Translations under genes and position numbers: made by a program
DNA from: a virus
Lineage: Duplodnaviria; Heunggongvirae; Uroviricota; Caudoviricetes
Strand: one strand, 5' to 3'
Virus record (IMG/VR): IMGVR_UViG_2534681762_000014
Length of the DNA stretch: 35,657 bases
Part shown: one piece after another, positions 1-35,657 of the stretch
How the letters are laid out: each line of letters begins with the position of its first letter
Numbering within the stretch: the stretch's first letter is position 1
Notes under the pieces: model-generated
Told to the model about the DNA's origin: nothing
Databases searched by the model: none
What the model saw: the letters and a program-made list of their open reading frames with translations, nothing else

Positions 1-1011
1 TTATAACGTCACTCCGCCTTTTAGTGGATTCAGAGCGACGGCATTTTGCAGATAGTCAGGCGCAAGGTGCGCATAGGCCATCGTCTGCTGAATGCTCGCA
101 TGTCCCAGAATCTGTTGCAGTGCGATTATATTGCCCCCATTCATCATGAAATGGCTTGCGAATGTATGCCGCAGGATGTGGGTTGCCTGATTGGGTGGTA
201 TATCAGGTTTCACTCTGCGTAAAATCCCGCAAAATTTCTCATAATCAACTTTGAATAATTTGGCGCTGGCCTCCTCTTTAACTTTTTTCTCCAGTTCCTC
301 AGAAATCGGCACGGTTCGCTTTTTACCGTTTTTGGTTTTCAGGAAGGTAACCCTGCAATTTGTAATCTGTGCTGGTTTTAGCGTGGCAACTTCCGTCCAT
401 CTTCCTCCAGTACTCAGACATAAAAGCGCGACAAGTAAGTCATCACCAGCCAAAACATTTAACAGTTTTTCGATTTCTGCTTTTTCCAGGAACGTCATTT
501 CAGGGTTGGCCTCCGCCAGTGGCGGCAGTCCGTGAATTGGGTGTTGCCCGGAAAATTCATCCAATTGAATTAATTTTGTGAACATGCCGGATAATCGGTA
601 CATGTCACGGTTTATCGTTGCGGCACTGATACCATCACGTAGTCGCATGGAACGATAATCCATCAAAGCCCTTTTGCTCATCCTGCTCACTGGTATATCA
701 CCTATGCCGCTGATGGTTTTGAGTAGATGATTAAACTCTTTTGTTCCATGCTCGTGGTTTTGCCCGTGATATTTCCACCAGATGTCCAGCAACTCACTCA
801 AAGTCCGGCGGTCTGCTCGCTGGCCTCCCCATTCTTTCTGACTGGCATTGGCGATTGTGTATCGCTCAAATGCTAGTGCTTCAGCTTTTCTTTCGAATTT
901 CCTGCGGATGCGTTTTCCGTCGCGACCGCGAGGTCTAATGTCCACTTCATAGCGACCATCATCGAGCTTCTTAATTGCCATAAGAAAGCCCTCCGGCGCT
1001 GTATTCACCAT
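1..1011 (-). CDS. int: P2-type tyrosine integrase, 336 aa, complete (stop at positions 1-3)
   Basis: Translation carries the tyrosine recombinase C-terminal catalytic region (HTFASHFMMNGG...LGHASIQQTMAYAHL) and an N-terminal arm-binding region; position and orientation next to C match P2. Confidence 0.9.
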   Translation of the reverse strand: MVNTAPEGFLMAIKKLDDGRYEVDIRPRGRDGKRIRRKFERKAEALAFERYTIANASQKEWGGQRADRRTLSELLDIWWKYHGQNHEHGTKEFNHLLKTISGIGDIPVSRMSKRALMDYRSMRLRDGISAATINRDMYRLSGMFTKLIQLDEFSGQHPIHGLPPLAEANPEMTFLEKAEIEKLLNVLAGDDLLVALLCLSTGGRWTEVATLKPAQITNCRVTFLKTKNGKKRTVPISEELEKKVKEEASAKLFKVDYEKFCGILRRVKPDIPPNQATHILRHTFASHFMMNGGNIIALQQILGHASIQQTMAYAHLAPDYLQNAVALNPLKGGVTL

Positions 1012-1050
1012 CTTGGTAGCAAATGGTGAAAATGTAATCTTTATATAGAG

Positions 1051-1344
1051 TTAGCCAATCCTTTTTGCGGAGTGGTTGGACTCTGTTGACTCTGGCCCAA
1101 TGTGCGCGAGAGCCGGTGCGATTTGTCCTGCGTCCGGCGCGGTTTTATCTGTCATAAGCCATAGAGCATATTTTTGGAATGTGGGATGCATAGTGATTTT
1201 TAGCAAAGCTGTGCCACCGGGTTCAAAGTTTCCTCCTTCATATTTTTTAAGTGTGCTTAGCGGTAACTCTATGATTTCACAGAATTTTGATTGGCTTAGC
1301 CCTTCAGCCTCACGCAAGGCCTTAATCTTTTCGCTTAATTTCAT
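1051..1344 (-). CDS. C: Immunity repressor, P2 C-like, 97 aa
   Basis: Small protein divergent from cox; C-terminal stretch QIAPALAH resembles P2 C as I recall it, while the N-terminal HTH-like part looks different. Size and position match P2 C. Confidence 0.75.
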   Translation of the reverse strand: MKLSEKIKALREAEGLSQSKFCEIIELPLSTLKKYEGGNFEPGGTALLKITMHPTFQKYALWLMTDKTAPDAGQIAPALAHIGPESTESNHSAKRIG

Positions 1345-1373
1345 TTGACATGGTGCCTATATAGGGACTAAAT
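1345..1373 (+). promoter_or_regulatory. Candidate early promoter (Pe-like): TTGACA at 1345-1350, about 17-bp spacer, weak -10 CTAAAT
   Basis: Consensus -35 hexamer directly upstream of cox on the correct strand; -10 is weak; operator repeat lies in the spacer. Confidence 0.3.
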
Positions 1374-1399
1374 TCCCTCAAAACTGGAACCTATATAGG
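1356..1399. promoter_or_regulatory. Two copies of the 10-bp palindrome CCTATATAGG (1356-1365 and 1390-1399), candidate repressor operators
   Basis: Exact repeat, 34 bp centre to centre, in the C/cox intergenic switch region. Confidence 0.4.
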
Positions 1400-1465
1400 C
1401 TCCATTGATTTGAGAATAAACCAGCGTCTAAACGGTTTTGAGTGGTTTAGAAAGGGCTGGATCCT

Positions 1466-1753
1466 ATGAGGGTACCATATATGGACGCTGAAAATTATGT
1501 GATTCAGTATCCGCTTGATGCGGTTCATGTGGATAAATTTGCTGATTTATTAGGGAAGCCAAAGACAGCCGTCAGTGAAATGGTGAAGGCAAATAAATTA
1601 CCAATTATTGAATTGCGTGATCCTTGCAAACCGAAGGCTCGTGCCGGTGAAAAATGGGTTTTCATTCCTGAGTTTAATCGCGCTGTACGTGAGGCGTTTT
1701 ATAACCGACCGGTTGAACAGCGTGATGCATGGCTTTTGTGGATGGGGTTGTGA
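1466..1753 (+). CDS. cox: Cox-like excisionase / early-operon regulator
   Basis: About 95-aa protein divergent from C; C-terminal region (WVFIPEFN...RDAWLLWMGL) resembles P2 Cox; the exact start (1466 or a downstream ATG) is uncertain. Confidence 0.7.
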   Translation: MRVPYMDAENYVIQYPLDAVHVDKFADLLGKPKTAVSEMVKANKLPIIELRDPCKPKARAGEKWVFIPEFNRAVREAFYNRPVEQRDAWLLWMGL

Positions 1754-1755
1754 TT

Positions 1756-1926
1756 ATGAATGAGCCGCGTTGTATTGCTCAGTTATTGCGTAACGAAAGC
1801 CCCAGGGCGATTGACTTCACCATCACCCACGGGAAGGGTCGCAAGGGAATCATTATCCGCACCAAAAAACAGAGTCCGTTAAAAAAGGCTCTGACCTTTC
1901 TGAAAAGCCGGAGGGTCTGGAAATGA
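1756..1926 (+). CDS. Small early protein, P2 orf78-like
   Basis: ATG overlaps the cox stop; position corresponds to P2 orf78; no motif recognised. Confidence 0.45.
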   Translation: MNEPRCIAQLLRNESPRAIDFTITHGKGRKGIIIRTKKQSPLKKALTFLKSRRVWK

Positions 1927-2423
1927 CAGTGATGACGCTCAATCTCGTCGAAAAACAGCCAGCAGCTATGCGCCGGATAATTGGTAAGCATCTTGCCGTC
2001 CCTCGCTGGCAGGATACATGTGATTATTATAATCAGATGATGGAGCGCGAACGGCTAACGGTTTGCTTTCATGCACAGTTAAAACAGCGTCACGCAACGA
2101 TGCGTTTTGAAGAAATGAACGACGTCGAACGTGAACGGCTGGTTTGTGCAATTGATGAATTGCGCGGGGCATTCTCAAAACGCCGTCAGGTTGGCGCAAG
2201 TGAGTATGCATATATTAGCTTTTTAACTGTCAGTCAGCGCCGTACTTTATTTATGCATGCCGGATTGACTGAAAAAGAATTCAACCAGCCATACTGGCGA
2301 ATTAATGAAGAGTCATGTTACTGGCGTGATGCTTTATTCCGTGCATTACGTGAATTATTCAGCCTGTTTGAGTATGCACCGACAATTCTGACGTCGGTAA
2401 AACCAGAGCAATATCTGCATTAA
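1923..2423 (+). CDS. B: Replication protein B (helicase-loader type), 166 aa
   Basis: Size and position identical to P2 gpB; start overlaps the upstream stop. Confidence 0.8.
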   Translation: MTVMTLNLVEKQPAAMRRIIGKHLAVPRWQDTCDYYNQMMERERLTVCFHAQLKQRHATMRFEEMNDVERERLVCAIDELRGAFSKRRQVGASEYAYISFLTVSQRRTLFMHAGLTEKEFNQPYWRINEESCYWRDALFRALRELFSLFEYAPTILTSVKPEQYLH

Positions 2424-2486
2424 GTAATTAACCAGAGTTTTTAACGCACTTAATTGTGCGGGGCTTCTTTTTGCCTGGAGAAAGTC

Positions 2487-2711
2487 ATGCATACAGTTTC
2501 TGAAAATCAGTGCGGTAAATACGCATTACTGCTGCAACAGGCCAGAACCGAAGCACAGGCCGACGCAGCGACGCGCTTTTCTTCTCATCTTGACGCCATG
2601 ATTCGCCACATCACAAAGGCGGAGTTATCCCGCGTGGAGATAGTCGAGCTGCTCAGTCAGGAGTCGGAAAAATTTCACAATATCGGATTGTCTCGCGGGG
2701 AGGTGTTTTGA
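2487..2711 (+). CDS. Hypothetical early protein, P2 orf80 position
   Basis: ORF with GGAG upstream of the ATG at 2487; stop overlaps the next start. Confidence 0.45.
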
Positions 2712-3013
2712 TGTCCTGTTCTTGTTCAGTTGTATTACTGAATAACGCCCTAAAAATCGCCGTTATGAAAAATGGCGATTTGTCTCTTATTCAACTTGGT
2801 CTTGATAAAGAAAAACGCGAAATAACTGAGTCTGTTATCGCGATTTATCAGAACGAATTAAACCTCCTGTCTGATGTGGTCAATTTACTTGTTAAACGCG
2901 CTGTGTTTCACAAGCAAATCTCCTCCGTGGATGAACTGACGAAATTAACGACAGAAATCGCCAGCTATTGCGCTGATGAATTTAAAAACCTTAACGACAA
3001 AAGGAACTGGTAA
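2711..3013 (+). CDS. Hypothetical early protein, P2 orf81 position
   Basis: ORF translationally coupled to its neighbours (overlapping stop and start). Confidence 0.45.
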   Translation: MSCSCSVVLLNNALKIAVMKNGDLSLIQLGLDKEKREITESVIAIYQNELNLLSDVVNLLVKRAVFHKQISSVDELTKLTTEIASYCADEFKNLNDKRNW

Positions 3014-3237
3014 TGCCGGACAACGTAGATTTTATTCAGGAACAACAGGCTGAATTACTGGAGCGCCAGATTAACGCGGCAAGGGTAAAACATTGCGGTG
3101 CTTCTGCGCTGGTTTGCGAAGAGTGTGACGCGCCAATACCTGCTGCCCGTCGTGCGGCTTATCCGTCAGCCACGCGTTGTGTTTCCTGTCAGTCAGTCTT
3201 TGAAGCAAAAAACAAACATTACCGGAGAACGGCATGA
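3013..3237 (+). CDS. TraR/DksA-family C4 zinc-finger protein, P2 orf82 position
   Basis: CxxC...CxxC spacing (CEECD...CVSCQ) typical of the TraR/DksA fold. Confidence 0.65.
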   Translation: MPDNVDFIQEQQAELLERQINAARVKHCGASALVCEECDAPIPAARRAAYPSATRCVSCQSVFEAKNKHYRRTA

Positions 3238-3509
3238 GTATTCGTATCGAAATTGGCGAACGTTATGTCGTTACCAGTGACAGCTTTCAGTTTATTCTCC
3301 ACGAGAAAAAGAGAGCTGAAAGCGGTAAAAACGCCGGTCAGGAATGGCTGGCGGTGGTTGGTTATTACCCGAAATTAAGCCAGCTCGTTTCCGGCCTGAT
3401 GCATCACGATATTCTGACCGGAAGCGCAAAGTCTTTTGCTGATTTAAACGCGCAGGTTGAGCAACTCAGCAAGCGTTGTTCAGAGGCTTTTGGCTCATAT
3501 GGCCGTTAA
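3234..3509 (+). CDS. Hypothetical early protein, P2 orf83 position
   Basis: ORF coupled to orf82 and overlapping the A start. Confidence 0.45.
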   Translation: MSIRIEIGERYVVTSDSFQFILHEKKRAESGKNAGQEWLAVVGYYPKLSQLVSGLMHHDILTGSAKSFADLNAQVEQLSKRCSEAFGSYGR

Positions 3510-5778
3510 AGCCTCCGGGCGTTTTGTCCCTCCGTCAGCATTTGCCGCAGGCACCGGTAAGATGTTTACCGGTGCTTATGCATGGAACGCGCCACGCGAG
3601 GCCGTCGGGCGCGAAAGACCCCTTACACGTGATGAGATGCGTCAGGTGCAAGGTGTTTTATCCACGATTAACCGCCTGCCTTACTTTTTGCGCTCACTGT
3701 TTACTTCACGCTATGACTACATCCGGCGCAATAAAAGCCCGGTGCACGGGTTTTATTTCCTCACATCCACTTTTCAGCGTCGTTTATGGCCGCGCATTGA
3801 GCGTGTGAATCAGCGCCATGAAATGAACACCGACGCGTCGTTGCTGTTTCTGGCAGAGCGTGACCACTATGCGCGCCTGCCGGGAATGAATGACAAGGAG
3901 CTGAAAAAGTTTGCCGCCCGTATCTCATCGCAGCTTTTCATGATGTATGAGGAACTCAGCGATGCCTGGGTGGATGCGCATGGCGAAAAAGAATCACTGT
4001 TTACGGATGAGGCTCAGGCTCACCTGTATGGTCATGTTGCTGGCGCTGCACGAGCTTTCAATATTTCCCCTCTCTACTGGAAAAAATACCGTAAAGGACA
4101 GATGACCACGAGGCAGGCATATTCTGCCATTGCCCGTCTGTTTAACGATGAGTGGTGGACTCATCAGCTTAAAGGCCAGCGTATGCGCTGGCATGAAGCG
4201 TTACTGATAGCTGTCGGGGAGGTCAATAAAGACCGTTCTCCTTATGCCAGTAAACACGCCATTCGTGATGTGCGTGCGCGCCGCCAGGCAAATCTGGAAT
4301 TTCTTAAATCGTGTGACCTTGAAAACAGGGAAACCGGCGAGCGCATCGACCTTATCAGTAAGGTGATGGGCAGTATTTCTAATCCTGAAATTCGCCGGAT
4401 GGAGCTGATGAACACCATTGCCGGTATTGAGCGTTACGCCGCCGCAGAGGGTGATGTGGGGATGTTTATCACGCTGACCGCGCCGTCAAAGTATCACCCG
4501 ACACGTCAGGTAGGAAAAGGCGAAAGTAAAACCGTGCAGCTTAATCACGGCTGGAACGATGAGGCATTTAATCCAAAGGATGCGCAGCGTTATCTCTGCC
4601 GTATCTGGAGCCTGATGCGCACGGCATTCAAGGATAATGATTTACAGGTCTACGGTTTGCGTGTCGTCGAGCCACACCACGACGGAACGCCGCACTGGCA
4701 TATGATGCTTTTTTGTAATTCACGCCAGCGTAACCAGATTATCGAAATCATGCGTCGCTATGCGCTCAAAGAGGATGGCGACGAAAGAGGAGCCGCGCGA
4801 AACCGTTTTCAGGCAAAACACCTTAACCGGGGCGGTGCTGCGGGATATATCGCGAAATACATTTCAAAAAACATCGACGGCTATGCACTGGATGGTCAGC
4901 TCGATAACGACACCGGCAGGCCGCTGAAAGACACTGCAGCGGCTGTTACCGCATGGGCGTCAACGTGGCGCATCCCGCAATTTAAAACGGTTGGCCTGCC
5001 GACAATGGGGGCTTACCGTGAACTACGCAAATTGCCTCGTGGCGTCAGCATTGCTGATGAGTTTGACGAACGCGTCGAGGCTGCTCGCGCTGCCGCAGAC
5101 AGCGGTGATTTTGCGTTGTATATCAGCGCGCAGGGTGGGGCAAATGTCCCGCGCGATTGTCAGACTGTCAGGGTTGCCCGTAGCCCGTCGGATGACGTTA
5201 ACGAGTACGAGGAAGAAGTCGAGAGAGTGGTCGGCATTTACGCGCCGCATCTCGGCGCGCGTCATATTCATATCACCAGAACGACGGACTGGCGCATTGT
5301 TCCGAAAGTGCCGGTCGTTGAGCCTTTGACTTTAAAAAGCGGCATCGCCGCGCCTCGGAGTCCTGTCAATAACTGTGGAAAACTCACCGGTGGTGATACT
5401 TCGTTACCGGCTCCCACACCTTCTGAGCACGCCGCAGCAGTGCTTAATCTGGTTGATGACGGTGTTATCGAATGGAGTGACCCGGAGGTCGTGAGGGCGC
5501 TCAGAGGTGCATTAAAACACGGTCGGAGAACGCCAAGTCGTCAGCAAAGAAACGGAAGCCCGTTAAAACCGCATGAAATTGCACCATCGGCCAGAATGAC
5601 CCGGTCGGAAAGAATGCAAATTACCCGTATCCGCGTTGACCTTGCTCAGAAGGGTATCAGGCCGCAGCGATGGGAGCTTGAGGCGCTGGCGCGTGGCGCG
5701 ACCGTAAATTATAACGGGAAAAAATTCACGTATCCGGTCGCTGATGAGTGGCCGGGCTTTACTGGCAGTACCACATAG
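3499..5778 (+). CDS. A: Replication initiation endonuclease A (rolling-circle initiator), about 759 aa
   Basis: Long ORF with P2 gpA-like sequence; start taken at the ATG at 3499 (MAVKASGRF); conserved Tyr-containing region (GAAGYIAKYISK). Confidence 0.85.
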   Translation: MAVKASGRFVPPSAFAAGTGKMFTGAYAWNAPREAVGRERPLTRDEMRQVQGVLSTINRLPYFLRSLFTSRYDYIRRNKSPVHGFYFLTSTFQRRLWPRIERVNQRHEMNTDASLLFLAERDHYARLPGMNDKELKKFAARISSQLFMMYEELSDAWVDAHGEKESLFTDEAQAHLYGHVAGAARAFNISPLYWKKYRKGQMTTRQAYSAIARLFNDEWWTHQLKGQRMRWHEALLIAVGEVNKDRSPYASKHAIRDVRARRQANLEFLKSCDLENRETGERIDLISKVMGSISNPEIRRMELMNTIAGIERYAAAEGDVGMFITLTAPSKYHPTRQVGKGESKTVQLNHGWNDEAFNPKDAQRYLCRIWSLMRTAFKDNDLQVYGLRVVEPHHDGTPHWHMMLFCNSRQRNQIIEIMRRYALKEDGDERGAARNRFQAKHLNRGGAAGYIAKYISKNIDGYALDGQLDNDTGRPLKDTAAAVTAWASTWRIPQFKTVGLPTMGAYRELRKLPRGVSIADEFDERVEAARAAADSGDFALYISAQGGANVPRDCQTVRVARSPSDDVNEYEEEVERVVGIYAPHLGARHIHITRTTDWRIVPKVPVVEPLTLKSGIAAPRSPVNNCGKLTGGDTSLPAPTPSEHAAAVLNLVDDGVIEWSDPEVVRALRGALKHGRRTPSRQQRNGSPLKPHEIAPSARMTRSERMQITRIRVDLAQKGIRPQRWELEALARGATVNYNGKKFTYPVADEWPGFTGSTT

Positions 5779-6081
5779 CTGAATACTTTAATTGACGCTG
5801 AAACTATCAGAGGGGATGTGTTTGATTAAATAAACAATGTGTTGAGATCTACTTACTGGGTTGTTGATAAGAAAATTTAGCTCTTGGTCAGCAAGAGATT
5901 ATACTGATTGCGATTAGGCTAGGGATAACGTGGGCAATTTCTGTTGTTGGAAGCTGGGTTTTACGAGCGAAAAAAGTATGTGATTTGTGGTTTTGCCCTT
6001 ATAGTATGCGCAATTTAGGAGTGAAAACTATAACCATAAGCTTTAATTATTTCTACTTTTTAGGTATGTCCGGAGGCTCTC

Positions 6082-7077
6082 ATGACTACTAAGCCAATGA
6101 GTCGACTATATGAAAAAATCAGCAAGGCGGGGTTTAGCCGTTCATTTATACGCAAAGTCTTACCTTCATGGTGGGACGACAGCCTAGCTGATACACCTTC
6201 AGGTAAGCAGTACGCTAGCCTTCATTTGGCTCGTGTTTTTAGTTTGTCTCCAGAAAGTCTCAAGGATGGTTCTGAATCTGCGTCTTTCAACCTTGGTGGA
6301 AATCATCGCTTTAAACATCGTGTAAATCTTGGTGAGGAAGACCTGAATGTTGCTACTGCCGTTGCATATTCTGCGGCGAGGATTGTAGCAGAGAATTTCA
6401 GTATCCCGTTTAATCCAAACGCAGAACTTAATTGGCAGGCAGTGAGGGATAAACTGCTCAGCGATAAAAAGTGGGTGGATTTGGCTTCTCTGATTGGTTT
6501 TTGCCATTCGTTAGGCATTCCTGTTGTCTACATTAAGAACTTTCCAACGGGTGCGGCAAAAATGGCTGGCCTTGCATTAAGTGTATCTGGTAGGCCAGTA
6601 ATTGTTTTAACCCAAGCTAAAACCCATGGATTTATGCTATTTGATTTGGCTCATGAGCTTGGTCATATTGCACTAGGCCATCTCAATGATCTCAATGGGG
6701 GGGTCCATGTTGATCGCAAAATTGAAGCGCAGTCTACTAACAATCTTGAGGTGGCAGCTAACAAATATGCCTTTGGTTTGATTGGTGGAAAAGAGACTTT
6801 GAGAATAGCACCTACAAGGGGCTATCTCACAGGTGAAAAATTGGCTAGAGCTGCGCTAGTATATGGTACACAGCATTGCATAGAGCCAACTCATGTAGCT
6901 TTGAACTATGGTCACAATTTAGGGCACTGGGGAGTGGCTGTTAACGCTGTTAAAAGTATTTGCGTGGGACAACCGACAGACCAATCTTTAGCTAGGCAGC
7001 TCATGATGGATGCCATCGATCACGAAAATATTAATGACGACGACTTAGAACTTTTAACGACGCTATGTGGGGTTTAA
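6082..7077 (+). CDS. ImmA/IrrE-family zinc metallopeptidase-domain protein, 331 aa, hotspot cargo gene 1
   Basis: HExxH motif in the typical ImmA/IrrE context (FMLFDLAHELGHIALGH at about residues 185-200); good RBS (GGAGG) upstream; AT-rich relative to the phage backbone. Confidence 0.7.
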   Translation: MTTKPMSRLYEKISKAGFSRSFIRKVLPSWWDDSLADTPSGKQYASLHLARVFSLSPESLKDGSESASFNLGGNHRFKHRVNLGEEDLNVATAVAYSAARIVAENFSIPFNPNAELNWQAVRDKLLSDKKWVDLASLIGFCHSLGIPVVYIKNFPTGAAKMAGLALSVSGRPVIVLTQAKTHGFMLFDLAHELGHIALGHLNDLNGGVHVDRKIEAQSTNNLEVAANKYAFGLIGGKETLRIAPTRGYLTGEKLARAALVYGTQHCIEPTHVALNYGHNLGHWGVAVNAVKSICVGQPTDQSLARQLMMDAIDHENINDDDLELLTTLCGV

Positions 7078-7080
7078 GTA

Positions 7081-7603
7081 GTGATCGTTCTTTCAGACAA
7101 TGATGTCATTTTGAAACTAGCGCAGTGTAATTTACTCCGTTACCTTCCTGAGATTTTGGAAGAGGATCCGCGAGGCATCTATGTTAGTCCGACGGCTCGT
7201 TTTCAATTATTACCGCGCAATACTGATAAAGCCATTAAGAAGTGCGGTAGTGTGGCTATTTACGAAAATGTGGAAAGATTTCTAGGAAGTGTGCAAGTTA
7301 TTGATGAAATCAGAAACGATGATTTGCTGATTAAACTTGGTGAGATACCACACATAGATGTCGGCGAACAACAGCTTTTAGCTGCATGCGTTGAGCAACC
7401 AGGAGCTTTGTTCATGACAGGTGACCGTCGATGTTTGCAGGCTGTGATGGACAATCAGACTATTGTCGCTACGGTTCATGCGCGTCTAATTGACTCAGTA
7501 ATAACCTATGAGAGTGCTCTTTTGCTTTCTGTTCGCGTTTTAGGATTTGAGACTCTATATCAACAACTACAAACGAACCCGAATCCAGATGCAATGCTGA
7601 GGA
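7081..7603 (+). pseudogene. PIN-like putative nuclease, N-terminal fragment (residues 1-174); gene interrupted by IS10
   Basis: GTG start 3 bp after the peptidase stop; N-terminal MIVLSDNDVIL resembles the first PIN strand with its acidic residue; later TGD motif; the frame runs into IS10 at 7604. Confidence 0.55.
7595..7603. repeat. IS10 target-site duplication, left copy (TGCTGAGGA)
   Basis: Identical 9-mer directly flanks both IS10 ends; fits the IS10 GCTNAGC preference. Confidence 0.85.
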
Positions 7604-8932
7604 CTGATGAATCCCCTAATGATTTTTATCAAAATCATTAAGTTAAGGTAGATACACATCTTGTCATATGATCAAATGGTTTCGCCAAAAATCAATAATC
7701 AGACAACAAGATGTGCGAACTCGATATTTTACACGACTCTCTTTACCAATTCTGCCCCGAATTACACTTAAAACGACTCAACAGCTTAACGTTGGCTTGC
7801 CACGCATTACTTGACTGTAAAACTCTCACTCTTACCGAACTTGGCCGTAACCTGCCAACCAAAGCGAGAACAAAACATAACATCAAACGAATCGACCGAT
7901 TGTTAGGTAATCGTCACCTCCACAAAGAGCGACTCGCTGTATACCGTTGGCATGCTAGCTTTATCTGTTCGGGCAATACGATGCCCATTGTACTTGTTGA
8001 CTGGTCTGATATTCGTGAGCAAAAACGACTTATGGTATTGCGAGCTTCAGTCGCACTACACGGTCGTTCTGTTACTCTTTATGAGAAAGCGTTCCCGCTT
8101 TCAGAGCAATGTTCAAAGAAAGCTCATGACCAATTTCTAGCCGACCTTGCGAGCATTCTACCGAGTAACACCACACCGCTCATTGTCAGTGATGCTGGCT
8201 TTAAAGTGCCATGGTATAAATCCGTTGAGAAGCTGGGTTGGTACTGGTTAAGTCGAGTAAGAGGAAAAGTACAATATGCAGACCTAGGAGCGGAAAACTG
8301 GAAACCTATCAGCAACTTACATGATATGTCATCTAGTCACTCAAAGACTTTAGGCTATAAGAGGCTGACTAAAAGCAATCCAATCTCATGCCAAATTCTA
8401 TTGTATAAATCTCGCTCTAAAGGCCGAAAAAATCAGCGCTCGACACGGACTCATTGTCACCACCCGTCACCTAAAATCTACTCAGCGTCGGCAAAGGAGC
8501 CATGGGTTCTAGCAACTAACTTACCTGTTGAAATTCGAACACCCAAACAACTTGTTAATATCTATTCGAAGCGAATGCAGATTGAAGAAACCTTCCGAGA
8601 CTTGAAAAGTCCTGCCTACGGACTAGGCCTACGCCATAGCCGAACGAGCAGCTCAGAGCGTTTTGATATCATGCTGCTAATCGCCCTGATGCTTCAACTA
8701 ACATGTTGGCTTGCGGGCGTTCATGCTCAGAAACAAGGTTGGGACAAGCACTTCCAGGCTAACACAGTCAGAAATCGAAACGTACTCTCAACAGTTCGCT
8801 TAGGCATGGAAGTTTTGCGGCATTCTGGCTACACAATAACAAGGGAAGACTTACTCGTGGCTGCAACCCTACTAGCTCAAAATTTATTCACACATGGTTA
8901 CGCTTTGGGGAAATTATGAGGGGATCTCTCAG
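7604..8932 (+). mobile_element. IS10 (IS4 family), complete 1329-bp copy
   Basis: Outside end CTGATGAATCCCCTAATGATTTT at 7604 and inside end ...GGGGATCTCTCAG at 8932; length exactly 1329 bp; encodes the 402-aa IS10 transposase. Confidence 0.9.
7711..8919 (+). CDS. tnp: IS10 transposase, 402 aa
   Basis: Translation recognised as Tn10/IS10 transposase (MCELDILHDSLYQF...HGYALGKL). Confidence 0.9.
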   Translation: MCELDILHDSLYQFCPELHLKRLNSLTLACHALLDCKTLTLTELGRNLPTKARTKHNIKRIDRLLGNRHLHKERLAVYRWHASFICSGNTMPIVLVDWSDIREQKRLMVLRASVALHGRSVTLYEKAFPLSEQCSKKAHDQFLADLASILPSNTTPLIVSDAGFKVPWYKSVEKLGWYWLSRVRGKVQYADLGAENWKPISNLHDMSSSHSKTLGYKRLTKSNPISCQILLYKSRSKGRKNQRSTRTHCHHPSPKIYSASAKEPWVLATNLPVEIRTPKQLVNIYSKRMQIEETFRDLKSPAYGLGLRHSRTSSSERFDIMLLIALMLQLTCWLAGVHAQKQGWDKHFQANTVRNRNVLSTVRLGMEVLRHSGYTITREDLLVAATLLAQNLFTHGYALGKL

Positions 8933-8941
8933 TGCTGAGGA
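8933..8941. repeat. IS10 target-site duplication, right copy (TGCTGAGGA)
   Basis: Exact match to 7595-7603. Confidence 0.85.
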
Positions 8942-9060
8942 TGGCTATGCGTTCTCGCAGCTCAGAAGATGTTTGTGGCTGCTTCTTTTCTTATACGCGC
9001 CCTGTATACGATTATCTGGCCTTTAAACAACATTTACCGGATCGTGCTTGGTTGCTTTAA
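8942..9060 (+). pseudogene. PIN-like gene, displaced C-terminal fragment (38 codons plus stop)
   Basis: When one duplication copy and IS10 are removed, the 7081 frame continues open for 39 codons to TAA at 9058-9060. Confidence 0.5.
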
Positions 9061-9123
9061 TCTATCCGTAATGAGTGTTTAGCGCATCAATTTGCATGAG
9101 TATATGATGCACGAATATTATAT

Positions 9124-9149
9124 AGCCCGTCAGTAATGGCGGGCTTTTT
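9124..9149 (+). terminator. Rho-independent terminator candidate downstream of the hotspot operon
   Basis: Stem AGCCCGTC/GGCGGGCT with 6-nt loop followed by TTTT. Confidence 0.45.
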
Positions 9150-9193
9150 ACTATCTGGTGCATCTGCATCAAAACCGCCCCATGAAGCGGGCG

Positions 9194-9212
9194 GGCGAGG
9201 CGGGGAAAGCAC
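9194..9212. other. cos: cos site: P2-type 19-nt cohesive-end sequence GGCGAGGCGGGGAAAGCAC
   Basis: Matches the P2 cohesive end as I recall it; located between the hotspot and the portal gene as in P2. Confidence 0.6.
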
Positions 9213-9354
9213 TGCGCGCTGGCGGTGGTGCTGATTTTATTTTTTCAGCGTCTGAGCGCGTCGTGATGGCGTTTAGATTGTGCGTCGGGGCGTTGGTGTA
9301 TCTAAGGGGTGTTTTGTGCGGTGGTGAGCGTGTGAGGGCGTGATGACGGGATGT

Positions 9355-9376
9355 AAAAAAGCCGCCCGCAGGCGGC
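9355..9376 (-). terminator. Rho-independent terminator downstream of Q (minus strand)
   Basis: GC-rich hairpin GCCGCC-CGCA-GGCGGC preceded on the plus strand by A6 (U-run on minus), immediately after the Q stop. Confidence 0.6.
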
Positions 9377-9381
9377 GATGT

Positions 9382-9875
9382 TCAGTCGTTGTCAGTGTCC
9401 AGTGAGTAGTTTTTAAAGCGGATGACCTCCTGACCGAGCCAGCCGTTTATCTCTCGGATCCTGTCCTGTAACGGGATAAGCTCATTGCGGACAAAGACCT
9501 TTGCCACTTTCTCAATATCACCCAGCGACCCGACGTTCTCCGGCTTGCCGCCCATCAACTGAAAGGGGATGCGGTGTGCGTCCAGCAGGTCAGCGGCGCT
9601 GGCTTTTTTGATATTAAAAAAATCGTCCTTCGTTGCCACTTCACTGAGTGGGATAATTTTAATGCCGTCAGCTTTCCCCTGCGGGGCATAGAGAAACAGG
9701 TTTTTAAAGTTGTTGCGGCCTTTCGACTTCACCATGTTTTCGCGAAGCATTTCGATATCGTTGCGATCCTGCACGGCATCGGTGACGTACATGATATATC
9801 CGGCATGTGCGCCATTTTCGTAATACTTGCGGCGGAACAGCGTGGCCGACTCATTCAGCCAGGCAGAGTTAAGGG
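9382..9875 (-). pseudogene. Q: Portal protein Q, C-terminal fragment (gene split by IS66-family insertion)
   Basis: Translation continues the portal sequence (...NSAWLNESATLFRRKYY...) from the fragment at 12575-13123; the apparent Met at 9886-9888 lies inside the IS. Confidence 0.8.
9868..9875. repeat. IS66-family target-site duplication, left copy (GTTAAGGG)
   Basis: Same 8-mer at 12575-12582, flanking the element. Confidence 0.75.
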
Positions 9876-9928
9876 GTAACCGGCTCATTTAAACCGTCTG
9901 GTCTGTTTCCTCCGGCTCTACAAAAATA

Positions 9929-10606
9929 ATGTCCATCATTTTTAATGGACACTATCGTATGAAACACCGGACCTGGATCACTGAAGCTTTACGTCTTCAC
10001 TTTGAAGAACATTTACCCCGGGTTGTGGCCGGGCGTCGCCTGGGTGTACCAAAATCAACAGTTTGTAGTATGTTCGTGCGCTTTCGGAGAGCTGGCCTTT
10101 CGTGGCCTTTGCCCGCAGGCATGTCGGAGCAGGAACTTGATGCCTGCCTTTACGGACAATTTTCCACGGTACCAGTCGTACGTCCTGAAAGCACCGTTAT
10201 ATCCGAAGCCCCCGTGGTAAAAAAACGTCCCCGGCGGCCCAACTTCCCTTATGAGTTTAAAATCGCCTTAGTGGAGCAGTCACTGCAGCCCGGAGCCTGT
10301 GTGGCGCAGATCGCCCGGGAAAACGGAATCAACGATAACCTGCTCTTCAACTGGCGCCATCAATACCGGAAAGGTGGCCTGCTGCCTTCCGGAAAAAATA
10401 TGCCGGCACTGCTTCCCGTGACGTTAACGCCGGAGCCGGATAATAAAATCCCGGCCCCCGCACAGGAACCAGAGCAGATAAATACACCGTCCGACAGTCT
10501 GTGTTGTGAGCTGGTTCTGCCGGCCGGAACTCTCAGGCTTAAAGGTAAACTGACGCCGGCGTTATTACAGACACTTATCCGCGAAATAAAAGGGAGCAGC
10601 CACTGA
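9929..10606 (+). CDS. tnpA: IS66-family accessory protein TnpA (orf1), with an N-terminal HTH-like extension
   Basis: Contains the IS66 orf1 signature (PNFPYEFKIALVEQSLQPGACVAQIARENGINDNLLFNWR); true start may be the downstream Met at 9959. Confidence 0.7.
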   Translation: MSIIFNGHYRMKHRTWITEALRLHFEEHLPRVVAGRRLGVPKSTVCSMFVRFRRAGLSWPLPAGMSEQELDACLYGQFSTVPVVRPESTVISEAPVVKKRPRRPNFPYEFKIALVEQSLQPGACVAQIARENGINDNLLFNWRHQYRKGGLLPSGKNMPALLPVTLTPEPDNKIPAPAQEPEQINTPSDSLCCELVLPAGTLRLKGKLTPALLQTLIREIKGSSH

Positions 10607-10953
10607 TGATATCTCTCCCTGCAGGTTCGCGTATCTGGCTGGTTGCAGGTATCACCGATATGCGAAATGGCTTTAACGGCCTGGCATCAAAAGTTCAGAA
10701 CGTCCTGAAGGATGACCCGTTCTCCGGACACCTGTTCATCTTCCGCGGACGCCGGGGTGACCAGATAAAAGTGTTGTGGGCTGACAGTGACGGACTGTGC
10801 CTCTTCACCAAACGCCTGGAGCGGGGCCGCTTCGTCTGGCCAGTCACCCGTGACGGCAAGGTGCACCTTACTCCGGCTCAGTTATCCATGCTTCTTGAAG
10901 GTATCAACTGGAAGCACCCGAAACGAACGGAACGCGCTGGAATCCGCATATAA
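10606..10953 (+). CDS. tnpB: IS66-family TnpB (orf2), 115 aa
   Basis: Characteristic size and sequence; overlapping stop/start with orf1. Confidence 0.8.
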   Translation: MISLPAGSRIWLVAGITDMRNGFNGLASKVQNVLKDDPFSGHLFIFRGRRGDQIKVLWADSDGLCLFTKRLERGRFVWPVTRDGKVHLTPAQLSMLLEGINWKHPKRTERAGIRI

Positions 10954-10972
10954 CCCGTTGTAAAGTGAGGAT

Positions 10973-12544
10973 ATGGACACCTCACTTGCTCATGAGAACG
11001 CCCGCCTGCGGGCACTGTTGCAGACGCAACAGGACACCATACGCCAGATGGCTGAATACAACCGCCTGCTCTCACAGCGGGTGGCGGCTTATGCTTCCGA
11101 AATCAACCGGCTGAAGGCGCTGGTTGCGAAACTGCAACGTATGCAGTTCGGTAAAAGCTCAGAAAAACTTCGTGCAAAAACCGAACGGCAGATACAGGAA
11201 GCACAGGAGCGAATCAGCGCACTTCAGGAAGAAATGGCGGAAACGCTGGGTGAGCAATATGACCCGGTACTGCCATCCGCCCTGCGCCAGTCTTCAGCCC
11301 GTAAACCGTTACCGGCCTCACTTCCCCGTGAAACCCGGGTTATCCGGCCGGAAGAGGAATGCTGTCCTGCCTGTGGTGGTGAACTCAGTTCTCTGGGATG
11401 TGATGTGTCAGAGCAACTGGAGCTTATCAGCAGCGCCTTTAAGGTTATCGAAACACAACGTCCGAAACTGGCCTGTTGTCGGTGCGACCATATCGTGCAG
11501 GCACCAGTACCTTCAAAACCCATTGCACGCAGTTATGCCGGAGCGGGGCTCCTGGCCCATGTCGTCACCGGAAAATATGCAGACCATCTGCCGTTATACC
11601 GCCAGTCAGAGATATACCGCCGTCAGGGTGTGGAGCTGAGCCGTGCCACACTGGGGCGCTGGACAGGTGCCGTTGCTGAACTACTGGAGCCGCTGTATGA
11701 CGTCCTGCGCCAGTATGTGCTGATGCCCGGTAAAGTCCATGCTGATGATATCCCCGTCCCGGTCCAGGAGCCGGGCAGCGGTAAAACCCGGACAGCCCGG
11801 CTGTGGGTCTACGTCCGTGATGACCGTAACGCCGGTTCACAGATGCCCCCGGCGGTCTGGTTCGCGTACAGTCCGGACCGGAAAGGTATCCATCCACAAA
11901 ATCACCTGGCCGGTTACAGCGGTGTGCTTCAGGCCGATGCTTACGGTGGTTACCGGGCGTTATACGAATCCGGCAGAATAACGGAAGCCGCGTGTATGGC
12001 TCATGCCCGGAGAAAAATCCACGATGTGCATGCAAGAGCGCCCACCTACATCACCACGGAAGCCCTGCAGCGTATCGGTGAACTGTATGCCATCGAGGCA
12101 GAGGTCCGGTGCTGTTCAGCAGAACAGCGTCTGGCGGCAAGAAAAGCCAGAGCCGCGCCACTGATGCAGTCACTGTATGACTGGATACAGCAACAGATGA
12201 AAACACTGTCGCGTCACTCAGATACGGCAAAAGCGTTCGCATACCTGCTGAAACAGTGGGATGCACTGAACGTGTACTGCAGTAATGGCTGGGTGGAAAT
12301 CGACAACAACATCGCAGAGAACGCCTTACGGGGAGTGGCCGTAGGCCGGAAAAACTGGATGTTCGCGGGTTCCGACAGCGGTGGTGAACATGCGGCGGTG
12401 TTGTACTCGCTGATCGGCACATGCCGTCTGAACAATGTGGAGCCAGAAAAGTGGCTGCGTTACGTCATTGAACATATCCAGGACTGGCCGGCAAACCGGG
12501 TACGCGATCTGTTGCCCTGGAAAGTTGATCTGAGCTCTCAGTAA
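10973..12544 (+). CDS. tnpC: IS66-family transposase TnpC, 523 aa
   Basis: Characteristic size; N-terminal coiled coil, CxxC-type zinc-finger region, DDE core. Confidence 0.85.
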
Positions 12545-12574
12545 ATATCAATACGGTTCTGACGAGTCGCTTAC

Positions 12575-12582
12575 GTTAAGGG
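12575..12582. repeat. IS66-family target-site duplication, right copy (GTTAAGGG)
   Basis: Exact match to 9868-9875. Confidence 0.75.
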
Positions 12583-13123
12583 CGCTGAGATATTCCGGCA
12601 GGCCGTACAGCTCCTGATTAATATCCGGCTCCAGCAGGTGAAACACGGAGCCGGGTGCGAAGGCTGTCGGCTCGTTGAAGGACGGCACCCACCAGTAAAC
12701 ATCCTCCTCCACACCACGGCGGGTATATTTTGCCGGTGAGGTTTCCAGTCTGATGACCTTACCGGTGGTGCTGTAACGCTTTTCCAGAAACGCATTACCG
12801 AACACCAGAAAATCCAGCACAAAGCGGCTGAAATCCTGCTGGGAAAGCCACGGGTGCGGAATAAACGTTGAAGCCAGAATATTACGTTTGACGTAAATCG
12901 GTGAGCTGTGATGCACGGCAGCACGCAGGCTTTTTGCCAGACCGGTAAAGCTGACCGGTGGCTCATACCATCTGCCGTTACTGATGCACTCGACGTAATC
13001 CAGAATGTCACGGCGGTCGAGTACCGGCACCGGCTCACCAAAGGTGAATGCCTCCATTTTTGGGGCACTGGCAGTCATTTTTTTTGCCGCAGGTTGCGGT
13101 GTTTTCCCTTTTTTCTTGCTCAT
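12575..13123 (-). pseudogene. Q: Portal protein Q, N-terminal fragment
   Basis: Starts MSKKKGKTPQPAAKKMTA...; the last 9 codons of the listed ORF (to 12548) are IS-derived. Confidence 0.8.
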
Positions 13124-14895
13124 CAGTAAAACTCCAGAATGGTGGATGTCAGCGGGGTGCTGATACCGGCGGTGAGTGGCTCATTTAACAGGGCGTGCAT
13201 GGTCGCCCAGGCGAGGTCGGCGTGGCTGGCTTCCTCGCTGCGGCTGGCCTCATAGGTGGCGCTGCGTCCGCTGCTGGTCATGGTCTTGCGGATAGCCATA
13301 AACGAGCTGGTGATGTCGGTGGCGCTGACGTCATATTCCAGACAGCCACGACGGATAACGTCTTTTGCCTTGAGCACCATTGCGGTTTTCATTTCCGGTG
13401 TGTAGCGGATATCGCGCGCGGCGGGATAGAACGAGCGCACGAGCTGGAACACGCCGACACCGAGGCCGGTGGCATCAATACCGATGTATTCGACGTTGTA
13501 TTTTTCGGTGAGTTTGCGGATGGATTCAGCCTGGGTGGCAAAGTCCATGCCTTTCCACTGGTGACGCTCAAGTATTCTGAATTTGCCACCGGCCACCACC
13601 GGCGGTGCCAGCACCACGCATCCGGCACTGTCGCCACGGTGTGACGGGTCGTAACCAATCCAGACCGGGCGGGAGCCGAACGGATTCGCGGCAAACGGCG
13701 CATAGTCTTCCCATTCTTCCAGCGTGTCGACCATGCAGCGTTGCAGCTCCTCGAACGGGAATACCGACGCCTTGTCGTCAACAAATTCACACATGAACAG
13801 GTTTTTAAAATCGTCGGCGCTGTTTTCGCGTTTAAGCTGCTCAATGTCGAACAGCGTGCAGCCACCTTTCAGGGCGTCCTCAATGGTGACAATCTGCCGC
13901 CACTGGCCGTCCGCACAGAGAAGCCCACCGGCAAGGGCGTTATGACTGACGTCGATTTCCACGCGTTCGGCGGCGCTGGCGCGTCCCCGGTTGAACAGTT
14001 CACCCGACCAGAACGGATAGGCGTCGTGCGCCAGCGTGGACGGGGTGGAGAAATAGGTCGAGCGCAGGTGACTCTGTGAGGCCATACCTGATGCCACCTT
14101 ACGCAGTACCTGAAAATTCGGGATCCAGAAAATCTCGTCGACGTACAGGTCACCGTTATGGCTCTGTGCGGTGTTGGAGTTGGTGCCGAGAAAAATCAGT
14201 TTTGCGCCGTTATTGCCCAGGACAATCGGGTCACCGGTCAGGTCAACGTCAACCAGCCGGGCAAAGGCGATGATGTATTCGCGGAACACATACGCCTGCG
14301 TTTTACTGGCCGACAGAAAAATCTGGTTATGACCGGTTTTCAGGGCGCGCAGCAGCGCCTCGCGGGAAAAATAAAACGTTGCGCCAATCTGGCGGGATTT
14401 CAGGATATCGCGGATGCGGTGCTCAAGCCCGGCGCGATACCAGTGCAACTGATATTCGAAAGACTGCTCAAAGAAAATCTGCTCCAGCTTTTCGATGGCC
14501 TCGTCACTGAAAAAATTCTTTTTCGGTTTGCGACGCCCGCCTTTGTTGCGGTTAGCGACGTTCGGATTAAGGTCTGCCTCGTTGCCGGTCTGACTGTAAC
14601 GGTTGACCCGTGCCAGTCGTTCAATCTGGCGTCCGAGCAGGTCAATTTCCTTGAAGTCACCGCCGGTTTTCTGCGGTTTGATGATGAGCTGGGTCAGTCG
14701 CGCTTCCAGACTCATTTCGACACGGCTGATGGGGGCAACGTTGTCCCAGCCGTCGCGCTGTTTCCAGCTCTGCACCGTCGGGCGTTTCATCTGCAACATG
14801 GCGGCAATCTGCGGCACGGAAAACCCCTGCCAGTACAGCAGCGCCGCCTGACGACGCGGGTCGTGTAAAAGAGTGGTGTCTGTGGTGATGGTCAT
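13123..14895 (-). CDS. P: Terminase large (ATPase) subunit
   Basis: About 590-aa protein matching P2 gpP size and position; stop overlaps the Q start (ATGA). Confidence 0.85.
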   Translation of the reverse strand: MTITTDTTLLHDPRRQAALLYWQGFSVPQIAAMLQMKRPTVQSWKQRDGWDNVAPISRVEMSLEARLTQLIIKPQKTGGDFKEIDLLGRQIERLARVNRYSQTGNEADLNPNVANRNKGGRRKPKKNFFSDEAIEKLEQIFFEQSFEYQLHWYRAGLEHRIRDILKSRQIGATFYFSREALLRALKTGHNQIFLSASKTQAYVFREYIIAFARLVDVDLTGDPIVLGNNGAKLIFLGTNSNTAQSHNGDLYVDEIFWIPNFQVLRKVASGMASQSHLRSTYFSTPSTLAHDAYPFWSGELFNRGRASAAERVEIDVSHNALAGGLLCADGQWRQIVTIEDALKGGCTLFDIEQLKRENSADDFKNLFMCEFVDDKASVFPFEELQRCMVDTLEEWEDYAPFAANPFGSRPVWIGYDPSHRGDSAGCVVLAPPVVAGGKFRILERHQWKGMDFATQAESIRKLTEKYNVEYIGIDATGLGVGVFQLVRSFYPAARDIRYTPEMKTAMVLKAKDVIRRGCLEYDVSATDITSSFMAIRKTMTSSGRSATYEASRSEEASHADLAWATMHALLNEPLTAGISTPLTSTILEFY

Positions 14896-15068
14896 GAATA
14901 CCTCGCCGTGATGAATACACGGCAAGGCTACTGAGTCGCGACCTGCGATTCGCTAAGGTGCTGTTGTGTCAGTGATAAGCCATCCGGGACTGATGGCGGA
15001 GGATGCGCATCGTCGGGAAACTGATGCCGACATGTGACTCCTCTAATCACTATTCAGGACTCCTGACA

Positions 15069-15923
15069 ATGGCAAAAAAAGTCTCAAAATTCTTTCGTAT
15101 CGGCGTTGAGGGTGACACCTGTGACGGGCGTGTCATCAGTGCGCAGGATATTCAGGAAATGGCCGAAACCTTTGACCCGCGAGTCTATGGTTGCCGCATT
15201 AACCTGGAACATCTGCGCGGCGTCCTGCCTGACGGTATTTTTAAGCGTTATGGCGATGTGGTCGAACTGAAGGCCGAAAAGATTGACGATGATTCGGCGC
15301 TGAAAGGCAAATGGGCGCTGTTTGCGAAAATCACCCCGACCGATGACCTTATCGCGATGAACAAGGCCGCGCAGAAGGTCTATACCTCAATGGAAATTCA
15401 GCCGAACTTTGCCAATACCGGCAAATGTTATTTGGTGGGTCTGGCCGTCACCGATGACCCGGCAAGCCTCGGCACGGAATACCTGGAATTCTGCCGCACG
15501 GCAAAACACAACCCCCTGAACCGCTTCAAATTAAGCCCTGAAAACCTGATTTCAGTGGCAACGCCCGTTGAGCTGGAATTTGAAGACCTGCCTGAAACCG
15601 TGTTCACCGCCCTGACCGAAAAGGTGAAGTCCATTTTTGGCCGCAAACAGGCCAGCGATGACGCCCGTCTGAATGACGTGCATGAAGCGGTGACCGCTGT
15701 TGCTGAACATGTGCAGGAAAAACTGAGCGCCACTGAGCAGCGCCTCGCTGAGATGGAAACCGCTTTTTCCGCACTTAAGCAGGATGTGACTGACAGGGCG
15801 GATGAAACCAGCCAGGCATTCACCCGCCTGAAAAACAGTCTCGACCACACCGAAAGTCTGACCCAGCAGCGCCGCAGCAAGGCCACCGGTGGTGGCGGTG
15901 ACGCCCTGATGACGAACTGCTGA
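15069..15923 (+). CDS. O: Capsid scaffolding protein
   Basis: 284 aa; divergent from P across a roughly 170-bp late promoter region; P2 gpO position and size. Confidence 0.8.
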   Translation: MAKKVSKFFRIGVEGDTCDGRVISAQDIQEMAETFDPRVYGCRINLEHLRGVLPDGIFKRYGDVVELKAEKIDDDSALKGKWALFAKITPTDDLIAMNKAAQKVYTSMEIQPNFANTGKCYLVGLAVTDDPASLGTEYLEFCRTAKHNPLNRFKLSPENLISVATPVELEFEDLPETVFTALTEKVKSIFGRKQASDDARLNDVHEAVTAVAEHVQEKLSATEQRLAEMETAFSALKQDVTDRADETSQAFTRLKNSLDHTESLTQQRRSKATGGGGDALMTNC

Positions 15924-15981
15924 CCGGCGTCAGTCAGTCCGGGAAAACCTTCACGATTAACCCTTAATTTCAGGAAAAACT

Positions 15982-17055
15982 ATGCGCCAGGAAACCCGCT
16001 TTAAATTTAATGCCTACCTGTCCCGTGTTGCCGAACTGAACGGCATCGACGCCGGTGATGTGTCGAAAAAATTCACCGTTGAACCGTCGGTCACCCAGAC
16101 CCTGATGAACACCATGCAGGAGTCCTCTGACTTTCTGACCCGCATCAACATTGTGCCGGTCAGCGAAATGAAAGGGGAAAAAATTGGCATCGGTGTCACC
16201 GGCTCCATCGCCAGCACCACCGACACCGCCGGTGGCACCGAGCGTCAGCCGAAGGACTTCTCGAAGCTGGCGTCAAACAAGTACGAATGCGACCAGATTA
16301 ACTTCGATTTTTATATCCGCTACAAAACGCTGGACCTGTGGGCGCGTTATCAGGATTTCCAGCTCCGTGTCCGTAACGCCATTATCAAACGCCAGTCCCT
16401 TGATTTAATCATGGCCGGTTTTAACGGCGTGAGGCGTGCCGAAACCTCTGACCGCAGCAGTAATCCGATGCTACAGGATGTGGCGGTCGGCTGGCTGCAG
16501 AAATACCGCAATGAAGCACCGGCGCGCGTGATGAGCAAGGTCACTGACGAGGAAGGGCACACCACCTCTGAGGTTATCCGCGTGGGTAAGGGCGGTGATT
16601 ATGCCAGCCTTGATGCACTGGTGATGGATGCGACCAACAACCTGATTGAGCCGTGGTATCAGGAAGACCCTGACCTTGTGGTGATTGTGGGGCGTCAGCT
16701 ACTGGCGGACAAGTATTTCCCCATCGTTAACAAAGAGCAGGACAACAGCGAAATGCTGGCCGCTGACGTCATCATCAGCCAGAAACGCATCGGTAACCTG
16801 CCGGCGGTACGCGTCCCGTACTTCCCGGCGGATGCGATGCTCATCACAAAGCTGGAAAACCTGTCCATCTACTACATGGATGACAGCCATCGCCGCGTGA
16901 TTGAGGAAAACCCGAAACTCGACCGCGTGGAGAACTACGAGTCAATGAACATTGATTACGTGGTGGAAGACTACGCCGCCGGTTGTCTGGTGGAAAAAAT
17001 TAAGGTCGGTGATTTCTCCACACTGGCTAAAGCGACCGCAGAGCCGGGAGCGTAA
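15982..17055 (+). CDS. N: Major capsid protein
   Basis: 357 aa, P2 gpN size and position. Confidence 0.85.
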   Translation: MRQETRFKFNAYLSRVAELNGIDAGDVSKKFTVEPSVTQTLMNTMQESSDFLTRINIVPVSEMKGEKIGIGVTGSIASTTDTAGGTERQPKDFSKLASNKYECDQINFDFYIRYKTLDLWARYQDFQLRVRNAIIKRQSLDLIMAGFNGVRRAETSDRSSNPMLQDVAVGWLQKYRNEAPARVMSKVTDEEGHTTSEVIRVGKGGDYASLDALVMDATNNLIEPWYQEDPDLVVIVGRQLLADKYFPIVNKEQDNSEMLAADVIISQKRIGNLPAVRVPYFPADAMLITKLENLSIYYMDDSHRRVIEENPKLDRVENYESMNIDYVVEDYAAGCLVEKIKVGDFSTLAKATAEPGA

Positions 17056-17058
17056 CCG

Positions 17059-17802
17059 ATGACGAGTCCCGCACAGCGCCACATGATGCGGGTCTCGGCA
17101 GCGATGACCGCGCAGCGGGAAGCCGCCCCGCTGCGACATGCAACTGTCTATGAGCAGATGCTGGTTAAGCTCGCCGCAGACCAGCGCACACTGAAAGCGA
17201 TTTATTCAAAAGAGCTGAAGGCCGCGAAAAAACGCGAACTGCTGCCGTTCTGGTTGCCGTGGGTGAACGGCGTGCTGGAGCAGGGCAAAGGTGCACAGGA
17301 TGACATTCTGATGACGGTCATGCTGTGGCGTCTGGATACCGGCGATATTGCCGGTGCGCTGGAGATTGCCCGTTATGCCCTGAAGTACGGTCTGACCATG
17401 CCGGGTAAACACCGCCGCACCCCGCCGTACATGTTCACCGAGGAGGTGGCGCTCGCGGCCATGCGCGCTCACGCTGCCGGTGAGTCTGTGGATACCCGCC
17501 TGCTGACGGAGACCCTTGAACTGACCGCCACGGCTGACATGCCTGATGAAGTGCGCGCAAAGCTGCACAAAATCACCGGTCTGTTTCTGCGTGACGGTGG
17601 TGATGCCGCCGGTGCGCTGGCACACCTGCAACGTGCGACACAGCTCGACTGTCAGGCAGGTGTCAAAAAAGAGATTGAACGACTGGAGCGGGAGCTGAAA
17701 CCGAAGCCGGAGCCGCAGCCCAAAGCGGCCACCCGCGCCCCGCGTAAGACCCGGAGCGTGACACCGGCAAAACGTGGACGCCCGAAAAAGAAAGCCAGTT
17801 AA
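17059..17802 (+). CDS. M: Terminase small/endonuclease subunit
   Basis: 247 aa, P2 gpM size and position; basic C-terminal tail. Confidence 0.8.
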   Translation: MTSPAQRHMMRVSAAMTAQREAAPLRHATVYEQMLVKLAADQRTLKAIYSKELKAAKKRELLPFWLPWVNGVLEQGKGAQDDILMTVMLWRLDTGDIAGALEIARYALKYGLTMPGKHRRTPPYMFTEEVALAAMRAHAAGESVDTRLLTETLELTATADMPDEVRAKLHKITGLFLRDGGDAAGALAHLQRATQLDCQAGVKKEIERLERELKPKPEPQPKAATRAPRKTRSVTPAKRGRPKKKAS

Positions 17803-17901
17803 CAACCGAATGCGCCCCGCGCCAGGGCGGCACGCCGGTCAGTGTGGGTGAATCACCTGACACTGTACCGGCGTCCACCGCCCGACTTTTCTGAGGTAGT
17901 C

Positions 17902-18411
17902 ATGATGACGCTGATTATTCCGCGAAAGGAGGCTCCCGTGTCCGGTGAGGGTACGGTGGTCATCCCGCAACCGGCAGGCGACGAGCCGGTGATTAAAAAC
18001 ACGTTCTTTTTTCCCGATATCGACCCGAAGCGCGTCCGGGAACGTATGCGCCTTGAGCAGACCGTCGCCCCCGCCCGTCTGCGTGAGGCCATCAAGTCAG
18101 GCATGGCGGAGACGAATGCGGAGCTGTACGAGTACCGCGAACAGAAAATTGCCGCTGGTTTTACGCGTCTGGCTGACGTCCCGGCAGACGATATCGACGG
18201 TGAAAGCATCAAGGTTTTTTACTACGAGCGCGCCGTGTGTGCGATGGCGACCGCGTCGCTTTATGAGCGTTATCGCGGCGTGGATGCCAGTGCGAAAGGC
18301 GACAAGAAGGCCGACAGCATTGACAGCACCATTGATGAACTGTGGCGGGATATGCGCTGGGCGGTGGCGCGTATCCAGGACAAGCCGCGCTGCATCGTGA
18401 GTCAAATCTGA
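17902..18411 (+). CDS. L: Head completion/stabilisation protein
   Basis: 169 aa from the ATG at 17902 (MMTLIIPRKE); P2 gpL. Confidence 0.75.
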   Translation: MMTLIIPRKEAPVSGEGTVVIPQPAGDEPVIKNTFFFPDIDPKRVRERMRLEQTVAPARLREAIKSGMAETNAELYEYREQKIAAGFTRLADVPADDIDGESIKVFYYERAVCAMATASLYERYRGVDASAKGDKKADSIDSTIDELWRDMRWAVARIQDKPRCIVSQI

Positions 18412-18614
18412 TGAAGACCTTTGCGCTACAGGGCGACACGCTCGACGCCATTTGTGTCCGGTATTACGGGCGCACTGAGGGCGTGGTTGAGACCGTGCTC
18501 GCCGCAAATCCGGGACTGGCTGAACTGGGTGCGGTGCTGCCGCACGGTACCGCCGTCGAACTGCCCGACGTTCAGACCGCGCCCGTGGCTGAAACTGTCA
18601 ATCTGTGGGAGTAA
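18411..18614 (+). CDS. X: Tail protein X
   Basis: 67 aa; start overlaps the L stop; P2 gpX position. Confidence 0.7.
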   Translation: MKTFALQGDTLDAICVRYYGRTEGVVETVLAANPGLAELGAVLPHGTAVELPDVQTAPVAETVNLWE

Positions 18615-18617
18615 CGC

Positions 18618-18899
18618 ATGACAGCAGAAGAAAAAAGCGTCCTGTCGCTTTTCATGATTGGGGTGCTGATTGTTGTCGGCAAGGTGCTTGCCGGTGGTGA
18701 ACCCATCACCCCGCGTCTGTTTATCGGGCGCATGTTGCTCGGTGGTTTTGTCTCGATGGTTGCCGGTGTTGTTCTGGTGCAGTTTCCTGACCTGTCACTG
18801 CCTGCGGTGTGCGGCATCGGCTCCATGCTGGGTATCGCCGGTTATCAGGTGATTGAGATTGCCATTCAGCGCCGCTTTAAGGGCAGGGGGAAACCGTAA
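18618..18899 (+). CDS. Y: Holin
   Basis: 93 aa with hydrophobic transmembrane segments and a charged C-terminus; P2 gpY position. Confidence 0.75.
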   Translation: MTAEEKSVLSLFMIGVLIVVGKVLAGGEPITPRLFIGRMLLGGFVSMVAGVVLVQFPDLSLPAVCGIGSMLGIAGYQVIEIAIQRRFKGRGKP

Positions 18900-19396
18900 T
18901 GCCGGTAATTAACACGCACCAGAATATCGCCGCCTTTCTCGACATGCTGGCCGTGTCCGAAGGGACGGCGAATCATCCGCTGACGAAAAACCGGGGCTAT
19001 GACGTGATAGTCACCGGACTGGACGGGAAGCCGGAAATTTTCACCGACTACAGTGACCACCCGTTCGCGCATGGCCGACCGGCGAAGGTGTTTAACCGTC
19101 GCGGTGAAAAATCCACGGCCTCCGGTCGCTATCAGCAGCTTTACCTGTTCTGGCCGCACTACCGCAAACAGCTTGCCCTGCCGGATTTCAGTCCGTTGCC
19201 ACAGGACAGACTTGCCATTCAGTTGATCCGCGAACGCGGTGCACTGGATGACATCCGGGCGGGACGCATTGAGCGCGCCATTTCACGCTGTCGCAATATC
19301 TGGGCGTCCCTGCCGGGTGCCGGTTACGGTCAGCGTGAGCATTCACTGGAAAAACTGGTCACCGTCTGGCGTACCGCTGGCGGCGTACCGGCTTAA
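18899..19396 (+). CDS. K: Endolysin (lysozyme-like)
   Basis: 165 aa; position and size of P2 gpK. Confidence 0.8.
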   Translation: MPVINTHQNIAAFLDMLAVSEGTANHPLTKNRGYDVIVTGLDGKPEIFTDYSDHPFAHGRPAKVFNRRGEKSTASGRYQQLYLFWPHYRKQLALPDFSPLPQDRLAIQLIRERGALDDIRAGRIERAISRCRNIWASLPGAGYGQREHSLEKLVTVWRTAGGVPA

Positions 19397-19410
19397 ACGG
19401 AGTAAACACC

Positions 19411-19836
19411 ATGAAGAAATTATCCCTTTCACTGATGCTGAACGTGTCGCTGGCGCTGATGCTGGCACTGTCCCTGATTTACCCGCAGAGCGTGGCCGTC
19501 AGTTTTGTCGCCACCTGGGCGATTCTGGCGACGGTTATCTGTGTGGTTGCCGGTGGTGTCGGCGTGTATGCCACGGAGTATGTGCTGGAACGCTACGGGC
19601 GGGAGCTGCCGCCGGAATCGCTGGCCGTGAAGATTGTCGCGTCGCTGTTTTTGCAGCCGGTGCCGTGGCGCAGACGGGCGGCGGCTCTGGTGGTGATGGT
19701 GACGACGTTTATCTCGCTGGTCGCTGCCGGGTGGATTTTTACCGCGCTGATTTATCTCGTGGCGTCGCTGTTCTTCCGGCTGATACGTACGGCCTGCCGT
19801 CAGCGTTTTGAGGGGCGGGAACCATGTCAAAGCTGA
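19411..19836 (+). CDS. lysA: Lysis regulatory membrane protein LysA
   Basis: 141 aa, multiple hydrophobic segments. Confidence 0.7.
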   Translation: MKKLSLSLMLNVSLALMLALSLIYPQSVAVSFVATWAILATVICVVAGGVGVYATEYVLERYGRELPPESLAVKIVASLFLQPVPWRRRAAALVVMVTTFISLVAAGWIFTALIYLVASLFFRLIRTACRQRFEGREPCQS

Positions 19837-20249
19837 TGACTGTGCTGGTCGTGTTGTTATCGCTGGCGGTGGCCGGTCTGTTTCTGGTGAAACACAAAAA
19901 TGCCAGCCTGCGCGCCTCGCTGGACAGGGCGAATAACGTCGCCAGTGAACAGCAGACGACCATCACCATGCTGAAAAATCAGCTTCATGTTGCCCTCACC
20001 AGAGCAGACAAAAACGAGCTGGCGCAGGTGGCACTGCGTCAGGAACTGGAGAACGCCGCGAAGCGTGAAGCACAGCGCGAGAAAACCATCACGAGGTTAC
20101 TTAATGAAAACGAGGATTTTCGCCGCTGGTACGGCGCTGACCTGCCTGATGCTGTGCGCCGGTTGCACCAGCGTCCGGCCTGCACCGACGCCAGTGATTG
20201 TCGCCAACGCCTGCCCGAAAGTGAGCCTTTGCCCGATGCCGGGCAGTGA
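19824..20249 (+). CDS. lysB: Rz-like spanin, inner-membrane component LysB
   Basis: 141 aa; N-terminal transmembrane segment then coiled-coil region. Confidence 0.7.
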   Translation: MSKLMTVLVVLLSLAVAGLFLVKHKNASLRASLDRANNVASEQQTTITMLKNQLHVALTRADKNELAQVALRQELENAAKREAQREKTITRLLNENEDFRRWYGADLPDAVRRLHQRPACTDASDCRQRLPESEPLPDAGQ

Positions 20250-20394
20250 CCCGCAGACGAACGGCGATTTAAGTGCCGATATCCGGCAGCTTGAGAACGC
20301 GCTGGCACGCTGTGCCAGCCAGGTAAAAATGATTAAACACTGTCAGGACGAAGACGATGCTCAAACCCGACAGCCTGCGCAGGGCACTGACTGA
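20104..20394 (+). CDS. lysC: Rz1-like spanin, outer-membrane lipoprotein LysC, partly embedded in lysB in another frame
   Basis: Signal peptide with lipobox (LMLCAGC) and a proline-rich mature part. Confidence 0.65.
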   Translation: MKTRIFAAGTALTCLMLCAGCTSVRPAPTPVIVANACPKVSLCPMPGSDPQTNGDLSADIRQLENALARCASQVKMIKHCQDEDDAQTRQPAQGTD

Positions 20395-20824
20395 TGCCGT
20401 CACGGTGCTGAAAACCAGCCCCGAGATGCTGCGGATATTCGTGGATAACGGGAGTATTGCCTCCACACTGGCGACGTCGCTGTCATTCGAAAAGCGTTAC
20501 ACGCTCAATGTGATTGTGACCGACTTTACCGGTGATTTTGACCTGCTCATTGTGCCGGTGCTGGCGTGGCTGCGGGAAAATCAGCCCGACATCATGACCA
20601 CCGACGAAGGCCAGAAAAAGGGCTTCACGTTTTATGCAGACATCAACAATGACAGCAGCTTTGATATCAGCATCAGCCTGATGCTGACCGAGCGCACGCT
20701 GGTCAGTGAGGTGGATGGCGCACTGCATGTGAAGAATATCCCGGAACCTCCGCCGCCGGAGCCGGTCACCCGCCCGGTGGAGCTTTATATCAATGGCGAA
20801 CTGGTGAGCAAGTGGGATGAATGA
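20357..20824 (+). CDS. R: Tail completion protein R
   Basis: 155 aa, P2 gpR size and position. Confidence 0.75.
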   Translation: MLKPDSLRRALTDAVTVLKTSPEMLRIFVDNGSIASTLATSLSFEKRYTLNVIVTDFTGDFDLLIVPVLAWLRENQPDIMTTDEGQKKGFTFYADINNDSSFDISISLMLTERTLVSEVDGALHVKNIPEPPPPEPVTRPVELYINGELVSKWDE

Positions 20825-21269
20825 GTTTAGGCGTTTTGAAGACCGGATGACCGGACTGATTGAGTCGCTGTCACCGTCAGGGCGTCGGCGACTGAGTGCC
20901 GAACTGGCGAAACGTCTGCGGCAGAGTCAGCAGCGTCGGGTGATGGCGCAGAAAGCCCCGGACGGCACACCCTACGCGCCACGTCAGCAGCAGAGCGTCA
21001 GAAAAAAGACCGGTCGTGTTAAGCGAAAAATGTTTGCGAAACTTATCGCCAGTCGTTTTTTGCATATCCGCGCCAGCCCGGAGCAGGCATCAATGGAATT
21101 TTACGGCGGGAAGTCGCCGAAAATCGCCAGTGTGCATCAGTTCGGTCTGTCGGAAGAAACCCGGAAAGACGGTAAGAAAATTGATTATCCGGCACGTCCT
21201 CTGCTCGGCTTTACCGGTGAGGATGTGCAGATGATTGAAGAGATTATCCTGGCTCACCTCGACCGTTAG
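20817..21269 (+). CDS. S: Tail completion protein S
   Basis: 150 aa, P2 gpS size and position. Confidence 0.75.
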   Translation: MNEFRRFEDRMTGLIESLSPSGRRRLSAELAKRLRQSQQRRVMAQKAPDGTPYAPRQQQSVRKKTGRVKRKMFAKLIASRFLHIRASPEQASMEFYGGKSPKIASVHQFGLSEETRKDGKKIDYPARPLLGFTGEDVQMIEEIILAHLDR

Positions 21270-21335
21270 TTGTGCCATTCCCGACACCTCATCGTCACAT
21301 TGCCGCCGGTATGACCCGGCGGCATCCTTCCCGTT

Positions 21336-21977
21336 ATGAACACTCTCGCAAATATTCAGGAACTCGCGCGCGCACTGCGCAACATGATCCGCACCGGCAT
21401 TATCGTCGAAACCGACCTTAACGCCGGTCGCTGCCGTGTGCAGACCGGCGGCATGTGCACCGACTGGCTTCAGTGGCTGACCCATCGTGCCGGGCGTTCG
21501 CGCACATGGTGGGCACCTTCCGTGGGGGAACAGGTGCTGATTCTGGCCGTGGGCGGTGAACTCGACACGGCATTCGTTCTGCCGGGGATTTATTCCGGCG
21601 ATAACCACGCGCCGTCTGCGTCGGCGGATGCCCTGCATATCCGTTTCCCTGACGGGGCGGTGATTGAGTATGAACCCGAAACCAGTGCACTCACGGTAAG
21701 CGGAATTAAAACGGCCAGCGTGACGGCTTCTGATTCTGTTACTGCCACGGTGCCGGTGGTCACGGTGAAAGCATCAACCCGCGTCACCCTGGACACACCG
21801 GAGGTGGTCTGCACCAACAAGCTGACTACTGGCACGCTGGAAGTGCAGAAGGGCGGGAAGATGCACGGCAACATCGAGCATACCGACGGGAAATTCACGT
21901 CTAACGGCGTTCAGGTGGATGACCACGGTCACGGTGGTGTTAAGTCAGGAGACAACTGGACACAGGGGACAAAATGA
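21336..21977 (+). CDS. V: Baseplate spike/assembly protein V
   Basis: 213 aa; histidine-rich C-terminal tip (HGHGG); P2 gpV. Confidence 0.8.
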   Translation: MNTLANIQELARALRNMIRTGIIVETDLNAGRCRVQTGGMCTDWLQWLTHRAGRSRTWWAPSVGEQVLILAVGGELDTAFVLPGIYSGDNHAPSASADALHIRFPDGAVIEYEPETSALTVSGIKTASVTASDSVTATVPVVTVKASTRVTLDTPEVVCTNKLTTGTLEVQKGGKMHGNIEHTDGKFTSNGVQVDDHGHGGVKSGDNWTQGTK

Positions 21978-22321
21978 CAGCGCGTTATCTCGGAATGAAT
22001 CGCAGTGATGGCCTGACTGTCACTGACCTTGAACATATCAGCCAGAGTATCGGCGATATCCTGCGCACGCCGGTCGGCTCACGGGTGATGCGTCGTGATT
22101 ACGGCTCGTTGCTGGCATCAATGATTGACCAGCCGCAGACCCCGGCGCTTGAGTTGCAGATTAAGGTCGCCTGTTACATGGCGGTGCTGAAATGGGAACC
22201 CCGCGTCACCCTGTCATCCGTCACCACGGCGCGCAGTTTTGACGGGCGAATGACGGTCACGTTAACCGGCCAGCACAACGACACCGGCCAGCCACTTTCG
22301 TTAACCATCCCTGTGAGTTGA
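21974..22321 (+). CDS. W: Baseplate protein W
   Basis: 115 aa; start overlaps the V stop. Confidence 0.8.
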   Translation: MTARYLGMNRSDGLTVTDLEHISQSIGDILRTPVGSRVMRRDYGSLLASMIDQPQTPALELQIKVACYMAVLKWEPRVTLSSVTTARSFDGRMTVTLTGQHNDTGQPLSLTIPVS

Positions 22322-22325
22322 AACC

Positions 22326-23234
22326 ATGCCGATTATCGACCTGAACCAGCTACCCGCACCGGATGTGGTCGAGGAGCTGGACTTTGAAACCATTCTCGCC
22401 GAACGCAAGGCGACACTGATTTCCCTTTACCCGGAAGACCAGCAGGAGGCGGTCGCCCGTACCCTGACGCTGGAATCCGAGCCTCTCGTCAAACTGCTGG
22501 AGGAAAATGCTTATCGTGAACTTATCTGGCGTCAGCGTGTGAATGAGGCCGCACGGGCGGTGATGCTGGCCTGTGCAGCCGGTAATGACCTTGATGTGAT
22601 TGGTGCCAATTACAACACCACACGCCTGATTATCACCCCGGCAGATGATTCGACCATCCCGCCGACACCGGCAGTGATGGAATCTGACACCGATTATCGT
22701 CTGCGTATTCAGCAGGCGTTTGAAGGTTTAAGCGTCGCCGGGTCAGTGGGAGCCTATCAGTATCATGGTCGCAGTGCTGACGGGCGTGTCGCCGATATTT
22801 CTGTCACCAGTCCGTCTCCTGCCTGTGTCACCATCTCTGTGCTGTCACGTGAAAATAACGGTGTGGCATCCGAAGACCTGCTGGCGGTGGTGCGTAACGC
22901 CCTTAATGGCGAGGATGTCAGGCCGGTGGCCGACCGCGTGACCGTACAGTCTGCCGCCATTGTTGAATACCAGATAAACGCCACGCTTTACCTTTACCCA
23001 GGCCCCGAAAGCGAACCCATCCGCGCTGCCGCCGTGAAAAAACTGGAAGCGTATATCACGGCACAACACCGGCTGGGGCGCGACATCCGTCTGTCTGCCA
23101 TTTATGCCGCTTTGCATGTGGAAGGTGTGCAGCGTGTCGAACTGGCTGCACCGCTGGCTGACATCGTGCTCAACAATACGCAGGCATCTTTCTGTATCGA
23201 ATACAGCGTCGTGACCGGAGGCTCGGATGAGTGA
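22326..23234 (+). CDS. J: Baseplate protein J
   Basis: 302 aa, P2 gpJ size and position. Confidence 0.8.
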   Translation: MPIIDLNQLPAPDVVEELDFETILAERKATLISLYPEDQQEAVARTLTLESEPLVKLLEENAYRELIWRQRVNEAARAVMLACAAGNDLDVIGANYNTTRLIITPADDSTIPPTPAVMESDTDYRLRIQQAFEGLSVAGSVGAYQYHGRSADGRVADISVTSPSPACVTISVLSRENNGVASEDLLAVVRNALNGEDVRPVADRVTVQSAAIVEYQINATLYLYPGPESEPIRAAAVKKLEAYITAQHRLGRDIRLSAIYAALHVEGVQRVELAAPLADIVLNNTQASFCIEYSVVTGGSDE

Positions 23235-23838
23235 TTCGCGACTGCTGCCGACTGGCTCATCACCGCTTGAAGTTGCCGCCGCAAAAGCCTGTGCGGAAAT
23301 TGAAAAAACGCCGGTCAGTATTCGTGAGCTGTGGAACCCGGACACCTGCCCGGCAAATCTGCTGCCGTGGCTGGCGTGGTCATTTTCGGTTGACCGCTGG
23401 GATGATAAGTGGCCGGAAGCGACAAAACGCGCAGTTATCCGCGATGCGTATTTCATTCACTGCCATAAGGGCACTATAGGCGCAATCCGGCGTGTGGTGG
23501 AGCCGCTCGGCTATCTGATTGAGGTGAGGGAGTGGTGGCAGCTCAACGAGGAGCCGGGGACGTTCCGTATCGTTGTTGGTGTGCTTGAGCAGGGTATTAC
23601 CGAAGAAATGTATCAGGAGCTGGAGCGTCTTGTTGCTGATGCAAAACCGGCAAGCCGCCATCTGACGGGACTGGCTATCAGCTTAAGTACAACCGGCAAC
23701 ATTTTTGCCGGTGCGGGATGCTATCACGGCGACGCCATGACGGTTTATCCCTACACCCCGGAAGCCATTATTGTCGGAGGGGATTATTTCCCGGCCTCGG
23801 CCATTCATTTAATTGATAACCTGAGAGTAAACGCATGA
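23227..23838 (+). CDS. I: Baseplate/tail-fibre attachment protein I
   Basis: 203 aa; overlapping stop/start with J and H. Confidence 0.75.
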   Translation: MSDSRLLPTGSSPLEVAAAKACAEIEKTPVSIRELWNPDTCPANLLPWLAWSFSVDRWDDKWPEATKRAVIRDAYFIHCHKGTIGAIRRVVEPLGYLIEVREWWQLNEEPGTFRIVVGVLEQGITEEMYQELERLVADAKPASRHLTGLAISLSTTGNIFAGAGCYHGDAMTVYPYTPEAIIVGGDYFPASAIHLIDNLRVNA

Positions 23839-25034
23839 CAGTGAAATACTACGCCATTCTGACTAATCAGGGCGCAGCACGGCTGGCTAACGCGACGATG
23901 CTCGGCAGTAAGCTGAATCTGACGCAAATGGCCGTTGGTGATGCGAATGGTGTCTTGCCGACACCAGACCCGGCACAGACAAAACTGATTAACCAGAAAC
24001 GCATCGCGCCGCTGAATCTTCTGAGTGTTGACCCGAACAACCAGAGCCAGATTATTGCGGAGCAAATCATCCCTGAGAACGAGGGCGGATTCTGGATCCG
24101 TGAGATTGGGCTTTATGATGATGAAGGCGTACTCATTGCGGTGGCGAACTGCCCGGAAACGTACAAACCGCAGTTGCAGGAAGGCAGTGGTCGTACCCAG
24201 ACTATCCGCATGATTCTGGTTGTCACGAATACCGAAGCTATCACGCTGAAAATCGACCCGTCGGTGGTACTGGCGACCCGTAAATACGTGGATGATGAAG
24301 TCCTGGAATTAAGGCTGTATGTGGATGACCAGATGAGAAACCACATTGCCGCACAGGATCCTCATACCCAGTATGCGCAGAAACATAATCCGACATTTAC
24401 CGGAGAACCAAAAGCGCCGACGCCTGCCGCAGGAAATAACACCACGCGGATTGCGACCACTGAGTTTGTTCAGGCCGCTATTACCGCTCTGATTAACGGT
24501 GCGCCTGACACGCTGGACACACTGAAAGAAATTGCCGCGGCCATTAACAATGACCCGAAATTCAGCACCACCATTAACAATGCGCTGTCAGGTAAGCAGC
24601 CACTGGATGAGACGCTGACTCATTTGAGTGGAAAGGATGTTGCTGGTCTTCTCGCATACCTTCAATTGAAATCGGCCGCACAACGGGATGTGGGCACTGG
24701 CGCAAATCAAATCCCGGATATGAACTCTTTTCATATCTCAACGTCACAAACAGGATGGTGCAAATTTCCAAATGGACTAATTTTGCAGTGGGGAGTGACG
24801 ACAACGATATCTGCGTCTGGTAGTGTTTCTTATCCAATACCATTCCCTGGTGGTTGTTTATTTGTGGGTAAAAATACTTATAGTCCAGTGGCTGCAACAA
24901 CCGCTGTGTTTGAAATTGTTAATCCGTCTATGACTGGTTTCACTGCTGCAAACATCGGCAGTCTTACGCAAGGGTCTTCCACTTTTAATGCACCAACACC
25001 GTCAGGAATGGCGTTTTTTGCAATTGGATATTAA
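23835..25034 (+). CDS. H: Tail fibre protein H (constant N-terminal part plus currently joined variable tip), 399 aa
   Basis: N-terminus (MTVKYYAILTNQGAARLANA) is the conserved P2 fibre start; the tip begins inside the inverted repeat at 24661. Confidence 0.8.
   Translation: MTVKYYAILTNQGAARLANATMLGSKLNLTQMAVGDANGVLPTPDPAQTKLINQKRIAPLNLLSVDPNNQSQIIAEQIIPENEGGFWIREIGLYDDEGVLIAVANCPETYKPQLQEGSGRTQTIRMILVVTNTEAITLKIDPSVVLATRKYVDDEVLELRLYVDDQMRNHIAAQDPHTQYAQKHNPTFTGEPKAPTPAAGNNTTRIATTEFVQAAITALINGAPDTLDTLKEIAAAINNDPKFSTTINNALSGKQPLDETLTHLSGKDVAGLLAYLQLKSAAQRDVGTGANQIPDMNSFHISTSQTGWCKFPNGLILQWGVTTTISASGSVSYPIPFPGGCLFVGKNTYSPVAATTAVFEIVNPSMTGFTAANIGSLTQGSSTFNAPTPSGMAFFAIGY
24661..24723. repeat. 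Left inverted repeat of the invertible tail-fibre segment, containing the candidate invertase crossover site
   Basis: About 63 bp with roughly 85 percent identity to the reverse complement of 27133-27195; begins with the 10-bp palindrome TTCAATTGAA exactly where homology starts. Confidence 0.65.
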
Positions 25035-25036
25035 TC

Positions 25037-25468
25037 ATGAGCTATGTATACAGCGCTAAAAAAAACGCTTTCTATCCCGTCGAGTTGCAGGACAACTATG
25101 AGGCATCAGGAACGTGGCCTGCCGATGGGATAGAAGTTGGAGTGGATGTATTTAATATTTTTTCTCAGCTACCACCAGAAGGTAAACAGAGAATTCCTGA
25201 TAGCAATGGAATGCCTGCCTGGGGCGATATTCCGCCGCCCACTCATGATGAATTAGTTGCTGCGGCAACTGCCGAGAAACAGCATCGCATTGATGCTGCG
25301 AATGCATTCATGAGCAGCAGGCAATGGCCGGGAAAGGCCGCGATGGGGCGTCTGAGCGCTGCGGACAAAGTTCAGTATAATTTATGGCTGGATTATCTTG
25401 ATGCGCTGGAGGCAGTGGATACTGCCATCGCGCCGGATATCAACTGGCCTGCTCGCCCGGCTGAGTAG
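25037..25468 (+). CDS. G: Tail fibre assembly chaperone (gpG/Tfa), expressed orientation
   Basis: 143 aa; conserved C-terminal block (SSRQWPGKAA...QYNLWLDYLDALE) shared with the inverted copy at 26402-26830. Confidence 0.8.
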   Translation: MSYVYSAKKNAFYPVELQDNYEASGTWPADGIEVGVDVFNIFSQLPPEGKQRIPDSNGMPAWGDIPPPTHDELVAAATAEKQHRIDAANAFMSSRQWPGKAAMGRLSAADKVQYNLWLDYLDALEAVDTAIAPDINWPARPAE

Positions 25469-25544
25469 GTCACTCGATATCGGGGCTATAGAGATATCAA
25501 TCGCCTCCATTGCAGGCGTTACCAGATTTTAGCCAAATAAATAT

Positions 25545-25568
25545 CCTCCGGCATAGCCGGAGGTTTTT
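25545..25568 (+). terminator. Rho-independent terminator after tfa
   Basis: 8-bp stem CCTCCGGC/GCCGGAGG, 3-nt loop, followed by TTTTT. Confidence 0.6.
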
Positions 25569-25574
25569 CAAATG

Positions 25575-26282
25575 CGCCTATAAGGCTCTCTTACCAGCCG
25601 CGCCCTAACAGGCGCACACGATCTGACATTTGCATCCAACTTCGTTACTTACGGCCCGTAAACGGGCTGCCCGGATAGGGAATCGATAACTGCTCTCCCA
25701 TTTTATCCTCTTCAAGCTGGTGCTTTATGTAATCCTGTATCTTCGCCGTGTTCTTACCCACCGTATCGACGTAATACCCTCTGCACCAGAACTCCCTGTT
25801 CCTGTATTTGAATTTCAAATCACCAAACTGCTCGTAAAGCATCAGACTGCTTTTCCCTTTCAGATATCCCATAAAGCCGGGTACGCTCATTTTGGGCGGG
25901 ATCTCCACAAGCATATGGATATGATCTGCACAGCATTCAGCTTCCAGAATCCGTACACTTTTCCACTCACACAGCTTTCTCAAAATACAGCCTATTGCTC
26001 TACGCTTCTCTCTGTAGAACACCTGTCTTCGGTATTTTGGCGCAAATACTATGTGATATTTACAGTTCCATCGGGTGTGCGCTAAGCTCTTTTCGTTCCC
26101 CATTGGGACCCCCTTTTGATTTCTTGTTTGACACTTGCAGTTGCCAGACCGCAAGGTGTTTTAACAAATCAAAAGGGGTTTTAATAACTGGCTCAAAGCT
26201 GAAAGCTTTCCGGAACCCCCAGCCTAGCTGGGGGTTTTCTGTGCACAAAAAAGCCCCTGCATTTCTGCAGGGGCCTGATATC
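25575..26282 (-). mobile_element. IS200 (IS200/IS605 family), about 0.7 kb; boundaries approximate within some tens of bp
   Basis: Encodes IS200 TnpA; left-end region has two strong hairpins (26216-26234 and 26253-26274), the outer one preceded by A6 on the plus strand (a terminator on the tnpA strand), as described for IS200; no terminal inverted repeats expected. Confidence 0.75.
25645..26106 (-). CDS. tnpA: IS200 transposase TnpA (Y1 HUH type), about 153 aa
   Basis: Translation recognised as IS200 TnpA (MGNEKSLAHTRWNCKYHIVFAPKYRR...HIHMLVEIP...), with HUH motif HIH. Confidence 0.85.
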   Translation of the reverse strand, partial: PMGNEKSLAHTRWNCKYHIVFAPKYRRQVFYREKRRAIGCILRKLCEWKSVRILEAECCADHIHMLVEIPPKMSVPGFMGYLKGKSSLMLYEQFGDLKFKYRNREFWCRGYYVDTVGKNTAKIQDYIKHQLEEDKMGEQLSIPYPGSPFTGRK

Positions 26283-26358
26283 TGGTGCTGGCTGAATGGA
26301 ATCGAACCATCGTCTTTCCGCGTACAATGCGAAAGCTCTACCACTGAGCTAAACCAGC
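26283..26358 (-). tRNA. tRNA-like sequence, possible tRNA-Thr (anticodon UGU) variant or pseudogene, with encoded CCA
   Basis: Reverse complement reads GCTGGTT-TA-GCTCAGTGGTAGAGC-T-TTCGC-ATTGTAC-GCGGA-AAGAC-GATGG-TTCGATT-CCATT-C-AGCCAGC-A-CCA: canonical D-arm and T-loop, 7-bp acceptor stem, anticodon loop centred on TGT, but one extra nucleotide between the T-stem and acceptor stem. Confidence 0.45.
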
Positions 26359-26401
26359 AATGGTGCAGAATAATACCCGGATTCTGATAAAATGCAATAG
26401 C

Positions 26402-26830
26402 TTATTGTGGCTGAACAGGCCATTCGATATCAGGTGCAGTTGAAATGCCGAGAGCTTCCAGCGCATCGAGATAATCCAGCCACAGGTTATACTGCGCCAG
26501 CTCATCCCCCTTCAGTCTGCCAATAGCCGCTTTGCCCGGCCACTGCCTGCTGCTCATGTAATCGTTGGCCTGGCTAATCAACGCCTGTTTTTTAACGTCA
26601 GCTGCTGCAATGAGTTCTTTGCGTGTAGGTGGGGGCATATCCACCCATACTGGCATTCCATCGTCTGCTCCCAGAGCTTTTCCAGGTGGTGGTGACCCTG
26701 TAAATGTACTGACTATATCATCGCTGATATCAATCATATCAGACATGTCCCATCCCGCCGATTCATAAGACGACAGCCAGGATTTCGGGAAAAAGTTCAC
26801 AGTCGTTGCAGACCATTTATATCCGTTCAT
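26402..26830 (-). CDS. Alternative tail fibre assembly chaperone (Tfa'), inverted orientation
   Basis: 142 aa; same conserved C-terminal block as the tfa at 25037-25468, divergent N-terminus; convergent with it. Confidence 0.75.
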   Translation of the reverse strand: MNGYKWSATTVNFFPKSWLSSYESAGWDMSDMIDISDDIVSTFTGSPPPGKALGADDGMPVWVDMPPPTRKELIAAADVKKQALISQANDYMSSRQWPGKAAIGRLKGDELAQYNLWLDYLDALEALGISTAPDIEWPVQPQ

Positions 26831-26834
26831 TTAT

Positions 26835-27195
26835 TTAGCTCCCGAACGCCAGCCAGAATATTGTCATTGTACTGGCTGTATTCGTTGTGTATATGCTGAA
26901 TCGCGACGTGCTATCTACATTGACGTTGAAACTGACAGGTCCGGTTCCATAGAGGCCGGGGTTAACCAGAGCAGGAATCACACAGGAGCAACGGTTAGGA
27001 AACGGAACAGGAAAAAACACAGCGTTACCTGATGAACCACCGGTGATGTTTGGTGCATTTCCCCCATCAATACCATGCCATTTGGAAACCGGTAATAAAA
27101 TGCCATGGTTGTCGAACCGCCCGTAAAACTGCTCATATCCGGTATCTGATTCGCACCAGTACCCACGTCTCGTTGCGCGGCCGATTTCAATTGAA
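26835..27195 (-). pseudogene. Alternative tail-fibre variable tip (Hv'), frameshifted
   Basis: Minus strand encodes LKSAAQRDVGTGANQIPDMSSF..., homologous to the H tip, then changes frame (two ORFs, 26978-27235 and 26835-27020); segment length is out of phase with the H frame. Confidence 0.6.
27133..27195. repeat. Right inverted repeat of the invertible tail-fibre segment
   Basis: Reverse complement matches 24661-24723; the TTCAATTGAA palindrome is at 27186-27195. Confidence 0.65.
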
Positions 27196-27262
27196 CGTTT
27201 AAGAAAATGCAGAGATAACGGCTAACTGGCATCATCTCCGGTTTTTATTCAGGGGATCCATC

Positions 27263-27856
27263 ATGCTTATTGGCTATGTCCGCGTATCAACAAATGACCA
27301 GAATACGGAATTGCAGCGTAACGCGCTGGAGTGTGCAGGATGTGAGCTGATTTTTGAGGACAAAATCAGCGGCACGAAGTCCGACTGGCCGGGACTGAAA
27401 AAACTGCTCAGGACATTATCGGAGGGGGATACACTGGTAGTCTGGAAGCTGGACCGGCTGGGGCGTAGTATGCGGCATCTGGTCATTCTGGTTGAGGAGC
27501 TGCGCGAACGCGGCATTAATTTTCGCAGCCTGACGGATGCCATTGATACCAGCACGCCAATGGGGCGTTTTTTCTTTCATGTGATGGGTGCCCTGGCTGA
27601 AATGGAACGAGAACTCATTGTCGAGCGGACTCGCACCGGACTGGAAGCGGCCAGAGCTAAAGGTCGTATTGGTGGCAGACGTCCGAAGCTCACCGCGAGT
27701 GAGTGGGAACAGGCAGGACGGTTGCTGGCTGCGGGTGAATCACGTCAACGCGTGGTGCTGATTTTTGATATTGGCCTGTCCACGCTCTATAAAAAATTCC
27801 CCTCATCAGCGGCAAAGAATAAATTGTGTCATCCCTTAGCCAACCGGGACAAATAG
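27263..27856 (+). CDS. Serine recombinase, Din-family DNA invertase (Pin/Gin/Cin/Hin-like), 197 aa
   Basis: N-terminal catalytic domain with the active-site Ser in MLIGYVRVSTNDQ, the SMRHL and GRFFFHVMGALAEMERE blocks, and a C-terminal HTH; sits immediately outside the right inverted repeat. Confidence 0.9.
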   Translation: MLIGYVRVSTNDQNTELQRNALECAGCELIFEDKISGTKSDWPGLKKLLRTLSEGDTLVVWKLDRLGRSMRHLVILVEELRERGINFRSLTDAIDTSTPMGRFFFHVMGALAEMERELIVERTRTGLEAARAKGRIGGRRPKLTASEWEQAGRLLAAGESRQRVVLIFDIGLSTLYKKFPSSAAKNKLCHPLANRDK

Positions 27857-27915
27857 CCTGACATCTCCGGCACAACTGAAAATATCACTCACCCATTAAC
27901 CACGGAGTTAAACGG

Positions 27916-29106
27916 ATGAGTGACTATCATCACGGCGTGCAGGTGCTGGAGATTAACGACGGCACCCGTGTCATTTCCACCGTATCCACTGCCATTGTTG
28001 GCATGGTCTGCACGGCCAGCGATGCGGATGCGGAAACCTTCCCCCTCAATAAACCGGTGCTGATTACCAATGTGCAGAGTGCAATTGCAAAGGCCGGTAA
28101 AAAAGGCACGCTGGCGGCATCGTTGCAGGCTATCGCCGACCAGTCAAAACCGGTCACCGTTGTCGTGCGTGTGGAAGACGGCACCGGCGACGACGAGGAA
28201 ACAAAACTCGCGCAGACCGTTTCCAATATCATCGGCACCACCGACGAAAACGGTCAGTACACCGGACTGAAAGCCCTGCTGGCGGCGGAGTCGGTAACTG
28301 GTGTTAAACCGCGTATTCTCGGCGTGCCGGGACTGGACACCAAAGAGGTGGCTGTTGCACTGGCATCCGTCTGTCAGAAGCTGCGCGCTTTCGGATATAT
28401 CAGCGCATGGGGCTGTAAGACCATTTCCGAGGTGAAAGCCTACCGCCAGAATTTCAGCCAGCGTGAGCTGATGGTCATCTGGCCGGATTTCCTCGCATGG
28501 GATACGGTCACCAGTACCACCGCCACCGCGTATGCCACCGCCCGTGCGCTGGGTCTGCGCGCTAAAATCGACCAGGAGCAGGGCTGGCATAAAACGCTGT
28601 CCAACGTCGGGGTAAACGGTGTTACCGGCATCAGCGCATCTGTGTTCTGGGATTTGCAGGAGTCCGGCACCGATGCTGACCTGCTTAACGAGTCAGGCGT
28701 CACTACGCTGATTCGCCGCGACGGTTTCCGATTCTGGGGTAACCGTACCTGCTCTGATGACCCGCTGTTCCTCTTTGAAAACTACACCCGCACCGCGCAG
28801 GTGCTGGCCGACACGATGGCTGAGGCGCACATGTGGGCGGTGGACAAGCCCATCACTGCAACGCTGATTCGCGACATCGTTGACGGCATCAATGCCAAAT
28901 TCCGTGAGCTGAAAACAAACGGCTATATCGTGGATGCGACCTGCTGGTTCAGCGAAGAATCCAACGATGCGGAAACCCTCAAGGCCGGAAAACTGTATAT
29001 CGACTACGACTATACCCCGGTGCCTCCTCTTGAAAACCTGACCCTGCGCCAGCGTATTACCGATAAATACCTGGCAAATCTGGTCACCTCGGTTAACAGC
29101 AATTAA
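27916..29106 (+). CDS. FI: Contractile tail sheath protein
   Basis: 396 aa, P2 FI size and position. Confidence 0.85.
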   Translation: MSDYHHGVQVLEINDGTRVISTVSTAIVGMVCTASDADAETFPLNKPVLITNVQSAIAKAGKKGTLAASLQAIADQSKPVTVVVRVEDGTGDDEETKLAQTVSNIIGTTDENGQYTGLKALLAAESVTGVKPRILGVPGLDTKEVAVALASVCQKLRAFGYISAWGCKTISEVKAYRQNFSQRELMVIWPDFLAWDTVTSTTATAYATARALGLRAKIDQEQGWHKTLSNVGVNGVTGISASVFWDLQESGTDADLLNESGVTTLIRRDGFRFWGNRTCSDDPLFLFENYTRTAQVLADTMAEAHMWAVDKPITATLIRDIVDGINAKFRELKTNGYIVDATCWFSEESNDAETLKAGKLYIDYDYTPVPPLENLTLRQRITDKYLANLVTSVNSN

Positions 29107-29118
29107 GGAGCCTGACCG

Positions 29119-29637
29119 ATGGCAATGCCGCGCAAACTCAAGTTAATGAACGTCTTTCTGAACGGCTACAGCTATCAGGGCGTTGCAAAGTCCGTCACGC
29201 TGCCAAAACTGACCCGTAAGCTCGAAAACTATCGCGGTGCGGGGATGAACGGCAGCGCACCGGTAGATCTCGGCCTTGATGACGATGCGCTGTCAATGGA
29301 GTGGTCGCTCGGGGGCTTCCCGGATTCGGTTATCTGGGAGCTTTACGCCGCAACCGGTGTGGATGCCGTACCGATTCGTTTTGCAGGCTCTTACCAGCGC
29401 GACGATACCGGCGAAACGGTGGCCGTCGAAGTGGTCATGCGTGGACGTCAGAAAGAAATCGACACCGGCGAGGGTAAACAGGGAGAAGACACCGAGTCGA
29501 AAATCTCCGTGGTCTGCACCTATTTCCGGCTGACGATGGACGGTAAGGAGCTGGTCGAAATCGACACCATCAACATGATTGAGAAGGTGAACGGCGTCGA
29601 CCGGCTGGAGCAACACCGCCGCAATATCGGCCTGTGA
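29119..29637 (+). CDS. FII: Tail tube protein
   Basis: 172 aa, P2 FII size and position. Confidence 0.85.
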   Translation: MAMPRKLKLMNVFLNGYSYQGVAKSVTLPKLTRKLENYRGAGMNGSAPVDLGLDDDALSMEWSLGGFPDSVIWELYAATGVDAVPIRFAGSYQRDDTGETVAVEVVMRGRQKEIDTGEGKQGEDTESKISVVCTYFRLTMDGKELVEIDTINMIEKVNGVDRLEQHRRNIGL

Positions 29638-29693
29638 TTTTCATCCGGTCAGCCTGGCTGACCGGTTAACCCCGATTCAGAAGTGAGAAAACC

Positions 29694-29969
29694 ATGAACA
29701 AAGAAAATGTGATTACCCTGGACAATCCGGTCAAGCGTGGTGAGCAGGTTATCGAACAGGTCACGCTGATGAAACCTAATGCCGGGACGCTGCGTGGTGT
29801 CAGTCTGGCTGCGGTCGCAAACTCCGAAGTCGATGCACTGATTAAGGTGCTGCCGCGCATGACGGCACCGATGCTGACCGAGCAGGAGGTCGCCGCGCTG
29901 GAACTGCCTGACCTTGTGGCGCTGGCCGGTAAGGTGGTCGGTTTTTTGTCTCCGAACTCGGTGCAGTGA
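29694..29969 (+). CDS. E: Tail assembly chaperone E
   Basis: 91 aa; ends just after the slippery site. Confidence 0.8.
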   Translation: MNKENVITLDNPVKRGEQVIEQVTLMKPNAGTLRGVSLAAVANSEVDALIKVLPRMTAPMLTEQEVAALELPDLVALAGKVVGFLSPNSVQ

Positions 29970-30121
29970 CGTTTCCGAAAAATCTGTCGGTCGATGACCT
30001 GATGGCAGATGTGGCAGTGATATTTCACTGGCCGCCATCAGAACTGTATCCCATGAGCCTGACCGAACTCATCACATGGCGCGAAAAGGCGCTCCGGCGA
30101 AGCGGAAACACGAATGAGTAA
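29694..30121 (+). CDS. E': E+E' extended tail chaperone made by programmed -1 frameshift (slip near 29940-29946)
   Basis: Slippery heptamer G GTT TTT TG; the -1 frame from 29945 is open to TAA at 30119-30121 and overlaps the T start; conserved T6G frameshift of P2-like phages. Confidence 0.65.
29940..29946 (+). promoter_or_regulatory. Programmed -1 ribosomal frameshift site (GTTTTTTG slippery run)
   Basis: T6G run at the end of E with an open -1 frame downstream. Confidence 0.6.
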
Positions 30122-32561
30122 CAATGTAAAATTACAGGTATTGCTCAGGGCTGTTGACCAGGCATCCCGCCCGTTTAAATCCATCCGTACAGCGAGCAAA
30201 TCGCTGTCGGGGGATATCCGGGAAACACAAAAATCACTGCGCGAGCTGAACGGTCAGGCATCCCGTATTGAGGGATTTCGCAAGACCAGTGCACAGCTCG
30301 CCGTGACTGGTCATGCACTTGAAAAGACTCGGCAGGAAGCCGAAGCCCTTGCCACACAGTTTAAAAACACCGAACGTCCGACCCGTGCTCAGGCGAAAGT
30401 GCTGGAATCCGCAAAGCGTGCGGCGGAGGACTTACAGGCGAAATATAACCGCCTGACGGATTCCGTTAAACGCCAGCAGCGGGAACTGGCCGCTGTGGGA
30501 ATTAATATCCGCAATCTTGCACATGATGAGCAGGGACTGAAAAACCGTATCAGTGAAACCACCGCACAGCTTAACCGGCAGCGTGACGCGCTGGCGCGTG
30601 TCAGTGCACAACAGGCAAAACTTAACGCAGTAAAACAGCGTTATCAGGCCGGAAAGGAACTGGCCGGAAATATGGCCTCAGTGGGCGCTGCCGGTGTGGG
30701 GATTGCGGCGGCGGGAACGATGGCCGGAGTTAAGCTGCTGATGCCCGGTTATGAGTTTGCGCAGAAAAACTCAGAATTGCAGGCCGTGCTCGGTGTGGCA
30801 AAAGACTCCGCCGAAATGGCTGCACTACGCAAGCAGGCGCGCCAGCTCGGTGACAATACCGCCGCCTCAGCGGATGATGCGGCCGGTGCGCAGATTATCA
30901 TTGCGAAAGCGGGTGGAGATGCTGCGGCTATTCAGGCGGCAACGCCGGTCACGCTGAATATGGCGCTGGCGAATCAGCGGTCGATGGAAGAAAACGCGCA
31001 ACTGTTGCTGGGGACTAAGGCATCCTTTCAACTGTCAAATGATGATGTCAGCCATGTGGGCGACGTGTTGTCGGCAACGATGAATAAGTCGGCGGCTGAT
31101 TTTCAGGGACTCAGTGATGCACTGACTTACCTCGGGCCGGTTGCGAGGACGGCAGGTGTAAGTCTTGAGCAGGCAGCGGCCATGACAGGTGTGCTGCATG
31201 ACAATAACATCAGGGGGTCAATGGCGGGTACGGGTAGCAGTGCCGTTGTCACCCGATTACAGGCACCGACTGGAAAAGCATGGGATGCACTCAAAGAGCT
31301 TGGCGTTAAAACCTCGGACAAAAAGGGAAATATGCGTCCGTTGTTCACCATTCTGAAAGAGATTCAGGCCAGCTTTGATAAACACAAGCTGGGAACGTCT
31401 CAGAAGGGGGAATACCTTAAAACCATTTTTGGTGAGGAAGCCCTGAAATCAGCGAACGTTTTACTGGCAGCGGCTGCAAGCGGAAAGCTGGATAAGCTGA
31501 CCGCCATGCTGAAAGCCTCGGACGGTAAAACGGAAGAGCTGGTTAAAATCATGCAGGATAACCTCGGCGGTGACTTTAAGGAGTTTCAGTCCGCTTATGA
31601 GGCGGTGGGGACAGACCTGTTTGACCAGCAGGAAGGCGCACTGCGTAAGCTCACTCAGACGGCCACAAAGTATGTGTTAAAACTCGACGGCTGGATCCAG
31701 AAAAACAAATCACTGGCGTCAACCATCGGCCTCATTGTCGGTGGCGCGCTGGCGCTTATTGGCATCATCGGTGCCATTGGTCTTGTAGCCTGGCCGGTTA
31801 TCACCGGCATCAATGCCATTATCGCGGCAGCAGGCGCAATGGGGGCAATCTTCACGACGGTTGGCAGTGCTGTTATGACGGCCATCGGGGCGATTAGCTG
31901 GCCGGTTGTGGCCGTGGTGGCTGCAATTGTCGCCGGGGCGTTACTTATCCGTAAATACTGGGAGCCTGTCAGCGCATTCTTTGGCGGTGTGGTTGAAGGG
32001 CTGAAAGCGGCATTTGCGCCGGTGGGGGAGCTGTTCACGCCACTGAAACCGGTGTTTGACTGGCTGGGCGAAAAGTTACAGGCCGCGTGGCAGTGGTTTA
32101 AAAAACTGATTGTCCCGGTCAAAGCCACCCAGGACACCCTGAACCGTTGCCGTGATACTGGCGTCATGTTCGGGCAGGCACTGGCTGACGCGCTGATGCT
32201 GCCGCTTAATGCGTTCAACAAACTGCGCAGCGGTATTGACTGGGTACTGGAAAAACTCGGTGTTATCAACAAAGAGTCAGATACACTTGACCAGACCGCC
32301 GCCAGAACTCAAGCCGCCACGTATGGCAGCGGTGGTTATATTCCGGCGACCAGCTCTTATGCAGGTTATCAGGCTTATCAGCCGGTCACGGCACCGGCTG
32401 GCCGCTCTTATGTGGACCAGAGTAAAAACGAATATCACATCAGCCTGACGGGTGGTACTGCGCCGGGGACACAGCTCGACCGCCAGTTACAGGATGCGCT
32501 CGAAAAATACGAGCGGGATAAACGTGCGCGCGCCCGTGCCAGCATGATGCATGACGGTTAA
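30114..32561 (+). CDS. T: Tail tape-measure protein
   Basis: 815 aa; coiled-coil N-terminal part and Gly/Ala-rich hydrophobic segment; P2 gpT size. Confidence 0.85.
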   Translation: MSNNVKLQVLLRAVDQASRPFKSIRTASKSLSGDIRETQKSLRELNGQASRIEGFRKTSAQLAVTGHALEKTRQEAEALATQFKNTERPTRAQAKVLESAKRAAEDLQAKYNRLTDSVKRQQRELAAVGINIRNLAHDEQGLKNRISETTAQLNRQRDALARVSAQQAKLNAVKQRYQAGKELAGNMASVGAAGVGIAAAGTMAGVKLLMPGYEFAQKNSELQAVLGVAKDSAEMAALRKQARQLGDNTAASADDAAGAQIIIAKAGGDAAAIQAATPVTLNMALANQRSMEENAQLLLGTKASFQLSNDDVSHVGDVLSATMNKSAADFQGLSDALTYLGPVARTAGVSLEQAAAMTGVLHDNNIRGSMAGTGSSAVVTRLQAPTGKAWDALKELGVKTSDKKGNMRPLFTILKEIQASFDKHKLGTSQKGEYLKTIFGEEALKSANVLLAAAASGKLDKLTAMLKASDGKTEELVKIMQDNLGGDFKEFQSAYEAVGTDLFDQQEGALRKLTQTATKYVLKLDGWIQKNKSLASTIGLIVGGALALIGIIGAIGLVAWPVITGINAIIAAAGAMGAIFTTVGSAVMTAIGAISWPVVAVVAAIVAGALLIRKYWEPVSAFFGGVVEGLKAAFAPVGELFTPLKPVFDWLGEKLQAAWQWFKKLIVPVKATQDTLNRCRDTGVMFGQALADALMLPLNAFNKLRSGIDWVLEKLGVINKESDTLDQTAARTQAATYGSGGYIPATSSYAGYQAYQPVTAPAGRSYVDQSKNEYHISLTGGTAPGTQLDRQLQDALEKYERDKRARARASMMHDG

Positions 32562-32575
32562 GGAGGTGACGAAAA

Positions 32576-33055
32576 ATGATGCTCGCGTTAGGTATGTTTG
32601 TTTTTATGCGCCAGACGCTGCCACACCAGACCATGCAGCGTGAATCGGATTATCGCTGGCCGTCAAATTCCCGTATCGGTAAACGGGATGCCTACCAGTT
32701 TCTCGGTGTGGGTGAGGAAAACATTACGCTGGCCGGTGTGCTTTATCCCGAACTGACCGGCGGAAAGCTGACGATGACCACGCTCAGGCTGATGGCAGAT
32801 GAAGGCCGGGCGTGGCCGTTGCTGGATGGCACTGGCATGATTTATGGCATGTATGTCATCAGCAGGGTGAGTGAAACAGGGAGTATTTTCTTTGCAGACG
32901 GCACACCCCGGAAAATTGATTTTACGCTGTCGCTCACCCGCGTTGATGAATCACTGGCCGCGCTTTATGGCGATATCGGTAAACAGGCGGAATCGCTCAT
33001 CGGTAAGGCTGGCAGTATGGCGACCAGATTCACGGGTATGACGGGGGCGGGATAA
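32576..33055 (+). CDS. U: Tail protein U
   Basis: 159 aa, P2 gpU size and position. Confidence 0.8.
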   Translation: MMLALGMFVFMRQTLPHQTMQRESDYRWPSNSRIGKRDAYQFLGVGEENITLAGVLYPELTGGKLTMTTLRLMADEGRAWPLLDGTGMIYGMYVISRVSETGSIFFADGTPRKIDFTLSLTRVDESLAALYGDIGKQAESLIGKAGSMATRFTGMTGAG

Positions 33056-34218
33056 TGCTGGATGCGCTGACATTTGATGCAGGCAGTACGCTGACGCCGG
33101 ATTATATGCTGATGCTCGACAGCCGGGATATTACCGGCAATATCAGCGACCGTCTGATGAGCATGACCCTGACGGATAACCGGGGCTTTGAGGCTGACCA
33201 GCTTGATATTGAACTGAATGATGCCGACGGGCAGGTCGGGCTGCCGGTTCGTGGCGCTGTCCTGACGGTGTATATCGGCTGGAAAGGTTTTGCCCTGGTA
33301 TGCAAGGGGAAATTCACCGTTGATGAGGTTGAACACCGGGGCGCACCGGATGTGGTCACCATCCGCGCCCGGAGTGCAGATTTTCGCGGGACACTCAATT
33401 CCCGCCGGGAAGGCTCCTGGCATGACACCACGCTCGGTGCGATTGTTGAGGCGATTGCCTCCCGTAACAGGCTGGAAGCCAGTGTCGCTCCGTCACTGGC
33501 CGGAATTAAAATCCCGCACATCGATCAGTCGCAGGAGTCTGATGCGAAATTCCTGACCCGTCTAGCAGAACGCAACGGCGGTGAGGTGTCGGTAAAAATG
33601 GGAAAACTGTTGTTTCTCAAAGCGGGGCAGGGGGTGACGGCCAGCGGTAAAAAAATCCCGCAGATTACCATCACCCGCAGCGACGGCGACCGTCATCATT
33701 TTGCGATTGCTGACCGTGGAGCCTACACCGGCGTAACGGCAAAGTGGTTACACACCAAAGACCCGAAGCCACAAAAGCAGAAGGTAAAACTGAAACGCAA
33801 AAAGAAAGAGAAACACCTGCGCGCACTGGAGCACCCGAAAGCGAAACCGGTCACGCAGAAGAAAGCGCCAAAAGTACCGGAAGCGCGCGAAGGTGAATAC
33901 ATGGCCGGTGAGGCTGACAATGTTTTTGCCCTGACCACGGTATATGCCACGAAAGCGCAGGCCATGCGCGCCGCTCAGGCGAAGTGGGACAAACTGCAAC
34001 GGGGCGTCGCGGAGTTCTCCATCAGTCTGGCTACCGGTCGGGCAGATATTTACACGGAAACGCCGGTCAAAGTGTCAGGCTTTAAGCGCGTCATAGACGA
34101 GCAGGACTGGACAATCACTAAGGTGACACACTTTCTGAATAATAGCGGCTTCACGACGTCCTTGGAGCTTGAGGTCAGGCTTTCTGATGTGGAGTACGAA
34201 ACAGAAGGTGATGAGTAA
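33055..34218 (+). CDS. D: Tail protein D (late control gene D)
   Basis: 387 aa; start overlaps the U stop. Confidence 0.8.
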   Translation: MLDALTFDAGSTLTPDYMLMLDSRDITGNISDRLMSMTLTDNRGFEADQLDIELNDADGQVGLPVRGAVLTVYIGWKGFALVCKGKFTVDEVEHRGAPDVVTIRARSADFRGTLNSRREGSWHDTTLGAIVEAIASRNRLEASVAPSLAGIKIPHIDQSQESDAKFLTRLAERNGGEVSVKMGKLLFLKAGQGVTASGKKIPQITITRSDGDRHHFAIADRGAYTGVTAKWLHTKDPKPQKQKVKLKRKKKEKHLRALEHPKAKPVTQKKAPKVPEAREGEYMAGEADNVFALTTVYATKAQAMRAAQAKWDKLQRGVAEFSISLATGRADIYTETPVKVSGFKRVIDEQDWTITKVTHFLNNSGFTTSLELEVRLSDVEYETEGDE

Positions 34219-34299
34219 TGTTTTGTTTTTATCTGTTTGTTTTATAAGGATAAATTAACTAAAATGGCACCATCAACAAAACCGGAAGAGGTGCTCGCG

Positions 34300-34518
34300 A
34301 TGTTTCATTGTCCTTTATGCCAGCATGCCGCACATGCGCGTACAAGCCGCTATATCACTGACACGACAAAAGAGCGTTATCACCAGTGTCAGAACGTGAA
34401 TTGCAGCGCCACGTTCATCACTTATGAGTCGGTACAGCGATACATCGTGAAGCCGGGAGAAGTCCACGCCGTAAGGCCGCACCCATTGCCGTCAGGGCAG
34501 CAAATTATGTGGATGTAA
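34300..34518 (+). CDS. ogr: Late-gene transcription activator Ogr (zinc finger), 72 aa
   Basis: MFHCPLCQHAAHARTSRY... with CxxC...C...C spacing; last phage gene before the right junction. Confidence 0.85.
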   Translation: MFHCPLCQHAAHARTSRYITDTTKERYHQCQNVNCSATFITYESVQRYIVKPGEVHAVRPHPLPSGQQIMWM

Positions 34519-34528
34519 TCACAAAAAT

Positions 34529-34556
34529 AGCCCCTCAGTTGAGGGGCTTTATTTAT
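34529..34556 (+). terminator. Rho-independent terminator after ogr
   Basis: Stem AGCCCCTC/GAGGGGCT with 4-nt loop, then a T-rich tract. Confidence 0.65.
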
Positions 34557-34646
34557 GGTCGATGTGGACGCTATGTGGACGGTGGTTGATATAAATCCAT
34601 TTATATCATCAGGTTAGGTGCTTTTTTGTGACACCATCCCTGTCTT

Positions 34647-34673
34647 CCCCCACATGATGTGGGGGTTTTTTTT
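34647..34673 (+). terminator. Strong Rho-independent terminator (C5ACA-loop-TGTG5 followed by T8), probably host-derived
   Basis: 8-bp GC-rich stem with an 8-T run; lies between the prophage end and fieF. Confidence 0.7.
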
Positions 34674-34754
34674 ATCCTCAATTTGCCTGCTGCTTAATGC
34701 ATTGCAGATGATTTGCTTCCGTTATACTAGCGTCAGTTGATAGCGGGAGTATTT

Positions 34755-35657
34755 ATGAATCAATCTTATGGACGGCTGGTCAGTCGGGCGGCGATTGCTG
34801 CGACGGCGATGGCTTCGCTGCTATTGCTGATTAAAATTTTTGCATGGTGGTATACCGGGTCGGTGAGTATTCTCGCCGCGCTGGTGGATTCGCTGGTGGA
34901 TATCGGCGCGTCGTTGACGAATTTACTGGTGGTGCGATATTCCCTGCAACCTGCCGACGATAATCACTCGTTTGGTCACGGTAAAGCTGAGTCCCTCGCG
35001 GCGCTGGCGCAAAGTATGTTTATCTCCGGTTCGGCACTATTCCTGTTTTTGACGGGTATTCAACATCTGGTATCTCCAACACCGATGACAGATCCAGGCG
35101 TCGGGGTTATCGTGACAATTGTGGCGCTAATTTGTACGATTATCCTTGTCTCGTTTCAGCGTTGGGTGGTGCGCCGGACGCAAAGCCAGGCGGTGAGGGC
35201 TGATATGCTACATTACCAGTCTGATGTTATGATGAACGGCGCAATTCTGCTGGCGCTGGGGTTGTCCTGGTACGGCTGGCATCGCGCCGATGCTCTGTTT
35301 GCATTGGGAATCGGCATCTATATTTTATATAGCGCGTTACGCATGGGATATGAGGCGGTACAGTCATTACTGGATCGCGCATTGCCTGATGAGGAACGGC
35401 AAGAAATTATTGATATCGTGACTTCCTGGCCGGGTGTTAGCGGCGCTCACGATCTTCGCACGCGGCAGTCAGGGCCGACCCGCTTTATTCAGATTCATTT
35501 GGAAATGGAAGACTCTCTGCCTTTGGTTCAGGCACATATGGTGGCGGATCAGGTAGAGCAGGCTATTTTACGGCGTTTTCCGGGATCGGATGTGATTATC
35601 CATCAGGACCCCTGTTCCGTCGTACCCAGGGAGGGTAAACGGTCTATGCTTTCATAA
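34755..35657 (+). CDS. fieF: Cation-diffusion-facilitator family Fe/Zn efflux transporter FieF (YiiP), 300 aa, host gene
   Basis: Translation recognised as E. coli FieF/YiiP ([38 protein letters not shown]...); complete, ends at the window edge. Confidence 0.9.

Follow-up and report, generated by a model that had tools for sequence, protein, structure and literature searches.

The two-gene module at positions 5779-9060 of the window (the whole 35,657-nucleotide stretch of DNA that was analyzed) is self-contained accessory cargo of a P2-like prophage, located in the hotspot between replication gene A (gpA) and cos. Its first gene encodes an M78 (ImmA/IrrE-type) zinc protease protein and its second a PIN-like protein. 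By analogy with characterized systems, and with slightly better than even confidence, we read the pair as a RosmerTA-like toxin-antitoxin (TA) module in which a protease-bearing antitoxin or regulator is coupled to a PIN-like toxin and carried as abortive-infection cargo. The original prediction of a TA-like protease and nuclease pair is supported by the domains, invariant catalytic residues, strict adjacency and position in a defense hotspot, from which we infer function, and all of the features it described were found where it had placed them.

The ORF of replication gene A stops at 5778, immediately before the module. The right edge of the hotspot is marked by an exact + strand match to GGCGAGGCGGGGAAAGCAC at 9194-9212 (about 0.01 expected by chance), which we take to be the P2-type cos cohesive-end sequence. 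The module was therefore correctly placed between gene A and cos. Its GC content of 42.4%, compared to 53.6% for the prophage backbone, agrees with its earlier description as AT-rich. The P2 immunity genes (C/Cox) sit elsewhere in the window. Cargo between gene A and cos or the portal gene Q varies among P2-like prophages, as had been claimed, and tin, old and many validated defense systems are known from this gpA-portal interval. The gene 1/gene 2 pair itself is listed among the P2 hotspot contents in a published supplement (Rousset, 2022).

Gene 1 (6082..7077, + strand, TAA at 7075-7077) encodes a protein of 331 aa. Its predicted structure begins with an XRE-like helical N-terminal domain (aa 1-60, 6082-6261), followed by a low-confidence segment (pLDDT <50) containing the conserved linker motif (R/K)(F/Y)K(H/R/Q)R (aa 76-80, 6307-6321), in which K78 is 100%, R80 92% and F77 84% conserved. 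A Peptidase_M78 domain (about aa 85-240), identified by both profile and predicted structure, and a predicted all-helical C-terminal domain (aa 251-329) complete the protein. The proposed ImmA/IrrE identity was borne out by a match to PF06114 at 31.5 bits (cutoff 22) over residues 143-241, and the identical RefSeq protein is named ImmA/IrrE family metallo-endopeptidase. The HExxH motif is present as described (LFDLAHELGHIALGH). The catalytic zinc site spans 6652..6750 and comprises H191-E192-x-x-H195 (6652-6666), H200 and E223 (6748-6750); no substitution of these residues occurs among 63 full-length homologues, the most distant of which share about 38% identity. Neither terminal domain gave a Pfam match when scanned separately, and the closest structural match to the protein is CapP. 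Together, conservation and modeling suggest a three-part gene 1 protein, in which an M78 zinc protease with an intact catalytic site is preceded by an XRE-like domain and followed by a helical one.

As originally noted, gene 2 starts 3 bp past the gene 1 stop, with a GTG at 7081, and the protein begins MIVLSDNDVILK. Judging from the sequence, this gap is close enough that the two genes may be translationally coupled. The 5′ part of gene 2 (codons 1-174 plus 1 nt, 7081..7603, + strand) contains the PIN-like core, and the 3′ part (residues 175-213 and the stop, 8942..9060, + strand) was assigned from the IS-free reconstruction and is identical to the intact gene of E. coli NC22. The structure was predicted from homologue P0001 (99% identical, two substitutions) and adopts a PIN alpha/beta/alpha fold, with weak Foldseek E-values. 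In this model the acidic residues are placed after beta1, in a helix, after beta3 within a (T/S)xD motif, and after beta4, as in PIN. They comprise D6 (7096-7098), D8, E96 (7366-7368), the previously noted TGD motif at residues 113-115 (T113-G114-D115, with D115 at 7423-7425) and E144 (7510-7512), all within 7081..7603 on the + strand and invariant in 49 gene 2 relatives sharing 23-49% identity. The C-terminal helix is also strongly conserved, with S191, L200, K203 and L206 invariant.

The claim that gene 2 is PIN-like thus stands with regard to the predicted fold and conserved acidic residues, but not with regard to curated PIN sequence models. Searches of gene 2 against Pfam, NCBIfam and PADLOC returned nothing even at E<=10, and among the 49 relatives a single protein matched PF01850 (E=0.0013). 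A gene 2 profile searched against PDB sequences gave no PIN match (the sole result was a spurious one to Cas12a, E=0.18), an hhalign comparison with a VapC sequence was negative, and a Pfam scan of the C-terminal extension alone was empty. Because sequence-level detection failed, the PIN call is based on the predicted fold and acidic residues. The DUF4411 model (PF14367) earlier put forward for gene 2 was ruled out, as neither the protein nor any of the 49 relatives matches it. We conclude that the 213-aa product of gene 2 is most probably PIN-like, with a full conserved set of active-site acidic residues and a conserved C-terminal extension.

In the window, gene 2 is interrupted by a complete IS10 of 1329 bp (7604..8932, + strand), identified by its characteristic ends, length and target duplication. 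The element carries a 402-aa transposase ORF (7711-8919, + strand) and is flanked by perfect 9-bp target-site duplications, TGCTGAGGA, at 7595..7603 and 8933..8941. Gene 2 is split at codon 175, and the interrupted frame reads into IS10 to yield a 186-aa product ending at 7641, so that the last 39 residues of the nuclease, which are conserved, are lost. Excision restores a single 213-aa ORF ending at 9060, matching the size of about 213 aa first proposed. Complete E. coli genomes, among them NC22, match 5779-7603 at 100% DNA identity and have an uninterrupted gene 2 (213 aa), and none of the 5426 searched has the IS10 junction in gene 2. In NC22 the intact operon and its upstream region occupy about 3392453-3394396 of NZ_CP109953.1 and encode proteins WP_000208725 and WP_000636521. 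In this window the module is probably inactive, and recently so, because its remaining sequence is identical to intact copies. Since the truncated product retains the entire catalytic core, it may still be active despite the insertion. The target sequence is similar to the one that IS10 prefers, so target preference, and not selection, may account for the insertion. Further IS insertions occur in the portal gene and tail-fiber region of the same prophage.

The module leader (5779..6081, + strand) is AT-rich (37% GC). A strict sigma-70 scan of the leader gave no + strand site, and for this reason the promoter is described here as a candidate; its -10 element, TATAGT (6000-6005, + strand), shows partial cross-locus conservation. 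It lies within an inverted repeat, TTATAGT/ACTATAA (5999-6005/6027-6033, + strand), that is a candidate operator. Several diverged P2-type loci, but not all, conserve the inverted repeat and the block upstream. A Shine-Dalgarno sequence, GGAGG, is at 6072-6076 (+ strand), and its start context, GGAGGCTCTyATG, is shared by most divergent homologous loci listed. A hairpin with a trailing T run that resembles an intrinsic terminator (9124..9145, + strand) lies 64 nt past the gene 2 stop and likely ends the operon.

Both proteins have large families of full-length homologues, indicating that the pair is real and far beyond chance. In every one of the 46 loci examined, the most divergent at about 29% identity, the two genes are neighbors; they are separated by a few nucleotides or overlap, including in pairs at 28-34% identity. 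Their divergence is correlated (r=0.98 over 28 distinct pairs). Approximately 35 P2-like loci in E. coli, Klebsiella, Citrobacter and others hold the pair between gpA and the portal gene, and in several it is the sole hotspot cargo. It is also found beside integrases, in an integrative element and a filamentous prophage, and elsewhere it adjoins DrmD (DISARM) and TmtA-like defense genes; in one contig it is divergent from the DISARM drmD gene. The genes are therefore always adjacent, co-diverge, and move among unrelated mobile elements as a unit. The allele studied here occurs in 12 of 5426 complete E. coli genomes. DNA and protein searches of 50,697 deposited phage genomes gave no match, and the occurrences outside that set are in prophages and metagenomic viral contigs. 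The DNA homologues obtained were either identical or too diverged for dN/dS.

If the module acts as a RosmerTA-like TA system, the PIN-like protein would be an RNase-type toxin, and the gene 1 protein would neutralize it and/or repress the operon via its N-terminal domain and the conserved inverted repeat. Phage infection would then activate the M78 protease, leading to cutting of a regulatory segment. The most plausible cut site is the F-K-H-R linker of gene 1 itself, between the HTH-like and protease domains, because in the analogous CapP system CapH is cut at F82|R83. Cleavage would release or induce the nuclease and abort the infection, as in RosmerTA-type systems. A more specific version, which we offer tentatively and hold to be rather doubtful, is that the pair represents an un-named Abi family of Gamma- and Betaproteobacteria and metagenome contigs, in which a fused "CapH-CapP-like" sensor cuts its own F-K-H-R linker and thereby licenses a co-evolving PIN-like RNase. 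If true, a single polypeptide would serve as sensor, switch and antitoxin, mechanistically unlike the partner-swapping RosmerTA.

The module may instead be an addiction system only, stabilizing the prophage or mobile element by post-segregational killing with no anti-phage role. The TA-like architecture fits this equally well, integrases adjoin the pair in the integrative element and filamentous prophage, and peptidase-type prophage TA modules without a known defense role can make host proteases essential. However, defense cargo is strongly over-represented in the P2 gpA-portal slot, the pair also lies beside DISARM DrmD and TmtA-like genes, related peptidase-antitoxin systems defend against phage, and a chromosomally integrated prophage would gain little from plasmid-style addiction. 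We consider addiction alone unlikely.

Reversed polarity, with a toxic HTH-M78 protein and a PIN-like neutralizer or sensor, has a precedent in PD-lambda-2B, an Xre-peptidase that is toxic alone and rescued by its partner, and gene 1 partially matches the PD-Lambda-2_B model (E=1.2e-5). Yet an intact gene 1 beside a disrupted gene 2 would then be lethal unless the truncated product works, the invariant nuclease-type active site of gene 2 is typical of effectors, and the peptidase protein of RosmerTA is the antitoxin. That IS10 struck the putative toxin gene and left gene 1 intact was likewise counted in favor of gene 2 as the toxin, and this arrangement appears improbable.

A role for gene 1 as an ImmA/CapP-like anti-repressor of prophage induction or of a neighboring immune operon, with gene 2 as an accessory, is very improbable. 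CapP is its top structural match, ImmA/ImmR and CapP/CapH act as transcriptional switches, and the contig with the divergent drmD gene would suit such a role. Against this, no separate HTH substrate gene accompanies the pair, the CapP/IrrE GAF domain is missing, P2 immunity is encoded elsewhere, the pair is often the only cargo and so has nothing else there to regulate, and its rarity among E. coli genomes is not that of a core prophage function. Counter-defense, in which the metalloprotease degrades a host or rival immune protein in ArdC-like fashion with the nuclease assisting, can be largely discounted: the resemblance to ArdC is one shared by the zinc-protease fold at large and is far weaker than the CapP match, and the strict PIN-like pairing and chromosomal defense-gene neighborhoods fit defense or TA better.

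For the study of how M78 protease "antitoxins" sense phage and control toxins in RosmerTA-like defenses, the pair offers a compact, rigid version of such a system, with an easily assayed nuclease effector, a candidate self-cleavage motif and mutable catalytic residues. The Enterobacterales P2 hotspot commonly carries it, yet gene 2 is invisible to PADLOC v2, Pfam and NCBIfam models, and such loci are therefore missed in defense censuses. For this window the practical message is smaller, namely that the copy is broken by IS10.

No validated ImmA and PIN defense pair, and no experiments on this pair, were found in the literature, and terms for an ImmA/PIN pair are absent from a 2026 preprint on P2/P4 hotspots. 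In line with the original prediction, the module could not be assigned to any named, validated system, as RmrA/RmrT, CapP and DUF4411 membership all fail. It resembles VapBC in that gene 2 is modeled with a PIN fold and a D-E-D-E/D acidic set like those of VapC, and in that gene 1 is 3 bp upstream, near enough for translational coupling. In contrast to VapBC, the partner is a 331-aa metalloprotease protein instead of a small RHH/AbrB/Phd antitoxin, and gene 2 lacks sequence similarity to VapC, is about 80 aa longer and has a conserved C-terminal extension. Compared to CapP and IrrE, gene 1 has no GAF domain, its C-terminus (251-329) is predicted to be all-helical, and its HTH-like domain is N-terminal rather than central; the capP PADLOC model matches over 66 of 242 profile positions only. 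CapP/CapH, IrrE(PprI)/DdrO and ImmA/ImmR also differ in that the partner here is a PIN-like protein and not an immune operon, and no separate HTH repressor gene was found between gpA and cos or in related loci. PD-lambda-2, an E. coli prophage-type defense cargo, shares an Xre-HTH-M78 peptidase protein (Vassallo, 2022), but has three genes, including those for HigB-like and P4-antitoxin-like proteins, and toxicity resides in its peptidase protein.

The pairing of PIN-like and ImmA/DUF955 protease proteins was already predicted in 2017 and 2023. Three-component TA systems of HTH, DUF955 (M78) and PIN-like domains (DUF4411, COG2405, PIN_14/20/26) were proposed in which nuclease expression is released when the protease cuts the HTH part (Matelska, 2017). 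In this predicted class, as here, a fused HTH/M78 gene that retains HExxH precedes the gene for a PIN-like nuclease; however, gene 2 and its 49 relatives fall outside DUF4411, and of the 49 only one has a weak match to any Pfam PIN model. PIN-like domains were also placed among the partners of the ImmA hub (Ernits, 2023). RosmerTA (RmrT/RmrA) is validated as an anti-phage defense (Millman, 2022; Ernits, 2023), and deletion of rmrA, which encodes its peptidase antitoxin, is not tolerated. The gene 1/gene 2 module shares with it the prophage-borne two-gene layout, with an ImmA/IrrE-type Zn-peptidase protein, often bearing a small N-terminal HTH, next to a toxin, the toxicity of gene 2 being putative. 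Matches of gene 1 to RmrA models (E=2e-6 to 0.05) cover the M78 core alone, with about 50-90 residues aligned to profiles of length 357-400, and gene 2 gave nothing against RmrT in PADLOC at E<=10. The characterized RmrT toxin depolarizes membranes and is not a nuclease, whereas gene 2 is predicted to be PIN-like, and RosmerTA swaps partners promiscuously, whereas the pair described here is rigid and co-diverging.

A P2-like prophage fills the window: the integrase (1-1011) comes first, then C, Cox, B, A and the late genes as far as D and ogr, with fieF as a flank. Replication gene A ends at 5778, and an exact match to the P2 cohesive-end (cos) sequence lies at 9194-9212. The intervening block has 42.4% GC vs. 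53.6% for the backbone, in agreement with the original description of an AT-rich, two-gene block between gene A and cos. Gene 1 (6082-7077) encodes a 331-aa protein containing LFDLAHELGHIALGH, and gene 2 begins with a GTG at 7081, three bases past the gene 1 stop, both as described there. The gene 1 start is supported by its context, GGAGGCTCTyATG, which recurs in the majority of the divergent loci. Upstream of gene 1, a candidate -10 hexamer is overlapped by an inverted repeat with perfect 7 bp arms, TTATAGT-N21-ACTATAA (5999-6033). The repeat is kept in several, not all, diverged P2-type loci; Citrobacter-type loci (proteins only ~64% identical) have it equally far from the start codon, and Klebsiella-type loci lack it. 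This pattern fits autoregulation only weakly. A terminator-like hairpin lies 3' of gene 2 at 9124-9145.

A complete 1329 bp IS10 (7604-8932), recognisable by its characteristic ends and flanked by a perfect 9-bp duplication (TGCTGAGGA), disrupts the window copy of the module at codon 175 of gene 2. The ORF as it stands is 186 aa, keeping the catalytic core and losing residues 175-213. In silico removal of IS10 and one duplication copy restores a 213-aa ORF ending at 9060, the length originally estimated. DNA 99.6-100% identical to 5779-7603 is carried by 12 of 5426 complete E. coli genomes, gene 2 being uninterrupted in all 12, and the IS10 junction occurs in none of the 5426. In E. coli NC22 the pair has the P2 replication endonuclease gene on one side and the portal gene on the other, and is annotated as ImmA/IrrE family metallo-endopeptidase (WP_000208725.1) and hypothetical protein (WP_000636521.1). 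An extra 1.4-kb ParA-family (AAA_31/CbiA) gene lies between cos and portal in NC22 (11104-12482 of locus L001) and is missing from window 9220-9429; the NC22 prophage is otherwise near-identical to that of the window.

The integration site is the cpxP-fieF region: in NC22, cpxP lies beside the same integrase, and a cation-efflux (FieF-like) gene region (34737-35657) ends the window. A 2699 bp IS66-family element (9876-12574; three ORFs at 9929-10606, 10606-10953 and 10973-12544) lies inside P2 portal gene Q, flanked by an 8-bp duplication (GTTAAGGG; 9868-9875 and 12575-12582). The insertion leaves Q in two pieces (9382-9888 and 12548-13123), so particle production by the prophage is very probably defective. 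The tail-fibre region (25037-27856) holds two tail-fibre-assembly genes in opposite orientation (25037-25468, +; 26402-26830, -) and a serine recombinase/invertase (27263-27856), which suggests an invertible host-range segment. The third IS of the prophage, an IS200-like Y1 transposase (25645-26154, -), also sits in this region.

The ImmA/IrrE identity proposed for gene 1 was confirmed by a Pfam Peptidase_M78 match above the gathering score. PADLOC gave weak partial matches to capP, RmrA and PD-Lambda-2_B, confined to the protease core, NCBIfam a far sub-threshold match to the spr1629 repressor/antitoxin family, and PHROGs a full-length match to a family without known function. Homologues form a full-length family of 482 clusters. 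Residues H191, E192, H195, H200 and E223, which form the zinc site, are invariant among 63 homologues, so selection is acting on the protease chemistry. In the AF2 model (pLDDT 88.5), five short helices at the N-terminus (residues 5-60) lead into a linker of low confidence, followed by the protease domain and an all-helical C-terminal domain. Within the linker, a nearly invariant motif, (R/K)(F/Y)K(H/R/Q)R (residues 76-80, nt 6307-6321; K78 100%, R80 92%, F77 84%), falls in the lowest-confidence segment, the only very-low-confidence one, at the junction of the HTH-like and protease domains. This R/K-F-K-H-R motif is similar to the F|R site at which CapP cleaves its HTH substrate, CapH (between F82 and R83). 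A putative self-cleavage site lying about as far from an HTH-like domain is therefore an attractive reading of the linker.

For gene 2, the PIN-like prediction held at the level of residues and found no counterpart among models: zero Pfam, NCBIfam or PADLOC models matched, even at E<=10, and PHROGs returned a full-length match to a family without known function. Full-length Enterobacterales homologues form 58 clusters (42-99% identity), and the family profile recovers 1215 representative clusters at E<=0.001, mostly of 200-220 aa. Invariance across 49 relatives (23-49% identity) is confined to D6, D8, E96, G114, D115 and E144, located just past strand 1, in a helix, just past the strand ending in T113-G114 and just past the next strand, a placement that corresponds to the classic PIN arrangement. 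Pfam PIN was weakly matched by one of the 49, and DUF4411, the model originally suggested, by neither gene 2 nor any relative (0/49), which points to a PIN-like family outside the coverage of current sequence libraries. A C-terminal extension (residues 156-213) is strongly conserved.

In 46/46 loci retrieved via gene 1, gene 2 or distant gene 2 relatives, a gene 2 homologue directly follows a gene 1 homologue in the same orientation, separated from it by a few bases or overlapping it. Identity to the window pair drops jointly for both proteins, from 100% to ~29% (r=0.98 over 28 distinct pairs, a value inflated by shared ancestry), indicating co-inheritance without partner swapping. The gpA-portal slot of P2/186-like prophages accounts for about 35 loci (E. 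coli, Klebsiella, Citrobacter and relatives), the pair being the sole cargo in several. The pair also adjoins an integrase in a Methylococcus integrative element and in a Herbaspirillum filamentous prophage, and occurs on an uncharacterised viral contig. On metagenomic contigs, a DISARM DrmD helicase (E=0) and a TmtA-like protein are among the genes nearby. Two such contigs carry distant versions (~30% identity; L044 1-4627, L043 2989-8663) directly beside defence-type genes: a divergently transcribed DISARM-type DrmD SNF2 helicase adjoins one, and a TmtA-like protein and SNF2 helicase the other. Such proximity may reflect shared residence in a defence island, or possibly a regulatory role of the pair over neighbouring systems.

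We consider a RosmerTA-like toxin-antitoxin/abortive-infection module the most likely reading, at slightly better than even odds. In it, the PIN-like protein would act as an RNase-type toxin, kept in check by the gene 1 protein through neutralisation and/or repression of the operon; infection would activate the protease and release the nuclease, plausibly by way of a self-cut in the conserved linker. That IS10 struck gene 2, with gene 1 staying identical to intact copies, mildly favours gene 2 as the harmful partner, an argument tempered by its resting on a single event whose target sequence is similar to the one IS10 prefers. Rival readings are reversed polarity of the PD-lambda-2 kind, an addiction module and nothing more, a regulatory switch of the ImmA/CapP type, and counter-defence.

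The gpA-portal slot of P2 is already established as a defence hotspot and holds tin, old and many validated systems. The pair is listed in the supplementary table of hotspot contents of Rousset 2022 as 'Peptidase_M78 + hypothetical' (WP_000208725 + WP_000636521), with and without an NC22-type ParA-like third gene, and is neither discussed nor tested in the main text. Matelska 2017 predicted systems of three components (HTH, DUF955 protease, PIN-like nuclease), and Ernits 2023, which gave the ImmA protease the role of a hub antitoxin domain, noted its PIN-like association, leaving those pairs untested; experimental work on an ImmA + PIN pair was not found in targeted literature searches. The module type is uncharacterised, yet already catalogued and anticipated bioinformatically, and the original finding is real and correctly read, with all parts of its description confirmed. 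The pair fails profile tests for RmrA, RmrT, CapP, DUF4411 and Pfam PIN, and unlike CapP it has neither a GAF domain nor a CapH partner; it should therefore not be filed under any of these families. In its predicted way of working it resembles the predicted HTH-DUF955-PIN systems and RosmerTA, in which Millman 2022 validated a Zn-peptidase antitoxin paired with a toxin of unknown function. We conclude that the pair, rigid in its partnership, adds a further member to the wider class of M78-protease-controlled, toxin-antitoxin-like defence modules.

Follow-up and report, generated by a model that had tools for sequence, protein, structure and literature searches.

A recent and ordinary IS10 insertion in a probable toxin-nuclease gene of a P2-like prophage

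A complete IS10 element was found to interrupt the gene of a PIN-like protein, probably the toxin nuclease of a two-gene module carried by a P2-like prophage of Escherichia coli. We consider it highly probable that this is a recent and ordinary transposition event, for which no selection is required. The window, that is, the whole stretch of DNA analyzed (35,657 nucleotides), was shown to correspond to contig AQEJ01000024.1 of GCA_000355115.2 (a comparison of 17.6 kb gave 100% identity). In a recent, strain-specific event, IS10 transposed into a gene of 213 codons (gene 2), interrupting it at codon 175; the target differs from the preferred GCTNAGC by a single base, and the usual 9-bp duplication was made. 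By this insertion 39 C-terminal residues were swapped for 12 IS-encoded residues and the operon was cut off from its terminator; in the explanation that we favor, the effector would most likely be misfolded or non-functional, leaving the module dead in this strain. The event would be incidental, one of the movements of IS elements by which the prophage decays, in a genome where both IS10 and a second element, ISCro1, appear to be mobile. The features are listed in Table 1.

Table 1. Position and description of the module, the IS elements and the neighboring prophage genes in the window.
Feature	Position	Strand	Description
gpA, P2 replication endonuclease gene A	3457-5778		Pfam Phage_GPA, E 3e-123
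Gene 1	6082-7077	+	331 aa; N-terminal HTH-like and M78 (ImmA/IrrE, CapP-like) metalloprotease domain; intact
Interrupted gene 2 (5′ part of PIN-like gene)	7081-7641	+	Product of 186 aa, WP_024221532.1
Left 9-bp target-site duplication TGCTGAGGA	7595-7603		Identical to 8933-8941
Complete IS10 (IS4 family; RefSeq label ISVsa5)	7604-8932	+	1329 bp; outside end left, transposase rightwards
IS10 transposase ORF	7711-8919	+	402 aa, uninterrupted; sole ORF of the element (ORF list and Pfam)
Right 9-bp target-site duplication TGCTGAGGA	8933-8941		Junction also in SRR447115 and SRR447116 contigs
Orphaned gene 2 3′ remnant	8942-9060	+	Codons 175-213 with base 7603; native stop 9058-9060
Terminator-like hairpin, then T run	9124-9145	+	Follows the native gene 2 stop codon
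Portal gene fragments	9382-9888 and 12548-13123		Split by ISCro1
ISCro1 (IS66 family)	9876-12574		2,699 bp; own 8-bp duplication GTTAAGGG

Results

The IS10 Element and Its Target Site

The initial annotation had described a complete IS10 of 1329 bp flanked by identical 9-mers, and length, termini, transposase and DNA identity of the element all agreed with this description; the coordinates given there were confirmed throughout. The element starts with CTGATGAATCCCC and ends with GGGGATCTCTCAG, which constitute imperfect terminal inverted repeats of approximately 23 bp (17/23 positions match between CTGATGAATCCCCTAATGATTTT and CTGAGAGATCCCCTCATAATTTC), and its transposase matched Pfam DDE_Tnp_1 (E 1.5e-24). 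Over its full length it showed 99.9% DNA identity to copies of IS10/ISVsa5 that are carried by over 1,000 plasmids and also by E. coli genomes. Compared to a copy in Tn10 of pHCM1, it was shown to differ by 1 nt, located shortly before the ATG of the transposase gene (IS position 107). The two flanking 9-mers were exact copies of each other, and scanning of both strands of the whole 35.7-kb window detected TGCTGAGGA at these two sites only; an identical flanking 9-mer would be expected by chance with a probability of about 4^-9.

IS10 has been reported to be 1329 bp long, to prefer NGCTNAGCN as target and to duplicate 9 bp (PMC4574204; PMC2744996). The duplicated 9-mer matched five of the six specified positions of this consensus (taken from PMC4574204), one half-site being perfect and the other having G instead of C. 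Leaving the IS elements aside, the window contained 153 sites equal or closer to the consensus, and the four located inside gene 2 are about what its length would give as its share.

Contigs of approximately 998 bp in the short-read assemblies of SRR447115 and SRR447116 corresponded to positions 8907-9903 of the window (99.9-100% identity), reaching 26 nt into IS10 at one end and 28 nt into the following IS at the other. Since both contain the right junction, the insertion is not an artifact of one assembly. An assembly chimera, or a jump of IS10 during laboratory handling, is accordingly the least credible of the explanations considered and is very hard to sustain: the allele is present in one assembly only and IS10 is known to cause artifacts by transposing while strains are propagated in the laboratory (PMC4574204), but a perfect duplication of 9 bp is what a real transposition leaves behind, the right junction is common to the two read sets, and even if IS10 had moved while the isolate was in culture, the transposition would be genuine. 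Contig breaks inside each of the two IS elements are the usual sign of repeats, so both are likely to be repeated elsewhere, and the stop 26 nt inside IS10 indicates that further IS10 copies are probably present in that genome. Among 5,426 complete E. coli genomes, IS10 was detected in 1,903 (35%), at a median of two places per genome and at 45 in the extreme case.

The Interrupted Gene and Its Restored Reading Frame

The interrupted ORF consists of 174 native codons (7081-7602) followed by 12 codons contributed by IS10 (TDESPNDFYQNH), with the stop at 7639-7641. Joining 7081-7603 to 8942 onward yielded an ORF of 213 codons ending at the native stop, 39 codons further on, as the initial annotation had predicted, and the restored protein was identical, residue for residue, to P0210. 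Exactly 39 native residues (175-213) are lost from gene 2 and replaced by the 12 IS-encoded ones. In addition, IS10 is now located between the terminator-like hairpin on one side and gene 1 and the 5′ part of gene 2 on the other. A called C-terminal remnant of 37 aa was also present on an E. coli DEC5C contig.

Judged from its homologues, the segment of 39 lost residues is native to gene 2. The close homologues (n = 58, down to 42% identity) were almost all 211-215 aa long and aligned end to end, covering 97-100% of the query, and C188, S191, L200, K203, and L206 were invariant in the alignment of full-length homologues. A profile search against 1.84 billion cluster representatives detected 1,208 relatives (E <= 1e-3), nearly all of them approximately 200-217 aa long, with alignments that reached at least to around position 195; almost none of them, except for fragments, lacked the tail. 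Homologues that end near residue 174, which the initial annotation had named as the finding that would speak against a native tail, were thus not what the searches returned, as almost all family members were 200-217 aa long. Position 189 and S191 were conserved at at least 90% in an alignment of 48 sequences with 23-49% identity. The tail of gene 2 is about as conserved as the remaining protein: the majority-residue fraction for positions 175-207 compared to the core was 0.66 versus 0.68 within the close family and 0.40 versus 0.43 within the broad family.

The helix formed by residues 182-199 was gap-free across the family alignments. An AF2 structure model built on P0001, which is 99% identical to the reconstructed gene 2 protein, showed a pLDDT of about 95 over residues 141-200. 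The lost segment includes this high-confidence helix together with the conserved L200-A201-x-K203.

Assignment of the Gene 2 Protein

A PIN alpha/beta/alpha fold was found for the gene 2 protein. Within the broad family (48 sequences, 23-49% identity), D6, D8, K12, G95, E96, G114, D115, and E144 were invariant, and D6, E96, D115, and E144 correspond to the canonical four acidic positions of the PIN active site, as assigned from their position in the fold rather than from coordinates. All of the invariant residues, and D170 as well, are located upstream of the break and are kept in the 186-aa product.

Gene 2 did not match any Pfam, NCBIfam or PADLOC model, and its distant relatives likewise gave no match in Pfam or NCBIfam. 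Membership of DUF4411 was examined and rejected, as neither gene 2 nor ten distant relatives matched it, or any Pfam PIN family, at E values up to 0.1-1. The protein did match phrog_15597 of PHROGs (function unannotated), a profile of 212 positions that was fully covered. The assignment of gene 2 as PIN-like is supported by fold and motif, outside any curated sequence family, and its product is predicted to be a nuclease. When the phage genomes of INPHARED were searched by tblastn with the protein of 213 aa, no match was obtained; the module is known from prophages, without a match among these deposited phage genomes.

Intact Alleles and Age of the Insertion

Removal of IS10 and one 9-mer from the window gives an empty site, and this site was found uninterrupted in 12 of the 5,426 complete E. 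coli genomes with 99.8-100% identity, which provides the comparison with uninterrupted alleles called for by the initial annotation. These 12 genomes annotate a hypothetical protein of 213 aa (WP_000636521 or WP_000636522) after an ImmA/IrrE metallopeptidase, and gene 2 was intact in all 12 complete genomes holding the module. Strain NC22 carries an intact allele to which the hotspot cargo without IS10 and one 9-mer was 100% identical (2,103 bp), and the gene 1 proteins of the window and NC22 were identical.

Among contigs, the intact allele encoding P0210 was present on 554 and a one-residue variant on 290, and the 186-aa product WP_024221532.1 was recorded from one contig only, AQEJ01000024.1 of GCA_000355115.2. 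Other short alleles of gene 2 were found to encode 128 aa (P0209; 5 contigs) and 196 aa (2 contigs). The perfect duplication, the near identity of the IS to circulating copies, the 2,103-bp identity and the single-contig product together point to an insertion that is recent and strain-specific, in line with the fairly recent event proposed before.

Gene 1 and the Prophage Setting of the Module

Gene 1 ends 3 nt before the start of gene 2. Its protein matched Pfam Peptidase_M78 with 31.5 bits (cutoff 22), and the HExxH motif was invariant. The PADLOC matches of gene 1 to capP, RmrA, and PD-Lambda-2_B were weak and covered the peptidase motif only; for the RmrA models, E values ranged from 2e-6 to 0.05 across approximately 50-90 residues of that motif. 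Gene 1 was not accepted as a member of PD-Lambda-2_B or capP because the matches were confined to the M78 motif, and gene 2 matched neither RmrT nor any other PADLOC model.

The module was shown to be cargo between gene A and the portal gene Q of a P2-like prophage, in the same layout as in intact loci. This is the position of the P2 defense hotspot (Rousset 2022; Vassallo 2022; PMC9519451, PMC9122126). Adjacent pairs of M78 and PIN genes in this order, 0-4 nt apart, were found in P2-like prophage hotspots of E. coli, Erwinia, and Dickeya, and also in a distant metagenomic relative in a non-phage context. In the supplementary table of Rousset 2022, the entry "Peptidase_M78 + hypothetical, WP_000208725 + WP_000636521" is listed as P2 hotspot cargo. 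A literature search for four WP accessions returned this table only, with no experimental report for WP_000208725 or WP_000636521.

Systems predicted by Matelska 2017 consist of three components, a PIN-like protein, an HTH protein and a DUF955/COG2856 protein (DUF4411, COG2405, PIN_14/20/26; PMC5499597), and Ernits 2023 described ImmA-protease antitoxins paired with diverse toxins, including PIN-like ones (ImmA/Rosmer zone; PMC10440598). Since the architecture of the module matches these two descriptions, gene 2 is taken to encode probably the toxin, or effector, of a module of the Rosmer-like kind, with gene 1 as its presumed regulator or antitoxin partner. By architecture alone, the module is a candidate member of the Rosmer-like toxin-antitoxin or anti-phage systems.

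Approximately 0.9 kb downstream of IS10, ISCro1 was found inside the portal gene. As this element splits the portal gene, the prophage can no longer make particles. A composite transposon formed by IS10 and ISCro1 was considered and rejected, as they are members of separate families and are each flanked by a target duplication of their own.

Discussion

Consequence of the Insertion for Gene 2

The initial annotation regarded the putative effector as inactivated or C-terminally altered. The alteration of the C-terminus was confirmed by the loss of 39 residues. Loss of function of the truncated product is likely, as the lost tail is conserved and confidently modeled; inactivation is nevertheless what we infer, because all four catalytic-type acidic residues are located upstream of the break.

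Retention of D6, E96, D115, E144, and D170 would also suit a product of 186 aa that acts as an unregulated or altered nuclease. A related proposal concerns transcription: IS10 carries an outward promoter, pOUT (PMC2744996), the 5′ part of gene 2 directly adjoins its outside end, and since this end faces left, read-out would run antisense to the 5′ part of gene 2 and to gene 1 and might change expression of the module. We regard a kept or altered function in either form as improbable. The lost segment is conserved like the core, gap-free and modeled with very high confidence, which argues for a structural part of the domain, and fragments aside almost no family member does without it, whereas the antisense effect of pOUT is reasoned from orientation only.

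A further reading takes gene 2 as the effector of an experimentally uncharacterized family combining an HTH-M78 protein with a long PIN protein, in which the tail is regulatory or partner-binding, so that IS10 would have removed control and not catalysis. The PIN family of gene 2 comprises approximately 1,200 representatives at 50% identity and has no Pfam model. We hold this reading to be doubtful, at roughly one chance in ten; if it were true, the strain would be a natural knock-out of a defense or toxin-antitoxin effector family. The consequence that we prefer is that the truncated protein would simply have lost its function.

Origin of the Insertion

The initial annotation hinted that inactivation of a toxic effector might have been selected. 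Selection could have acted if the PIN protein was costly or toxic, for example by leaky activation or lost regulation, and an IS10 knock-out was favored for that reason. Several observations are compatible with such adaptive inactivation: the gene hit probably encodes the effector in a pair resembling toxin-antitoxin systems, of which the partner, gene 1, was left untouched, the prophage was already defective with its portal gene split by ISCro1, and gene 2 is also truncated in a few other recorded alleles. However, the interrupted product was present on one contig compared to more than 850 contigs with intact alleles, and the module was intact in each of the 12 complete genomes that hold it. 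Besides, gene 1 was identical to the version found beside an intact gene 2, with no sign that the antitoxin had been lost first, and the insertion occupied a near-consensus IS10 site of a kind that gene 2 contains in proportion to its length (4/153). Adaptive inactivation is therefore unlikely, though it is the least unlikely of the alternatives, and the suggestion of selection was not borne out by one interrupted assembly set against hundreds of intact contigs, at a near-consensus target, next to an intact gene 1 and 0.9 kb away from ISCro1.

An ordinary transposition accounts for the same observations, and no selection is needed, given the near-consensus target, the commonness of IS10, the 12/12 intact modules, the undamaged gene 1 and the presence of ISCro1 in the portal gene. 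Neutrality of the insertion is argued from the absence of a signal of selection, and a single event would be compatible with drift as well as with selection.

Significance

As a mutation, the insertion is an ordinary event caused by a textbook element and contains nothing new. In databases, it marks WP_024221532.1 as the product of an IS-truncated pseudogene and not as a distinct protein. The insertions of IS10 and ISCro1 together present a P2-like prophage that is being degraded by IS activity, and the copy of the prophage accessory module in this strain is probably dead. The strain may serve as a natural knock-out for comparison with isogenic intact alleles, should the M78 and PIN pair be assayed for phage defense. 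The remaining interest is in the target module, which is widespread and hotspot-borne, and of which gene 2 is absent from Pfam, NCBIfam and PADLOC.

Comparison with Known Systems

The inserted element has its length, its termini, its single DDE transposase of 402 aa, its 9-bp duplication and its target near NGCTNAGCN in common with IS10R of Tn10. It is a solo IS10 with no surrounding Tn10 within the window, and otherwise there is essentially no difference from IS10R.

The gene 2 protein showed 6-16% sequence identity to VapC toxins of VapBC systems and carries an extra 80-90 residues compared to them. At approximately 213 aa it is longer than typical VapC and DUF4411 proteins, from which it differs by an inserted helical region and the conserved C-terminal helix. 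VapBC systems also have a small antitoxin of the VapB type, whereas the partner in the module is a metalloprotease of 331 aa.

Gene 1 resembles the proteases of the CapH-CapP (CBASS), IrrE/DdrO, and ImmA/ImmR switches, but it is not accompanied by an adjacent, separate gene for a repressor of the CapH, DdrO or ImmR type. Compared to CapP, IrrE, and ImmA, the HTH-like domain is fused N-terminally to the protease, and the downstream gene encodes a PIN protein instead of belonging to a CBASS operon.

RosmerTA and Rosmer-like systems (Millman 2022; Ernits 2023) share with the module a two-gene operon, in which an HTH-like and M78/ImmA protease is combined with a small, here putative, effector, and the location in a phage defense hotspot. 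The likeness is limited by the weak matches of gene 1 to the RmrA models (best E 2e-6) and by the lack of any PADLOC, Pfam or NCBIfam model matching gene 2. As in the systems predicted by Matelska 2017, the PIN-like gene is located directly downstream of its partner, which here is a fused HTH-M78 protease gene.

Insertion sequences in the prophage

A second insertion sequence, a complete ISCro1 element, was found in the P2-like prophage downstream of the IS10 copy that interrupts the PIN-like gene (Table). It is flanked by an 8-bp target duplication, GTTAAGGG, and splits the portal gene Q into two fragments; the prophage is therefore defective. ISCro1 copies showing 100% identity were present in many E. 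coli genomes.

The combination of IS10 and ISCro1 was shown to recur in two independent read sets, SRR447115 and SRR447116, the assemblies of which each contained a contig of approximately 998 bp corresponding to positions 8907–9903 of the window. Both contigs end 26 nt into IS10 and 28 nt into ISCro1, which implies that the two elements are multi-copy in the genome behind these reads.

Compared to the IS10 copy belonging to Tn10 on pHCM1, IS10 differed by a single nucleotide (G for A at window position 7710, IS10 position 107), located directly upstream of the transposase ATG and within the region of translational and antisense control of IS10.

Table. Features of the prophage and its insertion sequences (window positions).
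Feature	Position	Strand	Remarks
Integrase gene	1–1011	-	
C-terminal remnant of PIN-like gene (MRSRSSEDV...)	8947–9060		37 aa; called as a separate gene
ISCro1 target duplication	9868–9875 and 12575–12582		8 bp
ISCro1, complete	9876–12574		2,699 bp; IS66 family; tnpA, tnpB, 523-aa transposase
P2 portal gene Q, two fragments	9382–9888 and 12548–13123	-	Split by ISCro1

Shortened alleles and family of the PIN-like gene

Further shortened alleles of the PIN-like gene were detected in E. coli assemblies, encoding products of 128 aa (P0209, five contigs) and 196 aa (P0217, two contigs). In addition, the C-terminal remnant is named in GenBank for E. coli DEC5C (EHV42270.1, on a contig of approximately 171 kb), and the gene may thus be disrupted in this strain as well, at the same position or close to it.

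The family of the PIN-like protein (reconstructed gene, window 7081–7603 plus 8942–9060) was found to be large: with representatives taken at 50% identity, 1,208 reached E ≤ 1e-3, of which 508 also passed E ≤ 1e-10. The family had no model in Pfam, NCBIfam or PADLOC, and the sole PHROG for the protein, phrog_15597, is of unknown function.

Prophage setting and hotspot cargo

The cpxA-cpxR-cpxP genes adjoin the integration site of the prophage, as seen in a sequence reaching upstream of window position 1 (L003, 1–2900). In some carriers of the intact module, such as E. coli NC22 (L001, 7120–8256), an additional gene of the ParA family separated the PIN-like gene from the portal gene. This additional gene was absent from the window and from strain 5506, and the hotspot cargo is thus itself modular.

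Follow-up and report, generated by a model that had tools for sequence, protein, structure and literature searches.

The locus described here raises the question of how the portal gene of a P2-like prophage came to lie in two pieces, and of what this means for the phage. The DNA analyzed, a stretch of 35,657 nucleotides referred to below as the window, corresponds to a P2-like (Peduovirus-type) prophage located between cpxP and fieF on an Escherichia coli chromosome (draft genome GCA_000355115.2, contig AQEJ01000024.1). The insertion sequence ISCro1 has split the portal gene Q of an otherwise complete prophage, and very probably a functional portal has been lost together with the formation of infectious particles.

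Gene Q lies on the minus strand at 9382-13123, and within it ISCro1 (IS66 family, 2,699 bp) was found at 9876-12574 in plus orientation, in agreement with an earlier note on this DNA which had reported an IS66-family element of roughly 2.7 kb in the portal gene. The element is abutted at both ends by a perfect 8-bp target-site duplication, GTTAAGGG, with the left copy at 9868-9875 and the right copy at 12575-12582, exactly where the earlier note had placed it; these are the only two occurrences of this sequence in the whole window. A duplication of 8 bp is the typical signature of IS66-family elements, and two positions set independently by the ends of the element would share exactly the same 8 bp by chance with a probability of about 1.5e-5. 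The termini of ISCro1 are imperfect inverted repeats (GTAACCGGCTC... and GTAAGCGACTC...) which begin with GTAA and match at 14/20 and 17/25 positions.

The duplication spans Q codons 181-183, which agrees with the interruption previously located between codons 180 and 183. The 5' fragment of Q (12575-13123, minus strand), identified from the list of open reading frames and its translation, comprises codons 1-183, which take in the right copy of the duplication, and tblastn aligned it with residues 1-183 of P2 gpQ at 98.9% identity. The 3' fragment (9382-9875, minus strand) comprises codons 181/182-344 and the stop codon and was aligned by tblastn with gpQ residues 182-344 at 100% identity. As open reading frames, both pieces run into the element: the N-terminal ORF (12548-13123, minus strand) encodes 191 aa, the last eight being IS-encoded, and the C-terminal ORF (9382-9888, minus strand) encodes 168 aa, the first five being IS-encoded, with its in-frame ATG inside the ISCro1 end at 9886-9888. 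Thus, in place of an uninterrupted Q able to encode a dodecamer-forming protein, the locus holds pieces of 191 and 168 aa that are 2.7 kb apart. No secondary mutations were found in either fragment. When ISCro1 and one copy of the repeat were deleted in silico, an ORF of 1,035 nt encoding the 344-aa portal anticipated by the earlier note was obtained, and this restoration of the reading frame upon removal of the element settles the split-gene reading.

The earlier note had also proposed aligning the reconstructed product with P2 gpQ, and in this alignment 342 of the 344 residues were identical. Isolated phages (pro483, R18C and STYP1) have portals with 100% identity to the restored protein over 343 aa, and the restored protein matched the Pfam family Phage_portal (PF04860) with 53.3 bits (cut-off 39.1) over residues 89-327, so that the break at residue 183 falls in the middle of the domain. 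Searched by sequence for a portal structure in which to place the break, the PDB offered nothing meaningful, even at E<=10; the position of the break was therefore judged from the extent of the Pfam domain and from the published model of the P2 virion. The gpQ protein is a dodecameric portal required for DNA packaging (PMC7552001), and its gpL-binding clip strand has been assigned to L240-Y243 (bioRxiv 10.64898/2026.09.14.750843), a segment present only in the C-terminal fragment.

As in P2, the terminase large subunit gene P precedes Q in a shared operon, with the terminator tQ and the cos site downstream; the locus differs from that of P2 in that Q is physically split at codons 181-183. Gene P (13123-14895, minus strand, 590 aa) is intact, with 99.7% identity to P2 gpP over residues 1-590 by tblastn. 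The P-Q operon terminator was located by a terminator scan at 9361-9376 (minus strand), the position that tQ has in the P2 record, and the 19-nt cohesive-end sequence of cos, GGCGAGGCGGGGAAAGCAC, was read directly and aligned to the P2 cos region at 9194-9212 (plus strand), where it is intact. No gene follows Q in the operon, so that the insertion has no polar effect on any other phage gene. A promoter scan of positions 9300-13200 revealed no sigma-70-like promoter; the C-terminal Q fragment is preceded by no promoter-like site and by only a poorly spaced ribosome-binding sequence.

The inserted element itself is complete. It carries three consecutive intact ORFs of standard lengths and domains, all on the plus strand and all with Pfam matches above the cut-offs: tnpA (9929-10606, 225 aa, HTH_Tnp_1 domain, PF01527, E=8.6e-15), with the length found in RefSeq-annotated copies; tnpB (10606-10953, 115 aa, IS66 Orf2-like, PF05717, E=4.7e-40), the start of which overlaps the tnpA stop (TGATG); and tnpC (10973-12544, 523 aa), encoding a DDE transposase (PF03050, E=3.8e-103) with the zf-IS66, LZ_Tnp_IS66 and DDE_Tnp_IS66_C domains. 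All 2,699 bp were 100% identical, over the full length, to many copies labeled 'IS66-like element ISCro1' in RefSeq, the labels on which the name rests. With its intact ORFs and its identity to other copies, the element in Q is apparently active. It shares with known ISCro1 the total length, the lengths of tnpA, tnpB and tnpC, the tnpA-tnpB overlap, the GTAA repeats and the 8-bp duplication; the sole difference is the insertion site, here a prophage portal gene. ISCro1 is widespread in E. coli. It was first noted as the most expanded insertion sequence of Citrobacter rodentium ICC168, a genome with over half of its IS copies in other mobile elements (PMC3072379).

The remainder of the prophage was found in good order. 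By tblastn, every other essential P2 gene was recovered as a full-length single HSP, which bears out the earlier statement that the remaining morphogenetic genes are intact. The integrase, cox, repressor, replication A and B, terminase, capsid, lysis and tail genes are all intact, as are cos, the late promoters (the P/O promoter region is identical to P2 at 171/173 positions) and the att cores. The latter form a 47-bp identical repeat, at 34630-34676 of the window and, on the source contig, 162-116 bp to the left of window position 1. The hallmark genes L, M, N, O, P, Q and T, as listed for the Peduoviridae (PMC13100340; bioRxiv 10.64898/2026.09.14.750843), are present in P2 order with 91-100% identity, Q being split. 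Differences from P2 were found in the immunity and integration module (C 43% and Int 52% identity), in the cargo genes and in an invertible tail-fibre module. Differing gene calls had suggested a frameshift in the silent tail-fibre cassette, a suggestion that was discarded because related loci in which the frame is open have identical DNA over this cassette. Given the intact essential genes, cos and late promoter region, Q is the sole visible lesion of the head and packaging functions.

The following sequence of events accounts for these data. A full-length ISCro1 transposed into Q codons 181-183, generating the 8-bp duplication. The N-terminal product, consisting of 183 portal residues and eight residues read from the element, lacks the part with the clip strand, and the Q pieces would not be expected to assemble into a functional dodecameric portal. 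Procapsids devoid of a packaging vertex would then neither package DNA from cos nor be joined to tails. The prophage would probably still be capable of immunity, excision, replication and lysis, would release no infectious P2 particles, and would be unable to serve P4-type satellites as a helper. As a rule, P2-type phages are not SOS-inducible. From the role of gpQ and the confinement of the clip strand to the C-terminal fragment we strongly infer the loss of infectious particle production, the outcome that the earlier note had claimed. Two features work against this account: both Q fragments are still open, and the ATG in the IS end leaves room for complementation between the fragments; furthermore, the duplication being perfect, a rare precise excision of the element would restore Q.

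The insertion is recent and restricted to one lineage. Its recency follows from the perfect duplication, the 100% identity of the element to other copies, the unmutated Q fragments and the small number of samples in which it occurs. Apart from GCA_000355115.2, it turned up only in contigs of a few sequencing runs. Both junction-specific chimeric proteins were recovered from independent assemblies, namely the NCBI contig and Logan contigs of SRR447115, SRR447116 and SRR8723261, the DNA of which is 99.9-100% identical to the window. Neither Q/ISCro1 junction was detected by megablast among 5,426 complete E. coli genomes, and a junction-spanning 40-mer was absent from the GTDB species-representative genomes. 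For the comparison with relatives lacking the insertion, which the earlier note had recommended, ten relatives that share this prophage's cargo cassette were available; Q is uninterrupted in all of them, and one, L014, contains the empty site as an exact 60-mer.

It appears unlikely that the insertion has little functional effect, with the portal supplied in trans by a second P2-type prophage, or Q restored by excision, and the prophage spreading at low frequency. P2-type Q is common, being found in 1,662 of the 5,426 complete genomes, with up to four matching places in some; the perfect duplication permits exact restoration of the gene; and the prophage, IS load included, spans about 34.8 kb from one att core to the other, close to the 33.6 kb of P2. 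However, no second portal gene was seen on the contig examined, an observation that applies to this contig only, and IS elements as a rule seldom excise precisely.

The earlier note had read the intact genes beside a broken Q as a sign of recent domestication. On that view, loss of the portal was selected as a step that abolishes phage spread but leaves the host with the functions for tails, lysis, immunity and defence, for example as a producer of tailocin-like particles. We consider it very unlikely. The tail, lysis and regulatory genes are indeed intact, and P2 tails are related to R-type tailocins (bioRxiv 10.64898/2026.09.14.750843). Nevertheless, a single hit is observed, and the other head and packaging genes, cos, the integrase and the replication genes are all in place without any sign of selection for the retained functions; a tailocin locus would instead show the head, packaging and replication modules lost, and tail and lysis genes kept, across a lineage. 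With replication and lysis genes intact, an induced cell would still die. That the insertion occurs in just one assembly and a handful of sequencing runs also speaks against domestication, as does the state of Q elsewhere: 1,616 of the 1,662 genomes with P2-type Q retain at least 80% of the gene in one piece. Of the partial Q matches in other genomes, neither of the two that were sampled was due to an IS: one was the remnant of a deletion, the other a divergent variant of 339 aa. Moreover, two other elements, not mentioned in the earlier note, were found in the same prophage. An IS10 at 7604-8932 breaks a cargo gene in the defence hotspot, which argues against selection for functions useful to the host, and an IS200-family element occupies about 25535-26250 in the invertible tail-fibre segment. 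Together they point to plain IS accumulation, and the prophage looks like a tolerant target in which IS elements collect.

An independent second case, which could be taken in favor of domestication, was found in NZ_CP062865.1, where ISCro1 splits Q of another P2-type prophage with an 8-bp duplication, CCACTTCA, and where removal of the element likewise gives a 344-aa ORF. The IS and the gene are the same; the site differs, lying near codon 260 (placed by eye from the flanks), the orientation is opposite, and the element has 13 nucleotide differences from the copy in Q here, so that the two events must be independent. That ISCro1 knock-outs of the portal are recurrent and favored by the host, as a first step toward a non-transmissible element that provides immunity, defence cargo and tails (an incipient tailocin), is nonetheless very improbable. 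About 14,000 ISCro1-matching places were counted across the 5,426 complete genomes, and a 1-kb Q is present in a third of them; two hits are thus within chance expectation. Some megablast hits overran the IS ends by a few bases, but this was rejected as evidence for a target preference of ISCro1, since a ranking of rows by coverage favors chance extensions; CCACTTCA is unrelated to GTTAAGGG.

An assembly artefact, in which a multi-copy repeat was misplaced inside Q of a draft genome, is extremely unlikely, because other read sets independently yielded both junctions, in Logan contigs running from the prophage into the IS ends, and because a misjoin would not produce the exact 8-bp duplication expected of IS66-family transposition.

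The split of Q by ISCro1 is a real but ordinary prophage inactivation, and nothing in it calls for a new line of biological enquiry; in IS-rich E. coli, Shigella and Citrobacter, prophage genes are commonly knocked out by IS insertions. In annotation, the locus should be described as a P2-like prophage whose portal gene is a pseudogene, rather than as an intact or active phage, a distinction that automated prophage-completeness tools could miss, since every other gene is present. It also offers a clean natural Q-null P2-type prophage that is open to complementation with Q in trans.

The portal gene Q of the P2-like prophage (minus strand, 9382-13123) was found as two minus-strand ORFs at 12548-13123 (191 aa) and 9382-9888 (168 aa), with three plus-strand ORFs of 225, 115 and 523 aa between them. 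The inserted block of 2,699 bp (9876-12574) was flanked by copies of GTTAAGGG at 9868-9875 and 12575-12582, the only occurrences of this sequence in the window. Deletion of the block together with one repeat copy gave a 1,035-nt ORF encoding 344 aa, in which the 8-bp duplication spanned codons 181-183. The restored protein showed 100% identity over 343 aa to the portals of the isolated phages pro483, R18C, vB_EcoM-12474 II-V and STYP1. Pfam Phage_portal matched it with 53.3 bits (threshold 39.1 bits) at residues 89-327, so the break falls mid-way through the conserved domain. The earlier note had described an IS66-family insertion in Q, and its coordinates, repeats, IS block and restored 344-aa ORF were all correct; the reconstructed portal, which it had proposed to align to P2 gpQ, differs from that protein by two residues, T15K and G20A. 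The split locus is a P2 gpQ locus.

The inserted block is ISCro1, of the IS66 family. It starts with GTAACCGGCTC and finishes with the reverse complement of GTAAGCGACTC, its inverted repeats being imperfect (14/20 and 17/25 positions identical), and the whole block was 100% identical to many RefSeq copies of "IS66-like element ISCro1". Its products were assigned by Pfam as an HTH_Tnp_1 protein, an IS66 Orf2-like TnpB and a DDE_Tnp_IS66 transposase, the last of which has zinc-finger, leucine-zipper and C-terminal domains. ETEC genomes carry several identical copies each; in Citrobacter rodentium ICC168, ISCro1 has expanded more than any other IS (PMC3072379), and in E. coli ST131 its insertion is known to change gene expression (PMC8764528).

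The two chimeric fragment proteins, possible only with this exact insertion, were used as a diagnostic. They were present in NCBI GCA_000355115.2, contig AQEJ01000024.1 (the window's own contig), and in Logan assemblies of SRR447115, SRR447116 and SRR8723261. Misassembly was ruled out, since the same junctions occur in these Logan contigs, which are 99.9-100% identical to the window. Two short contigs run from inside the right end of the IS10-like element of the cargo cassette to inside the left end of ISCro1, so those samples share both insertions. Neither the 5,426 complete E. coli genomes nor the GTDB species representatives contained a match to the Q/ISCro1 junction. P2-type Q occurred in 1,662 complete genomes, 1,616 of which have 80% or more of it as a single stretch. 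Ten related prophages with the same cargo cassette (98-99% identical DNA; nine of the ten adjoin cpxP) had an unbroken Q, 344 or 339 aa long, and one of them, L014, contained the exact 60-mer empty site. The rarity of the junction, the uninterrupted Q of the relatives and this empty site show that the insertion is a derived and recent one, limited to a single lineage.

The prophage of the window is P2-like. When every P2 protein was run against the window by tblastn, one full-length match was obtained for each of P, O, N, M, L, X, Y, K, lysA/B/C, R, S, V, W, J, I, FI, FII, E, T, U, D, ogr, B and A; int, C, cox and H were divergent, and Q was the sole split gene. The 19-nt cos (9194-9212) was intact, with conserved flanks in agreement with P2, the P/O divergent late-promoter region was identical to that of P2 at 171/173 positions, and a terminator scan located a terminator after Q (9361-9376). 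No gene follows Q in the P-Q operon, so ISCro1 is not polar on any other phage gene. Physically, Q is split and everything else is intact. On the right the prophage is flanked by fieF, a neighbour found in essentially all E. coli, and on the left, in the source contig, by cpxP; copies of a 47-bp att core lie at 34630-34676 and 162-116 bp left of window position 1. The att core ends in the cpxP-side terminator hairpin, and integration took place between cpxP and fieF. The immunity and integration module (1-1753) is unlike that of P2 (Int 52%, C 43% and Cox 43% identity). A related prophage at the same integration site, L008 (GCA_050597755.1, contig DBIUHT010000018.1), apparently lacks the whole stretch of genes from terminase through tail sheath, its portal gene being followed by the tail tube gene.

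In P2, gpQ builds the dodecameric portal of the unique capsid vertex, which DNA packaging requires (PMC7552001); the virion model comprises residues 27-340 with wing, stem and clip, and the clip strand L240-Y243 binds the head-completion protein gpL (bioRxiv 10.64898/2026.09.14.750843). The corresponding residues here, LFLY, are present in the C-terminal fragment only. The N-terminal fragment stops at residue 183, followed by 8 foreign residues. The in-frame ATG of the C-terminal fragment comes from the IS end, but the one Shine-Dalgarno-like sequence before it, GGAGGAAA, stops about 17 nt short of this codon. A search of 9300-13200 gave no sigma-70-like promoter, and a minus-strand terminator-like hairpin within ISCro1 separates the C-terminal fragment from the late promoter. 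We infer that portal function is lost. The prophage would keep immunity, excision, replication and lysis, would release no infectious particles and would be unable to help P4-type satellites. Disruption of an essential prophage gene by an IS is a well-known type of event, of which the insertion in Q is a new instance; its main value lies in the correct annotation of a complete-looking prophage that is probably non-transmissible.

Recent domestication, which the earlier note had suggested, found no support: one head gene was hit and the insertion is very narrowly distributed. A second IS also speaks against it, having broken an accessory gene in the A-Q hotspot, a site of anti-phage systems in P2-like phages (PMC9122126). 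With its replication and lysis genes intact, the prophage would still kill the cell on induction, and the Q knock-out would appear mainly to harm the phage, with no obvious host benefit. An independent ISCro1 insertion was found in Q of another P2-type prophage, L007 (NZ_CP062865.1, 1559345-1562043; host E. coli O39:H21, pig), which differs from that of the window in site, opposite orientation, duplication (CCACTTCA) and 13 nt of ISCro1; its removal likewise restores a 344-aa portal. With about 14,000 places matching ISCro1 in the 5,426 genomes and Q in one third of them, two Q insertions are within chance expectation.

The cargo cassette of the A-Q hotspot consists of two genes (6082-7077 and 7081-9060, the second interrupted) and is widespread (417 blocks in the index of the contig collection). 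The product of the first is 331 aa long and has an IrrE/ImmA-type M78 peptidase domain and weak PADLOC matches to capP/RmrA-type models. The second is split by the 1,329-bp IS10-like element (7604-8932; duplication TGCTGAGGA at 7595-7603 and 8933-8941), which encodes a 402-aa DDE_Tnp_1 transposase and has an Rfam RNA-OUT match at 7649-7718. Its removal gives a 213-aa protein, intact in the ten related prophages, for which no family match was found. Several relatives have one more cargo gene, for a 378-aa ParA/AAA_31-like protein, and the 339-aa portal variant.

An invertible tail-fibre module (24649-27856) replaces the H/G and fun(Z) region of P2. It contains 83-nt inverted repeats (24649-24731 and 27125-27207), an alternative H C-terminus with a second assembly gene (26402-27207, minus strand) and a serine invertase gene (27263-27856). 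An IS200-family element (about 25535-26250, minus strand; Y1_Tnp transposase, Rfam STnc490 match at 26113-26236) sits between the two tail-fibre assembly genes; in contrast to ISCro1 and IS10, it also occurs in other genomes with this module (e.g., CP148268.1) and is therefore older. Beside it, within the invertible segment, lies a tRNA-Thr (anticodon TGT; 26283-26358, minus strand), a stretch that matched no P2-like phage record by megablast. The reading frame of the silent tail-fibre cassette is open, and the cassette matches those of related loci exactly.

Follow-up and report, generated by a model that had tools for sequence, protein, structure and literature searches.

Han et al. 2001 reportedly found, for IS679 and the IS66 family, that tnpA overlaps tnpB in the −1 frame and that tnpC follows after about 20 bp. 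Small HTH proteins are also known from the IS3 family, whose OrfA proteins bind the terminal inverted repeats (IRs) and regulate transposition. In the IS21 family, cryo-EM of the IstA transposase has shown that two N-terminal HTHs and a minor-groove-binding linker read both conserved halves of the terminal repeats, with base-specific contacts made by HTH-1 (PMC10122671). Here we describe an ORF of 225 aa that is very probably the tnpA gene of an intact, 2699-bp ISCro1-type element of the IS66 family, encoding a known long form of TnpA with an IstA-like N-terminal HTH. We also consider what DNA this additional domain may recognise.

An intact ISCro1-type element and its long-form TnpA

The window, by which we mean the whole 35,657-nucleotide stretch of viral DNA that was analysed, contains a complete IS66-family element (9876-12574) that starts with GTAACCGG... 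and ends in ...CGCTTAC (Table 1). Analysis of the element revealed tnpA, tnpB and tnpC domains in that order, the overlapping gene arrangement, IRs opening GTAACCG on the left (IRL) and GTAAGCG on the right (IRR), and an 8-bp target-site duplication. The IRL opening, GTAA(C/G)CG, is kept across all related elements. The tnpA stop and tnpB start overlap as TGATG (10604-10608), placing tnpB in the −1 frame relative to tnpA, and 19 nt (10954-10972) separate tnpB from tnpC, which also carries the zf-IS66, LZ_Tnp_IS66 and IS66_C domains. The element interrupts a P2-like phage portal gene on the minus strand, splitting the match to the portal model TIGR01540 at positions 157/158; the ORF at 12548-13123 corresponds to model positions 1-157 and the ORF at 9382-9888 to positions 158-318.

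Table 1. Features of the IS66-family element and its tnpA gene, in window coordinates.
Feature	Position	Strand	Basis or remark
Target-site duplication, left copy, 8 bp, GTTAAGGG	9868..9875	.	Same octamer directly outside both IS ends
IRL, GTAACCGGCTCATTTAAACCGTCTGGT	9876..9902	+	Agrees with the reverse-complemented right end at 18/27 positions
tnpA ORF as first called and in RefSeq, 225 aa, stop included	9929..10606	+	Translation equals the WP_001339397.1 CDS
Palindrome TGTCCAT-N8-ATGGACA, between IRL and conserved tnpA start	9930..9951	.	Sole match in window
Met11 ATG, probable true tnpA start (215-aa TnpA)	9959..9961	+	Sole start codon common to all relatives
Extra N-terminal domain, residues 12-78	9962..10162	+	Fold model, IstA homology, purifying selection
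Linker, residues 79-99, ending in basic KKRPRR	10163..10225	+	Poorly conserved, predicted disordered, pLDDT ~40
Core HTH_Tnp_1, residues 102-159, common to short-form TnpAs	10232..10405	+	Pfam/NCBIfam matches
C-terminal module, residues 191-225, common to short-form TnpAs	10499..10603	+	Invariant alignment columns, predicted beta-hairpin and helix
tnpB, 115 aa	10606..10953	+	PF05717, E 4.7e-40; NF033819 above cutoff
tnpC, IS66-family DDE transposase, 523 aa	10973..12544	+	PF03050 (DDE_Tnp_IS66), E 3.8e-103; NF033517 above cutoff
IRR	12548..12574	-	Pairs with IRL at 18/27 positions
Target-site duplication, right copy, GTTAAGGG	12575..12582	.	Matches left octamer

Comparison with bacterial genomes showed that the chromosome of E. 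coli ETEC-2265 carries a copy that is 100% identical over all 2699 bp and on which RefSeq annotates a 678-nt tnpA (WP_001339397.1, 'IS66-like element accessory protein TnpA') followed by tnpB. The TnpA translated from the window is identical to WP_001339397.1, and RefSeq (PGAP) names the transposase of the 100%-identical copies 'IS66-like element ISCro1 family transposase'. By megablast, the element occurs in 3018 of 5426 complete E. coli genomes, 1487 of which hold a full-length copy (at least 80% of the query covered).

The order of parts along the long-form protein is an N-terminal HTH, a flexible basic linker, HTH_Tnp_1 and a C-terminal beta-hairpin and helix, of which HTH_Tnp_1 and the C-terminal module are common to all IS66 TnpAs. 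The Pfam match to HTH_Tnp_1 covers residues 102-159 (E 8.6e-15), and PNFPYEFKIALVEQS, from which the ORF was originally recognised as an IS66 orf1, begins at residue 104. The protein also matches NF038385, the NCBIfam equivalog model of 190 positions for the long form, at 295.8 bits (curated cutoff, 150 bits), with residues 13-206 lying on model positions 1-189. In contrast, the match to the short-type model NF047595 (113 positions) is confined to residues 102-219, at 89.5 bits. A short form is a protein of about 113-141 aa with core and C-terminal module only, and the present protein falls outside that definition by its roughly 90 additional structured residues.

The two forms also separate in the opposite direction. 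WP_000839179.1 (134 aa) and the ISEc23-family protein (141 aa), both products of short first ORFs in E. coli, align with the long form from about residue 93; these TnpAs pass NF047595 (~82 bits, against a cutoff of 74) and match NF038385 only at positions 80-189, with 88-98 bits and thus below 150. Long forms of 207-229 aa were found in Escherichia, Salmonella, Citrobacter, Pantoea, Erwinia and Yersinia as well as in Klebsiella, Serratia, Edwardsiella, Xenorhabdus and Photorhabdus, and distant long forms that are less than 50% identical (P0141, P0174 and P0203) likewise pass NF038385. Judged from these sequence comparisons, both forms are established in the family, with the long form being standard for the ISCro1-type subgroup.

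These results agree in large part with an earlier note on this DNA, which had remarked that IS66 orf1 proteins are usually much shorter, a fair statement given the E. coli IS66 elements with first ORFs of 134 and 141 aa, and that some 90 residues precede the usual core, as the confinement of HTH_Tnp_1 to residues 102-159 confirms. Of the two explanations offered there, a variant subfamily is the right one, except that the subfamily is already established and catalogued (NF038385, WP_001339397.1). The note had also allowed that reference elements might carry the extended orf1 as standard, and through the RefSeq and NCBIfam records this is effectively what we found. Since the element, the exact protein and the long form are all catalogued, the TnpA gene itself was already known. 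The annotation is therefore little changed: gene, element and long-form family already stand in RefSeq and NCBIfam, and more than one in four complete E. coli genomes has a full-length copy of the element.

The N-terminal domain and its relation to IS21 IstA

The additional N-terminal domain is real and under purifying selection. When the N-terminal 100 residues were searched alone, residues 13-100 matched NF038385 positions 1-83 (E 2.5e-28). In 28 homologues (204-238 aa), drawn from a wide range of enterobacterial genera, residues 14-75 are conserved, and alignments of 22 and of 28 homologues (57-91% identity) revealed invariant positions R14, L21, L23, F25, E27, G39, R51, F52, L61, L70 and L74. 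Nei-Gojobori counts against eight diverged elements gave pN values of 0.07-0.33 for residues 12-78. For homologues of about 55-65% identity, pN in these residues was 0.16-0.33 compared to a pS of 0.59-0.89, which is saturated (seven more diverged elements). Because pN lies far below saturated pS, the segment must have been under purifying selection and constitutes a genuine protein domain. The constraint is comparable to that on HTH_Tnp_1, whereas the two linkers are far less constrained, dN/dS in the linker of residues 79-99 being 0.4-0.7 as opposed to about 0.15 in the domains. An A7 run in that linker (GTAAAAAAACG, 10216-10226) was considered as a frameshift or slippage site and rejected; the run is unconserved, and homologues read VRKR or ARKR.

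Structure prediction likewise pointed to an HTH, in keeping with the HTH-like character that the earlier note had attributed to the N-terminal ~90 residues. AlphaFold2 with the family alignment placed helices at residues 17-25, 31-38, 42-54 and 67-75 (pLDDT 71-90 over residues 12-78), a second three-helix HTH at residues 108-147, and C-terminal elements E192-197, E200-205 and H210-222 with pLDDT 55-66; residues 1-11 (pLDDT 39), 79-99 and 154-190 are predicted to be disordered. Modelled alone, the N-terminal domain reached a mean pLDDT of 88.6 and a pTM of 0.73, and it is predicted to form a three-helix HTH plus a fourth helix. Foldseek matched this model to HTH DNA-binding domains only, the best being the DeoR/SorC operator-binding domain (probability 0.96-0.99), which superposes at about 2 Å over 45 residues; sigma-70 region 4 was also matched. 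No Foldseek match to the PDB reached E≤0.001, as expected for a 45-residue HTH, and the matches indicate fold class only. Weak Pfam matches to HTH_23 and Sigma70_r4 agree with an HTH fold, and the top fold matches of the full-length model are double-HTH proteins (DUX4, paired domain and SETMAR). Profile searches of the PDB with the full-length protein and with the N-terminal domain returned marginal HTH matches only (SorC, E 0.007-0.04), apart from designed repeat proteins, which were rejected as spurious; the SorC match is in line with the fold comparison, and neither profile retrieved an IstA.

With a profile built from the domain (A3) as query, 3760 of 1.84 billion representative proteins matched at E≤1e-3, and 200 of these reached E≤1e-10. 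Among the longer matches beyond long-form TnpAs and their fragments, eight of the ten scanned are IS21 transposases by NF033546, and all eight that have a transposase body belong to the IS21 family and carry the TnpA-like stretch at their extreme N-terminus. For example, P0193, a 511-aa protein of the transpos_IS21 type, matches the profile at E 1.9e-13 and is 44% identical to the TnpA domain over 59 residues (E 4e-15), with the motif GLSWPLP..M...EL...L(F/Y) common to both. By this sequence evidence, the N-terminal domain of TnpA is homologous to the N-terminus of IS21 IstA. The solved IstA of IS5376 was not detected when the N-terminal sequence profile was searched against the PDB, being too diverged. 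In the literature searched, we found no paper describing a link between the N-termini of TnpA and IstA, and nothing relevant in the way of functional work on IS66 TnpA. The homology constitutes a domain-level link between the IS21 and IS66 families.

The tnpA start and a palindrome at the left end

When ten distinct related elements were aligned at their left ends, the annotated tnpA start proved to lie within a conserved, probably noncoding segment. Over the 33 nt at 9926-9958, DNA identity is 92%, compared to 63% for the next 210 nt of coding sequence and 59% for the preceding 9903-9925. From the upstream ATG or GTG, equivalent to 9929, to the downstream ATG or GTG, equivalent to 9959, the distance is 29, 31 or 32 nt through single-base indels at three places. 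Of 85 loci, 72 (roughly 65 of them from P. stewartii) thereby have their upstream start in another frame than the downstream start, and elements of the L006 type have an in-frame TAG between the two starts. Every related element has a start codon (ATG or GTG) at the equivalent of 9959, and at no other position is a start codon so conserved. The annotated length of most database homologues is 207-215 aa, and the NF038385 match begins at residue 13. Based on the universal presence of this start, the frame breaks upstream of it, the lengths of homologues, the onset of NF038385 and the predicted disorder of residues 1-11, we place the conserved tnpA start at 9959, giving a protein of 215 aa. The first ten codons (MSIIFNGHYR) are most likely an over-extension of the annotation across a cis-element, and the annotated start is thus probably 10 codons too far upstream. 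The upstream ATG is in frame in the window element, and the 225-aa form from 9929 may be translated here.

Within the conserved segment lies a perfect palindrome, TGTCCAT-N8-ATGGACA (9930-9951), which has no other match in the window (0 expected) and is present at the left end only. It is nearly unchanged in L083, whose TnpA is less than 50% identical to that of the window element, and it probably serves regulation in cis, as an operator or as an RNA hairpin. As RNA, the palindrome would form a 7-bp stem with an 8-nt loop (−8 kcal/mol). The idea that the palindrome is specific to long-form elements held only in part; short-form elements keep GGACA, as GGACA-N9-ATG about 9 nt before the start, in direct rather than inverted repeats, and the long-form L086 type is without the TGTCC...GGACA pattern. 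A consensus sigma-70 promoter scan found none in the left end of the window element or of L006. By eye, L006 has TTGACA-15 nt-TATAAT, a spacing beyond the rule of the scan; the window copy does not have it.

Sister elements and the candidate target of the N-terminal HTH

A sister element, L045/L087, offers a comparison in which little else has changed. This E. coli element of 2704 bp is presumably IS679, for which Han et al. 2001 reportedly gave 2,704 bp; it is flanked by an 8-bp duplication (AAAAGAGC) and encodes a TnpA of 216 aa (WP_000993956.1). Its left 476 bp, comprising the left end and the N-terminal coding part of tnpA, are present in 495 of the 5426 genomes with at least 80% covered. 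Over tnpB and tnpC (from ~10,600), L045/L087 and the window element are 92-98% identical per 100-nt block, and the first 26 bp of their IRLs are the same apart from one mismatch. In contrast, the region corresponding to ~9903-10300 is essentially unalignable, with ~37% identity at ~9937-10225 and a gradual recovery through HTH_Tnp_1. The N-terminal domain of the sister TnpA is nonetheless homologous, at 27% identity, and the protein passes NF038385 at 283.6 bits. L045/L087 has its own palindrome, AATGTCC-N15-GGACATT, in which 15 nt separate TGTCC from GGACA, compared to 12 nt in the window element. It is thus the left subterminal segment, rather than the terminal IRs, with which the N-terminal HTH appears to co-vary.

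Because of this co-variation, the left subterminal segment is the likeliest target of the N-terminal HTH. We propose that TnpA would act as a two-headed, sequence-specific DNA-binding accessory protein, in which the N-terminal HTH would recognise the palindrome-bearing segment inside the left end and thereby regulate expression of tnpABC, while the C-terminal parts shared by all forms would work with TnpB and TnpC; the overlap of tnpA with tnpB would couple translation of the two proteins. The assignment of the left subterminal segment as target, with the palindrome as candidate site and control of tnpABC as the effect, is tentative and could well prove wrong. GGACA also precedes the starts of short-form genes, suggesting that the right arm of the palindrome may be a family-wide RBS or 5'-UTR feature rather than a target of the HTH, and this GGACA, together with the null result of the promoter scan, makes it less likely that domain and palindrome are strictly paired.

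Alternatively, the N-terminal HTH could serve transpososome assembly rather than regulation, reading the terminal IRs together with HTH_Tnp_1 and delivering TnpC to the ends. The two HTHs and basic flexible linker of TnpA resemble the HTH-1, minor-groove linker and HTH-2 of IstA (PMC10122671), and the best fold matches of the full-length model, as noted above, are double-HTH proteins. The palindrome, however, occurs at one end only, short-form elements transpose without the additional HTH, and the IRs of the ISCro1-type and L045/L087-type elements are nearly identical despite N-terminal domains that share 27% identity. A further point in favour of a role in assembly is that transposition of IS679 needs all three ORFs, as Han et al. 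2001 are said to have found. On balance, such a role seems unlikely, although by no means negligible.

A second alternative leaves the N-terminal domain out of account, with the palindrome folding, in transcripts that enter from beyond the element, into an RNA hairpin that hides the weak GGA ribosome-binding site. Hairpins of this kind, which mask an RBS in transcripts from outside, are known for IS10 and IS50. The predicted stem-loop is compatible with this function, as is the position of the right arm, which holds the only GGA upstream of the conserved start. In L006 and L048 the loop is TATAAT, and a −10 element located in the loop would yield native transcripts without the left arm. Against a hairpin, the arms are invariant and so provide no compensatory changes to back the pairing, short forms have direct repeats at the same place, and no promoter passed the consensus scan. 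We regard the hairpin as a doubtful but serious competitor to an operator bound by the N-terminal HTH.

The remaining alternative, that the start is badly mis-called and a short TnpA begins near residue 90 behind a 270-nt untranslated leader left open by chance, is highly improbable: related E. coli IS66 elements do encode the TnpAs of 134 and 141 aa that align from about residue 93, and neither candidate start has a strong Shine-Dalgarno sequence, but residues 12-78 are under purifying selection with saturated synonymous sites, fold confidently, match NF038385 positions 1-83 and are homologous to IstA N-termini, and codons 66-157 contain no ATG, the GTG at Val96 being unconserved. A short isoform from an internal start was rejected on the same two grounds. 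The suggestion of a mis-called start in the earlier note, which had called for a search for an internal start and RBS, is accordingly wrong as it was meant, since none lies near residue 90 among the ATG and conserved GTG codons, and right in a small way only, for the first 10 codons, which are probably noncoding; as an RBS, the sole GGA upstream of 9959 is weak.

Returning to recognition of the left subterminal segment by the N-terminal HTH, we suggest as a more speculative and rather unlikely extension that the IstA-like HTH and the palindrome-bearing DNA form an exchangeable cassette of repressor head and operator. If so, the cassette would have come from IS21, or be common to both families, and would have been swapped between the near-identical ISCro1 and IS679-like elements, leaving sister elements with private control of tnpABC and the same transposition machinery and ends. 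Whatever the target, the ISCro1/IS679-like pair differs almost only in the N-terminal domain and the adjacent DNA and represents a natural swap experiment for the function of IS66 TnpA.

Among known systems, ISCro1 as annotated in RefSeq E. coli has the same tnpA, tnpB and transposase, and the only difference detected is the insertion site, here the P2-like portal gene. The IS679-like sister shares the organisation, the 8-bp duplication and a long-form TnpA but has diverged in the left subterminal segment and N-terminal domain. Short-form TnpAs (NF047595) share HTH_Tnp_1, the INDNLLF(N/K)W motif, the C-terminal module and the overlap of tnpA stop and tnpB start, whereas, at 134-141 aa, they lack the N-terminal IstA-like HTH altogether. 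The IS3-family OrfA and the IS2 repressor TnpA are likewise small HTH proteins encoded by the first gene of their elements, and the core HTH at residues 102-159 matches PF01527, NF006928 and NF033516; unlike in those systems, TnpA is not fused to the transposase by a programmed frameshift, and the IS2/IS3 model scores fall far below cutoffs. Finally, IstA likewise opens with a small HTH, which a flexible linker joins to a second HTH, and the two proteins are homologous in sequence over ~60 residues. In TnpA, however, the domain resides on a small accessory protein rather than on the DDE transposase, and HTH_Tnp_1, an IS3 OrfA-type HTH, takes the place of IstA HTH-2.

Sequences upstream of and within tnpA

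At the DNA level, the palindrome TGTCCAT-N8-ATGGACA, which lies 5' of the conserved tnpA start, is conserved far above the tnpA gene downstream of it. The variant in the IS679-like sister element (L045) retains TGTCC and GGACA, with a spacer of 15 nt rather than 12. Two IS66 elements encoding the short-form TnpA, L084 and L085, carry GGAC-bearing repeats at the equivalent position that are direct, not inverted (GTGGACAC...GTGGACGC in L084 and AGACGCCCATCT/AGACGGACATCT in L085), all of which terminate ~9 nt upstream of the start codon.

Comparison of the window with a Citrobacter copy (L005) revealed a dS of 0.40 across the N-terminal domain (tnpA codons 12-78) but only 0.0-0.11 across the remainder of tnpA, a contrast that provides a second indication of independent recombination in the 5' portion of the gene. 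The A7 run in the inter-domain linker, GTAAAAAAACG, is probably meaningless because conservation of the run was looked for in TnpA homologues and found to be absent.

Coordinates of the features discussed (positions in the window unless a locus is named)
Feature	Location	Strand	Remark
IS4-family transposase, 402 aa	7711-8919	+	NF033591, E 4e-121
P2-like prophage portal gene, two pieces around the IS	9382-9888 and 12548-13123	-	TIGR01540
Palindrome	9930-9951
Palindrome counterpart, distant long form	L083 2970-2992
Palindrome counterpart, IS679-like sister	L045 285-309
A7 run	10216-10226		TAA in +1 frame
600-aa ORF adjoining portal gene	13123-14925	-
GGAC-bearing repeats	L084 2040-2102
GGAC-bearing repeats	L085 2040-2082

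Insertion into the prophage

The IS lies inside the P2-like portal gene, where it breaks the TIGR01540 match at model positions 157/158, and the interrupted prophage has presumably lost its ability to package DNA. The adjoining 600-aa ORF had no NCBIfam match at E<=1e-5; judging from its conserved position and sequence, it may be a P2-type large terminase. The sequence of the IS4-family transposase was recognized by eye as that of IS10, and therefore a second IS is located <1 kb from the ISCro1 copy.

Spread of the elements and of the N-terminal domain

IS66-family elements are massively expanded in Pantoea stewartii ATCC 8199, in which a single genome contains ~70 loci of elements encoding long-form TnpA, of several subtypes (L006-L082). 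A separate contig, L003 (SFGJ01000083.1, labelled 'MAG: Clostridiales bacterium'), is 2699 bp long, equal to the whole ISCro1-type element, and encodes a TnpA 100% identical to that of the window; this entry is probably a collapsed-repeat contig or wrongly binned E. coli DNA.

The profile of the TnpA N-terminal domain also matched four proteins of 600-780 aa (P0140, P0165, P0169 and P0176) containing 6-8 tandem copies of a HTH repeat (for example, ...VHRLHFDEKLTRNEVSEKLGVSEQTISRIFRDQGW...), which resembles the N-terminal domain of TnpA and IstA.

Follow-up and report, generated by a model that had tools for sequence, protein, structure and literature searches.

A P2-like prophage of Escherichia coli carries a Din-type tail-fibre cassette that is most likely degenerate and locked

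Described inversion systems and the present locus

Din invertases, which are able to act in trans and to use imperfect quasi-sites, are found beside the G segment of phages Mu and D108, where fibre genes are arranged as Sc-Sv-U / U'-S'v and each 26-bp site consists of two 12-bp halves around a 2-bp core. The e14 P segment of E. coli K-12 (stfP-tfaP / tfaE-stfE / pinE) places a tip and its tfa ahead of an inverted tfa' and tip' with the invertase just outside, and its inversion has been demonstrated experimentally (PMC4272514). Among P2-like elements, invertible loci lie between G and FI in the EPEC E2348/69 prophages, in pro483 (whose annotation lists two tips and a DNA invertase) and in Salmonella Fels-2 (Fin), and in EPEC cultures both orientations have been shown to coexist (PMC4272514).

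We analysed a 35,657-nucleotide stretch of DNA (the window; IMG/VR record IMGVR_UViG_2534681762_000014) that belongs to a P2-like (Peduovirus) prophage of E. coli. Its genes follow the P2 order and families (A; Q P and O N M L ...; V W J I H G; FI FII E T U D; Pfam families Tail_P2_I, Phage_sheath, Phage_GPA and others) and are collinear with an annotated P2-type prophage of CP039404 and with P2, with which the window has in common the late order V W J I H G ... FI FII E T U D and the replication protein A. Because an IS66-family element splits the portal gene, the prophage is defective. The first-pass annotation had placed a cassette of the Mu G / e14 P type at the P2 Z/fun variable locus and had described it as absent from P2 itself; the architecture and family assignment were right. 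The cassette lies between G and FI, and in P2 this position is indeed taken by fun(Z), without an invertase or second tip.

Compared with the described systems, the window shares the logic of the Mu/D108 G segment, the gene order of e14 and the G-FI position of the P2-like invertible loci, and its invertase is 84% identical to a cluster named 'serine-type DNA invertase Fin' by its source. It differs from Mu/D108 in having a TT core where gix has a TC core (with inner half GGTTTACAGGAA), Trp42 where Gin has Arg42, and one frameshifted tip where both Mu tips are functional. Its right outer half-site, TTTTCTTAAACG, is nearly the same as that of e14, TTTTCATAAACG, and both have a TT core, whereas PinE of e14 has the Arg that is Trp42 in the window invertase; unlike e14, the window has a frameshifted alternative tip, and an IS200 element and a tRNA gene within the segment. 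Relative to the P2-like invertible loci, the window lineage has different tips, hybrid sites, R42W, a frameshifted tip and a single orientation.

Layout of the segment and its crossover sites

The features of the locus, with coordinates in the window, are as follows.

23835-25034, plus strand: tail-fibre gene H, expressed form, 399 aa (PF12571 at residues 1-150, PF21882 at residues 310-399; PGAP: phage tail protein)
24649-24674, plus strand: left crossover site, TTCTCGCATACC TT CAATTGAAATCG, core TT at 24661-24662
24661-24723, plus strand: left arm of the inverted repeat, first 19 bp perfect and the remainder similar at coding level
25037-25468, plus strand: tfa, coding for a G-like tail-fibre assembly protein of 143 aa that partners the expressed tip (PF02413, E 2e-31)
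25542-26246, minus strand: IS200C insertion, with tnpA at 25645-26103 (PF01797; NF033573, 143 bits) and 5' leader STnc490 at 26113-26236 (RF01405, 146 bits)
26251-26358, minus strand: tRNA-Thr(UGU) gene at 26283-26358 (ARAGORN; Rfam tRNA, 56 bits) with an intrinsic terminator at 26251-26276 (terminator scan)
26402-26830, minus strand: tfa', silent alternative assembly protein, 142 aa, intact (PF02413, E 2e-27)
26835-27195, minus strand: alternative H' tip, pseudogene (PF21882 fragment; 1-nt deletion)
27182-27207, minus strand: right crossover site, TTTTCTTAAACG TT CAATTGAAATCG in minus-strand reading, core at 27194-27195
27263-27856, plus strand: Gin/Pin-like serine invertase, 197 aa (PF00239, E 8e-50; PF02796)

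A repeat search returned arms at 24649-24731 and 27125-27207 (83 nt, 81% complementarity), and the inverted repeat of about 63 bp proposed earlier (24661-24723 and 27133-27195) was borne out, with 54 of its 63 positions identical (86%, counted by hand). It begins with a perfect 19-bp core, TTCAATTGAAATCGGCCGC, at 24661-24679, whose reverse complement lies at 27177-27195; by our own arithmetic, the chance expectation of a perfect 19-bp inverted repeat within 6.5 kb is about 1e-4. Beside the crossover core the arms are thus perfectly identical for 19 bp and about 80% identical over the following 44 bp, a difference that could reflect continuing constraint on the DNA sequence. Those arm mismatches that could be placed mostly affect the third base of a codon, since LQLKSAAQRDVGTGANQIPDM is encoded by both arms.

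The constant part of H ends at 24660 and the tip starts at 24661. Between the arms, the H tip and tfa are followed by inverted tfa' and H' tip, as the first-pass annotation had it and as the Pfam matches agree, and the start codon of the invertase gene is 67 bp from the right core, which places the gene immediately outside the right repeat as claimed. While this earlier layout was right, it had overlooked the IS200 element, the tRNA-Thr(UGU) gene and the break in frame between the repeat and the H' tip. The IS200 element, which has a Y1 transposase, a structured 5' leader, a length of about 0.7 kb and a known empty site, is a 705-bp insertion relative to locus L002; it is absent from L002 and L003, which are otherwise 98-99% identical, and sits within the tRNA terminator's T-tract. 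The tRNA-Thr gene runs in the same direction as tfa' and H', is kept in IS-free relatives and missing from canonical relatives, and has its nearest matches among phage tRNA-Thr genes (77-80%). Upstream of it a consensus scan found no sigma-70 promoter, and a weak TTGCAT-N16-TATTAT was seen by eye only; codon counts for ACA, taken to see if the tRNA might serve ACA-rich fibre genes, are too small to say anything.

The crossover was located, as had been suggested, by aligning the repeats with known sites (gix, pix), and specifically with those of the pro483, M160133, O157 and LR-25 prophages and with that of e14. The two cores are identical and in inverted orientation (TT at 24661-24662, AA at 27194-27195) and keep the register of the relatives' and e14 sites, such that the 2-bp core is the first TT of the palindrome TTCAATTGAA found at 24661-24670. 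A reading of this palindrome as the centre of the site, with an AT core, was rejected because it is the first TT on which the cores of the relatives align and from which the arms are identical in every locus; judging from these alignments, the palindrome is probably incidental. Both outer half-sites, TTCTCGCATACC and TTTTCTTAAACG, fit the canonical 12-bp half-site TTxTCxxAAACC, a consensus that we drew from five P2-like loci together with D108 and e14. The inner half-site of canonical P2-like relatives is identical to that of e14, GGTTTGGGAGAA, whereas the inner half-sites of the window, CAATTGAAATCG, match this pix sequence at 4/12 positions and gix at 3/12, which is chance level, so that each site would appear to fall short of two canonical half-sites.

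The junction in the present state reads ...GCATACCTTCAATTGAAATCGGCCGCACAACGGGATG..., and that of the inverted state is predicted to read TTCTCGCATACCTTCAATTGAAATCGGCCGCGCAACGAGACG, also written ...GCATACCTTCAATTGAAATCGGCCGCGCAACGAGACG... The LQLKSAAQRDVG junction was also tried as a marker of other invertible systems and set aside, as the 379 weakly matching E. coli records were ordinary fibre genes or canonical switches. The IMG/VR matches carrying LQLKSAAQRDVG (L025, L028, L031, L041) each contain the motif once, and in L025, the one of the four in which an inverted partner was looked for, none was found.

Lesions and orientation of the cassette

Three-frame translation placed the lesion of the alternative tip in a run of G residues shortened from six to five (plus-strand C5 at 27061-27065), which parts the frame of the repeat from that of the gp53-like C-terminal domain. 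Intact homologues of H' retrieved by protein search (P0001 and P0002) read ...FPNGMVLMGGNA..., which locates the 1-nt deletion, and the shortened run is common to 9/9 loci checked. A distant blastn search with the H' tip against E. coli genomes returned the three carriers alone. When the segment was inverted in silico, the fibre stopped at 347 aa with its last 40 residues junk and the gp53-like domain in another frame. Since every copy has this frameshift in its H' tip, the second state cannot yield a full fibre, and the constant part is not joined in frame to a second complete tip as it is in Mu S/S' and P1 S/S'.

The invertase is a small serine recombinase with a resolvase domain and a C-terminal HTH that lies beside the segment, as expected of the Din family. 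Its residues 1-184 align with the Mu Gin structures 3uj3 and 4m6f (E about 1e-92, about 78% identical by our own count), and its identity to the top cluster representatives, P0097-P0099, is 94-96%. The first-pass annotation had called the gene intact, which holds for its open, full-length reading frame and for Ser9 and the HTH, but not for codon 27386-27388, a TGG that puts Trp42 in place of a fully conserved Arg; from its sequence, the enzyme thus appears to lack the complete conserved set of active-site residues. Trp42 was present in 15/15 loci of the window type, across four alleles, and Arg at this position in 120/120 nearest cluster representatives, in all canonical relatives and in PinE of e14. 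The nearest Arg allele, that of EC0885, differs by 4 nt, has AGG for TGG, and stands beside canonical sites; over the first 220 bp of the gene, the differences from flipping relatives are a few synonymous ones and codon 42. It is the 5' part of the invertase gene that, in Din systems, contains a cis-acting Fis-dependent recombinational enhancer. The four Trp42 alleles differ from one another by three nonsynonymous and no synonymous changes, a ratio compatible with relaxed constraint in numbers too small to test. The recognition helix, GLSTLYKKF, is identical in window-type and canonical alleles, and therefore nothing suggests a change in site specificity to match the altered inner half-sites. 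The equivalents of Arg42 are Arg43 in Hin and Arg45 in Tn3 resolvase. Mutation of the equivalent Arg reportedly inactivates Hin (PMC3798978), and in Tn3 resolvase R45A and R45K gave no in vivo resolution and 45- to 300-fold slower cleavage, with some in vitro activity retained by R45 mutants in a hyperactive background (PMC2794168).

The census of orientations gave the same picture throughout the window type, which was in the present orientation in 3/3 complete E. coli genomes, in 24/24 and 24/24 contigs from exact-protein look-ups for tfa' and tfa (two overlapping sets; the tfa protein occurs in 152 index blocks), in one IMG/VR contig and in one JGI metagenome contig, the last from a search whose degenerate junction pattern fits either state. 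The E. coli complete genomes, the tfa/tfa' contigs, IMG/VR and the JGI metagenomes yielded no inverted copy, and the window-type copies found thus share one orientation; a minority inverted population may exist inside cultures, below the level of assemblies. A canonical relative, by comparison, was found as 38 copies in its query orientation versus 42 inverted among 5426 E. coli genomes. The window-type counts are of assemblies, which are phylogenetically non-independent, with about five haplotypes separable. The three lesions (the H' deletion, Trp42 and the inner half-sites) were present in all copies examined.

A locked cassette and its alternatives

The earlier reading of the locus as a working host-range switch is unsupported, because of the H' deletion, Trp42, the poor inner half-sites and the single orientation. 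In its full form, that reading has two functional fibre tips alternating in a two-state switch, and while the complete Mu G / e14 P architecture is in place, the invertase frame is open and aligns strongly with Gin, both sites have one and the same core dinucleotide and inversion is evident in canonical relatives, the H' frameshift in every copy already contradicts it, and it runs further against R42W, the non-canonical inner half-sites and the lack of any inverted copy, so that we give it almost no credence. We consider instead that the locus is a degenerate Din-type tail-fibre cassette, most likely locked in the state in which the intact 399-aa H is expressed together with its tfa. In working relatives, the invertase binds two 26-bp sites, TTCTCGCATACC-TT-GGTTTGGGAGAA and TTTTCATAAACG-TT-GGTTTGGGAGAA, and cuts at the central TT, upon which the 1.8-kb segment flips and the late operon runs from the constant part of H into either tip, each with its own assembly protein. 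In the window lineage, the first codons of foreign tips put CAATTGAAATCG in place of the inner half-sites, the enzyme carries R42W, and the silent H' tip, less one G, is out of frame; singly or together, these lesions would be expected to abolish or strongly reduce inversion.

Counting against a relic are the full-length invertase frame with Ser9 and the HTH intact, the canonical outer half-sites and TT cores, the in vitro activity left to the Tn3 R45 mutants, and the trans action and quasi-site use known for Din invertases. An unlikely alternative is a slow or trans-driven ON/OFF switch, in which residual activity of the Trp42 enzyme, or the Din invertase of a co-resident prophage, would occasionally flip the segment and so turn the fibre from functional to truncated and back, with the tRNA-Thr gene then in sense to the late operon. 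The canonical outer half-sites and cores, the perfect 19-bp identity and the residual activity of the resolvase mutants would fit such a switch, as would a second invertase-like locus in Z1323PEC0014, but 377323_2f and EC12 are without a second invertase homologue, no inverted copy occurred among the assemblies examined, and the unchanged recognition helix also speaks against it. Far less probable is that the copies share one orientation only because a young clone was sampled, with enzyme and sites fully active and nothing but the alternative tip dead. Window-type copies are indeed 98-100% identical, with four invertase alleles, yet they vary by up to 2% and in IS200 presence or absence, host and country, whereas both orientations already occur among canonical copies that share 99.8% identity with the canonical query; moreover, R42W hits a residue whose mutation inactivates Hin.

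For the degenerate cassette that we favour, the discovery value is little, since Din-type tail-fibre switches of P2-like elements are already annotated in phage records and their flipping has been shown experimentally. The locus does illustrate that an open invertase reading frame beside inverted repeats is no proof of a live switch, and that the point is checkable in silico by asking if the alternative tip is in frame, by inspecting catalytic residues and half-sites, and by counting orientations across genomes. In addition, an R42W allele and hybrid sites occur here naturally, an R42 relative 4 nt away on canonical sites is a ready control, and this R42W / R42 pair could gauge the contribution of each half-site and of Arg42 to inversion.

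As to where the tips came from, similarity to the nearest canonical prophage, EC0885, breaks off precisely at the TT core on either side, and non-invertible fibre genes of other prophages contain ...GAAACG TT CAATTGAAATCGGCCGC..., of which 24 nt are identical to the right arm of the window and which looks like a quasi-site. Doubtful as it is, one scenario would be that the invertase captured foreign tips and the tRNA-Thr gene at such quasi-sites, which left hybrid sites that could not be flipped and was followed by R42W and decay of the silent tip. If this were true, the segment would record how new fibre tips enter an inversion cassette.

The prophage and its inverted segment

The window matches contig AQEJ01000024.1 (GCA_000355115.2) at 100% identity across 10.4 kb and E. 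coli Z1323PEC0014 at 99.9% identity across 6.7 kb, and contains a whole P2-like prophage, after which comes a cation-efflux gene. Gene set and order are of P2 type, in agreement with the first-pass annotation: integrase, Cox-side early genes, replication protein A (PF05840), Q and P on the minus strand, capsid and lysis genes, V W J I H G, and FI FII E T U D. Portal gene Q, unbroken (344 aa) in the IS-free relative CP039404, is split by an IS66-family element, so that virions cannot be made by the window copy and this prophage is defective whatever the state of its switch. Window 5757-9148 is also unlike the 0.87-kb stretch at the equivalent place in CP039404, and two proteins (331 and 186 aa) are possible cargo of the P2 variable (tin/old-type) locus.

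Insertion elements and variable-region genes of the prophage
9876-12575: IS66-family element, 2.7 kb, interrupting Q
9929-10606: HTH_Tnp_1 ORF of that element
10973-12544: IS66 transposase
9382-9888 (-) and 12548-13123 (-): ORFs flanking the element (split Q)
7711-8919: transposase (DDE) of an IS10-type element located between gene A and Q, in the variable region; its RNA-OUT at 7649-7718 (-), 99.5 bits
6082-7077: 331-aa protein, IrrE/M78 peptidase-like domain
7081-7641: 186-aa ORF without Pfam match

A repeat search recovered the inverted repeat that had been described around the tail-fibre locus and confirmed its reported position, with arms at 24649-24731 and 27125-27207 (83 nt, 81%) and a perfect 19-bp core, TTCAATTGAAATCGGCCGC, which lies at 24661-24679 and recurs as the reverse complement at 27177-27195; by our own arithmetic, chance expectation of a 19-bp perfect inverted repeat in 6.5 kb is ~1e-4. 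Over the 44 bp beyond this core the arms are ~80% identical, and the placeable mismatches lie mostly at third codon positions, a bias that arises because both arms encode LQLKSAAQRDVGTGANQIPDM. Pfam bore out the gene list proposed earlier, including an invertase gene just outside the right repeat. P2 has fun(Z) at this place and no invertase, so the architecture is, as claimed, absent from P2 itself.

Genes and elements of the inverted segment and its border
H: tail-fibre gene, 399 aa, tail-collar N-terminal domain and gp53-like C-terminal domain
tfa: assembly-protein gene, 143 aa
25542-26246 (-): IS200C between the two tfa genes, with tnpA (NF033573) and STnc490 leader (146 bits)
26283-26358 (-): tRNA-Thr(UGU), followed by a hairpin terminator of its own (26251-26276)
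tfa': 142 aa, inverted
H' tip fragment: gp53-like, inverted
Invertase: 197 aa, resolvase and HTH_7 domains, start 67 bp outside the right arm

IS200C and the tRNA gene, like the frame of the alternative tip, had gone unmentioned in the first-pass annotation. IS200C, inserted in the T-tract of the tRNA-Thr terminator, is absent from the otherwise 98-99% identical loci of strains 377323_2f and EC12; it was found in some carriers only, and the short-read contigs of several carriers stop at it. The tRNA-Thr(UGU) runs in the direction of H' and tfa', is kept in IS-free relatives and is missing from canonical relatives (P2-like prophages with e14-type sites), its best matches, 77-80% identical, being tRNA-Thr genes of N4-like and Klebsiella phages. 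A consensus promoter scan for this tRNA found none, and ACA codon counts in the fibre genes are too small for a link to it.

Lesions in tip, sites and invertase

Inverting the segment in silico revealed that the H frame continues past the repeat into ...FPNGMVLMGEMHQTSPVV... and ends at 347 aa, with the gp53-like domain of H' in a different frame from the repeat. A search with the repaired tip recovered two intact homologues, P0001 (80% identity) and P0002 (74%), reading ...FPNGMVLMGGNAPGISGGSSGNAVFFP..., which shows that the window has lost one G from a G6 run (27061-27065, where the plus strand reads C5). Because 9/9 related loci examined have this G5 run, it is no single-assembly sequencing error. 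The frameshifted H' tip cannot complete a fibre, which rules out the switch between two host ranges that the first-pass annotation had proposed.

For the crossover sites, the canonical set came from four P2-like relatives (phage pro483; prophages of M160133, O157 180-PT54 and LR-25), and e14 (pix) and D108/Mu (gix) sites were extracted likewise.

Crossover sites as outer half-site, core and inner half-site (right sites as reverse complement)
Canonical left: TTCTCGCATACC TT GGTTTGGGAGAA (one inner-half base differs in 2/4 relatives)
Canonical right: TTTTCATAAACG TT GGTTTGGGAGAA
e14: CTCTCGAAAACC TT GGTTTGGGAGAA and TTTTCATAAACG TT GGTTTGGGAGAA
D108/Mu: TTATCCAAAACG TC GGTTTACAGGAA and TTATCTAAAACC TC GGTTTACAGGAA
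Window: TTCTCGCATACC TT CAATTGAAATCG and TTTTCTTAAACG TT CAATTGAAATCG

Inner half GGTTTGGGAGAA and right outer half TTTTCATAAACG are common to e14 and the canonical set, indicating that the canonical P2-like switch employs these e14 pix half-sites, and both have a TT core whereas that of Mu/D108 is TC. Aligning the window repeats to pix/gix-type sites, as had been suggested, placed the 2-bp core as TT. The window sites keep their outer halves and TT cores, and the inner half-site on both sides matches pix at 4/12 and gix at 3/12 positions, which is chance level. The palindrome reported earlier, TTCAATTGAA, is indeed present, but it consists of the TT core plus the first bases of the foreign inner half. 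Nothing hints that invertase specificity changed to match these sites, because the recognition helix GLSTLYKKF is the same in canonical and window-type alleles (those of loci carrying the window's segment). A P1-like plasmid (NZ_CP085058.1, 3510-3535) carries TTCTCGCATACC TT CAATTGGGAGAA within a 1212-aa fibre gene, a junction whose inner half is intermediate between those of the canonical set and the window, and which thus also occurs as ordinary coding sequence (AYLQLGE).

The invertase aligns with solved Mu Gin over residues 1-184 (E ~1e-92). It had been called intact, and its ORF is open with Ser9 present, but residue 42, a conserved Arg, is replaced by Trp (27386-27388, TGG). W42 occurs in 15/15 window-type loci (four alleles), whereas Arg, in the motif (D/E)RPGL, occupies the position in all canonical relatives, e14 PinE and 120/120 nearest 90%-identity cluster representatives; the closest Arg allele, from strain EC0885, differs by 4 nt (codon AGG) and adjoins canonical sites. 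The equivalent residues are Arg45 in Tn3 resolvase and Arg43 in Hin. In Tn3 resolvase, R45A and R45K abolished resolution in vivo and lowered cleavage rates to 0.0034 and 0.022 of the parental rate, with residual in vitro activity noted and a structural role suggested by the authors (PMC2794168). The four W42 alleles show 3 differences, 3/3 nonsynonymous, which are too few to test and would be compatible with relaxed constraint.

Orientation across assemblies and state of the switch

To calibrate orientation, the canonical segment of M160133 with 500-bp flanks, as-is and inverted in silico at the core, was searched against 5426 complete E. coli genomes (at least 80% coverage), which revealed it as-is in 38 and inverted in 42, one genome holding one copy of each. 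Because copies 99.8% identical to the query differ in state, canonical switches invert quickly compared with the pace of sequence divergence, and the near-equal counts indicate that assemblies sample both states about equally. Both orientations coexist in clonal cultures for e14 and EPEC P2-like prophages (PMC4272514). For the window-type segment, H was joined to the intact tip in 3/3 complete genomes, in 24/24 contigs with the exact tfa' protein and 24/24 with the exact tfa protein (overlapping sets), in the sole IMG/VR contig of this type and in the sole JGI metagenome contig matched by an either-junction pattern. None of these held an inverted copy, so the suggested check for both orientations, made here on assemblies, yielded the as-is state only. 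The copies are not independent, with ~5 separable haplotypes that differ by at most 2%, IS200 presence, host and country.

The anatomy of the locus, its lesions and their distribution among carriers were observed directly, and we infer from them that inversion activity has been lost. We consider it likely that the locus, a member of the e14/Mu-type tail-fibre inversion family, is degenerate and probably locked. The late operon would read H into the sole intact tip and then tfa, leaving the H'-tfa'-tRNA-Thr module as a presumably silent remnant on the opposite strand; inversion would be blocked or very rare, given an R42W enzyme and sites with one consensus half each, and any that occurred would still give a truncated fibre. 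The main alternative, in which residual or trans-acting invertase activity rarely inverts the segment and the locus would be an ON/OFF fibre switch and not a host-range switch, seems unlikely; the resolvase mutants did keep some cleavage, and every window-type copy was in one state. The lesions predate the window's IS insertions, because they are common to the otherwise intact-looking 377323_2f prophage.

Similarity to the nearest canonical prophage ends precisely at the core on either side, and GAAACG-TT-CAATTGAAATCGGCCGC is carried by non-invertible fibre genes elsewhere, which would fit capture of foreign tips through invertase action at quasi-sites, a speculative origin that we regard as improbable.

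Tail-fibre inversion and its probable decay

In two canonical relatives (L012, O157 180-PT54; L013, LR-25), the PGAP annotation breaks H into two partial pieces ~400 bp apart, which suggests more disrupted H genes among P2-like prophages. Tail-fibre inversion systems of this kind are well known and already annotated, as 'DNA invertase' in pro483 and under the protein name 'serine-type DNA invertase Fin' given by one source, and inversion of such prophage loci has been experimentally shown in EPEC. The window locus is a decayed member of this group with unusual cargo.

Follow-up and report, generated by a model that had tools for sequence, protein, structure and literature searches.

An IS200C element in the terminator T-tract of a native tRNA-Thr gene in the putative invertible tail-fibre segment of a P2-like prophage

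The tail-fibre switch region

The window (the whole stretch of 35,657 nucleotides that was analysed) comes from a P2-like prophage of E. coli Z1323PEC0014 and is 100% identical to NZ_CP148268.1. Its tail-fibre region contains two convergent modules (Table 1). In the expressed module, gene H joins a constant N-terminal part to the current variable C-terminus and is followed by the assembly gene tfa; RefSeq labels H as 'phage tail protein'. The silent module consists of the alternative fibre C-terminus Sv' and a second assembly gene, tfa'. A 1-nt deletion near 27062/27063 shifts the reading frame of Sv', as seen against intact colinear homologues in loci L005 and L103, and the Sv' region is identical in loci L002 to L004. 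A gene for a serine DNA invertase, which RefSeq labels 'recombinase family protein', adjoins the silent module.

The two inverted-repeat arms are 83 nt long and 81% complementary. A likeness to a cix-like left half-site can be seen, by eye only, in the outermost 26 bp of both arms. Neither arm contains the canonical AAACCNNGGTTT core (hix/gix), even with one mismatch allowed. The flipped orientation was not seen in the five instances that span both halves (the window, L002, L003, L004 and L101), a small sample in which all five share one orientation. The original prediction had placed the locus inside an invertible segment, and the inverted repeat and the adjoining invertase gene agree with that location in a segment that we call putative.

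In 75 of 78 related loci, the convergent tfa genes overlap by 20 to 29 bp and leave no spacer. Among these related loci, a 222-bp spacer between tfa and tfa' is found only where a tRNA gene is present. The tRNA gene of the window lies on the same strand as tfa', whose stop codon is 43 nt upstream of it. In the window, the spacer also holds an IS200 copy, so that both an IS and a tRNA lie between two convergent Caudo_TAP genes, as had been predicted. Both tnpA (IS200C) and the tRNA-Thr gene are already present in the RefSeq annotation of NZ_CP148268.1.

Table 1. Features of the tail-fibre region, with positions in the window
Feature	Coordinates	Strand	Basis or remark
Tail fibre gene H, expressed orientation	23835..25034	+	Pfam Phage_tail_fib (E=1e-62), Gp53-like_C
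Left inverted-repeat arm of putative invertible segment	24649..24731		Candidate 26-bp crossover 24649-24674, by eye
tfa, tail-fibre assembly gene, expressed cassette	25037..25468	+	Pfam Caudo_TAP, E=2e-31
IS200C insertion	25538..26248	-	711 bp; gap-free alignment to empty sites once removed
IS200C right-end hairpin, terminator-like on both strands	25545..25563		Terminator scan
tnpA, Y1 (HUH) transposase of IS200C	25645..26103	-	152 aa; Pfam and RefSeq
IS200 left-end region: terminator hairpin and tnpA 5'UTR stem-loop	26113..26236	-	Rfam RF01405
Predicted intrinsic terminator of tRNA and Sv'-tfa' module	26247..26276	-	Terminator scan; 11-bp stem 26251-26276, T-tract
tRNA-Thr, anticodon UGU, CCA encoded	26283..26358	-	ARAGORN, Rfam, fold, RefSeq annotation
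Promoter-like element upstream of tRNA	26370..26397	-	Read from sequence
tfa', tail-fibre assembly gene, silent cassette	26402..26830	-	Pfam Caudo_TAP, E=2e-27
Sv', alternative fibre C-terminus, silent cassette	26835..27235	-	Three-frame translation; frameshifted
Right inverted-repeat arm	27125..27207		Candidate crossover 27182-27207, by eye
Serine DNA invertase gene (Hin/Gin/Cin-like)	27263..27856	+	Resolvase (E=8e-50) and HTH_7 (E=7e-12); 197 aa

IS200C and its insertion site

The element is IS200C, a member of the IS200 group of the IS200/IS605 family. Judged by its sequence, it carries a single ORF, an intact tnpA. The tnpA reading frame (25645-26154) matches Pfam PF01797 Y1_Tnp (E=1e-36) over profile positions 2-121 of 121, and RefSeq names the CDS product WP_024221535.1 'IS200/IS605-like element IS200C family transposase'. 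The left end matches the full-length Rfam model RF01405 (STnc490) with 146.4 bits against a cut-off of 56 (E=3e-31). The left-end terminator hairpin (26214-26236) begins 11 nt from the mapped end and is equivalent to IS200 nt 12-34, the position of the left-end hairpin in the published anatomy of IS200 (PMC4513863). The right-end hairpin is kept in all 10 IS200C copies compared; it is followed by T5, which gives it a terminator-like appearance on the + strand in the terminator scan. The element has no terminal inverted repeats, and any target duplication does not exceed 0 to 2 bp.

IS200C DNA that is 98-100% identical occurs in 3095 of 5426 complete E. coli genomes, at roughly 10,750 places in all, which upholds the prediction of an IS200 copy in the spacer. 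Over 709 bp, the element is 99.7-100% identical to IS200C copies annotated in RefSeq, and it is 100% identical to copies in other strains. A Salmonella IS200 copy is 91.5% identical to it. The Z1323PEC0014 chromosome has IS200C in four places. Weak Rfam matches to Ysr202 (25497-25568), to Leu_leader and to STnc490 on the reverse strand lie far below the gathering scores and reflect terminator-like hairpins only.

The ends of the insertion were fixed by comparison with empty sites. We found five IS-free prophages with the identical tRNA-Thr(UGU) and terminator in the same place: L002 and L003 (E. coli 377323_2f and EC12), L004 (an IMG/VR contig), and L101 and L102 (metagenome contigs). Once 25538-26248 is removed, the window aligns to L002-L004 over 3311 bp free of gaps, with 99.76-99.79% identity. 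This comparison maps the right end of the IS to 25536-25538, instead of the predicted 25545, and the left end to 26246-26248. The range reflects a 2-nt TT ambiguity; a placement at 25536-26246 is equally good, as is a 709-bp core with a TT duplication.

The original prediction also had the IS directly abutting the tRNA, within a few bp of its CCA end. That part was wrong, because 34-36 bp separate the left end from the CCA end (26283), and this gap is filled by a terminator hairpin (26251-26276) and then a T-tract. The IS therefore sits in the T-tract of the tRNA's own terminator and not against the tRNA. The tRNA lies outside the IS and is native to the prophage, since the IS-free relatives carry the same tRNA and terminator at the same place. 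Comparison with the same prophage lacking IS200, which had been proposed as a check, thus leaves the tRNA as a neighbor of the IS and not a part of it. The insertion is seen in one of the six instances of the tRNA-bearing module.

The terminator hairpin of the tRNA has a predicted energy of -21.4 kcal/mol (z = -5.72), and none of 200 shuffled sequences folded as well. The terminator sequence at the empty sites is GGGGCTTTTTTTGGC. Its T-tract, the target of IS200C, has seven T's in the empty sites and six beside the IS here. We compared this target with nine other distinct IS200C sites (L085-L093; 10 with the window), which were picked from the match list and are not a full census. In all nine, the constant junction GTGCAC is immediately preceded by a GC hairpin and a T-rich run whose last letters are TT. 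At eight of them, an annotated, co-oriented upstream gene (dsbA, lom, uhpT, carB, osmE, pqqU, plaP or one hypothetical gene) ends just before the IS200C left end. The flanks of the nine copies are unrelated, and none of these copies has a tRNA beside it. At the nucleotide level, and from these 10 sites only, the junction reads as a T-run, then GTGCAC at one end of the element, and TTTA followed by TT at the other.

[quoted passage not shown] Literature searches on how IS200 chooses its targets yielded this 2025 preprint and nothing further. The terminator context at this locus looks like the normal target preference of IS200C, which has thus already been reported at the family level. The composition of the spacer had been called unexpected. 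This holds for a spacer that bears a tRNA; it does not hold for the IS, since every other IS200C copy examined adjoins a terminator.

The tRNA-Thr gene and its cassette

What had been described as a tRNA-like sequence is a real tRNA-Thr(UGU) gene. ARAGORN calls it as tRNA-Thr(tgt), Rfam RF00005 scores it at 56.4 bits against a cut-off of 29, a moderate score, and the cloverleaf is its minimum-energy fold. The gene belongs to a cassette composed of a promoter-like element, the cloverleaf and a terminator, of which three sequence variants were found. For two of the three, the lowest-energy fold is a cloverleaf. An atypical extra unpaired nucleotide, C65, separates the T stem of the window tRNA from its acceptor stem. 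This tRNA contains G1-C72, C2-G71, G35 and U36, which we take to be identity elements for E. coli ThrRS. The variants, three only, differ at pair 27:41, where the window has U-G, L100 has C-G and L103 has U-A. All keep a Thr anticodon, which is UGU or, in an Enterobacter prophage, CGU. Both of these Thr isoacceptors are minor in E. coli K-12, with one gene copy each.

The promoter-like element has a -35 hexamer TTGCAT (26397-26392), a 16-nt spacer and a -10 hexamer TATTAT (26375-26370) that ends 11 nt before the mature 5' end of the tRNA. The -35 is weak (3/6), and the element falls below the threshold of a consensus scanner. The layout TTGNNT-16-TATTAT recurs in the alignment of two divergent cassettes (L100 and L103), and all three genomic contexts retain both a promoter-like element and a terminator. 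The variants lie directly 3' of a tail-fibre chaperone gene: a Caudo_TAP gene in the window, a PF16778 gene in Enterobacter sp. Bisph1 and a tfa' homologue in L103. The tRNA is predicted to be expressed and charged.

The family is rare. The tRNA was found in three of 5426 complete E. coli genomes, and a search of the phage collection with the tRNA part gave no match. Among 185,579 GTDB species representatives, one matched the 3' half of the tRNA and none exactly matched the UGU anticodon arm. No tRNA was found in 80 IMG/VR loci that encode tfa' homologues, and a literature search on P2-like phages with tRNA genes inside invertible segments found nothing. Four large IMG/VR phages share a 24-mer with the 5' part of the tRNA, but their tRNAs are otherwise unrelated. 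The tRNA is genuine but rare, and it is the only part of the locus that is even mildly unusual.

We considered whether the tRNA supplies an ACA-rich linked cassette and rejected this idea, as ACA makes up four of 245 codons in Sv and tfa and seven of 239 in Sv' and tfa' (p=0.38). ACA is used at 9.8 codons per 1000 in the whole prophage versus 4.9 per 1000 in nine flanking host genes, some of them highly expressed, a difference too weak for the codon-supply idea.

Interpretation and comparison with known systems

We think it highly probable that the locus records a recent IS200C insertion at the terminator of a native phage tRNA module, that the proximity of the tRNA is incidental, and that the consequence is most likely none. 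In this scenario, IS200C, a common single-strand 'peel-and-paste' element of E. coli, would have transposed recently in one strain. It would have landed in the T-tract behind the intrinsic terminator hairpin that closes, on its 3' side, a phage module made up of the alternative tail-fibre C-terminus, the chaperone gene tfa' and the tRNA-Thr(UGU) gene. The tRNA, with its own promoter-like element and terminator, would be a rare native accessory gene ('moron') of a small P2-like prophage clade. The position of the IS at the tRNA terminator would reflect a habit of IS200C, which inserts just past a terminator hairpin and T-run in the same orientation as the gene that ends there, and the closeness to the tRNA would therefore be incidental. 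The insertion lies between two convergent transcription units and interrupts no gene, and with six T's the terminator still looks functional. We infer the target mechanism and the neutrality of the insertion, the latter from its position only. Nothing contradicts the structural account.

The tRNA could instead have arrived with IS200, either carried along as transduced flanking sequence or belonging to a composite element, and so be foreign to the phage. Such an origin would fit the short distance of 34-36 bp and the small number of E. coli genomes that have the tRNA. However, the five independent IS-free loci hold the identical tRNA and terminator, deletion of 711 bp restores a gap-free alignment, and the nine other IS200C copies have unrelated flanks that lack a tRNA. 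The empty sites refute this origin, to which we give practically no credence. A different question is whether the insertion matters to the phage. Its effect on the inverted genes, which the original prediction had raised, could only be a block of antisense read-through, because the IS lies between convergent units, beyond their 3' ends, and because no coding gene lies downstream of the IS and the terminator keeps six of its seven T's. Late-operon transcripts reading through from H-tfa would run antisense to the three genes of the silent side (tRNA, tfa' and Sv') and then enter the invertase gene; if the IS200C terminators blocked them, expression of the tRNA or the invertase would change. Several features are consistent with such a block: the right-end hairpin with T5 is terminator-like on the + strand, the left-end hairpin is a described bidirectional terminator (PMC4513863), the empty-site phages show only a weak 5-bp hairpin on the + strand after tfa, and the tRNA terminator lacks a T-run on that strand. 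We nevertheless regard a consequential insertion as unlikely. Its presence in one of six module instances fits a recent, unselected event, and the silent cassette is already a frameshifted pseudogene, so little is left to regulate. Furthermore, the invertase and the downstream tail genes would normally have promoters of their own, as in P2. The most likely effect of the insertion is none, or at most some extra insulation against antisense read-through.

The tRNA itself may be read in other ways. It might be a decayed relic, either a captured host tRNA fragment or an old attachment site, that has no role in the phage. The extra unpaired nucleotide, the great rarity of the family among species representatives and the similar ACA usage of the two fibre cassettes would all suit a relic. 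However, the cloverleaf that is the minimum-energy fold in two variants, the structure-preserving changes at pair 27:41, the change of anticodon to another Thr anticodon, the promoter-like and terminator elements kept in three contexts and the presumed ThrRS identity elements argue against a relic, to which we give only a small chance. Still less probable, in our estimate, is that a functional tRNA-Thr cassette travels with the tail-fibre and chaperone module and that inversion switches its state, which would couple the supply of a minor Thr isoacceptor to host range. In one state, the one seen here, the tRNA would lie antisense to the late fibre operon; in the other, it would be co-transcribed as the last gene at the 3' end of that operon. 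Under the same reading, the tRNA could alternatively serve as a replacement that resists a host anticodon nuclease, and the terminator-targeting IS200C would add insulation between the two states. If the tRNA is functional, its position in the invertible segment would be an unusual coupling of tRNA supply to a host-range switch.

We favor, then, a new site of a known IS that is probably neutral. The IS itself is of little importance: it is one more copy of an insertion sequence that is very common in E. coli, it lies in a typical position, and it was already annotated in RefSeq. The by-product of the analysis is a nucleotide-level description of the IS200C target, namely the T-tract after a terminator hairpin, with the element co-oriented with the terminated gene. 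This pattern fits the idea that terminators are safe landing sites that also silence the transposase. A further outcome is a rare tRNA-Thr family (UGU, CGU) of P2-like prophages, whose genes directly follow tail-fibre chaperone genes.

To our knowledge, P2-like phages normally lack tRNA genes. Phage tRNA morons are known from the tRNA clusters of T4/T5-like phages and the tRNA genes of Stx lambdoid prophages. The cassette resembles them in its predicted organization as a self-contained promoter-tRNA-terminator unit in a phage genome. It differs from those cases in that a P2-like phage carries one tRNA only, next to the 3' end of a tail-fibre chaperone gene and within a putative invertible segment.

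The segment is built like the Mu G/Gin, P1 C/Cin and e14 P/Pin systems and the P2-like invertase cassettes, such as that of phage pro483, with two convergent alternative fibre C-termini that each have their own tfa. As in those systems, the inverted repeats lie within the fibre gene and adjoin an invertase with Resolvase and HTH_7 domains. Where the right repeat meets the invertase gene, the sequence is 93-97% identical to the corresponding junction in P2-like phages whose invertases are annotated. In contrast to those invertible segments, this one has a tRNA cassette in its spacer and a frameshifted silent cassette, is seen in a single orientation and lacks the AAACCNNGGTTT core.

IS200C here agrees with IS200 of Salmonella and IS200C of E. 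coli, in the IS200/IS605 family, in having a lone Y1_Tnp tnpA within about 707-711 bp, a left-end terminator hairpin 11 nt inside the tip, a 5'UTR stem-loop of the kind that sequesters the RBS, a right-end hairpin and no terminal inverted repeats. Nothing of substance differs from the known elements, and only the insertion site is new. The left end directly follows a hairpin and T-run in the window and at the nine other sites, as in the general association of IS200/IS605 with terminators (bioRxiv 10.1101/2025.07.22.666184). This site stands apart from that general association in that its terminator is part of a module with a phage tRNA and tail-fibre genes.

Locus layout and identity of the IS and the tRNA

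The window is 100% identical by megablast to part of the chromosome of E. coli Z1323PEC0014 (NZ_CP148268.1), which came from a dog in South Korea. In the RefSeq annotation of that chromosome, a complete P2-like prophage adjoins pflB, and both an "IS200/IS605-like element IS200C family transposase" and a "tRNA-Thr" are annotated at the region of interest. The expressed fibre/chaperone cassette (H-tfa) and the silent alternative cassette (Sv'-tfa') are enclosed by an 83-nt inverted repeat whose arms are 81% complementary. Therefore, the IS and the tRNA lie inside the putative invertible segment, in agreement with the original prediction.

Features of the fibre region of the prophage
Feature	Coordinates	Strand
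Tail fibre gene H	23835-25034	+
Inverted repeat arms	24649-24731 / 27125-27207
tfa	25037-25468	+
Spacer hairpins with GATATC motifs	25492-25509 / 26266-26283
IS200C	between tfa and tRNA-Thr
Terminator hairpin of the tRNA	26251-26276	-
tRNA-Thr	26283-26358	-
tfa'	26402-26830	-
Sv', alternative fibre C-terminus	about 26835-27235	-
Serine invertase gene	27263-27856	+
Tail sheath gene	next after the serine invertase gene

The predicted IS200 copy is present. Its ORF encodes a Y1_Tnp domain (E=1e-36), and Rfam RF01405 (STnc490, the IS200 left-end and 5'UTR region) matches over the whole model with 146 bits at 26113-26236 on the minus strand. The IS DNA is 98-100% identical to IS200C copies found in 3095 of 5426 complete E. 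coli genomes, and IS200C occupies four places in the Z1323PEC0014 chromosome. In every testable respect the IS is IS200C.

The neighboring sequence, described earlier as tRNA-like, proved to be a genuine tRNA-Thr(UGU) gene with an encoded CCA, as called by ARAGORN. Its Rfam tRNA score is 56.4 bits (cut-off, 29), its minimum-energy fold is a clean cloverleaf, and it has the structure expected of a tRNA-Thr. Where the T stem adjoins the acceptor stem, one additional nucleotide is left unpaired, at tRNA position 65; Infernal reads it as a bulged U64. A promoter-like TTGCAT-16 nt-TATTAT element lies in the 43 nt that separate the tfa' stop codon from the tRNA and ends 11 nt before the mature tRNA 5' end. 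A consensus scanner did not call this element, because its -35 hexamer matches at only 3 of 6 positions. Within the native spacer of 222 bp, GATATC motifs frame two hairpins placed back to back: a weak one 3' of tfa on the plus strand, and the strong tRNA terminator on the minus strand.

Exact position of the IS and its target preference

With the tRNA and its tfa' flank as a query, we found two further complete E. coli genomes, 377323_2f (L002) and EC12 (L003), that carry the tRNA at 99.8% identity and have no IS. The IS-free arrangement is also present in the IMG/VR contig L004 and in the metagenome contigs L101 and L102. Therefore, the tRNA lies outside the IS and is native to the phage, which settles the question of its origin raised by the prediction. 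When 25538-26248 (711 bp) was removed, the window gave a gapless 3311-bp alignment to L002, L003, and L004 at 99.76-99.79% identity. The empty site, read on the tnpA/tRNA strand, is ...GCAGGGGC TTTTTTT GGCTAAAATC..., and the occupied site is ...GCAGGGGC TTTTTT GTGCACAGAAAACCCCC...(IS)...CCGGAGGATATTTA TTT GGCTAAAATC... Because the junction falls in a T-run, the IS ends carry a 2-nt ambiguity; 25538-26248, 25536-26246, and a 709-bp core with a TT duplication are equivalent placements. In Salmonella IS200 numbering, where the left-end hairpin is nt 12-34 (PMC4513863), nt 1 is set at window position 26247, within the mapped left-end range.

This empty-site comparison puts the IS left end 34-36 bp from the CCA end of the tRNA (26283), not within a few bp as had been claimed. 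The interval is a hairpin with an 11-bp stem, followed by a T-tract. The hairpin has a folding energy of -21.4 kcal/mol (z = -5.7), and none of 200 shuffled sequences was equally stable. The IS thus lies within the T-tract of the intrinsic terminator that belongs to the tRNA, and this terminator retains six of its seven T's.

We compared ten further IS200C copies, each with 150-bp flanks. One of them, L094, is a divergent frameshifted copy without a match to the left-end motif, and L087 and L089 represent a single site. A GC-rich hairpin and a T-rich run directly precede the left end at each of the nine distinct sites (L085-L093). The left junction TT|GTGCAC is constant across these sites, and TT invariably follows the right end ...GGATATTTA (right-end flank TTTA|TT). 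The constant TT at both junctions suggests a TT target or a 2-bp duplication. At 8 of the 9 sites, an annotated gene co-oriented with tnpA stops just short of the left end (dsbA, a lom-family gene, uhpT, carB, osmE, pqqU, plaP, and a hypothetical gene), and the hairpins are most simply read as the terminators of those genes. The IS200C in the window obeys the same rule, being co-oriented with the tRNA and placed after its terminator. A survey preprint likewise reports a strong excess of terminator-like sequences just upstream of ISs, greatest for IS200/IS605 (10.1101/2025.07.22.666184). The juxtaposition of IS and tRNA is then a by-product, because IS200C normally prefers terminators as its target. 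The preference could arise by targeting, if a T-rich target sequence directs the single-strand Y1 transposase to insert on its 3' side. It could also arise by persistence, if insertions at terminators survive because they do no harm and insulate tnpA against read-through.

A rare tRNA cassette

The tRNA was found in 3 of 5426 E. coli genomes, its 3' half matched 1 of 185,579 species representatives, and no tRNA was present in 80 IMG/VR loci encoding tfa' homologues (L005-L084). In 75 of the 78 loci of this set with a convergent tfa pair, the 3' ends overlap by 20-29 bp (exactly 29 bp in 74 of the 75) and leave no spacer. The 222-bp spacer occurs only in tRNA-bearing loci. Therefore, the unusual feature of the spacer is the tRNA cassette and not the IS. 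The claim of an unexpected spacer composition holds for the former and fails for the latter, which lies in its usual terminator target.

Two divergent relatives of the tRNA have other settings. In Enterobacter sp. Bisph1 (NZ_JXAG01000035.1, L100:377-452), a P2-like tail module contains a tRNA-Thr with a CGU anticodon immediately 3' to a PF16778 tail-assembly-chaperone gene. This tRNA adjoins an acyltransferase gene (Acyl_transf_3), possibly an O-antigen-modifying moron. A near-identical IMG/VR contig has the same CGU tRNA-Thr (L096:8652-8727). In the divergent metagenome relative L103, a UGU variant lies immediately 3' to homologues of tfa' and Sv', the latter intact. There, the tRNA-Thr(UGU) and terminator (L103:21-464, minus strand) are followed by a same-strand umuD/LexA-like ORF instead of a convergent tfa; therefore, the Sv'-tfa'-tRNA module also exists outside the invertible arrangement.

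The three tRNA variants have in common the extra nucleotide at the junction of the T and acceptor stems, a TTGNNT-16-TATTAT element, and a terminator hairpin with a T-run. Pair 27:41 is U-G, C-G, or U-A across them, and the anticodon remains Thr. Being only three, these variants give modest evidence that the sequence is under selection as a tRNA. The ACA codon is used 9.8 times per 1000 in the prophage versus 4.9 per 1000 in nine flanking host genes, and its use did not differ between the two fibre cassettes (p=0.38). Codon counts offer no clear reason for the tRNA. In L102, similarity to the window ends inside tfa' (L102:1137-1385 versus window 26247-26495); only the last 94 nt of tfa' (about 31 codons and the stop) are shared, and the remainder of the gene differs. 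The tRNA and the tfa' 3' end appear to behave as a recombination module. In the simplest account, the tRNA would belong to an Sv'-tfa'-tRNA-terminator module and would have been brought into the invertible segment with it.

Consequences of the insertion and state of the switch

No ORF is disrupted by the IS, which is flanked by the 3' ends of two convergent units. Transcripts on the tRNA strand meet the native terminator first and the IS200 left-end terminator second. Read-through from H-tfa on the plus strand now reaches the right-end hairpin and then T5, and empty-site phages have only a weak 5-bp hairpin on that strand. The IS200 left-end hairpin is described as a bidirectional terminator that protects tnpA from outside transcription (PMC4513863). 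The proposal that the IS may serve as an extra terminator is therefore reasonable in principle. Such an effect would be confined to antisense transcripts that read through into the tRNA, the silent fibre cassette, and perhaps the invertase gene. The insertion is most likely neutral; it is present in one of six module instances and is identical to copies elsewhere. The original prediction correctly observed two features that were already annotated; it was imprecise, and its interpretation was partly right. This is a known IS at a new insertion site, in its usual kind of target, and its novelty is low. Only the rare tfa-linked tRNA-Thr cassette inside the putative invertible segment merits further attention from specialists.

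Sv' carries a frameshift. The frame that enters from the repeat arm meets a stop after ...FPNGMVLMG, and the gp53-like C-terminal part is encoded in a different frame. DNA alignment to the intact colinear homologues in L005 and L103 places a 1-nt deletion at about 27062/27063, and L002-L004 share the frameshifted region without any difference. Orientation is the same in each of the five instances with both sides covered (the window, L002, L003, L004, and L101). The canonical hix/gix crossover core AAACCNNGGTTT is absent from the inverted-repeat arms, and the outermost 26 bp in both arms (24649-24674 and 27182-27207) are only loosely cix-like. Its anatomy is that of an invertible segment, and inversion is putative. 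The inverted state would yield a truncated fibre, and the switch may be biased or locked. All the components of a Din-type host-range switch are there; however, only one of the two orientations expected of such a switch was seen in this small sample.

Follow-up and report, generated by a model that had tools for sequence, protein, structure and literature searches.

What is a tRNA-like gene doing among the tail-fibre genes of a phage, and could it still serve in translation? The question is raised by a stretch of viral DNA of 35,657 nucleotides (IMG/VR virus record IMGVR_UViG_2534681762_000014), referred to here as the window, which is a P2-like prophage. A preliminary description had reported in its tail-fibre region a non-canonical tRNA-like gene of the threonine type (anticodon UGU) and had left three readings side by side: a functional phage tRNA, a tRNA-derived regulatory element and a decayed tRNA. 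Beyond that description, the present analysis found that the gene lies between convergent chaperone genes within a Din-type invertible segment, that an IS200 element sits at its terminator, that one of the two fibre tips is a pseudogene and that the isoacceptor is the one targeted by the nucleases Old and PARIS AriB.

ARAGORN found a single tRNA in the 35.7-kb window, a tRNA-Thr with anticodon TGT at positions 26283-26358 of the minus strand. The Infernal/Rfam check proposed in the preliminary description gave a match of the tRNA model RF00005 to positions 26358-26286 over the full model (positions 1-71), with a score of 56.4 bits and an E value of 9.5e-10. This is far beyond chance and well above the gathering score of 29, and the gene could not be dismissed on a sub-threshold score. 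PGAP likewise labels the identical sequence in E. coli NZ_CP148268 as tRNA-Thr, with no pseudogene flag, so that three annotations concur on a tRNA-Thr(UGU) gene. The minimum free energy (MFE) fold of the 76-nt RNA was a cloverleaf, and a position table confirmed each of the parts read earlier, namely, a 7-bp acceptor stem, the D-arm (D-stem GCUC/GAGC), the TGT anticodon loop (AUUGUAC), the T-loop (UUCGAUU) and an encoded CCA. The surplus nucleotide that had been placed between the T-stem and the acceptor stem was seen both in the RF00005 alignment, where the only insertion is a "u" on the 3' side of the T-stem, and as a 1-nt bulge in the MFE fold.

The positions involved in tertiary contacts were all present and all identical to those of the host tRNA-ThrU: U8, A14, G15-C48, G18G19, A21, U33 and A37, and also T54-Psi55-C56, A58, G53-C61 and the triples C13-G22-G46 and U12-A23-A9. 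The identity set of E. coli threonyl-tRNA synthetase (ThrRS) consists of G1-C72, C2-G71, G35 and U36. The window tRNA has all of these, and its discriminator base, A73, is also that of ThrU.

The one structural flaw is in the coaxial helix formed by the acceptor stem (7 bp) and the T-stem (5 bp), which is interrupted by the sequence CCAUUC where CCAUC is expected. Removing one U produced a perfect canonical cloverleaf of 75 nt, with a GAUGG/CCAUC T-stem, that was 2.5 kcal/mol more stable, so that the most plausible origin of the extra base is the insertion of one U into a tRNA that had been canonical. For calibration, the host tRNA-ThrU and the tRNA-Thr(UGU) genes of a lambdoid prophage, phage N4 and a Klebsiella phage were scored in the same way and reached 73.8 to 75.8 bits, about 18 bits above the window tRNA, whereas the host tRNA-Tyr reached 53.4 bits and thus fell below it. 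The score of the window tRNA is clearly sub-canonical, yet it is inside the range of working host tRNAs. EF-Tu, RNase P and the CCA enzymes contact the acceptor/T-arm helix, and an extra U within this helix, at a cost of about 18 bits and 2.5 kcal/mol, counts against a usable tRNA.

More than 5,400 genomes had a 100% match to the host tRNA-ThrU sequence, within the thrU-tyrU-glyT-thrT-tufB cluster, and the gene was single copy in nearly all of the 5,426 complete E. coli genomes searched. The window tRNA has the anticodon, identity elements, D-arm and T-loop in common with this gene of the tufB operon but differs in four of the five anticodon-stem pairs and in most acceptor- and T-stem pairs, and also in positions 32/38 (A/C rather than C/A), in a D-loop of 7 nt and in the extra U. 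Given the differences in the stem pairs, the window tRNA is neither a copy of the host gene nor an attachment-site duplicate, and the latter idea was also rejected on the location of the gene, which is internal to the prophage. An origin from some other host tRNA was rejected as well. The sequence pattern was present in none of 185,579 species-representative genomes, and the nearest tRNAs with the same 5' half were identical at only 60 of 76 positions. Among phage and plasmid records, none was more than 79% identical to the window tRNA.

The surroundings of the gene have the layout of an invertible tail-fibre segment. On the plus strand, the constant part of the tail-fibre gene H extends to the crossover core (23835-24662; Pfam Phage_tail_fib, 97 to 99% identical in relatives) and is followed by the expressed fibre tip Hv, whose Gp53-like C-terminal domain is intact (24663-25034; Pfam and ORF check), and by the tail-fibre assembly chaperone of the expressed arm (25037-25468; annotation and ORF). 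Beyond the tRNA, the silent arm on the minus strand comprises a second, intact chaperone gene, tfa' (26402-26830; Pfam Caudo_TAP, E value of 1.7e-27), and the frameshifted fibre tip Hv' (26835-27193; three-frame translation and simulated fusion product). An intact Din-family serine invertase of 197 residues follows on the plus strand (27263-27856; Pfam Resolvase, 7.7e-50, and HTH_7, 6.8e-12), ahead of the sheath gene. The segment is bounded by an 83-nt inverted repeat (24649-24731 and 27125-27207) whose inner 19-nt ends are identical. It contains the left crossover site, TTCTCGCATACC-TT-CAATTGAAATCG, at 24649-24674 and the right crossover site, whose reverse complement reads TTTTCTTAAACG-TT-CAATTGAAATCG, at 27182-27207. 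A search for a classical AAACC-NN-GGTTT core at the repeat ends found none, and the sites were defined from the inverted repeat and by comparison with relatives.

Two of these relatives, the IMG/VR contigs L223 and L236, share the constant H of the window and have invertases that are 95 to 96% identical and flanks that are collinear. Their 1,848-bp interiors (L223:2089-3936 and L236:2086-3933) are precisely inverted with respect to each other at 99.8% identity, indicating that this invertase family does flip its segment and that both states of the switch have been captured. The crossover site of L223 and L236, TTCTCGCATACC-TT-GGTTTGGGAGAA, is fully typical of the Din family. The outer half-sites and the TT core of the window are those of these flipping relatives, whereas both inner half-sites are CAATTGAAATCG, which matches the GGTTTGGGAGAA consensus at 4 of 12 positions. 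Furthermore, Hv' is frameshifted at a run of five G residues (a C run at 27061-27065 of the plus strand) in all six full copies of the segment, such that the fusion frame formed after inversion would stop after 71 codons. With six G residues instead of five, a tip of 119 residues homologous to the expressed Gp53-like tip would be made. The short run may reflect plain decay or be a tract prone to slippage. Both chaperone genes are intact and the Hv' tip is not functional, leaving only one of the two cassettes complete. The six full copies were all in a single orientation, which, together with the frameshift and the atypical inner half-sites, argues against current activity of the switch. The tRNA is therefore on a decaying silent arm that is probably locked, and read-through from the late tail operon is an unlikely route for its expression.

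The tRNA and tfa' share a strand, the tRNA following after 43 nt. The terminator scan found nothing between the two and a strong intrinsic terminator just 3' of the tRNA, at 26247-26276 on the minus strand (an 11-pair stem with seven G-C pairs and a T-run). Direct reading of the sequence also revealed, within the 43-nt gap between the tfa' stop and the tRNA, a candidate sigma-70 promoter (26370-26397, minus strand) consisting of TTGCAT, a 16-nt spacer and TATTAT. Its -10 element is separated from the 5' end of the tRNA by 11 nt, and the site keeps 8 of the 12 consensus positions, among them the TTG and TA...T letters that are conserved best. The promoter scan did not call this site, its score being under the threshold of the tool. 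Where relatives have no tRNA, their convergent chaperone genes either overlap, by 29 nt, or leave 4 nt between them. In the window, with IS200 disregarded, the gap is 228 bp and holds the tRNA and the terminator, which are thus a discrete insertion at a junction that is otherwise compact.

The IS200 element itself occupies 25542-26246 on the minus strand (tnpA, 25645-26103), as determined from Rfam, annotation and the IS-free copies, which join 25541 directly to 26247. Its target was the T-run of the tRNA terminator, which has seven T residues in the IS-free copies and is shortened in the window. IS200 is present at this point in the window and in E. coli Z1323PEC0014 and not in the five other copies. 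An Rfam match to STnc490 at 26113-26236 corresponds to the 5' end of IS200. A hairpin at 25545-25563 was considered as a phage terminator for the expressed arm and was rejected as the other end of IS200, since the IS-free copies run from 25541 to 26247.

The tRNA is rare. It was found in 3 of the 5,426 complete E. coli genomes, in one IMG/VR contig and in two metagenome contigs, and the Hv'-tfa' cassette was confined, among the 5,426, to the same three genomes. The preliminary description would have counted a lack of homologues in related prophages against the gene; identical copies were found in them. All seven copies, among them one in an IS-ridden prophage and one in a prophage remnant, were identical and intact, and with zero variation they provide no evidence of selection or covariation. 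A loose search with the 5' half retrieved only generic host tRNAs (Campylobacter, Helicobacter, Streptococcus and others). No tRNA was found in related phage loci selected by tfa' (0 of 80), the invertase (0 of 79) or the sheath gene (0 of 80), covering about 1.6 Mb in total, and the idea that a tRNA after the chaperone gene is a general feature of such phages was accordingly rejected (0 of 239 loci).

E. coli Z1323PEC0014 carries a prophage between pflA and pflB whose late region is 97.7% identical to that of the window; over the 6.2 kb surrounding the tRNA, IS200 insertion included, the identity is 99.97%. The window is a different prophage, since compared with NZ_CP148268 it differs upstream of about 12.5 kb (1-12575), with the early region rearranged and a right flank that is not pflB. 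Near-identity over 6.2 kb in such related but distinct prophages implies that the tail-fibre block has recently spread between them by recombination. The segment also occurs in the metagenome contig L128, where, at exactly this junction, it adjoins another constant region (238-275; CTCTCGAAAACC-TT/CAATTGAAATCG). The boundary of the cassette thus coincides with the TT crossover core on two backbones, as expected from exchange at a Din site, which suggests that fibre cassettes are exchanged between phage backbones there. Further along this contig (L128:1373-5760), the segment ends 125 nt upstream of the tRNA and gives way to AT-rich cargo, with a 3' fragment of the thrW tRNA-Thr(CGU) gene at about 4370-4448 and a P4-type integrase at 4591-5760. 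The tRNA in L128 survives within a prophage remnant next to a thrW island.

Elsewhere in the window, the cargo region contains an IS10-type element (7649-8919) with an RNA-OUT match of 99.5 bits at 7649-7718 on the minus strand and a transposase of 402 residues at 7711-8919 on the plus strand; this element is not in the Z1323PEC0014 prophage. An IS66-type element lies within 9382-13123 (ORFs of 225, 115 and 523 residues at 9929-12544) and splits the portal gene into fragments at 9382-9888 and 12548-13123. The window prophage is probably unable to make particles. Where P2 has its old/tin cargo hotspot (6082-7641, plus strand), an ORF for an M78-peptidase (IrrE-like) protein of 331 residues is followed by an unassigned one of 186 residues. 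With weak PADLOC matches to capP, RmrA and PD-Lambda-2_B, the two genes may act in defence or as a toxin and antitoxin. Neither Old nor PARIS was recognised in the window prophage, and the idea that the tRNA gives self-immunity against such a system of its own found no support.

Since the ACA codon needs a UGU anticodon, codon use was compared across the ORFs verified in the window. ACA made up 9% of threonine codons in 20 backbone late genes, 32% in the segment and 44% in the arm that carries the tRNA, an enrichment (Fisher p of about 0.0005) that amounts to an excess of only 11 codons. The tRNA co-travels with ACA-rich foreign genes.

A further possible role comes from the nucleases that attack this isoacceptor. 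P2-like phages and P4-like satellites carry Old and PARIS AriB, and tRNA-ThrU is attacked by both, as the main target in the case of P2 Old and as a major one in that of AriB. P2 Old kills through cleavage of the host tRNA-ThrU at paired CNG motifs at positions 28-30 and 40-42, its toxicity is rescued by phage tRNA-Thr(UGU) genes, and resistance to it needs both altered CNG motifs and a shortened anticodon stem (PMC12445682). AriB cuts tRNA-Thr(UGU) between C40 and A41 within U36AAUCA41. In tRNA-Lys, the U39-to-A change abolishes cleavage and A41-to-C inhibits it; T5 tRNAs, including tRNA-Thr(UGU), rescue cells from AriB, which also uses distal determinants beyond the cut site (PMC12409363). 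The window tRNA reads U36ACGCG41 at the corresponding position, with A38 changed to C, U39 to G and A41 to G, and by its sequence around the cut site it may evade AriB, the distal contacts not being readable from sequence. With respect to Old, the 5' CNG motif is lost (CUG to UCG at 28-30, with C28 gone), whereas the 3' motif at 40-42 has changed from CAG to CGG and is still CNG. The anticodon stem (UA, UG, CG, GC, CG) is not shortened. As the 3' CNG is kept and U27-A43 can pair, resistance to Old is not predicted, and the two-factor rule would apply only in part. Moreover, the anticodon stem has diverged from that of ThrU no more than the T-stem or acceptor stem have, so that its changes are no specific signal; they are compatible with counter-defence and are not evidence for it. 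That a P2-family phage carries a nuclease-evading tRNA-Thr(UGU) against the Toprim tRNases of its rivals, in a cassette swappable at the Din core, is a proposal that we consider unlikely. If it were true, a host-range module and a counter-defence would move as one unit between phage backbones.

Three E. coli genomes share a lambdoid prophage (L004) with a canonical tRNA-Thr(UGU) between Q-like and lysis genes (6004-6079). This tRNA keeps both CNG motifs of ThrU and differs within this region only at position 39, and by the published rules it might be sensitive to Old. An STnc100 small RNA match lies 1.8 kb downstream of it (7902-8016).

Taken together, we assign a probability of about 0.5 to the reading that the gene is a usable phage tRNA-Thr(UGU), predicted to read ACA and to supplement or replace the single-copy host tRNA-ThrU. 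A self-contained module, consisting of a weak promoter-like site, the tRNA and a strong terminator, was inserted where the chaperone genes converge, with the tRNA best seen as derived from a canonical one through the insertion of one U. Transcription is proposed to start at the promoter-like site of the module, because read-through from the late operon requires an inversion that has apparently ceased in this segment. RNase P would then remove a leader of 3 to 6 nt and leave the encoded CCA in place, ThrRS would charge the product via G1-C72, C2-G71, G35 and U36, and the charged tRNA would read ACA on the ribosome, supplementing or substituting for tRNA-ThrU. Decoding of the ACA-rich fibre-tip and chaperone genes alongside may be a secondary benefit. 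We infer these steps, as we do any resistance to nucleases, from the features described above. The decaying surroundings (the Hv' frameshift and IS200), the sub-threshold promoter and the rarity of the gene count against the usable tRNA.

We regard a decaying relic as a serious possibility, though a less probable one. Here, a canonical tRNA would have arrived with the foreign fibre-tip cassette and been disabled, or nearly so, by the U insertion in a young clonal lineage. With one U deleted the tRNA is perfectly canonical, its actual score is 18 bits under that of canonical tRNA-Thr(UGU) genes, the neighbouring Hv' has a single-base frameshift in all copies, IS200 is adjacent, and the window prophage also bears IS10 and the IS66-type element in its portal gene. 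The invariance of the copies, which gives no evidence of selection, and their presence in only 3 of 5,426 genomes point the same way. However, the U is the only lesion in a gene whose identity and tertiary positions are all intact, the cloverleaf remains the MFE fold, the score is above that of a working host tRNA (tRNA-Tyr), the terminator and the promoter-like site are intact, and PGAP raised no pseudogene flag. Of the readings left open by the preliminary description, the functional tRNA is thus favoured and decay stays in contention, while a regulatory element found no support.

The other readings invoke expression coupled to the orientation of the segment or roles outside translation, and even jointly they are unlikely. 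A non-translational element might act as a nuclease decoy, as an element in processing or stability of the chaperone mRNA or as a target for recombination or attachment. Competition by viral tRNAs has been raised as a possibility for AriB (PMC12409363), a bulge might hinder translation and yet spare protein binding, and IS200 did target the adjacent hairpin. On the other hand, the ThrRS identity elements, U33, A37 and CCA are all kept, which are what a translating tRNA needs and a decoy does not, and the gene does not lie at either end of a prophage, nor is its 3' end interrupted by an integrated element. We therefore consider such a role improbable. Least probable of all is that the tRNA is expressed mainly after inversion, as the last gene of a late V-W-J-I-H'-G' operon, and is in this way coupled to the host-range state. 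The distance of 43 nt from tfa' with the only terminator beyond the tRNA would suit such an arrangement, as would the intact invertase, the canonical outer half-sites and TT core, the inner halves that are identical on both arms and the precisely inverted segment of a close relative. Phase-variable expression was downgraded upon the discovery of the Hv' frameshift, which in all copies would give a truncated fibre in the flipped state. The agreement of the inner half-sites CAATTGAAATCG with GGTTTGGGAGAA at only 4 of 12 positions and the one orientation of the six full copies further argue against it.

Phage tRNAs are common, and this copy had already been annotated automatically, so the gene by itself is unremarkable. 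What is notable is the combination of an isoacceptor that is the target of Old and PARIS, a P2-like carrier and a cassette boundary at the crossover core on two backbones. If the usable tRNA were both functional and nuclease resistant, the arms race between tRNAs and tRNases would extend to conflicts within the P2/P4 family, and Din cassettes would be shown to be able to move cargo other than fibres. In any case, the one-base bulge provides a natural experiment on the tolerance of the E. coli translation machinery for a distorted acceptor/T helix.

Compared with known invertible segments, the segment in the window resembles Mu G/Gin, P1 C/Cin and e14 P/Pin in having a serine invertase next to it, inverted repeats both at the junction of the constant and variable fibre parts and beside the invertase, and two opposed cassettes each made up of a tip and a chaperone. 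It differs from these Din-type segments in the tRNA and terminator at the point of convergence, the atypical inner half-sites, the pseudogene tip and the single orientation. The literature searched contained no account of a tRNA located within an invertible tail-fibre segment, which is not proof of absence. With the Old-resistant tRNA-Thr6 and tRNA-Thr21 (PMC12445682), the window tRNA shares the UGU anticodon and, with tRNA-Thr21, the change of C28 to U, but unlike them it keeps a full anticodon stem and the 3' CNG. Like the AriB-resistant tRNA-Lys, tRNA-Thr and tRNA-Asn of T5 (PMC12409363), it is substituted around the cut site (positions 38, 39 and 41). Phage tRNA-Thr(UGU) genes in general (T4, T5, N4, phage 21 and lambdoid prophages) have the anticodon, the ThrRS identity elements, the tertiary positions and a length of 76 nt with CCA in common with the window tRNA, which is 75 to 79% identical to the N4, Klebsiella phage and lambdoid prophage copies. 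The extra U at the junction of the T-stem and the acceptor stem occurs in the window tRNA and in none of the tRNAs compared with it. Unlike the known phage genes, it is also outside any tRNA cluster or Q-lysis region: the lambdoid tRNA-Thr(UGU) lies between the Q antiterminator and the lysis genes, whereas the window tRNA occupies the centre of a P2-like invertible tail-fibre segment.

Follow-up and report, generated by a model that had tools for sequence, protein, structure and literature searches.

The locus at positions 26835-27195 of the window (the whole 35,657-nt stretch of DNA that was analysed, a P2-like prophage of Escherichia coli) is best read as the silent cassette in an invertible tail-fibre segment of the Gin/Cin/Pin type, carried by an otherwise intact-looking prophage, with the alternative fibre tip turned into a pseudogene by a frameshift and with the switch itself most likely frozen or nearly so, and we assign to this reading, taken as a whole, a probability of about 0.8. 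In the model we favor, recombination by a serine invertase, at the core dinucleotides 24661-62 and 27194-95, would fuse the tail-fibre gene H to either of two tips, each then followed by its own tail-fibre assembly protein (TAP). The silent tip has lost one base at 27061-27065, the loss being inherited in every known copy of the allele, and a flip would be expected to result in an H protein of 347 aa devoid of the Gp53-like_C receptor-binding tip. The switch would be frozen or nearly frozen while expressing the intact tip, and the unused tip would be decaying. What is seen here is ordinary decay and not a new mechanism, and the locus is a decayed member of the Gin/Cin/Pin fibre-inversion kind.

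A near-identical copy of the prophage is found in E. coli Z1323PEC0014, where it occupies the stretch between pflA and pflB, with the integrase at one end and ogr at the other. No pseudogenes are annotated in the prophage copy of this strain, and the element is thus not one that is generally decaying. The integrase adjoins pflA and ogr adjoins pflB, the pflB-pflA pair being split by the prophage (the pflA/pflB-flanking positions are at about 2369-4193 and 34300-35657 of the window, from the L013 coordinates minus 1000). The features of the invertible segment and its surroundings are listed in Table 1. The segment is bounded by an 83-nt inverted repeat, 81% complementary, pairing 24649-24731 with 27125-27207. 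The constant N-terminus of the fibre is encoded outside of the segment and two convergent cassettes, each composed of a tip and a TAP gene, are found inside, a layout also seen in three further loci (L011, L012, and L019), and the genes for sheath and tube come after the invertase gene.

Table 1. Features of the tail-fibre inversion locus, in window coordinates.
Feature	Position	Strand	Evidence
Tail-fibre gene H, 399 aa as assembled	23835..25034	+	ORF list; Pfam
H constant part, up to Leu276		+	Pfam Phage_tail_fib 1-150
Expressed intact H tip	24663-25034	+	Pfam Gp53-like_C 1-84/84
TAP of the expressed tip, 143 aa	25037..25468	+	Pfam Caudo_TAP 2-131/131
IS200C inside the invertible segment	25542..26246	-	Pfam Y1_Tnp; BLAST breakpoints vs L001/L003; PGAP annotation in CP148268
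Intrinsic terminator after tRNA-Thr	26276-26251	-	Terminator scan
tRNA-Thr(UGU) inside the invertible segment	26283..26358	-	ARAGORN; Rfam tRNA 56.4 bits
TAP of the silent cassette, intact, 142 aa	26402..26830	-	Pfam Caudo_TAP 3-131/131
Silent alternative H tip, pseudogene, 5'-truncated	26835..27193	-	Translations; homologues P0001/P0002; DNA alignment; Pfam
Site of the 1-nt deletion, plus-strand C5 run = minus-strand G5 (ATG GGG GAA)	27061..27065	-	Alignment, sequence check
H-side crossover site TTCTCGCATACC-TT-CAATTGAAATCG, core 24661-24662	24649..24674	+	Inverted repeat, arm alignment, consensus scoring
Invertase-side crossover site TTTTCTTAAACG-TT-CAATTGAAATCG, core 27194-27195	27182..27207	-	Arm alignment, scoring
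Din-family serine invertase, 197 aa	27263..27856	+	Pfam Resolvase + HTH_7; Mu Gin match; 120-relative column counts

Translations of the minus strand bear out the original prediction that the alternative tip is split across two reading frames. Frame A, which keeps the phase of H through the repeat, reads NVQLKSAAQRDVGTGANQIPDMSSFTGGSTTMAFYYRFPNGMVLMG from 27193 to about 27062 and continues past the lesion for 27 unrelated residues, up to a premature TGA at 26978-26980. Frame B reads GGNAPNITGGSSGNAVFFPVPFPNRCSCVIPALVNPGLYGTGPVSFNVNVDSTSRFSIYTTNTASTMTIFWLAFGS (including GGNAPNITGGSSGNAVFFPVPFPNRC) from about 27060 to 26835 and ends in WLAFGS*, with the stop codon at 26835-26837. Counting from the first inner codon, at 27193, through the final base of the stop codon, at 26835, gives 359 nt, 1 nt too few for complete codons, and the length to the stop is indeed out of phase with H, as had been stated. 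When the two frames are joined with one extra G, the resulting 119-aa tip matches P0001 (80% identity, E=2.8e-55) and P0002 (75% identity, E=4e-50), both of them intact proteins, and it is only with both frames joined that the Pfam profile Gp53-like_C (PF21882) is covered from position 1 to 83 of 84. These matches, which are far beyond chance, uphold the proposed homology of the silent tip to intact fibre tips. A Pfam search with the H-phase product alone resulted in no match, Gp53-like_C being undetectable in its truncated C-terminus, and frame B alone covers profile positions 13-83 only, so that in the silent tip the domain as a whole is spread over two frames instead of one continuous one.

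Alignment of the window DNA with the two intact homologues contains exactly one gap, of one base (column 139), with the window reading ATGGG-GGAAAT versus ATGGGCGGAAAT and ATGGGTGGGAAT in the intact homologues. The lesion falls in the Gly-Gly codons after FPNGMVLM, at which point the intact homologues read ATG GGC GGA or ATG GGT GGG. As the part of the tip downstream of the shift is stop-free and is identical to the intact proteins at 62/74 and 61/74 positions (82-84%), the deletion is the only disabling lesion in the tip, and, judging from the sequence, it is probably of recent date. Alignment to intact tips, which had been proposed as a means of locating the indel, did locate it, but at 27061-27065 and not at the suspected 26980-27020, a region that is merely where the shifted frame A meets a stop. 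In silico inversion of 24663-27193 converts the 399-aa H into a protein of 347 aa (276 constant residues, 44 of the tip, and 27 out of frame) that lacks the Gp53-like_C tip domain, in agreement with the original expectation that a flip would fuse H to a truncated tip, and a fibre of this type is presumably non-functional. The same inversion with one G added produces an H of 395 aa.

The split tip is shared by eight assemblies, these being the window, three complete genomes (L001-3), three draft genomes (L006-8, on contigs of 110-125 kb), and one IMG/VR contig (L017), and they come from different hosts, countries, and projects. The G5 run was read in the complete and the draft genomes, and the split tip is also seen in the IMG/VR contig. 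In the three complete E. coli genomes, whose carriers were a human, a human from Korea, and a dog from Korea, a stretch of 461 nt that surrounds the tip shows 100% identity, and these genomes differ from the window at 222-378 positions per approximately 10 kb. As the frameshift is shared by eight assemblies that differ by SNPs and most of which lack IS200, it is real and not a sequencing error. Of the two options originally left standing, a pseudogene or a sequencing indel, the former is the one that holds, and with a single indel relative to intact homologues, reproduced across independent assemblies, we consider the silent tip a true pseudogene with high confidence. No intact allele closer than 80% was returned in a search of 5.8 billion proteins. 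A nucleotide search of 5426 complete E. coli genomes and 50,697 phage records uncovered no intact copy of the silent tip, producing only the three identical frameshifted copies along with short matches to the repeat arms, and intact relatives surfaced only at the protein level. An exact search of IMG/VR for the shared 19-mer TTCAATTGAAATCGGCCGC added one further copy of the lineage, and a 70-aa fragment of the tip (P0003) is on record for 17 contigs, all but one being 50-200 kb in size.

Other readings of the split tip need to be weighed against this evidence. A sequencing or assembly error at the homopolymer, with the real tip intact, would agree with the position of the lesion in a run of five bases, a context of length miscalls on some platforms, but with the lesion identical in eight assemblies, the long draft contigs included, with lineages distinguishable by both SNPs and the presence of IS200, and with no intact version in the protein collection, such an error is hardly credible. 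It is scarcely more probable that the tip is still made, either through recoding, with the ribosome slipping by -1 on G GGG GAA or the polymerase slipping, or through phase variation by slipped-strand events, reversible between G5 and G6 and superimposed on the inversion switch. While a -1 shift at the G run restores exactly the homologous frame, and while this frame is stop-free and well conserved downstream, G GGG GAA does not fit the canonical slippery heptamer, X XXY YYZ, the intact homologues, with their GGC GGA or GGT GGG, possess no conserved slippery site, and all eight assembled copies are G5, none being G6. It is also general knowledge that a run of five Gs is on the short side for slippage to be efficient.

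We give equally little credit to frame B being a free-standing gene never meant for fusion to H. This frame is open from 27221 to 26835 and PGAP calls an ORF there; however, the first 50 or so residues have no homologues, homology over that stretch residing in frame A, the Pfam profile is not entered before position 13, and the ORF starts outside the invertible segment. Moreover, PGAP gives two gene models for identical DNA, an ORF of 125 aa in L001 and L002 (5049-5426, equivalent to window 27212-26835) and one of 70 aa in L003 (5214-5426, equivalent to window 27047-26835). Both models are named 'gp53-like domain-containing protein' and neither is flagged as a pseudogene. The RefSeq annotation hides the frameshift, and pipelines counting alternative receptor-binding tips would overcount here.

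The crossover point was placed at 27194, up to which the invertase-side spacer is homologous to many other phages, and where the sequence lines up with Din-family sites from the literature (PMC3241671 Table 3). Sites were scored at seven specified positions per half-site, against the Din consensus TTCNNNNAAACN-AA-NGTTTNNNNGAA (PMC3241671 Table 3). The orientation and position of the window sites, their TT/AA core, and their outer halves (6/7 each) fit the Din pattern, but the inner halves score 2/7, which is about chance, making 8/14 for each site, versus 11-13/14 for the sites of relatives with an R42 invertase. The inner half-site CAATTGAAATCG is identical in both sites (24663-24674 and 27182-27193) and codes for QLKS. 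The outer half on the H side is identical to that of phage 500465-2 (GGTATGCGAGAA), and the outer half on the invertase side is identical to those of L009 and L011. The possibility of the real crossover being elsewhere in the 83-nt repeat was rejected, as a scan of 23000-28000 found no better Din-like site. From their sequence, the window sites would be expected to function poorly, yet hixR works with one half-site that scores 2/7 by the same count, and a score of 8/14 is therefore no proof of inactivity.

The relatives have GGTTTGGGAGAA, coding for GLGE, at the inner half-site, and E. coli LR-29-1 (L012) has the intermediate CAATTGGGAGAA. A silent, 5'-truncated tip of the QLKSAAQRD type along with its TAP gene is also found on four IMG/VR contigs to which the search with the 19-mer led (L014, at 4135-7192, L015, L016, and L018), just downstream of the expressed fibre and its TAP and in direct orientation. 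No invertase was found on these contigs by tblastn, and the tip and TAP may represent an orphaned second cassette; the contigs are uninformative as to the function of the unusual half-site.

The invertase can be aligned with Mu Gin (3uj3) along residues 1-184 (E=1.1e-92) and retains Ser9 as well as both domains, and its adjacency to the segment, its catalytic serine, and its HTH domain place it in the Din subfamily, with the caveat of R42W, at an invariant position. In a comparison with the 120 closest cluster representatives (up to 96% identity), three residues stand out: W42 (codon 27386-27388) is R in 120/120 relatives, T125 (codon 27635-27637) is A in 120/120, and V165 (codon 27755-27757) is A in 118/120. 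The invertase is present in all the copies examined; both W42 and V165 could be read from L001-3 as well as L006-8, W42 also from L017, and T125 is found only in the window and in the IS200-bearing CP148268. R42 aligns with R45 of the Tn3 and gamma-delta resolvases, and its counterpart in Hin, Arg-43, is reportedly what Adams et al. dealt with in 1997. In Tn3 resolvase, R45A and R45K permit no resolution in vivo and cleave at 0.0034 and 0.022 times the parental rate, respectively (PMC2794168 Table 2), and R45 mutants retain some activity in vitro, in an activated background (PMC2794168). The substitutions would thus point to a loss of invertase activity, and, by analogy with the resolvase mutants, the W42 enzyme may be leaky. 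A separate observation concerns the assemblies themselves. Two draft contigs with an R42 invertase, L009 (1-120) and L010 (1-1850), end at or near the invertible segment, and in drafts of the W42 lineage the assembly continues across it without a break, on contigs of 110-125 kb; from these two cases, the R42 contig ends could stem from a mixture of orientations in the cultures that were sequenced.

In 8/8 assemblies it is the intact tip that is fused to H, and both orientations were not encountered among these eight assembled copies. In a control of 41 evenly sampled full-length E. coli matches, the tip of the 500465-2 cassette was found under a long 'phage tail protein' in 15 and as a short silent ORF in 22, and L019 and L011, which represent the same phage type, have opposite orientations. 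As the eight copies are related by descent, their uniform orientation carries less weight than eight independent draws would, and we consider it suggestive of a frozen switch; the expressed tip is as rare as the tRNA carried by the segment, and the orientation statistics for the lineage amount to eight related copies. On balance, we incline to the view that the switch is frozen or almost frozen in the productive orientation and that the unused cassette is decaying under relaxed selection. The original suggestion, of a switch that may be one-sided, survives as far as the dead tip is concerned but needs to be amended in that, given R42W in the invertase, the inner half-sites off consensus, and the single orientation in all eight copies, the switch is probably mostly inert instead of flipping into a dead state. 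The frameshift and R42W occur together in all copies from which both could be read, and any order of the lesions would be an inference.

A competing scenario, which we find distinctly less likely, is of a dead tip with a switch that still flips, through residual activity of the W42 enzyme or through a Din invertase acting in trans, resulting in the one-sided switch of the original suggestion, which would alternate between a working fibre and a truncated one and so be ON/OFF for infectious particles. Action in trans is known for Din invertases that other elements encode, e14 Pin being an example, the resident enzyme is not truncated and retains Ser9 along with both domains, the two sites agree in their core dinucleotides, and their outer halves score 6/7. 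The in vitro activity of the Tn3 R45 mutants and the tolerance of hixR for one poor half-site also speak for this scenario. This scenario has to contend, however, with substitutions at positions conserved in 118-120 of 120 relatives (R42W, A165V, and, in a sub-lineage, A125T), with an inner half-site at 2/7 in both sites, and with a uniform orientation for a cassette whose canonical version is seen in both. A more elaborate version, in which inversion at a low rate would turn the production of adsorption-competent particles ON and OFF, and in which an occasional reversion from G5 to G6 might open up a second receptor specificity, strikes us as very improbable; if true, it would represent a two-tier host-range switch, of inversion plus homopolymer.

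Decay of a frozen or nearly frozen switch, our preferred reading, can be placed among the known systems. The G segment of Mu with Gin and the C segment of P1 with Cin follow the same plan, of an invertase next to a segment with two convergent cassettes of tip and TAP, with the constant N-terminal part of the fibre outside and with the crossover inside the fibre gene. Unlike in Mu and P1, the host element here is a P2-like prophage, one tip is frameshifted, the invertase is R42W, the inner half-sites mismatch gix/cix, and the segment contains a tRNA gene and IS200. As to the e14 P segment with Pin, the sites of the closest R42 relatives are identical or near-identical to pixR, with L010 carrying pixR exactly (TTCTCCCAAACC AA CGTTTATGAAAA). 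The window outer half CGTTTAAGAAAA is one base off the respective half of pixR, and the inner half is CGATTTCAATTG, versus TTCTCCCAAACC in pixR. By layout and recombinase, the P2-like prophage versions with pix-like sites are the closest group. One of these comparisons is with Escherichia phage 500465-2 (Peduoviridae, Gemsvirus) and its prophage relatives, which have the same order of H, TAP, TAP', tip', and invertase; in 500465-2, however, the sites score 13/14 each, the silent tip is intact, no tRNA gene is present between the TAP genes, and both orientations occur among genomes. The flagellar Hin/hix switch of Salmonella employs a recombinase of the same subfamily, but it controls a promoter and not a fibre tip, and while hixR works with one poor half-site, here both sites carry a poor half.

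The two intact homologues of the silent tip belong to different settings. P0001 is a short fibre of 182 aa on a 40.7-kb phage contig, stand-alone and not part of an inversion switch, while P0002 is a silent cassette in a prophage remnant. Both are similar to the silent tip over its whole length, both have a Caudo_TAP gene following them, and the frame is unbroken in both, with GGC GGA or GGT GGG in the place of the GGGGA of the window. In L005 (5346-8037), P0002 is part of a two-cassette arrangement at the edge of the prophage remnant, with recognisable crossover sites, and no invertase gene is called between P0002 and a sulfate transporter gene.

Dead cassettes and locked invertible segments are familiar, and the locus opens no long-standing question. 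What is specific here is the occurrence of three lesions together, in the tip, in the recombinase, and in the sites, within an otherwise intact prophage. The locus shows how a phase-variable host-range switch decays, which matters for annotation and for judging the host-range potential of prophages.

The segment also carries cargo. The IS200C tnpA gene occupies 25645-26103 as annotated in the CP148268 copy, the longest open frame being 25645-26154, and STnc490, the 5'-UTR sRNA of IS200C, is at 26113-26236 (Rfam). Among the loci checked, IS200C is present only in the window and in CP148268 (L002), which makes it a recent insertion within the lineage; it is absent from seven of the nine checked loci with an intact cassette, including CP039404, CP070229, and L006-8, and the repeat spacing in L017 (1318/3141) also implies no IS200C. 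The tRNA-Thr(UGU) gene sits between the two convergent TAP genes and is found in only three of the 5426 E. coli genomes, always in this cassette, whereas in the canonical relatives (L011, L012, and L019) the TAP genes overlap and no tRNA gene is present. A promoter-like TTGCAT-16-TATTAT upstream of the tRNA gene, seen by eye, was not called by the scan. The nearest phage relatives of this tRNA are the tRNA-Thr of N4-like and Klebsiella phages, at approximately 77-81% identity.

Follow-up and report, generated by a model that had tools for sequence, protein, structure and literature searches.

The right end of the window (the whole 35,657-nt stretch of DNA that was analysed, IMG/VR record IMGVR_UViG_2534681762_000014) raises the question of what becomes of a host RNA gene at the border of a prophage. 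Between the last phage gene, ogr, and the host gene fieF lies a strong hairpin, which the earlier note had tentatively regarded as the 3' end of cpxP and of its small RNA CpxQ, displaced by a prophage that would have integrated there; the CpxQ sRNA was described in 2016 (PMC4817254). The analysis leads with high confidence to the conclusion that 34519-34754 is the attR of a Wphi-type, P2-like (Peduovirus) prophage inserted in cpxQ, with cpxQ rebuilt at attL and the copy at attR most likely inert. The elements on which this reading is built are the following.

1-981, minus strand: tyrosine integrase of the Wphi type (322/326 aa, 99%, identical to the Int of phage Wphi; Pfam Int_N and Phage_integrase)
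34300-34518, plus strand: ogr, late-gene activator, the last phage gene before attR (Pfam Ogr_Delta, 1.1e-21)
34529-34558, plus strand: intrinsic terminator-like hairpin of ogr with its tail (terminator scan; predicted hairpin in a 150-nt fold)
34549-34629, no strand: phage attP arm kept at attR, 81 bp (one difference from the Wphi attP arm)
34630-34676, plus strand: attachment core, 47 bp, GACACCATCCCTGTCTTCCCCCACATGATGTGGGGGTTTTTTTTATC (alignments with K-12 attB, Wphi attP, and attL and attR of four lysogens)
34630-34673, plus strand: 5'-truncated copy of cpxQ, nt 15-58 of 58 (annotation and sequence of K-12 cpxQ, b4716)
34630-34656, no strand: segment that necessarily holds the strand-exchange point (distribution of the loop alleles at attR and attL)
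34647-34673, plus strand: Rho-independent terminator of CpxQ/cpxP (terminator scan, K-12 alignment, fold)
34677-34754, plus strand: host cpxQ-fieF spacer, the upstream and putative promoter region of fieF, unaltered (100% identical to K-12)
34755-35657, plus strand: fieF, metal exporter of the CDF family and nearest host gene on the right-hand side of the prophage (ORF list)

This arrangement bears out what had been read from the letters. The ogr gene, annotated in the same place in strain RM11911 and in Wphi as ogrK or ogr, is indeed followed by its own terminator, a stem-loop at 34529-34548 with 8 bp (6 of them G-C) and a 4-nt loop, then TTTATTTATGG; the terminator scan scores this hairpin on the minus strand as well. 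The spacer that follows, previously put at about 90 bp, is present; it measures 98 bp (34549-34646) and includes the phage attP arm with its integrase arm sites. The second hairpin lies before fieF exactly where it had been placed: its stem pairs 34647-34654 with 34658-34665 (8 pairs, 6 G-C) around the 3-nt loop TGA, whose last base, 34657, is polymorphic (A in the window, C in K-12), and eight T follow at 34666-34673. The fieF gene, annotated in all matched genomes, starts with the ATG at 34755 and ends with the last base of the window. At the opposite end, position 1 is the first base of the int stop codon on the minus strand; thus attL lies just to the left of position 1, and the left junction falls outside the window, as had been recognised. 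An ORF at 34618-34740 (40 aa, GTG start) that spans the core was discarded as spurious, since it crosses an sRNA terminator and the host spacer.

In K-12 MG1655, cpxQ (b4716) encodes a 58-nt ncRNA and lies between cpxP and fieF, 10 bases from the stop codon of the former and 81 nt from the start of the latter. Positions 34630-34790 of the window differ from the K-12 cpxQ-fieF region at a single base, 34657, so that 124 of the 125 nt of 34630-34754 match the K-12 interval, in the same synteny; the core corresponds to K-12 cpxQ nt 15-58 followed by ATC, the single difference being the loop base. On the strength of this alignment with one mismatch, 34630-34673 represents cpxQ nt 15-58, with the hairpin as the cpxP/CpxQ terminator, and the predicted correspondence with the cpxP 3' region extends over these nucleotides and the entire cpxQ-fieF spacer. 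The idea that the terminator is the CpxQ 3' end is correct; of the gene, 44 of the 58 nt are found at attR and the 5' 14 nt, TTTTCCTTGCCATA, are absent, replaced by the phage sequence GGTGCTTTTTTGT; farther to the left the sequence has no K-12 counterpart. [quoted passage not shown] The likeness to CpxQ of E. coli (b4716) and Salmonella and to Hrs1 of Erwinia therefore covers nt 15-58, with one loop base changed, whereas the seed and the processed 5' end are lacking, so that the attR copy is a fragment. It does not follow cpxP, which is located beyond the left end of the 34.6-kb prophage, but is preceded by ogr and the phage arm. Its predicted fold retains the 8-bp GC stem and the U8 tail of native CpxQ; thus the terminator module of the gene is there, while the full 58 nt and the position in the cpxP 3' UTR are not.

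The phage side of the junction was identified by comparison with Wphi and its relatives. A search of phage databases with 34230-34680 gave matches of 97-99% identity, among them Wphi, P24B2, fiAA91-ss and L-413C-like Yersinia phages, and all of these matches end exactly at 34676. In Wphi the attP region reads, in order, ogr, the terminator, ATGTGGACGCTATGTGGAC, GATATAAATCCATTTATATC, GGTGCTTTTTTGT, the 47 bp GACACC...TTTTTTTTATC, unrelated phage DNA and int; as arm and core are the same there as in the window, 34549-34629 represents the attP arm of the phage. This arm contains a 20-bp palindrome, GATATAAATccATTTATATC, at 34588-34607 and two direct TGTGGAC repeats (34563-34569 and 34574-34580), putative integrase sites of the arm type for which the consensus tgTGGaCa has been reported in this phage group (PMC3448106); the attL arm of RM11911 has two further copies. 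Over the whole window TGTGGAC is not enriched (3 found, 4.9 expected); its significance lies solely in the tandem arrangement within the arm. Phage Wphi and the E. coli W prophage Wphi1 share with the window the 47-bp core, the TGTGGAC arm, the cpxP-fieF site and Int, but cargo and IS content differ, the window having an IS10 element, an IS200-type element and, within the portal gene, an element of the IS66 family. The segment therefore has the marks of an attR: the cognate integrase at the far end of the prophage, a core identical to attP, arm repeats, and an empty attB in strains that are not lysogenic.

Left junctions were read in four lysogens, RM11911, E. coli W (the natural Wphi lysogen), M217 and E2, all of which have the host flank of the window; RM11911, W and M217 also share its attR arm and core, M217 differing in the loop base. 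In RM11911, whose ogr-fieF interval is 100% identical to that of the window, int has cpxP as its left neighbour, and attL consists of the cpxP stop codon, a complete 58-nt cpxQ, ATC, phage DNA with TGTGGAC repeats, and int, the core ending 116 nt beyond the int stop codon. The other three lysogens have the same attL layout, while the phage-side flank at attL varies between lysogens. The supposition that the upstream host gene is cpxP is thus confirmed in all four. Since attL of these related lysogens carries the core, the 47 bp, common to attP, attB, attL and attR, form a direct repeat at both prophage ends; the duplication is seen in related lysogens, the window's own attL lying outside the window. 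A repeat shared with the left flank had been anticipated within 34560-34650, and it does exist in these lysogens, although at 34630-34676. Uninterrupted cpxP-cpxQ-fieF with a single copy of the core, that is, an empty attB, is found in K-12 and in F5505-C1, the latter having been taken for a C-allele lysogen until its site proved empty. Among 5426 complete E. coli genomes, the attR junction is present in 787 (about 14.5%) and the int region in 790, and about 4600 are without the junction. Escherichia sp. MOD1-EC7003 provides another flank of the lysogen type.

The loop polymorphism made it possible to ask which copy of the terminator is the host's own. Alleles were counted in the 5426 complete genomes with allele-specific 36-mers, in which each 28-nt BLAST seed spans the SNP. 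Allele A occurs in 4488 genomes, at 5153 places, and allele C in 1088 genomes including K-12, never twice within one genome; as 4488 and 1088 add up to 5576, at least 150 genomes carry both. Perfect matches to the phage arm plus core (attR type) have C in 156 genomes and A in 438, those to the core plus the phage-side AA (attL type) have C in none and A in 735, and phage records have C in none and A in 62. The same distribution was read directly in M217 and E2, two unrelated mixed lysogens, with A at attL and C at attR. The host C always stays on the fieF side, which places the strand exchange in 34630-34656, on the 5' side of core position 28; the loop, the 3' arm and the U-tract at attR are the host's original terminator, because the host-only C occurs at attR but at no attL, and the terminator used by cpxP-cpxQ in lysogens is phage DNA, because attL carries the phage allele A. 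The window's own crossover is not readable, as its attR has A, shared by the phage and most hosts; E. coli W, with A at both ends, is likewise uninformative.

These counts also decide between the possible origins of the hairpin. As attP has an identical hairpin, and within the window the two origins look alike, 34647-34673 might be the attP copy, with the host terminator retained next to cpxP at attL and the crossover to the right of it; this is very improbable given the 156 genomes with C at attR, the absence of C from attL and from phage records, and the 735 genomes with A at attL. Still less credence can be given to a chance resemblance, by which an unrelated terminator, located upstream of fieF or belonging to the phage, would merely look like CpxQ: GC-rich hairpins with a T-run behind them are frequent (a 2.2-kb scan gave 6 terminator-like sites, 2.1 expected), but the K-12 alignment, with its near-complete identity and conserved synteny, together with a match in all 5426 genomes, rules it out. 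Accordingly, the claim that the terminator is the original cpxP/CpxQ 3' end is upheld; its displacement is true of the host copy, now at attR, and untrue in that the core was duplicated, so that cpxP keeps a terminator and cpxQ is rebuilt at attL. A location of the loop SNP inside the overlap region was considered and set aside, since a heteroduplex predicts mixed outcomes and those seen are uniform, with no C at attL and C never found twice. The overlap may be CCATCCC (34634-34640), a candidate chosen from its sequence: it is flanked by the inverted GACA/TGTC that forms the small upstream hairpin of CpxQ in the predicted fold, and this geometry would, by inference, resemble the stem-loops used by tRNA-gene-targeting integrases.

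On this reading, integration occurred by site-specific recombination, catalysed by the tyrosine integrase, into the 3' two-thirds of cpxQ, which arises from the 3' UTR of cpxP by processing. In the phage, attP carries a 47-bp copy of cpxQ nt 15-58 and ATC, and recombination takes place within the first 27 bp of the core. The left product consists of cpxP, the host 5' part of cpxQ and the phage-derived cpxQ terminator, amounting to a full-length cpxQ; in the window's prophage this gene would sit about 120-180 nt to the left of position 1, where a phage arm of about 116 nt with TGTGGACACTATGTGGACA is expected and, reading rightward, the cpxP stop codon, TAAACCCTG, cpxQ, ATC and AA.... The right product comprises the phage arm, the core, the host's original loop, 3' arm and U-tract, and the untouched fieF upstream region. 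The cpxQ gene at attL is presumably functional. The copy at attR is most likely an inert remnant, in view of the missing CpxQ 5' seed and the lack of an evident promoter, and would act at most as a backup terminator between ogr and fieF that insulates fieF. This copy is separated from the cpxP promoter and from the native processing context; an independent transcription unit for the fragment was dropped from consideration because the promoter scan found no sigma-70-like site on either strand between ogr and the core (34519-34660).

An alternative fate for the fragment is that transcripts of ogr or of the late tail operon read through into it, yielding a chimeric RNA composed of the phage arm and CpxQ nt 15-58 and ending at the CpxQ terminator. 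Such an RNA would keep the Hfq module and the internal C-rich region behind a new 5' end, and it is improbable that it functions as an sRNA or competes for Hfq and CpxQ targets. In favour of read-through, the ogr terminator is moderate with an imperfect tail, the attR copy retains both predicted hairpins and the U8 tail, and the phage side directly 5' of the core is U-rich (GCUUUUUUGU) and loosely resembles the native CUGUUUUCC. However, the promoter scan just mentioned was negative, the 5' seed for nhaB and cfa is missing, the prophage copy in the window is riddled with IS elements, and the ogr and late genes of P2 are silent in a lysogen, all of which make the chimera itself unlikely. It is similarly doubtful that read-through upon induction, or at a low level in the lysogen, would produce an Hfq-bound sRNA or sponge that retunes the Cpx envelope-stress regulon; if true, the chimera would act in about 15% of E. 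coli strains, those with a Wphi-type prophage. The inert copy at attR remains the preferred reading.

Searches with Rfam models gave a result that concerns the model rather than the locus. At gathering thresholds no CpxQ family matched in the window, and under relaxed thresholds no family matched the cpxQ copy on the sense strand. The Hrs1 model (RF02628) aligns with window positions 34607-34673 on the minus strand, antisense to cpxQ, with 31.8 bits (gathering score 56.4), and likewise in antisense with K-12 (L001:1816-1888) and with three Erwinia loci, where the matches are above the gathering score (L105:5958-6030, L109:4969-5042, L113:586-659). Hrs1 is an Hfq-regulated sRNA of Erwinia; according to its source paper, the hrs1 gene is flanked by cpxP and fieF, and all three share one orientation. 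Hrs1 thus looks like the CpxQ orthologue, and the RF02628 model, which begins with AAAAAAA, the complement of the U-tail, appears to be reverse-complemented; a CpxQ family for the sense strand is absent from Rfam. The antisense match was consequently rejected as evidence on the locus, as a problem of orientation in the model.

The sequence targeted by the phage is widely conserved. The 27-nt crossover segment is present without change in at least 120 species-representative genomes of enterobacteria, the matches listed including Salmonella, Klebsiella, Citrobacter, Enterobacter, Kosakonia, Mixta, Erwinia and Edwardsiella; among the matches listed, 117 of 120 loci also keep the 5' 14-mer exactly and all 120 have A in the loop, which indicates that the K-12 allele C is derived. 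The use of an RNA gene as attachment site follows a known pattern, in which attP copies the 3' part of the gene, so that the gene is regenerated on one side and a truncated duplicate is left on the other (PMC3448106; PMC3032704). The 3' ends of RNA genes are targeted likewise by 186 (tRNA-Ile), by Fels-2 and SopE-phi (ssrA) and by P2-like prophages at cyaR and rybB, the latter two sRNA genes being occupied in E. coli W, B and Crooks (PMC3032704 Table 2). The gene cpxQ differs from these tRNA, tmRNA and sRNA targets in being derived from a 3' UTR, with no promoter of its own; as CpxQ is processed from the cpxP mRNA, the cpxQ copy regenerated on integration must also provide the terminator of cpxP.

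The Wphi integration site was identified earlier, and long cores have been said to keep the targeted RNA genes intact (PMC3448106); the list of insertion sites in the E. coli W genome paper gives 'cpxP-fieF: Wphi1 (P2)' (PMC3032704). The published descriptions of the site that were found, 'cpxP-fieF' and intergenic, are older than the name cpxQ. Within the library searched, a literature search for CpxQ with prophage or integrase found no paper joining CpxQ and the Wphi site, and a broader one on sRNA genes as integration sites of P2-like phages gave nothing useful. The junction itself is already documented, and the crossover mapping and the overlap with cpxQ are minor refinements; the link between the Wphi site and cpxQ follows directly from a combination of known facts.

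Beyond the junctions, the prophage carries several insertions and cargo genes.

6082-7077: M78-peptidase/IrrE-like ORF (weak PADLOC matches to capP and RmrA)
7081-7641: unannotated 186-aa ORF, adjoining the IS10-type element
7649-7718, minus strand: RNA-OUT of an IS10-type element (99.5 bits), with its DDE transposase at 7711-8919
9382-9888 and 12548-13123, minus strand: halves of the portal gene (98-99% identical to the intact RM11911 portal protein)
9929-10606, 10606-10953 and 10973-12544: ORFs of an IS66-family element, the second TnpB_IS66 and the third DDE_Tnp_IS66
25645-26154, minus strand: IS200-type Y1 transposase
26113-26236: STnc490 match in the upstream region of the Y1 transposase (146 bits)
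26283-26358, minus strand: tRNA-Thr(UGU)-like gene (Rfam tRNA, 56 bits, and ARAGORN)
26402-26830, minus strand: inverted tail-fibre assembly gene
27263-27856: serine resolvase/invertase

The IS66-family element (about 9889-12547) interrupts the portal gene near codon 183, and this copy of the prophage is therefore probably unable to form particles; a search for inverted repeats marking IS ends in 7400-12500 found none with the settings used. The IS10-type element lies in the cargo region (6082-8919) that follows the replication gene, and this region could hold a regulator of a defence or cargo module, disrupted by IS10 or not. The tail-fibre genes and the sheath gene enclose an island (25645-27856) that resembles an invertible tail-fibre segment into which an IS200 element has inserted. 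In M217 (NZ_AP019189.1, L009:956-3111) ogr is separated from the attR arm by an IS150 and a gene for a hypothetical protein of 213 aa, and other phage genes are broken by elements of the IS66 and IS21 families; IS elements seem to insert frequently in Wphi-type prophages at the cpxP-fieF site. Many complete-genome records of lysogens begin inside the prophage (NZ_CP104509.1, L011 and L006; NZ_AP021890.1; NZ_CP172169.1; and others), attR being located about 26-30 kb into the record and int a few kb from its end; in NZ_CP104509.1 a DUF5405 gene spans the record origin, which suggests that an assembly-rotation tool picks a phage gene as the starting point.

The overall understanding of the system is unchanged by these points, which bear mainly on how the locus is annotated and on the origin of its parts. 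In about one seventh of E. coli genomes, the interval between ogr and fieF is an attR with a partial duplicate of cpxQ, and that between cpxP and int should be read as an intact cpxQ. The terminator and Hfq module of CpxQ in lysogens are supplied by the phage, and hosts of the K-12 type, with allele C, become A in the expressed copy of cpxQ on lysogenisation. With a long-known attachment site that falls within cpxQ, Wphi-type phages conform to the rule that a conserved RNA gene is targeted and rebuilt, and cpxQ as the Wphi attB adds an sRNA derived from a 3' UTR to the RNA genes that serve as targets of phage integration.
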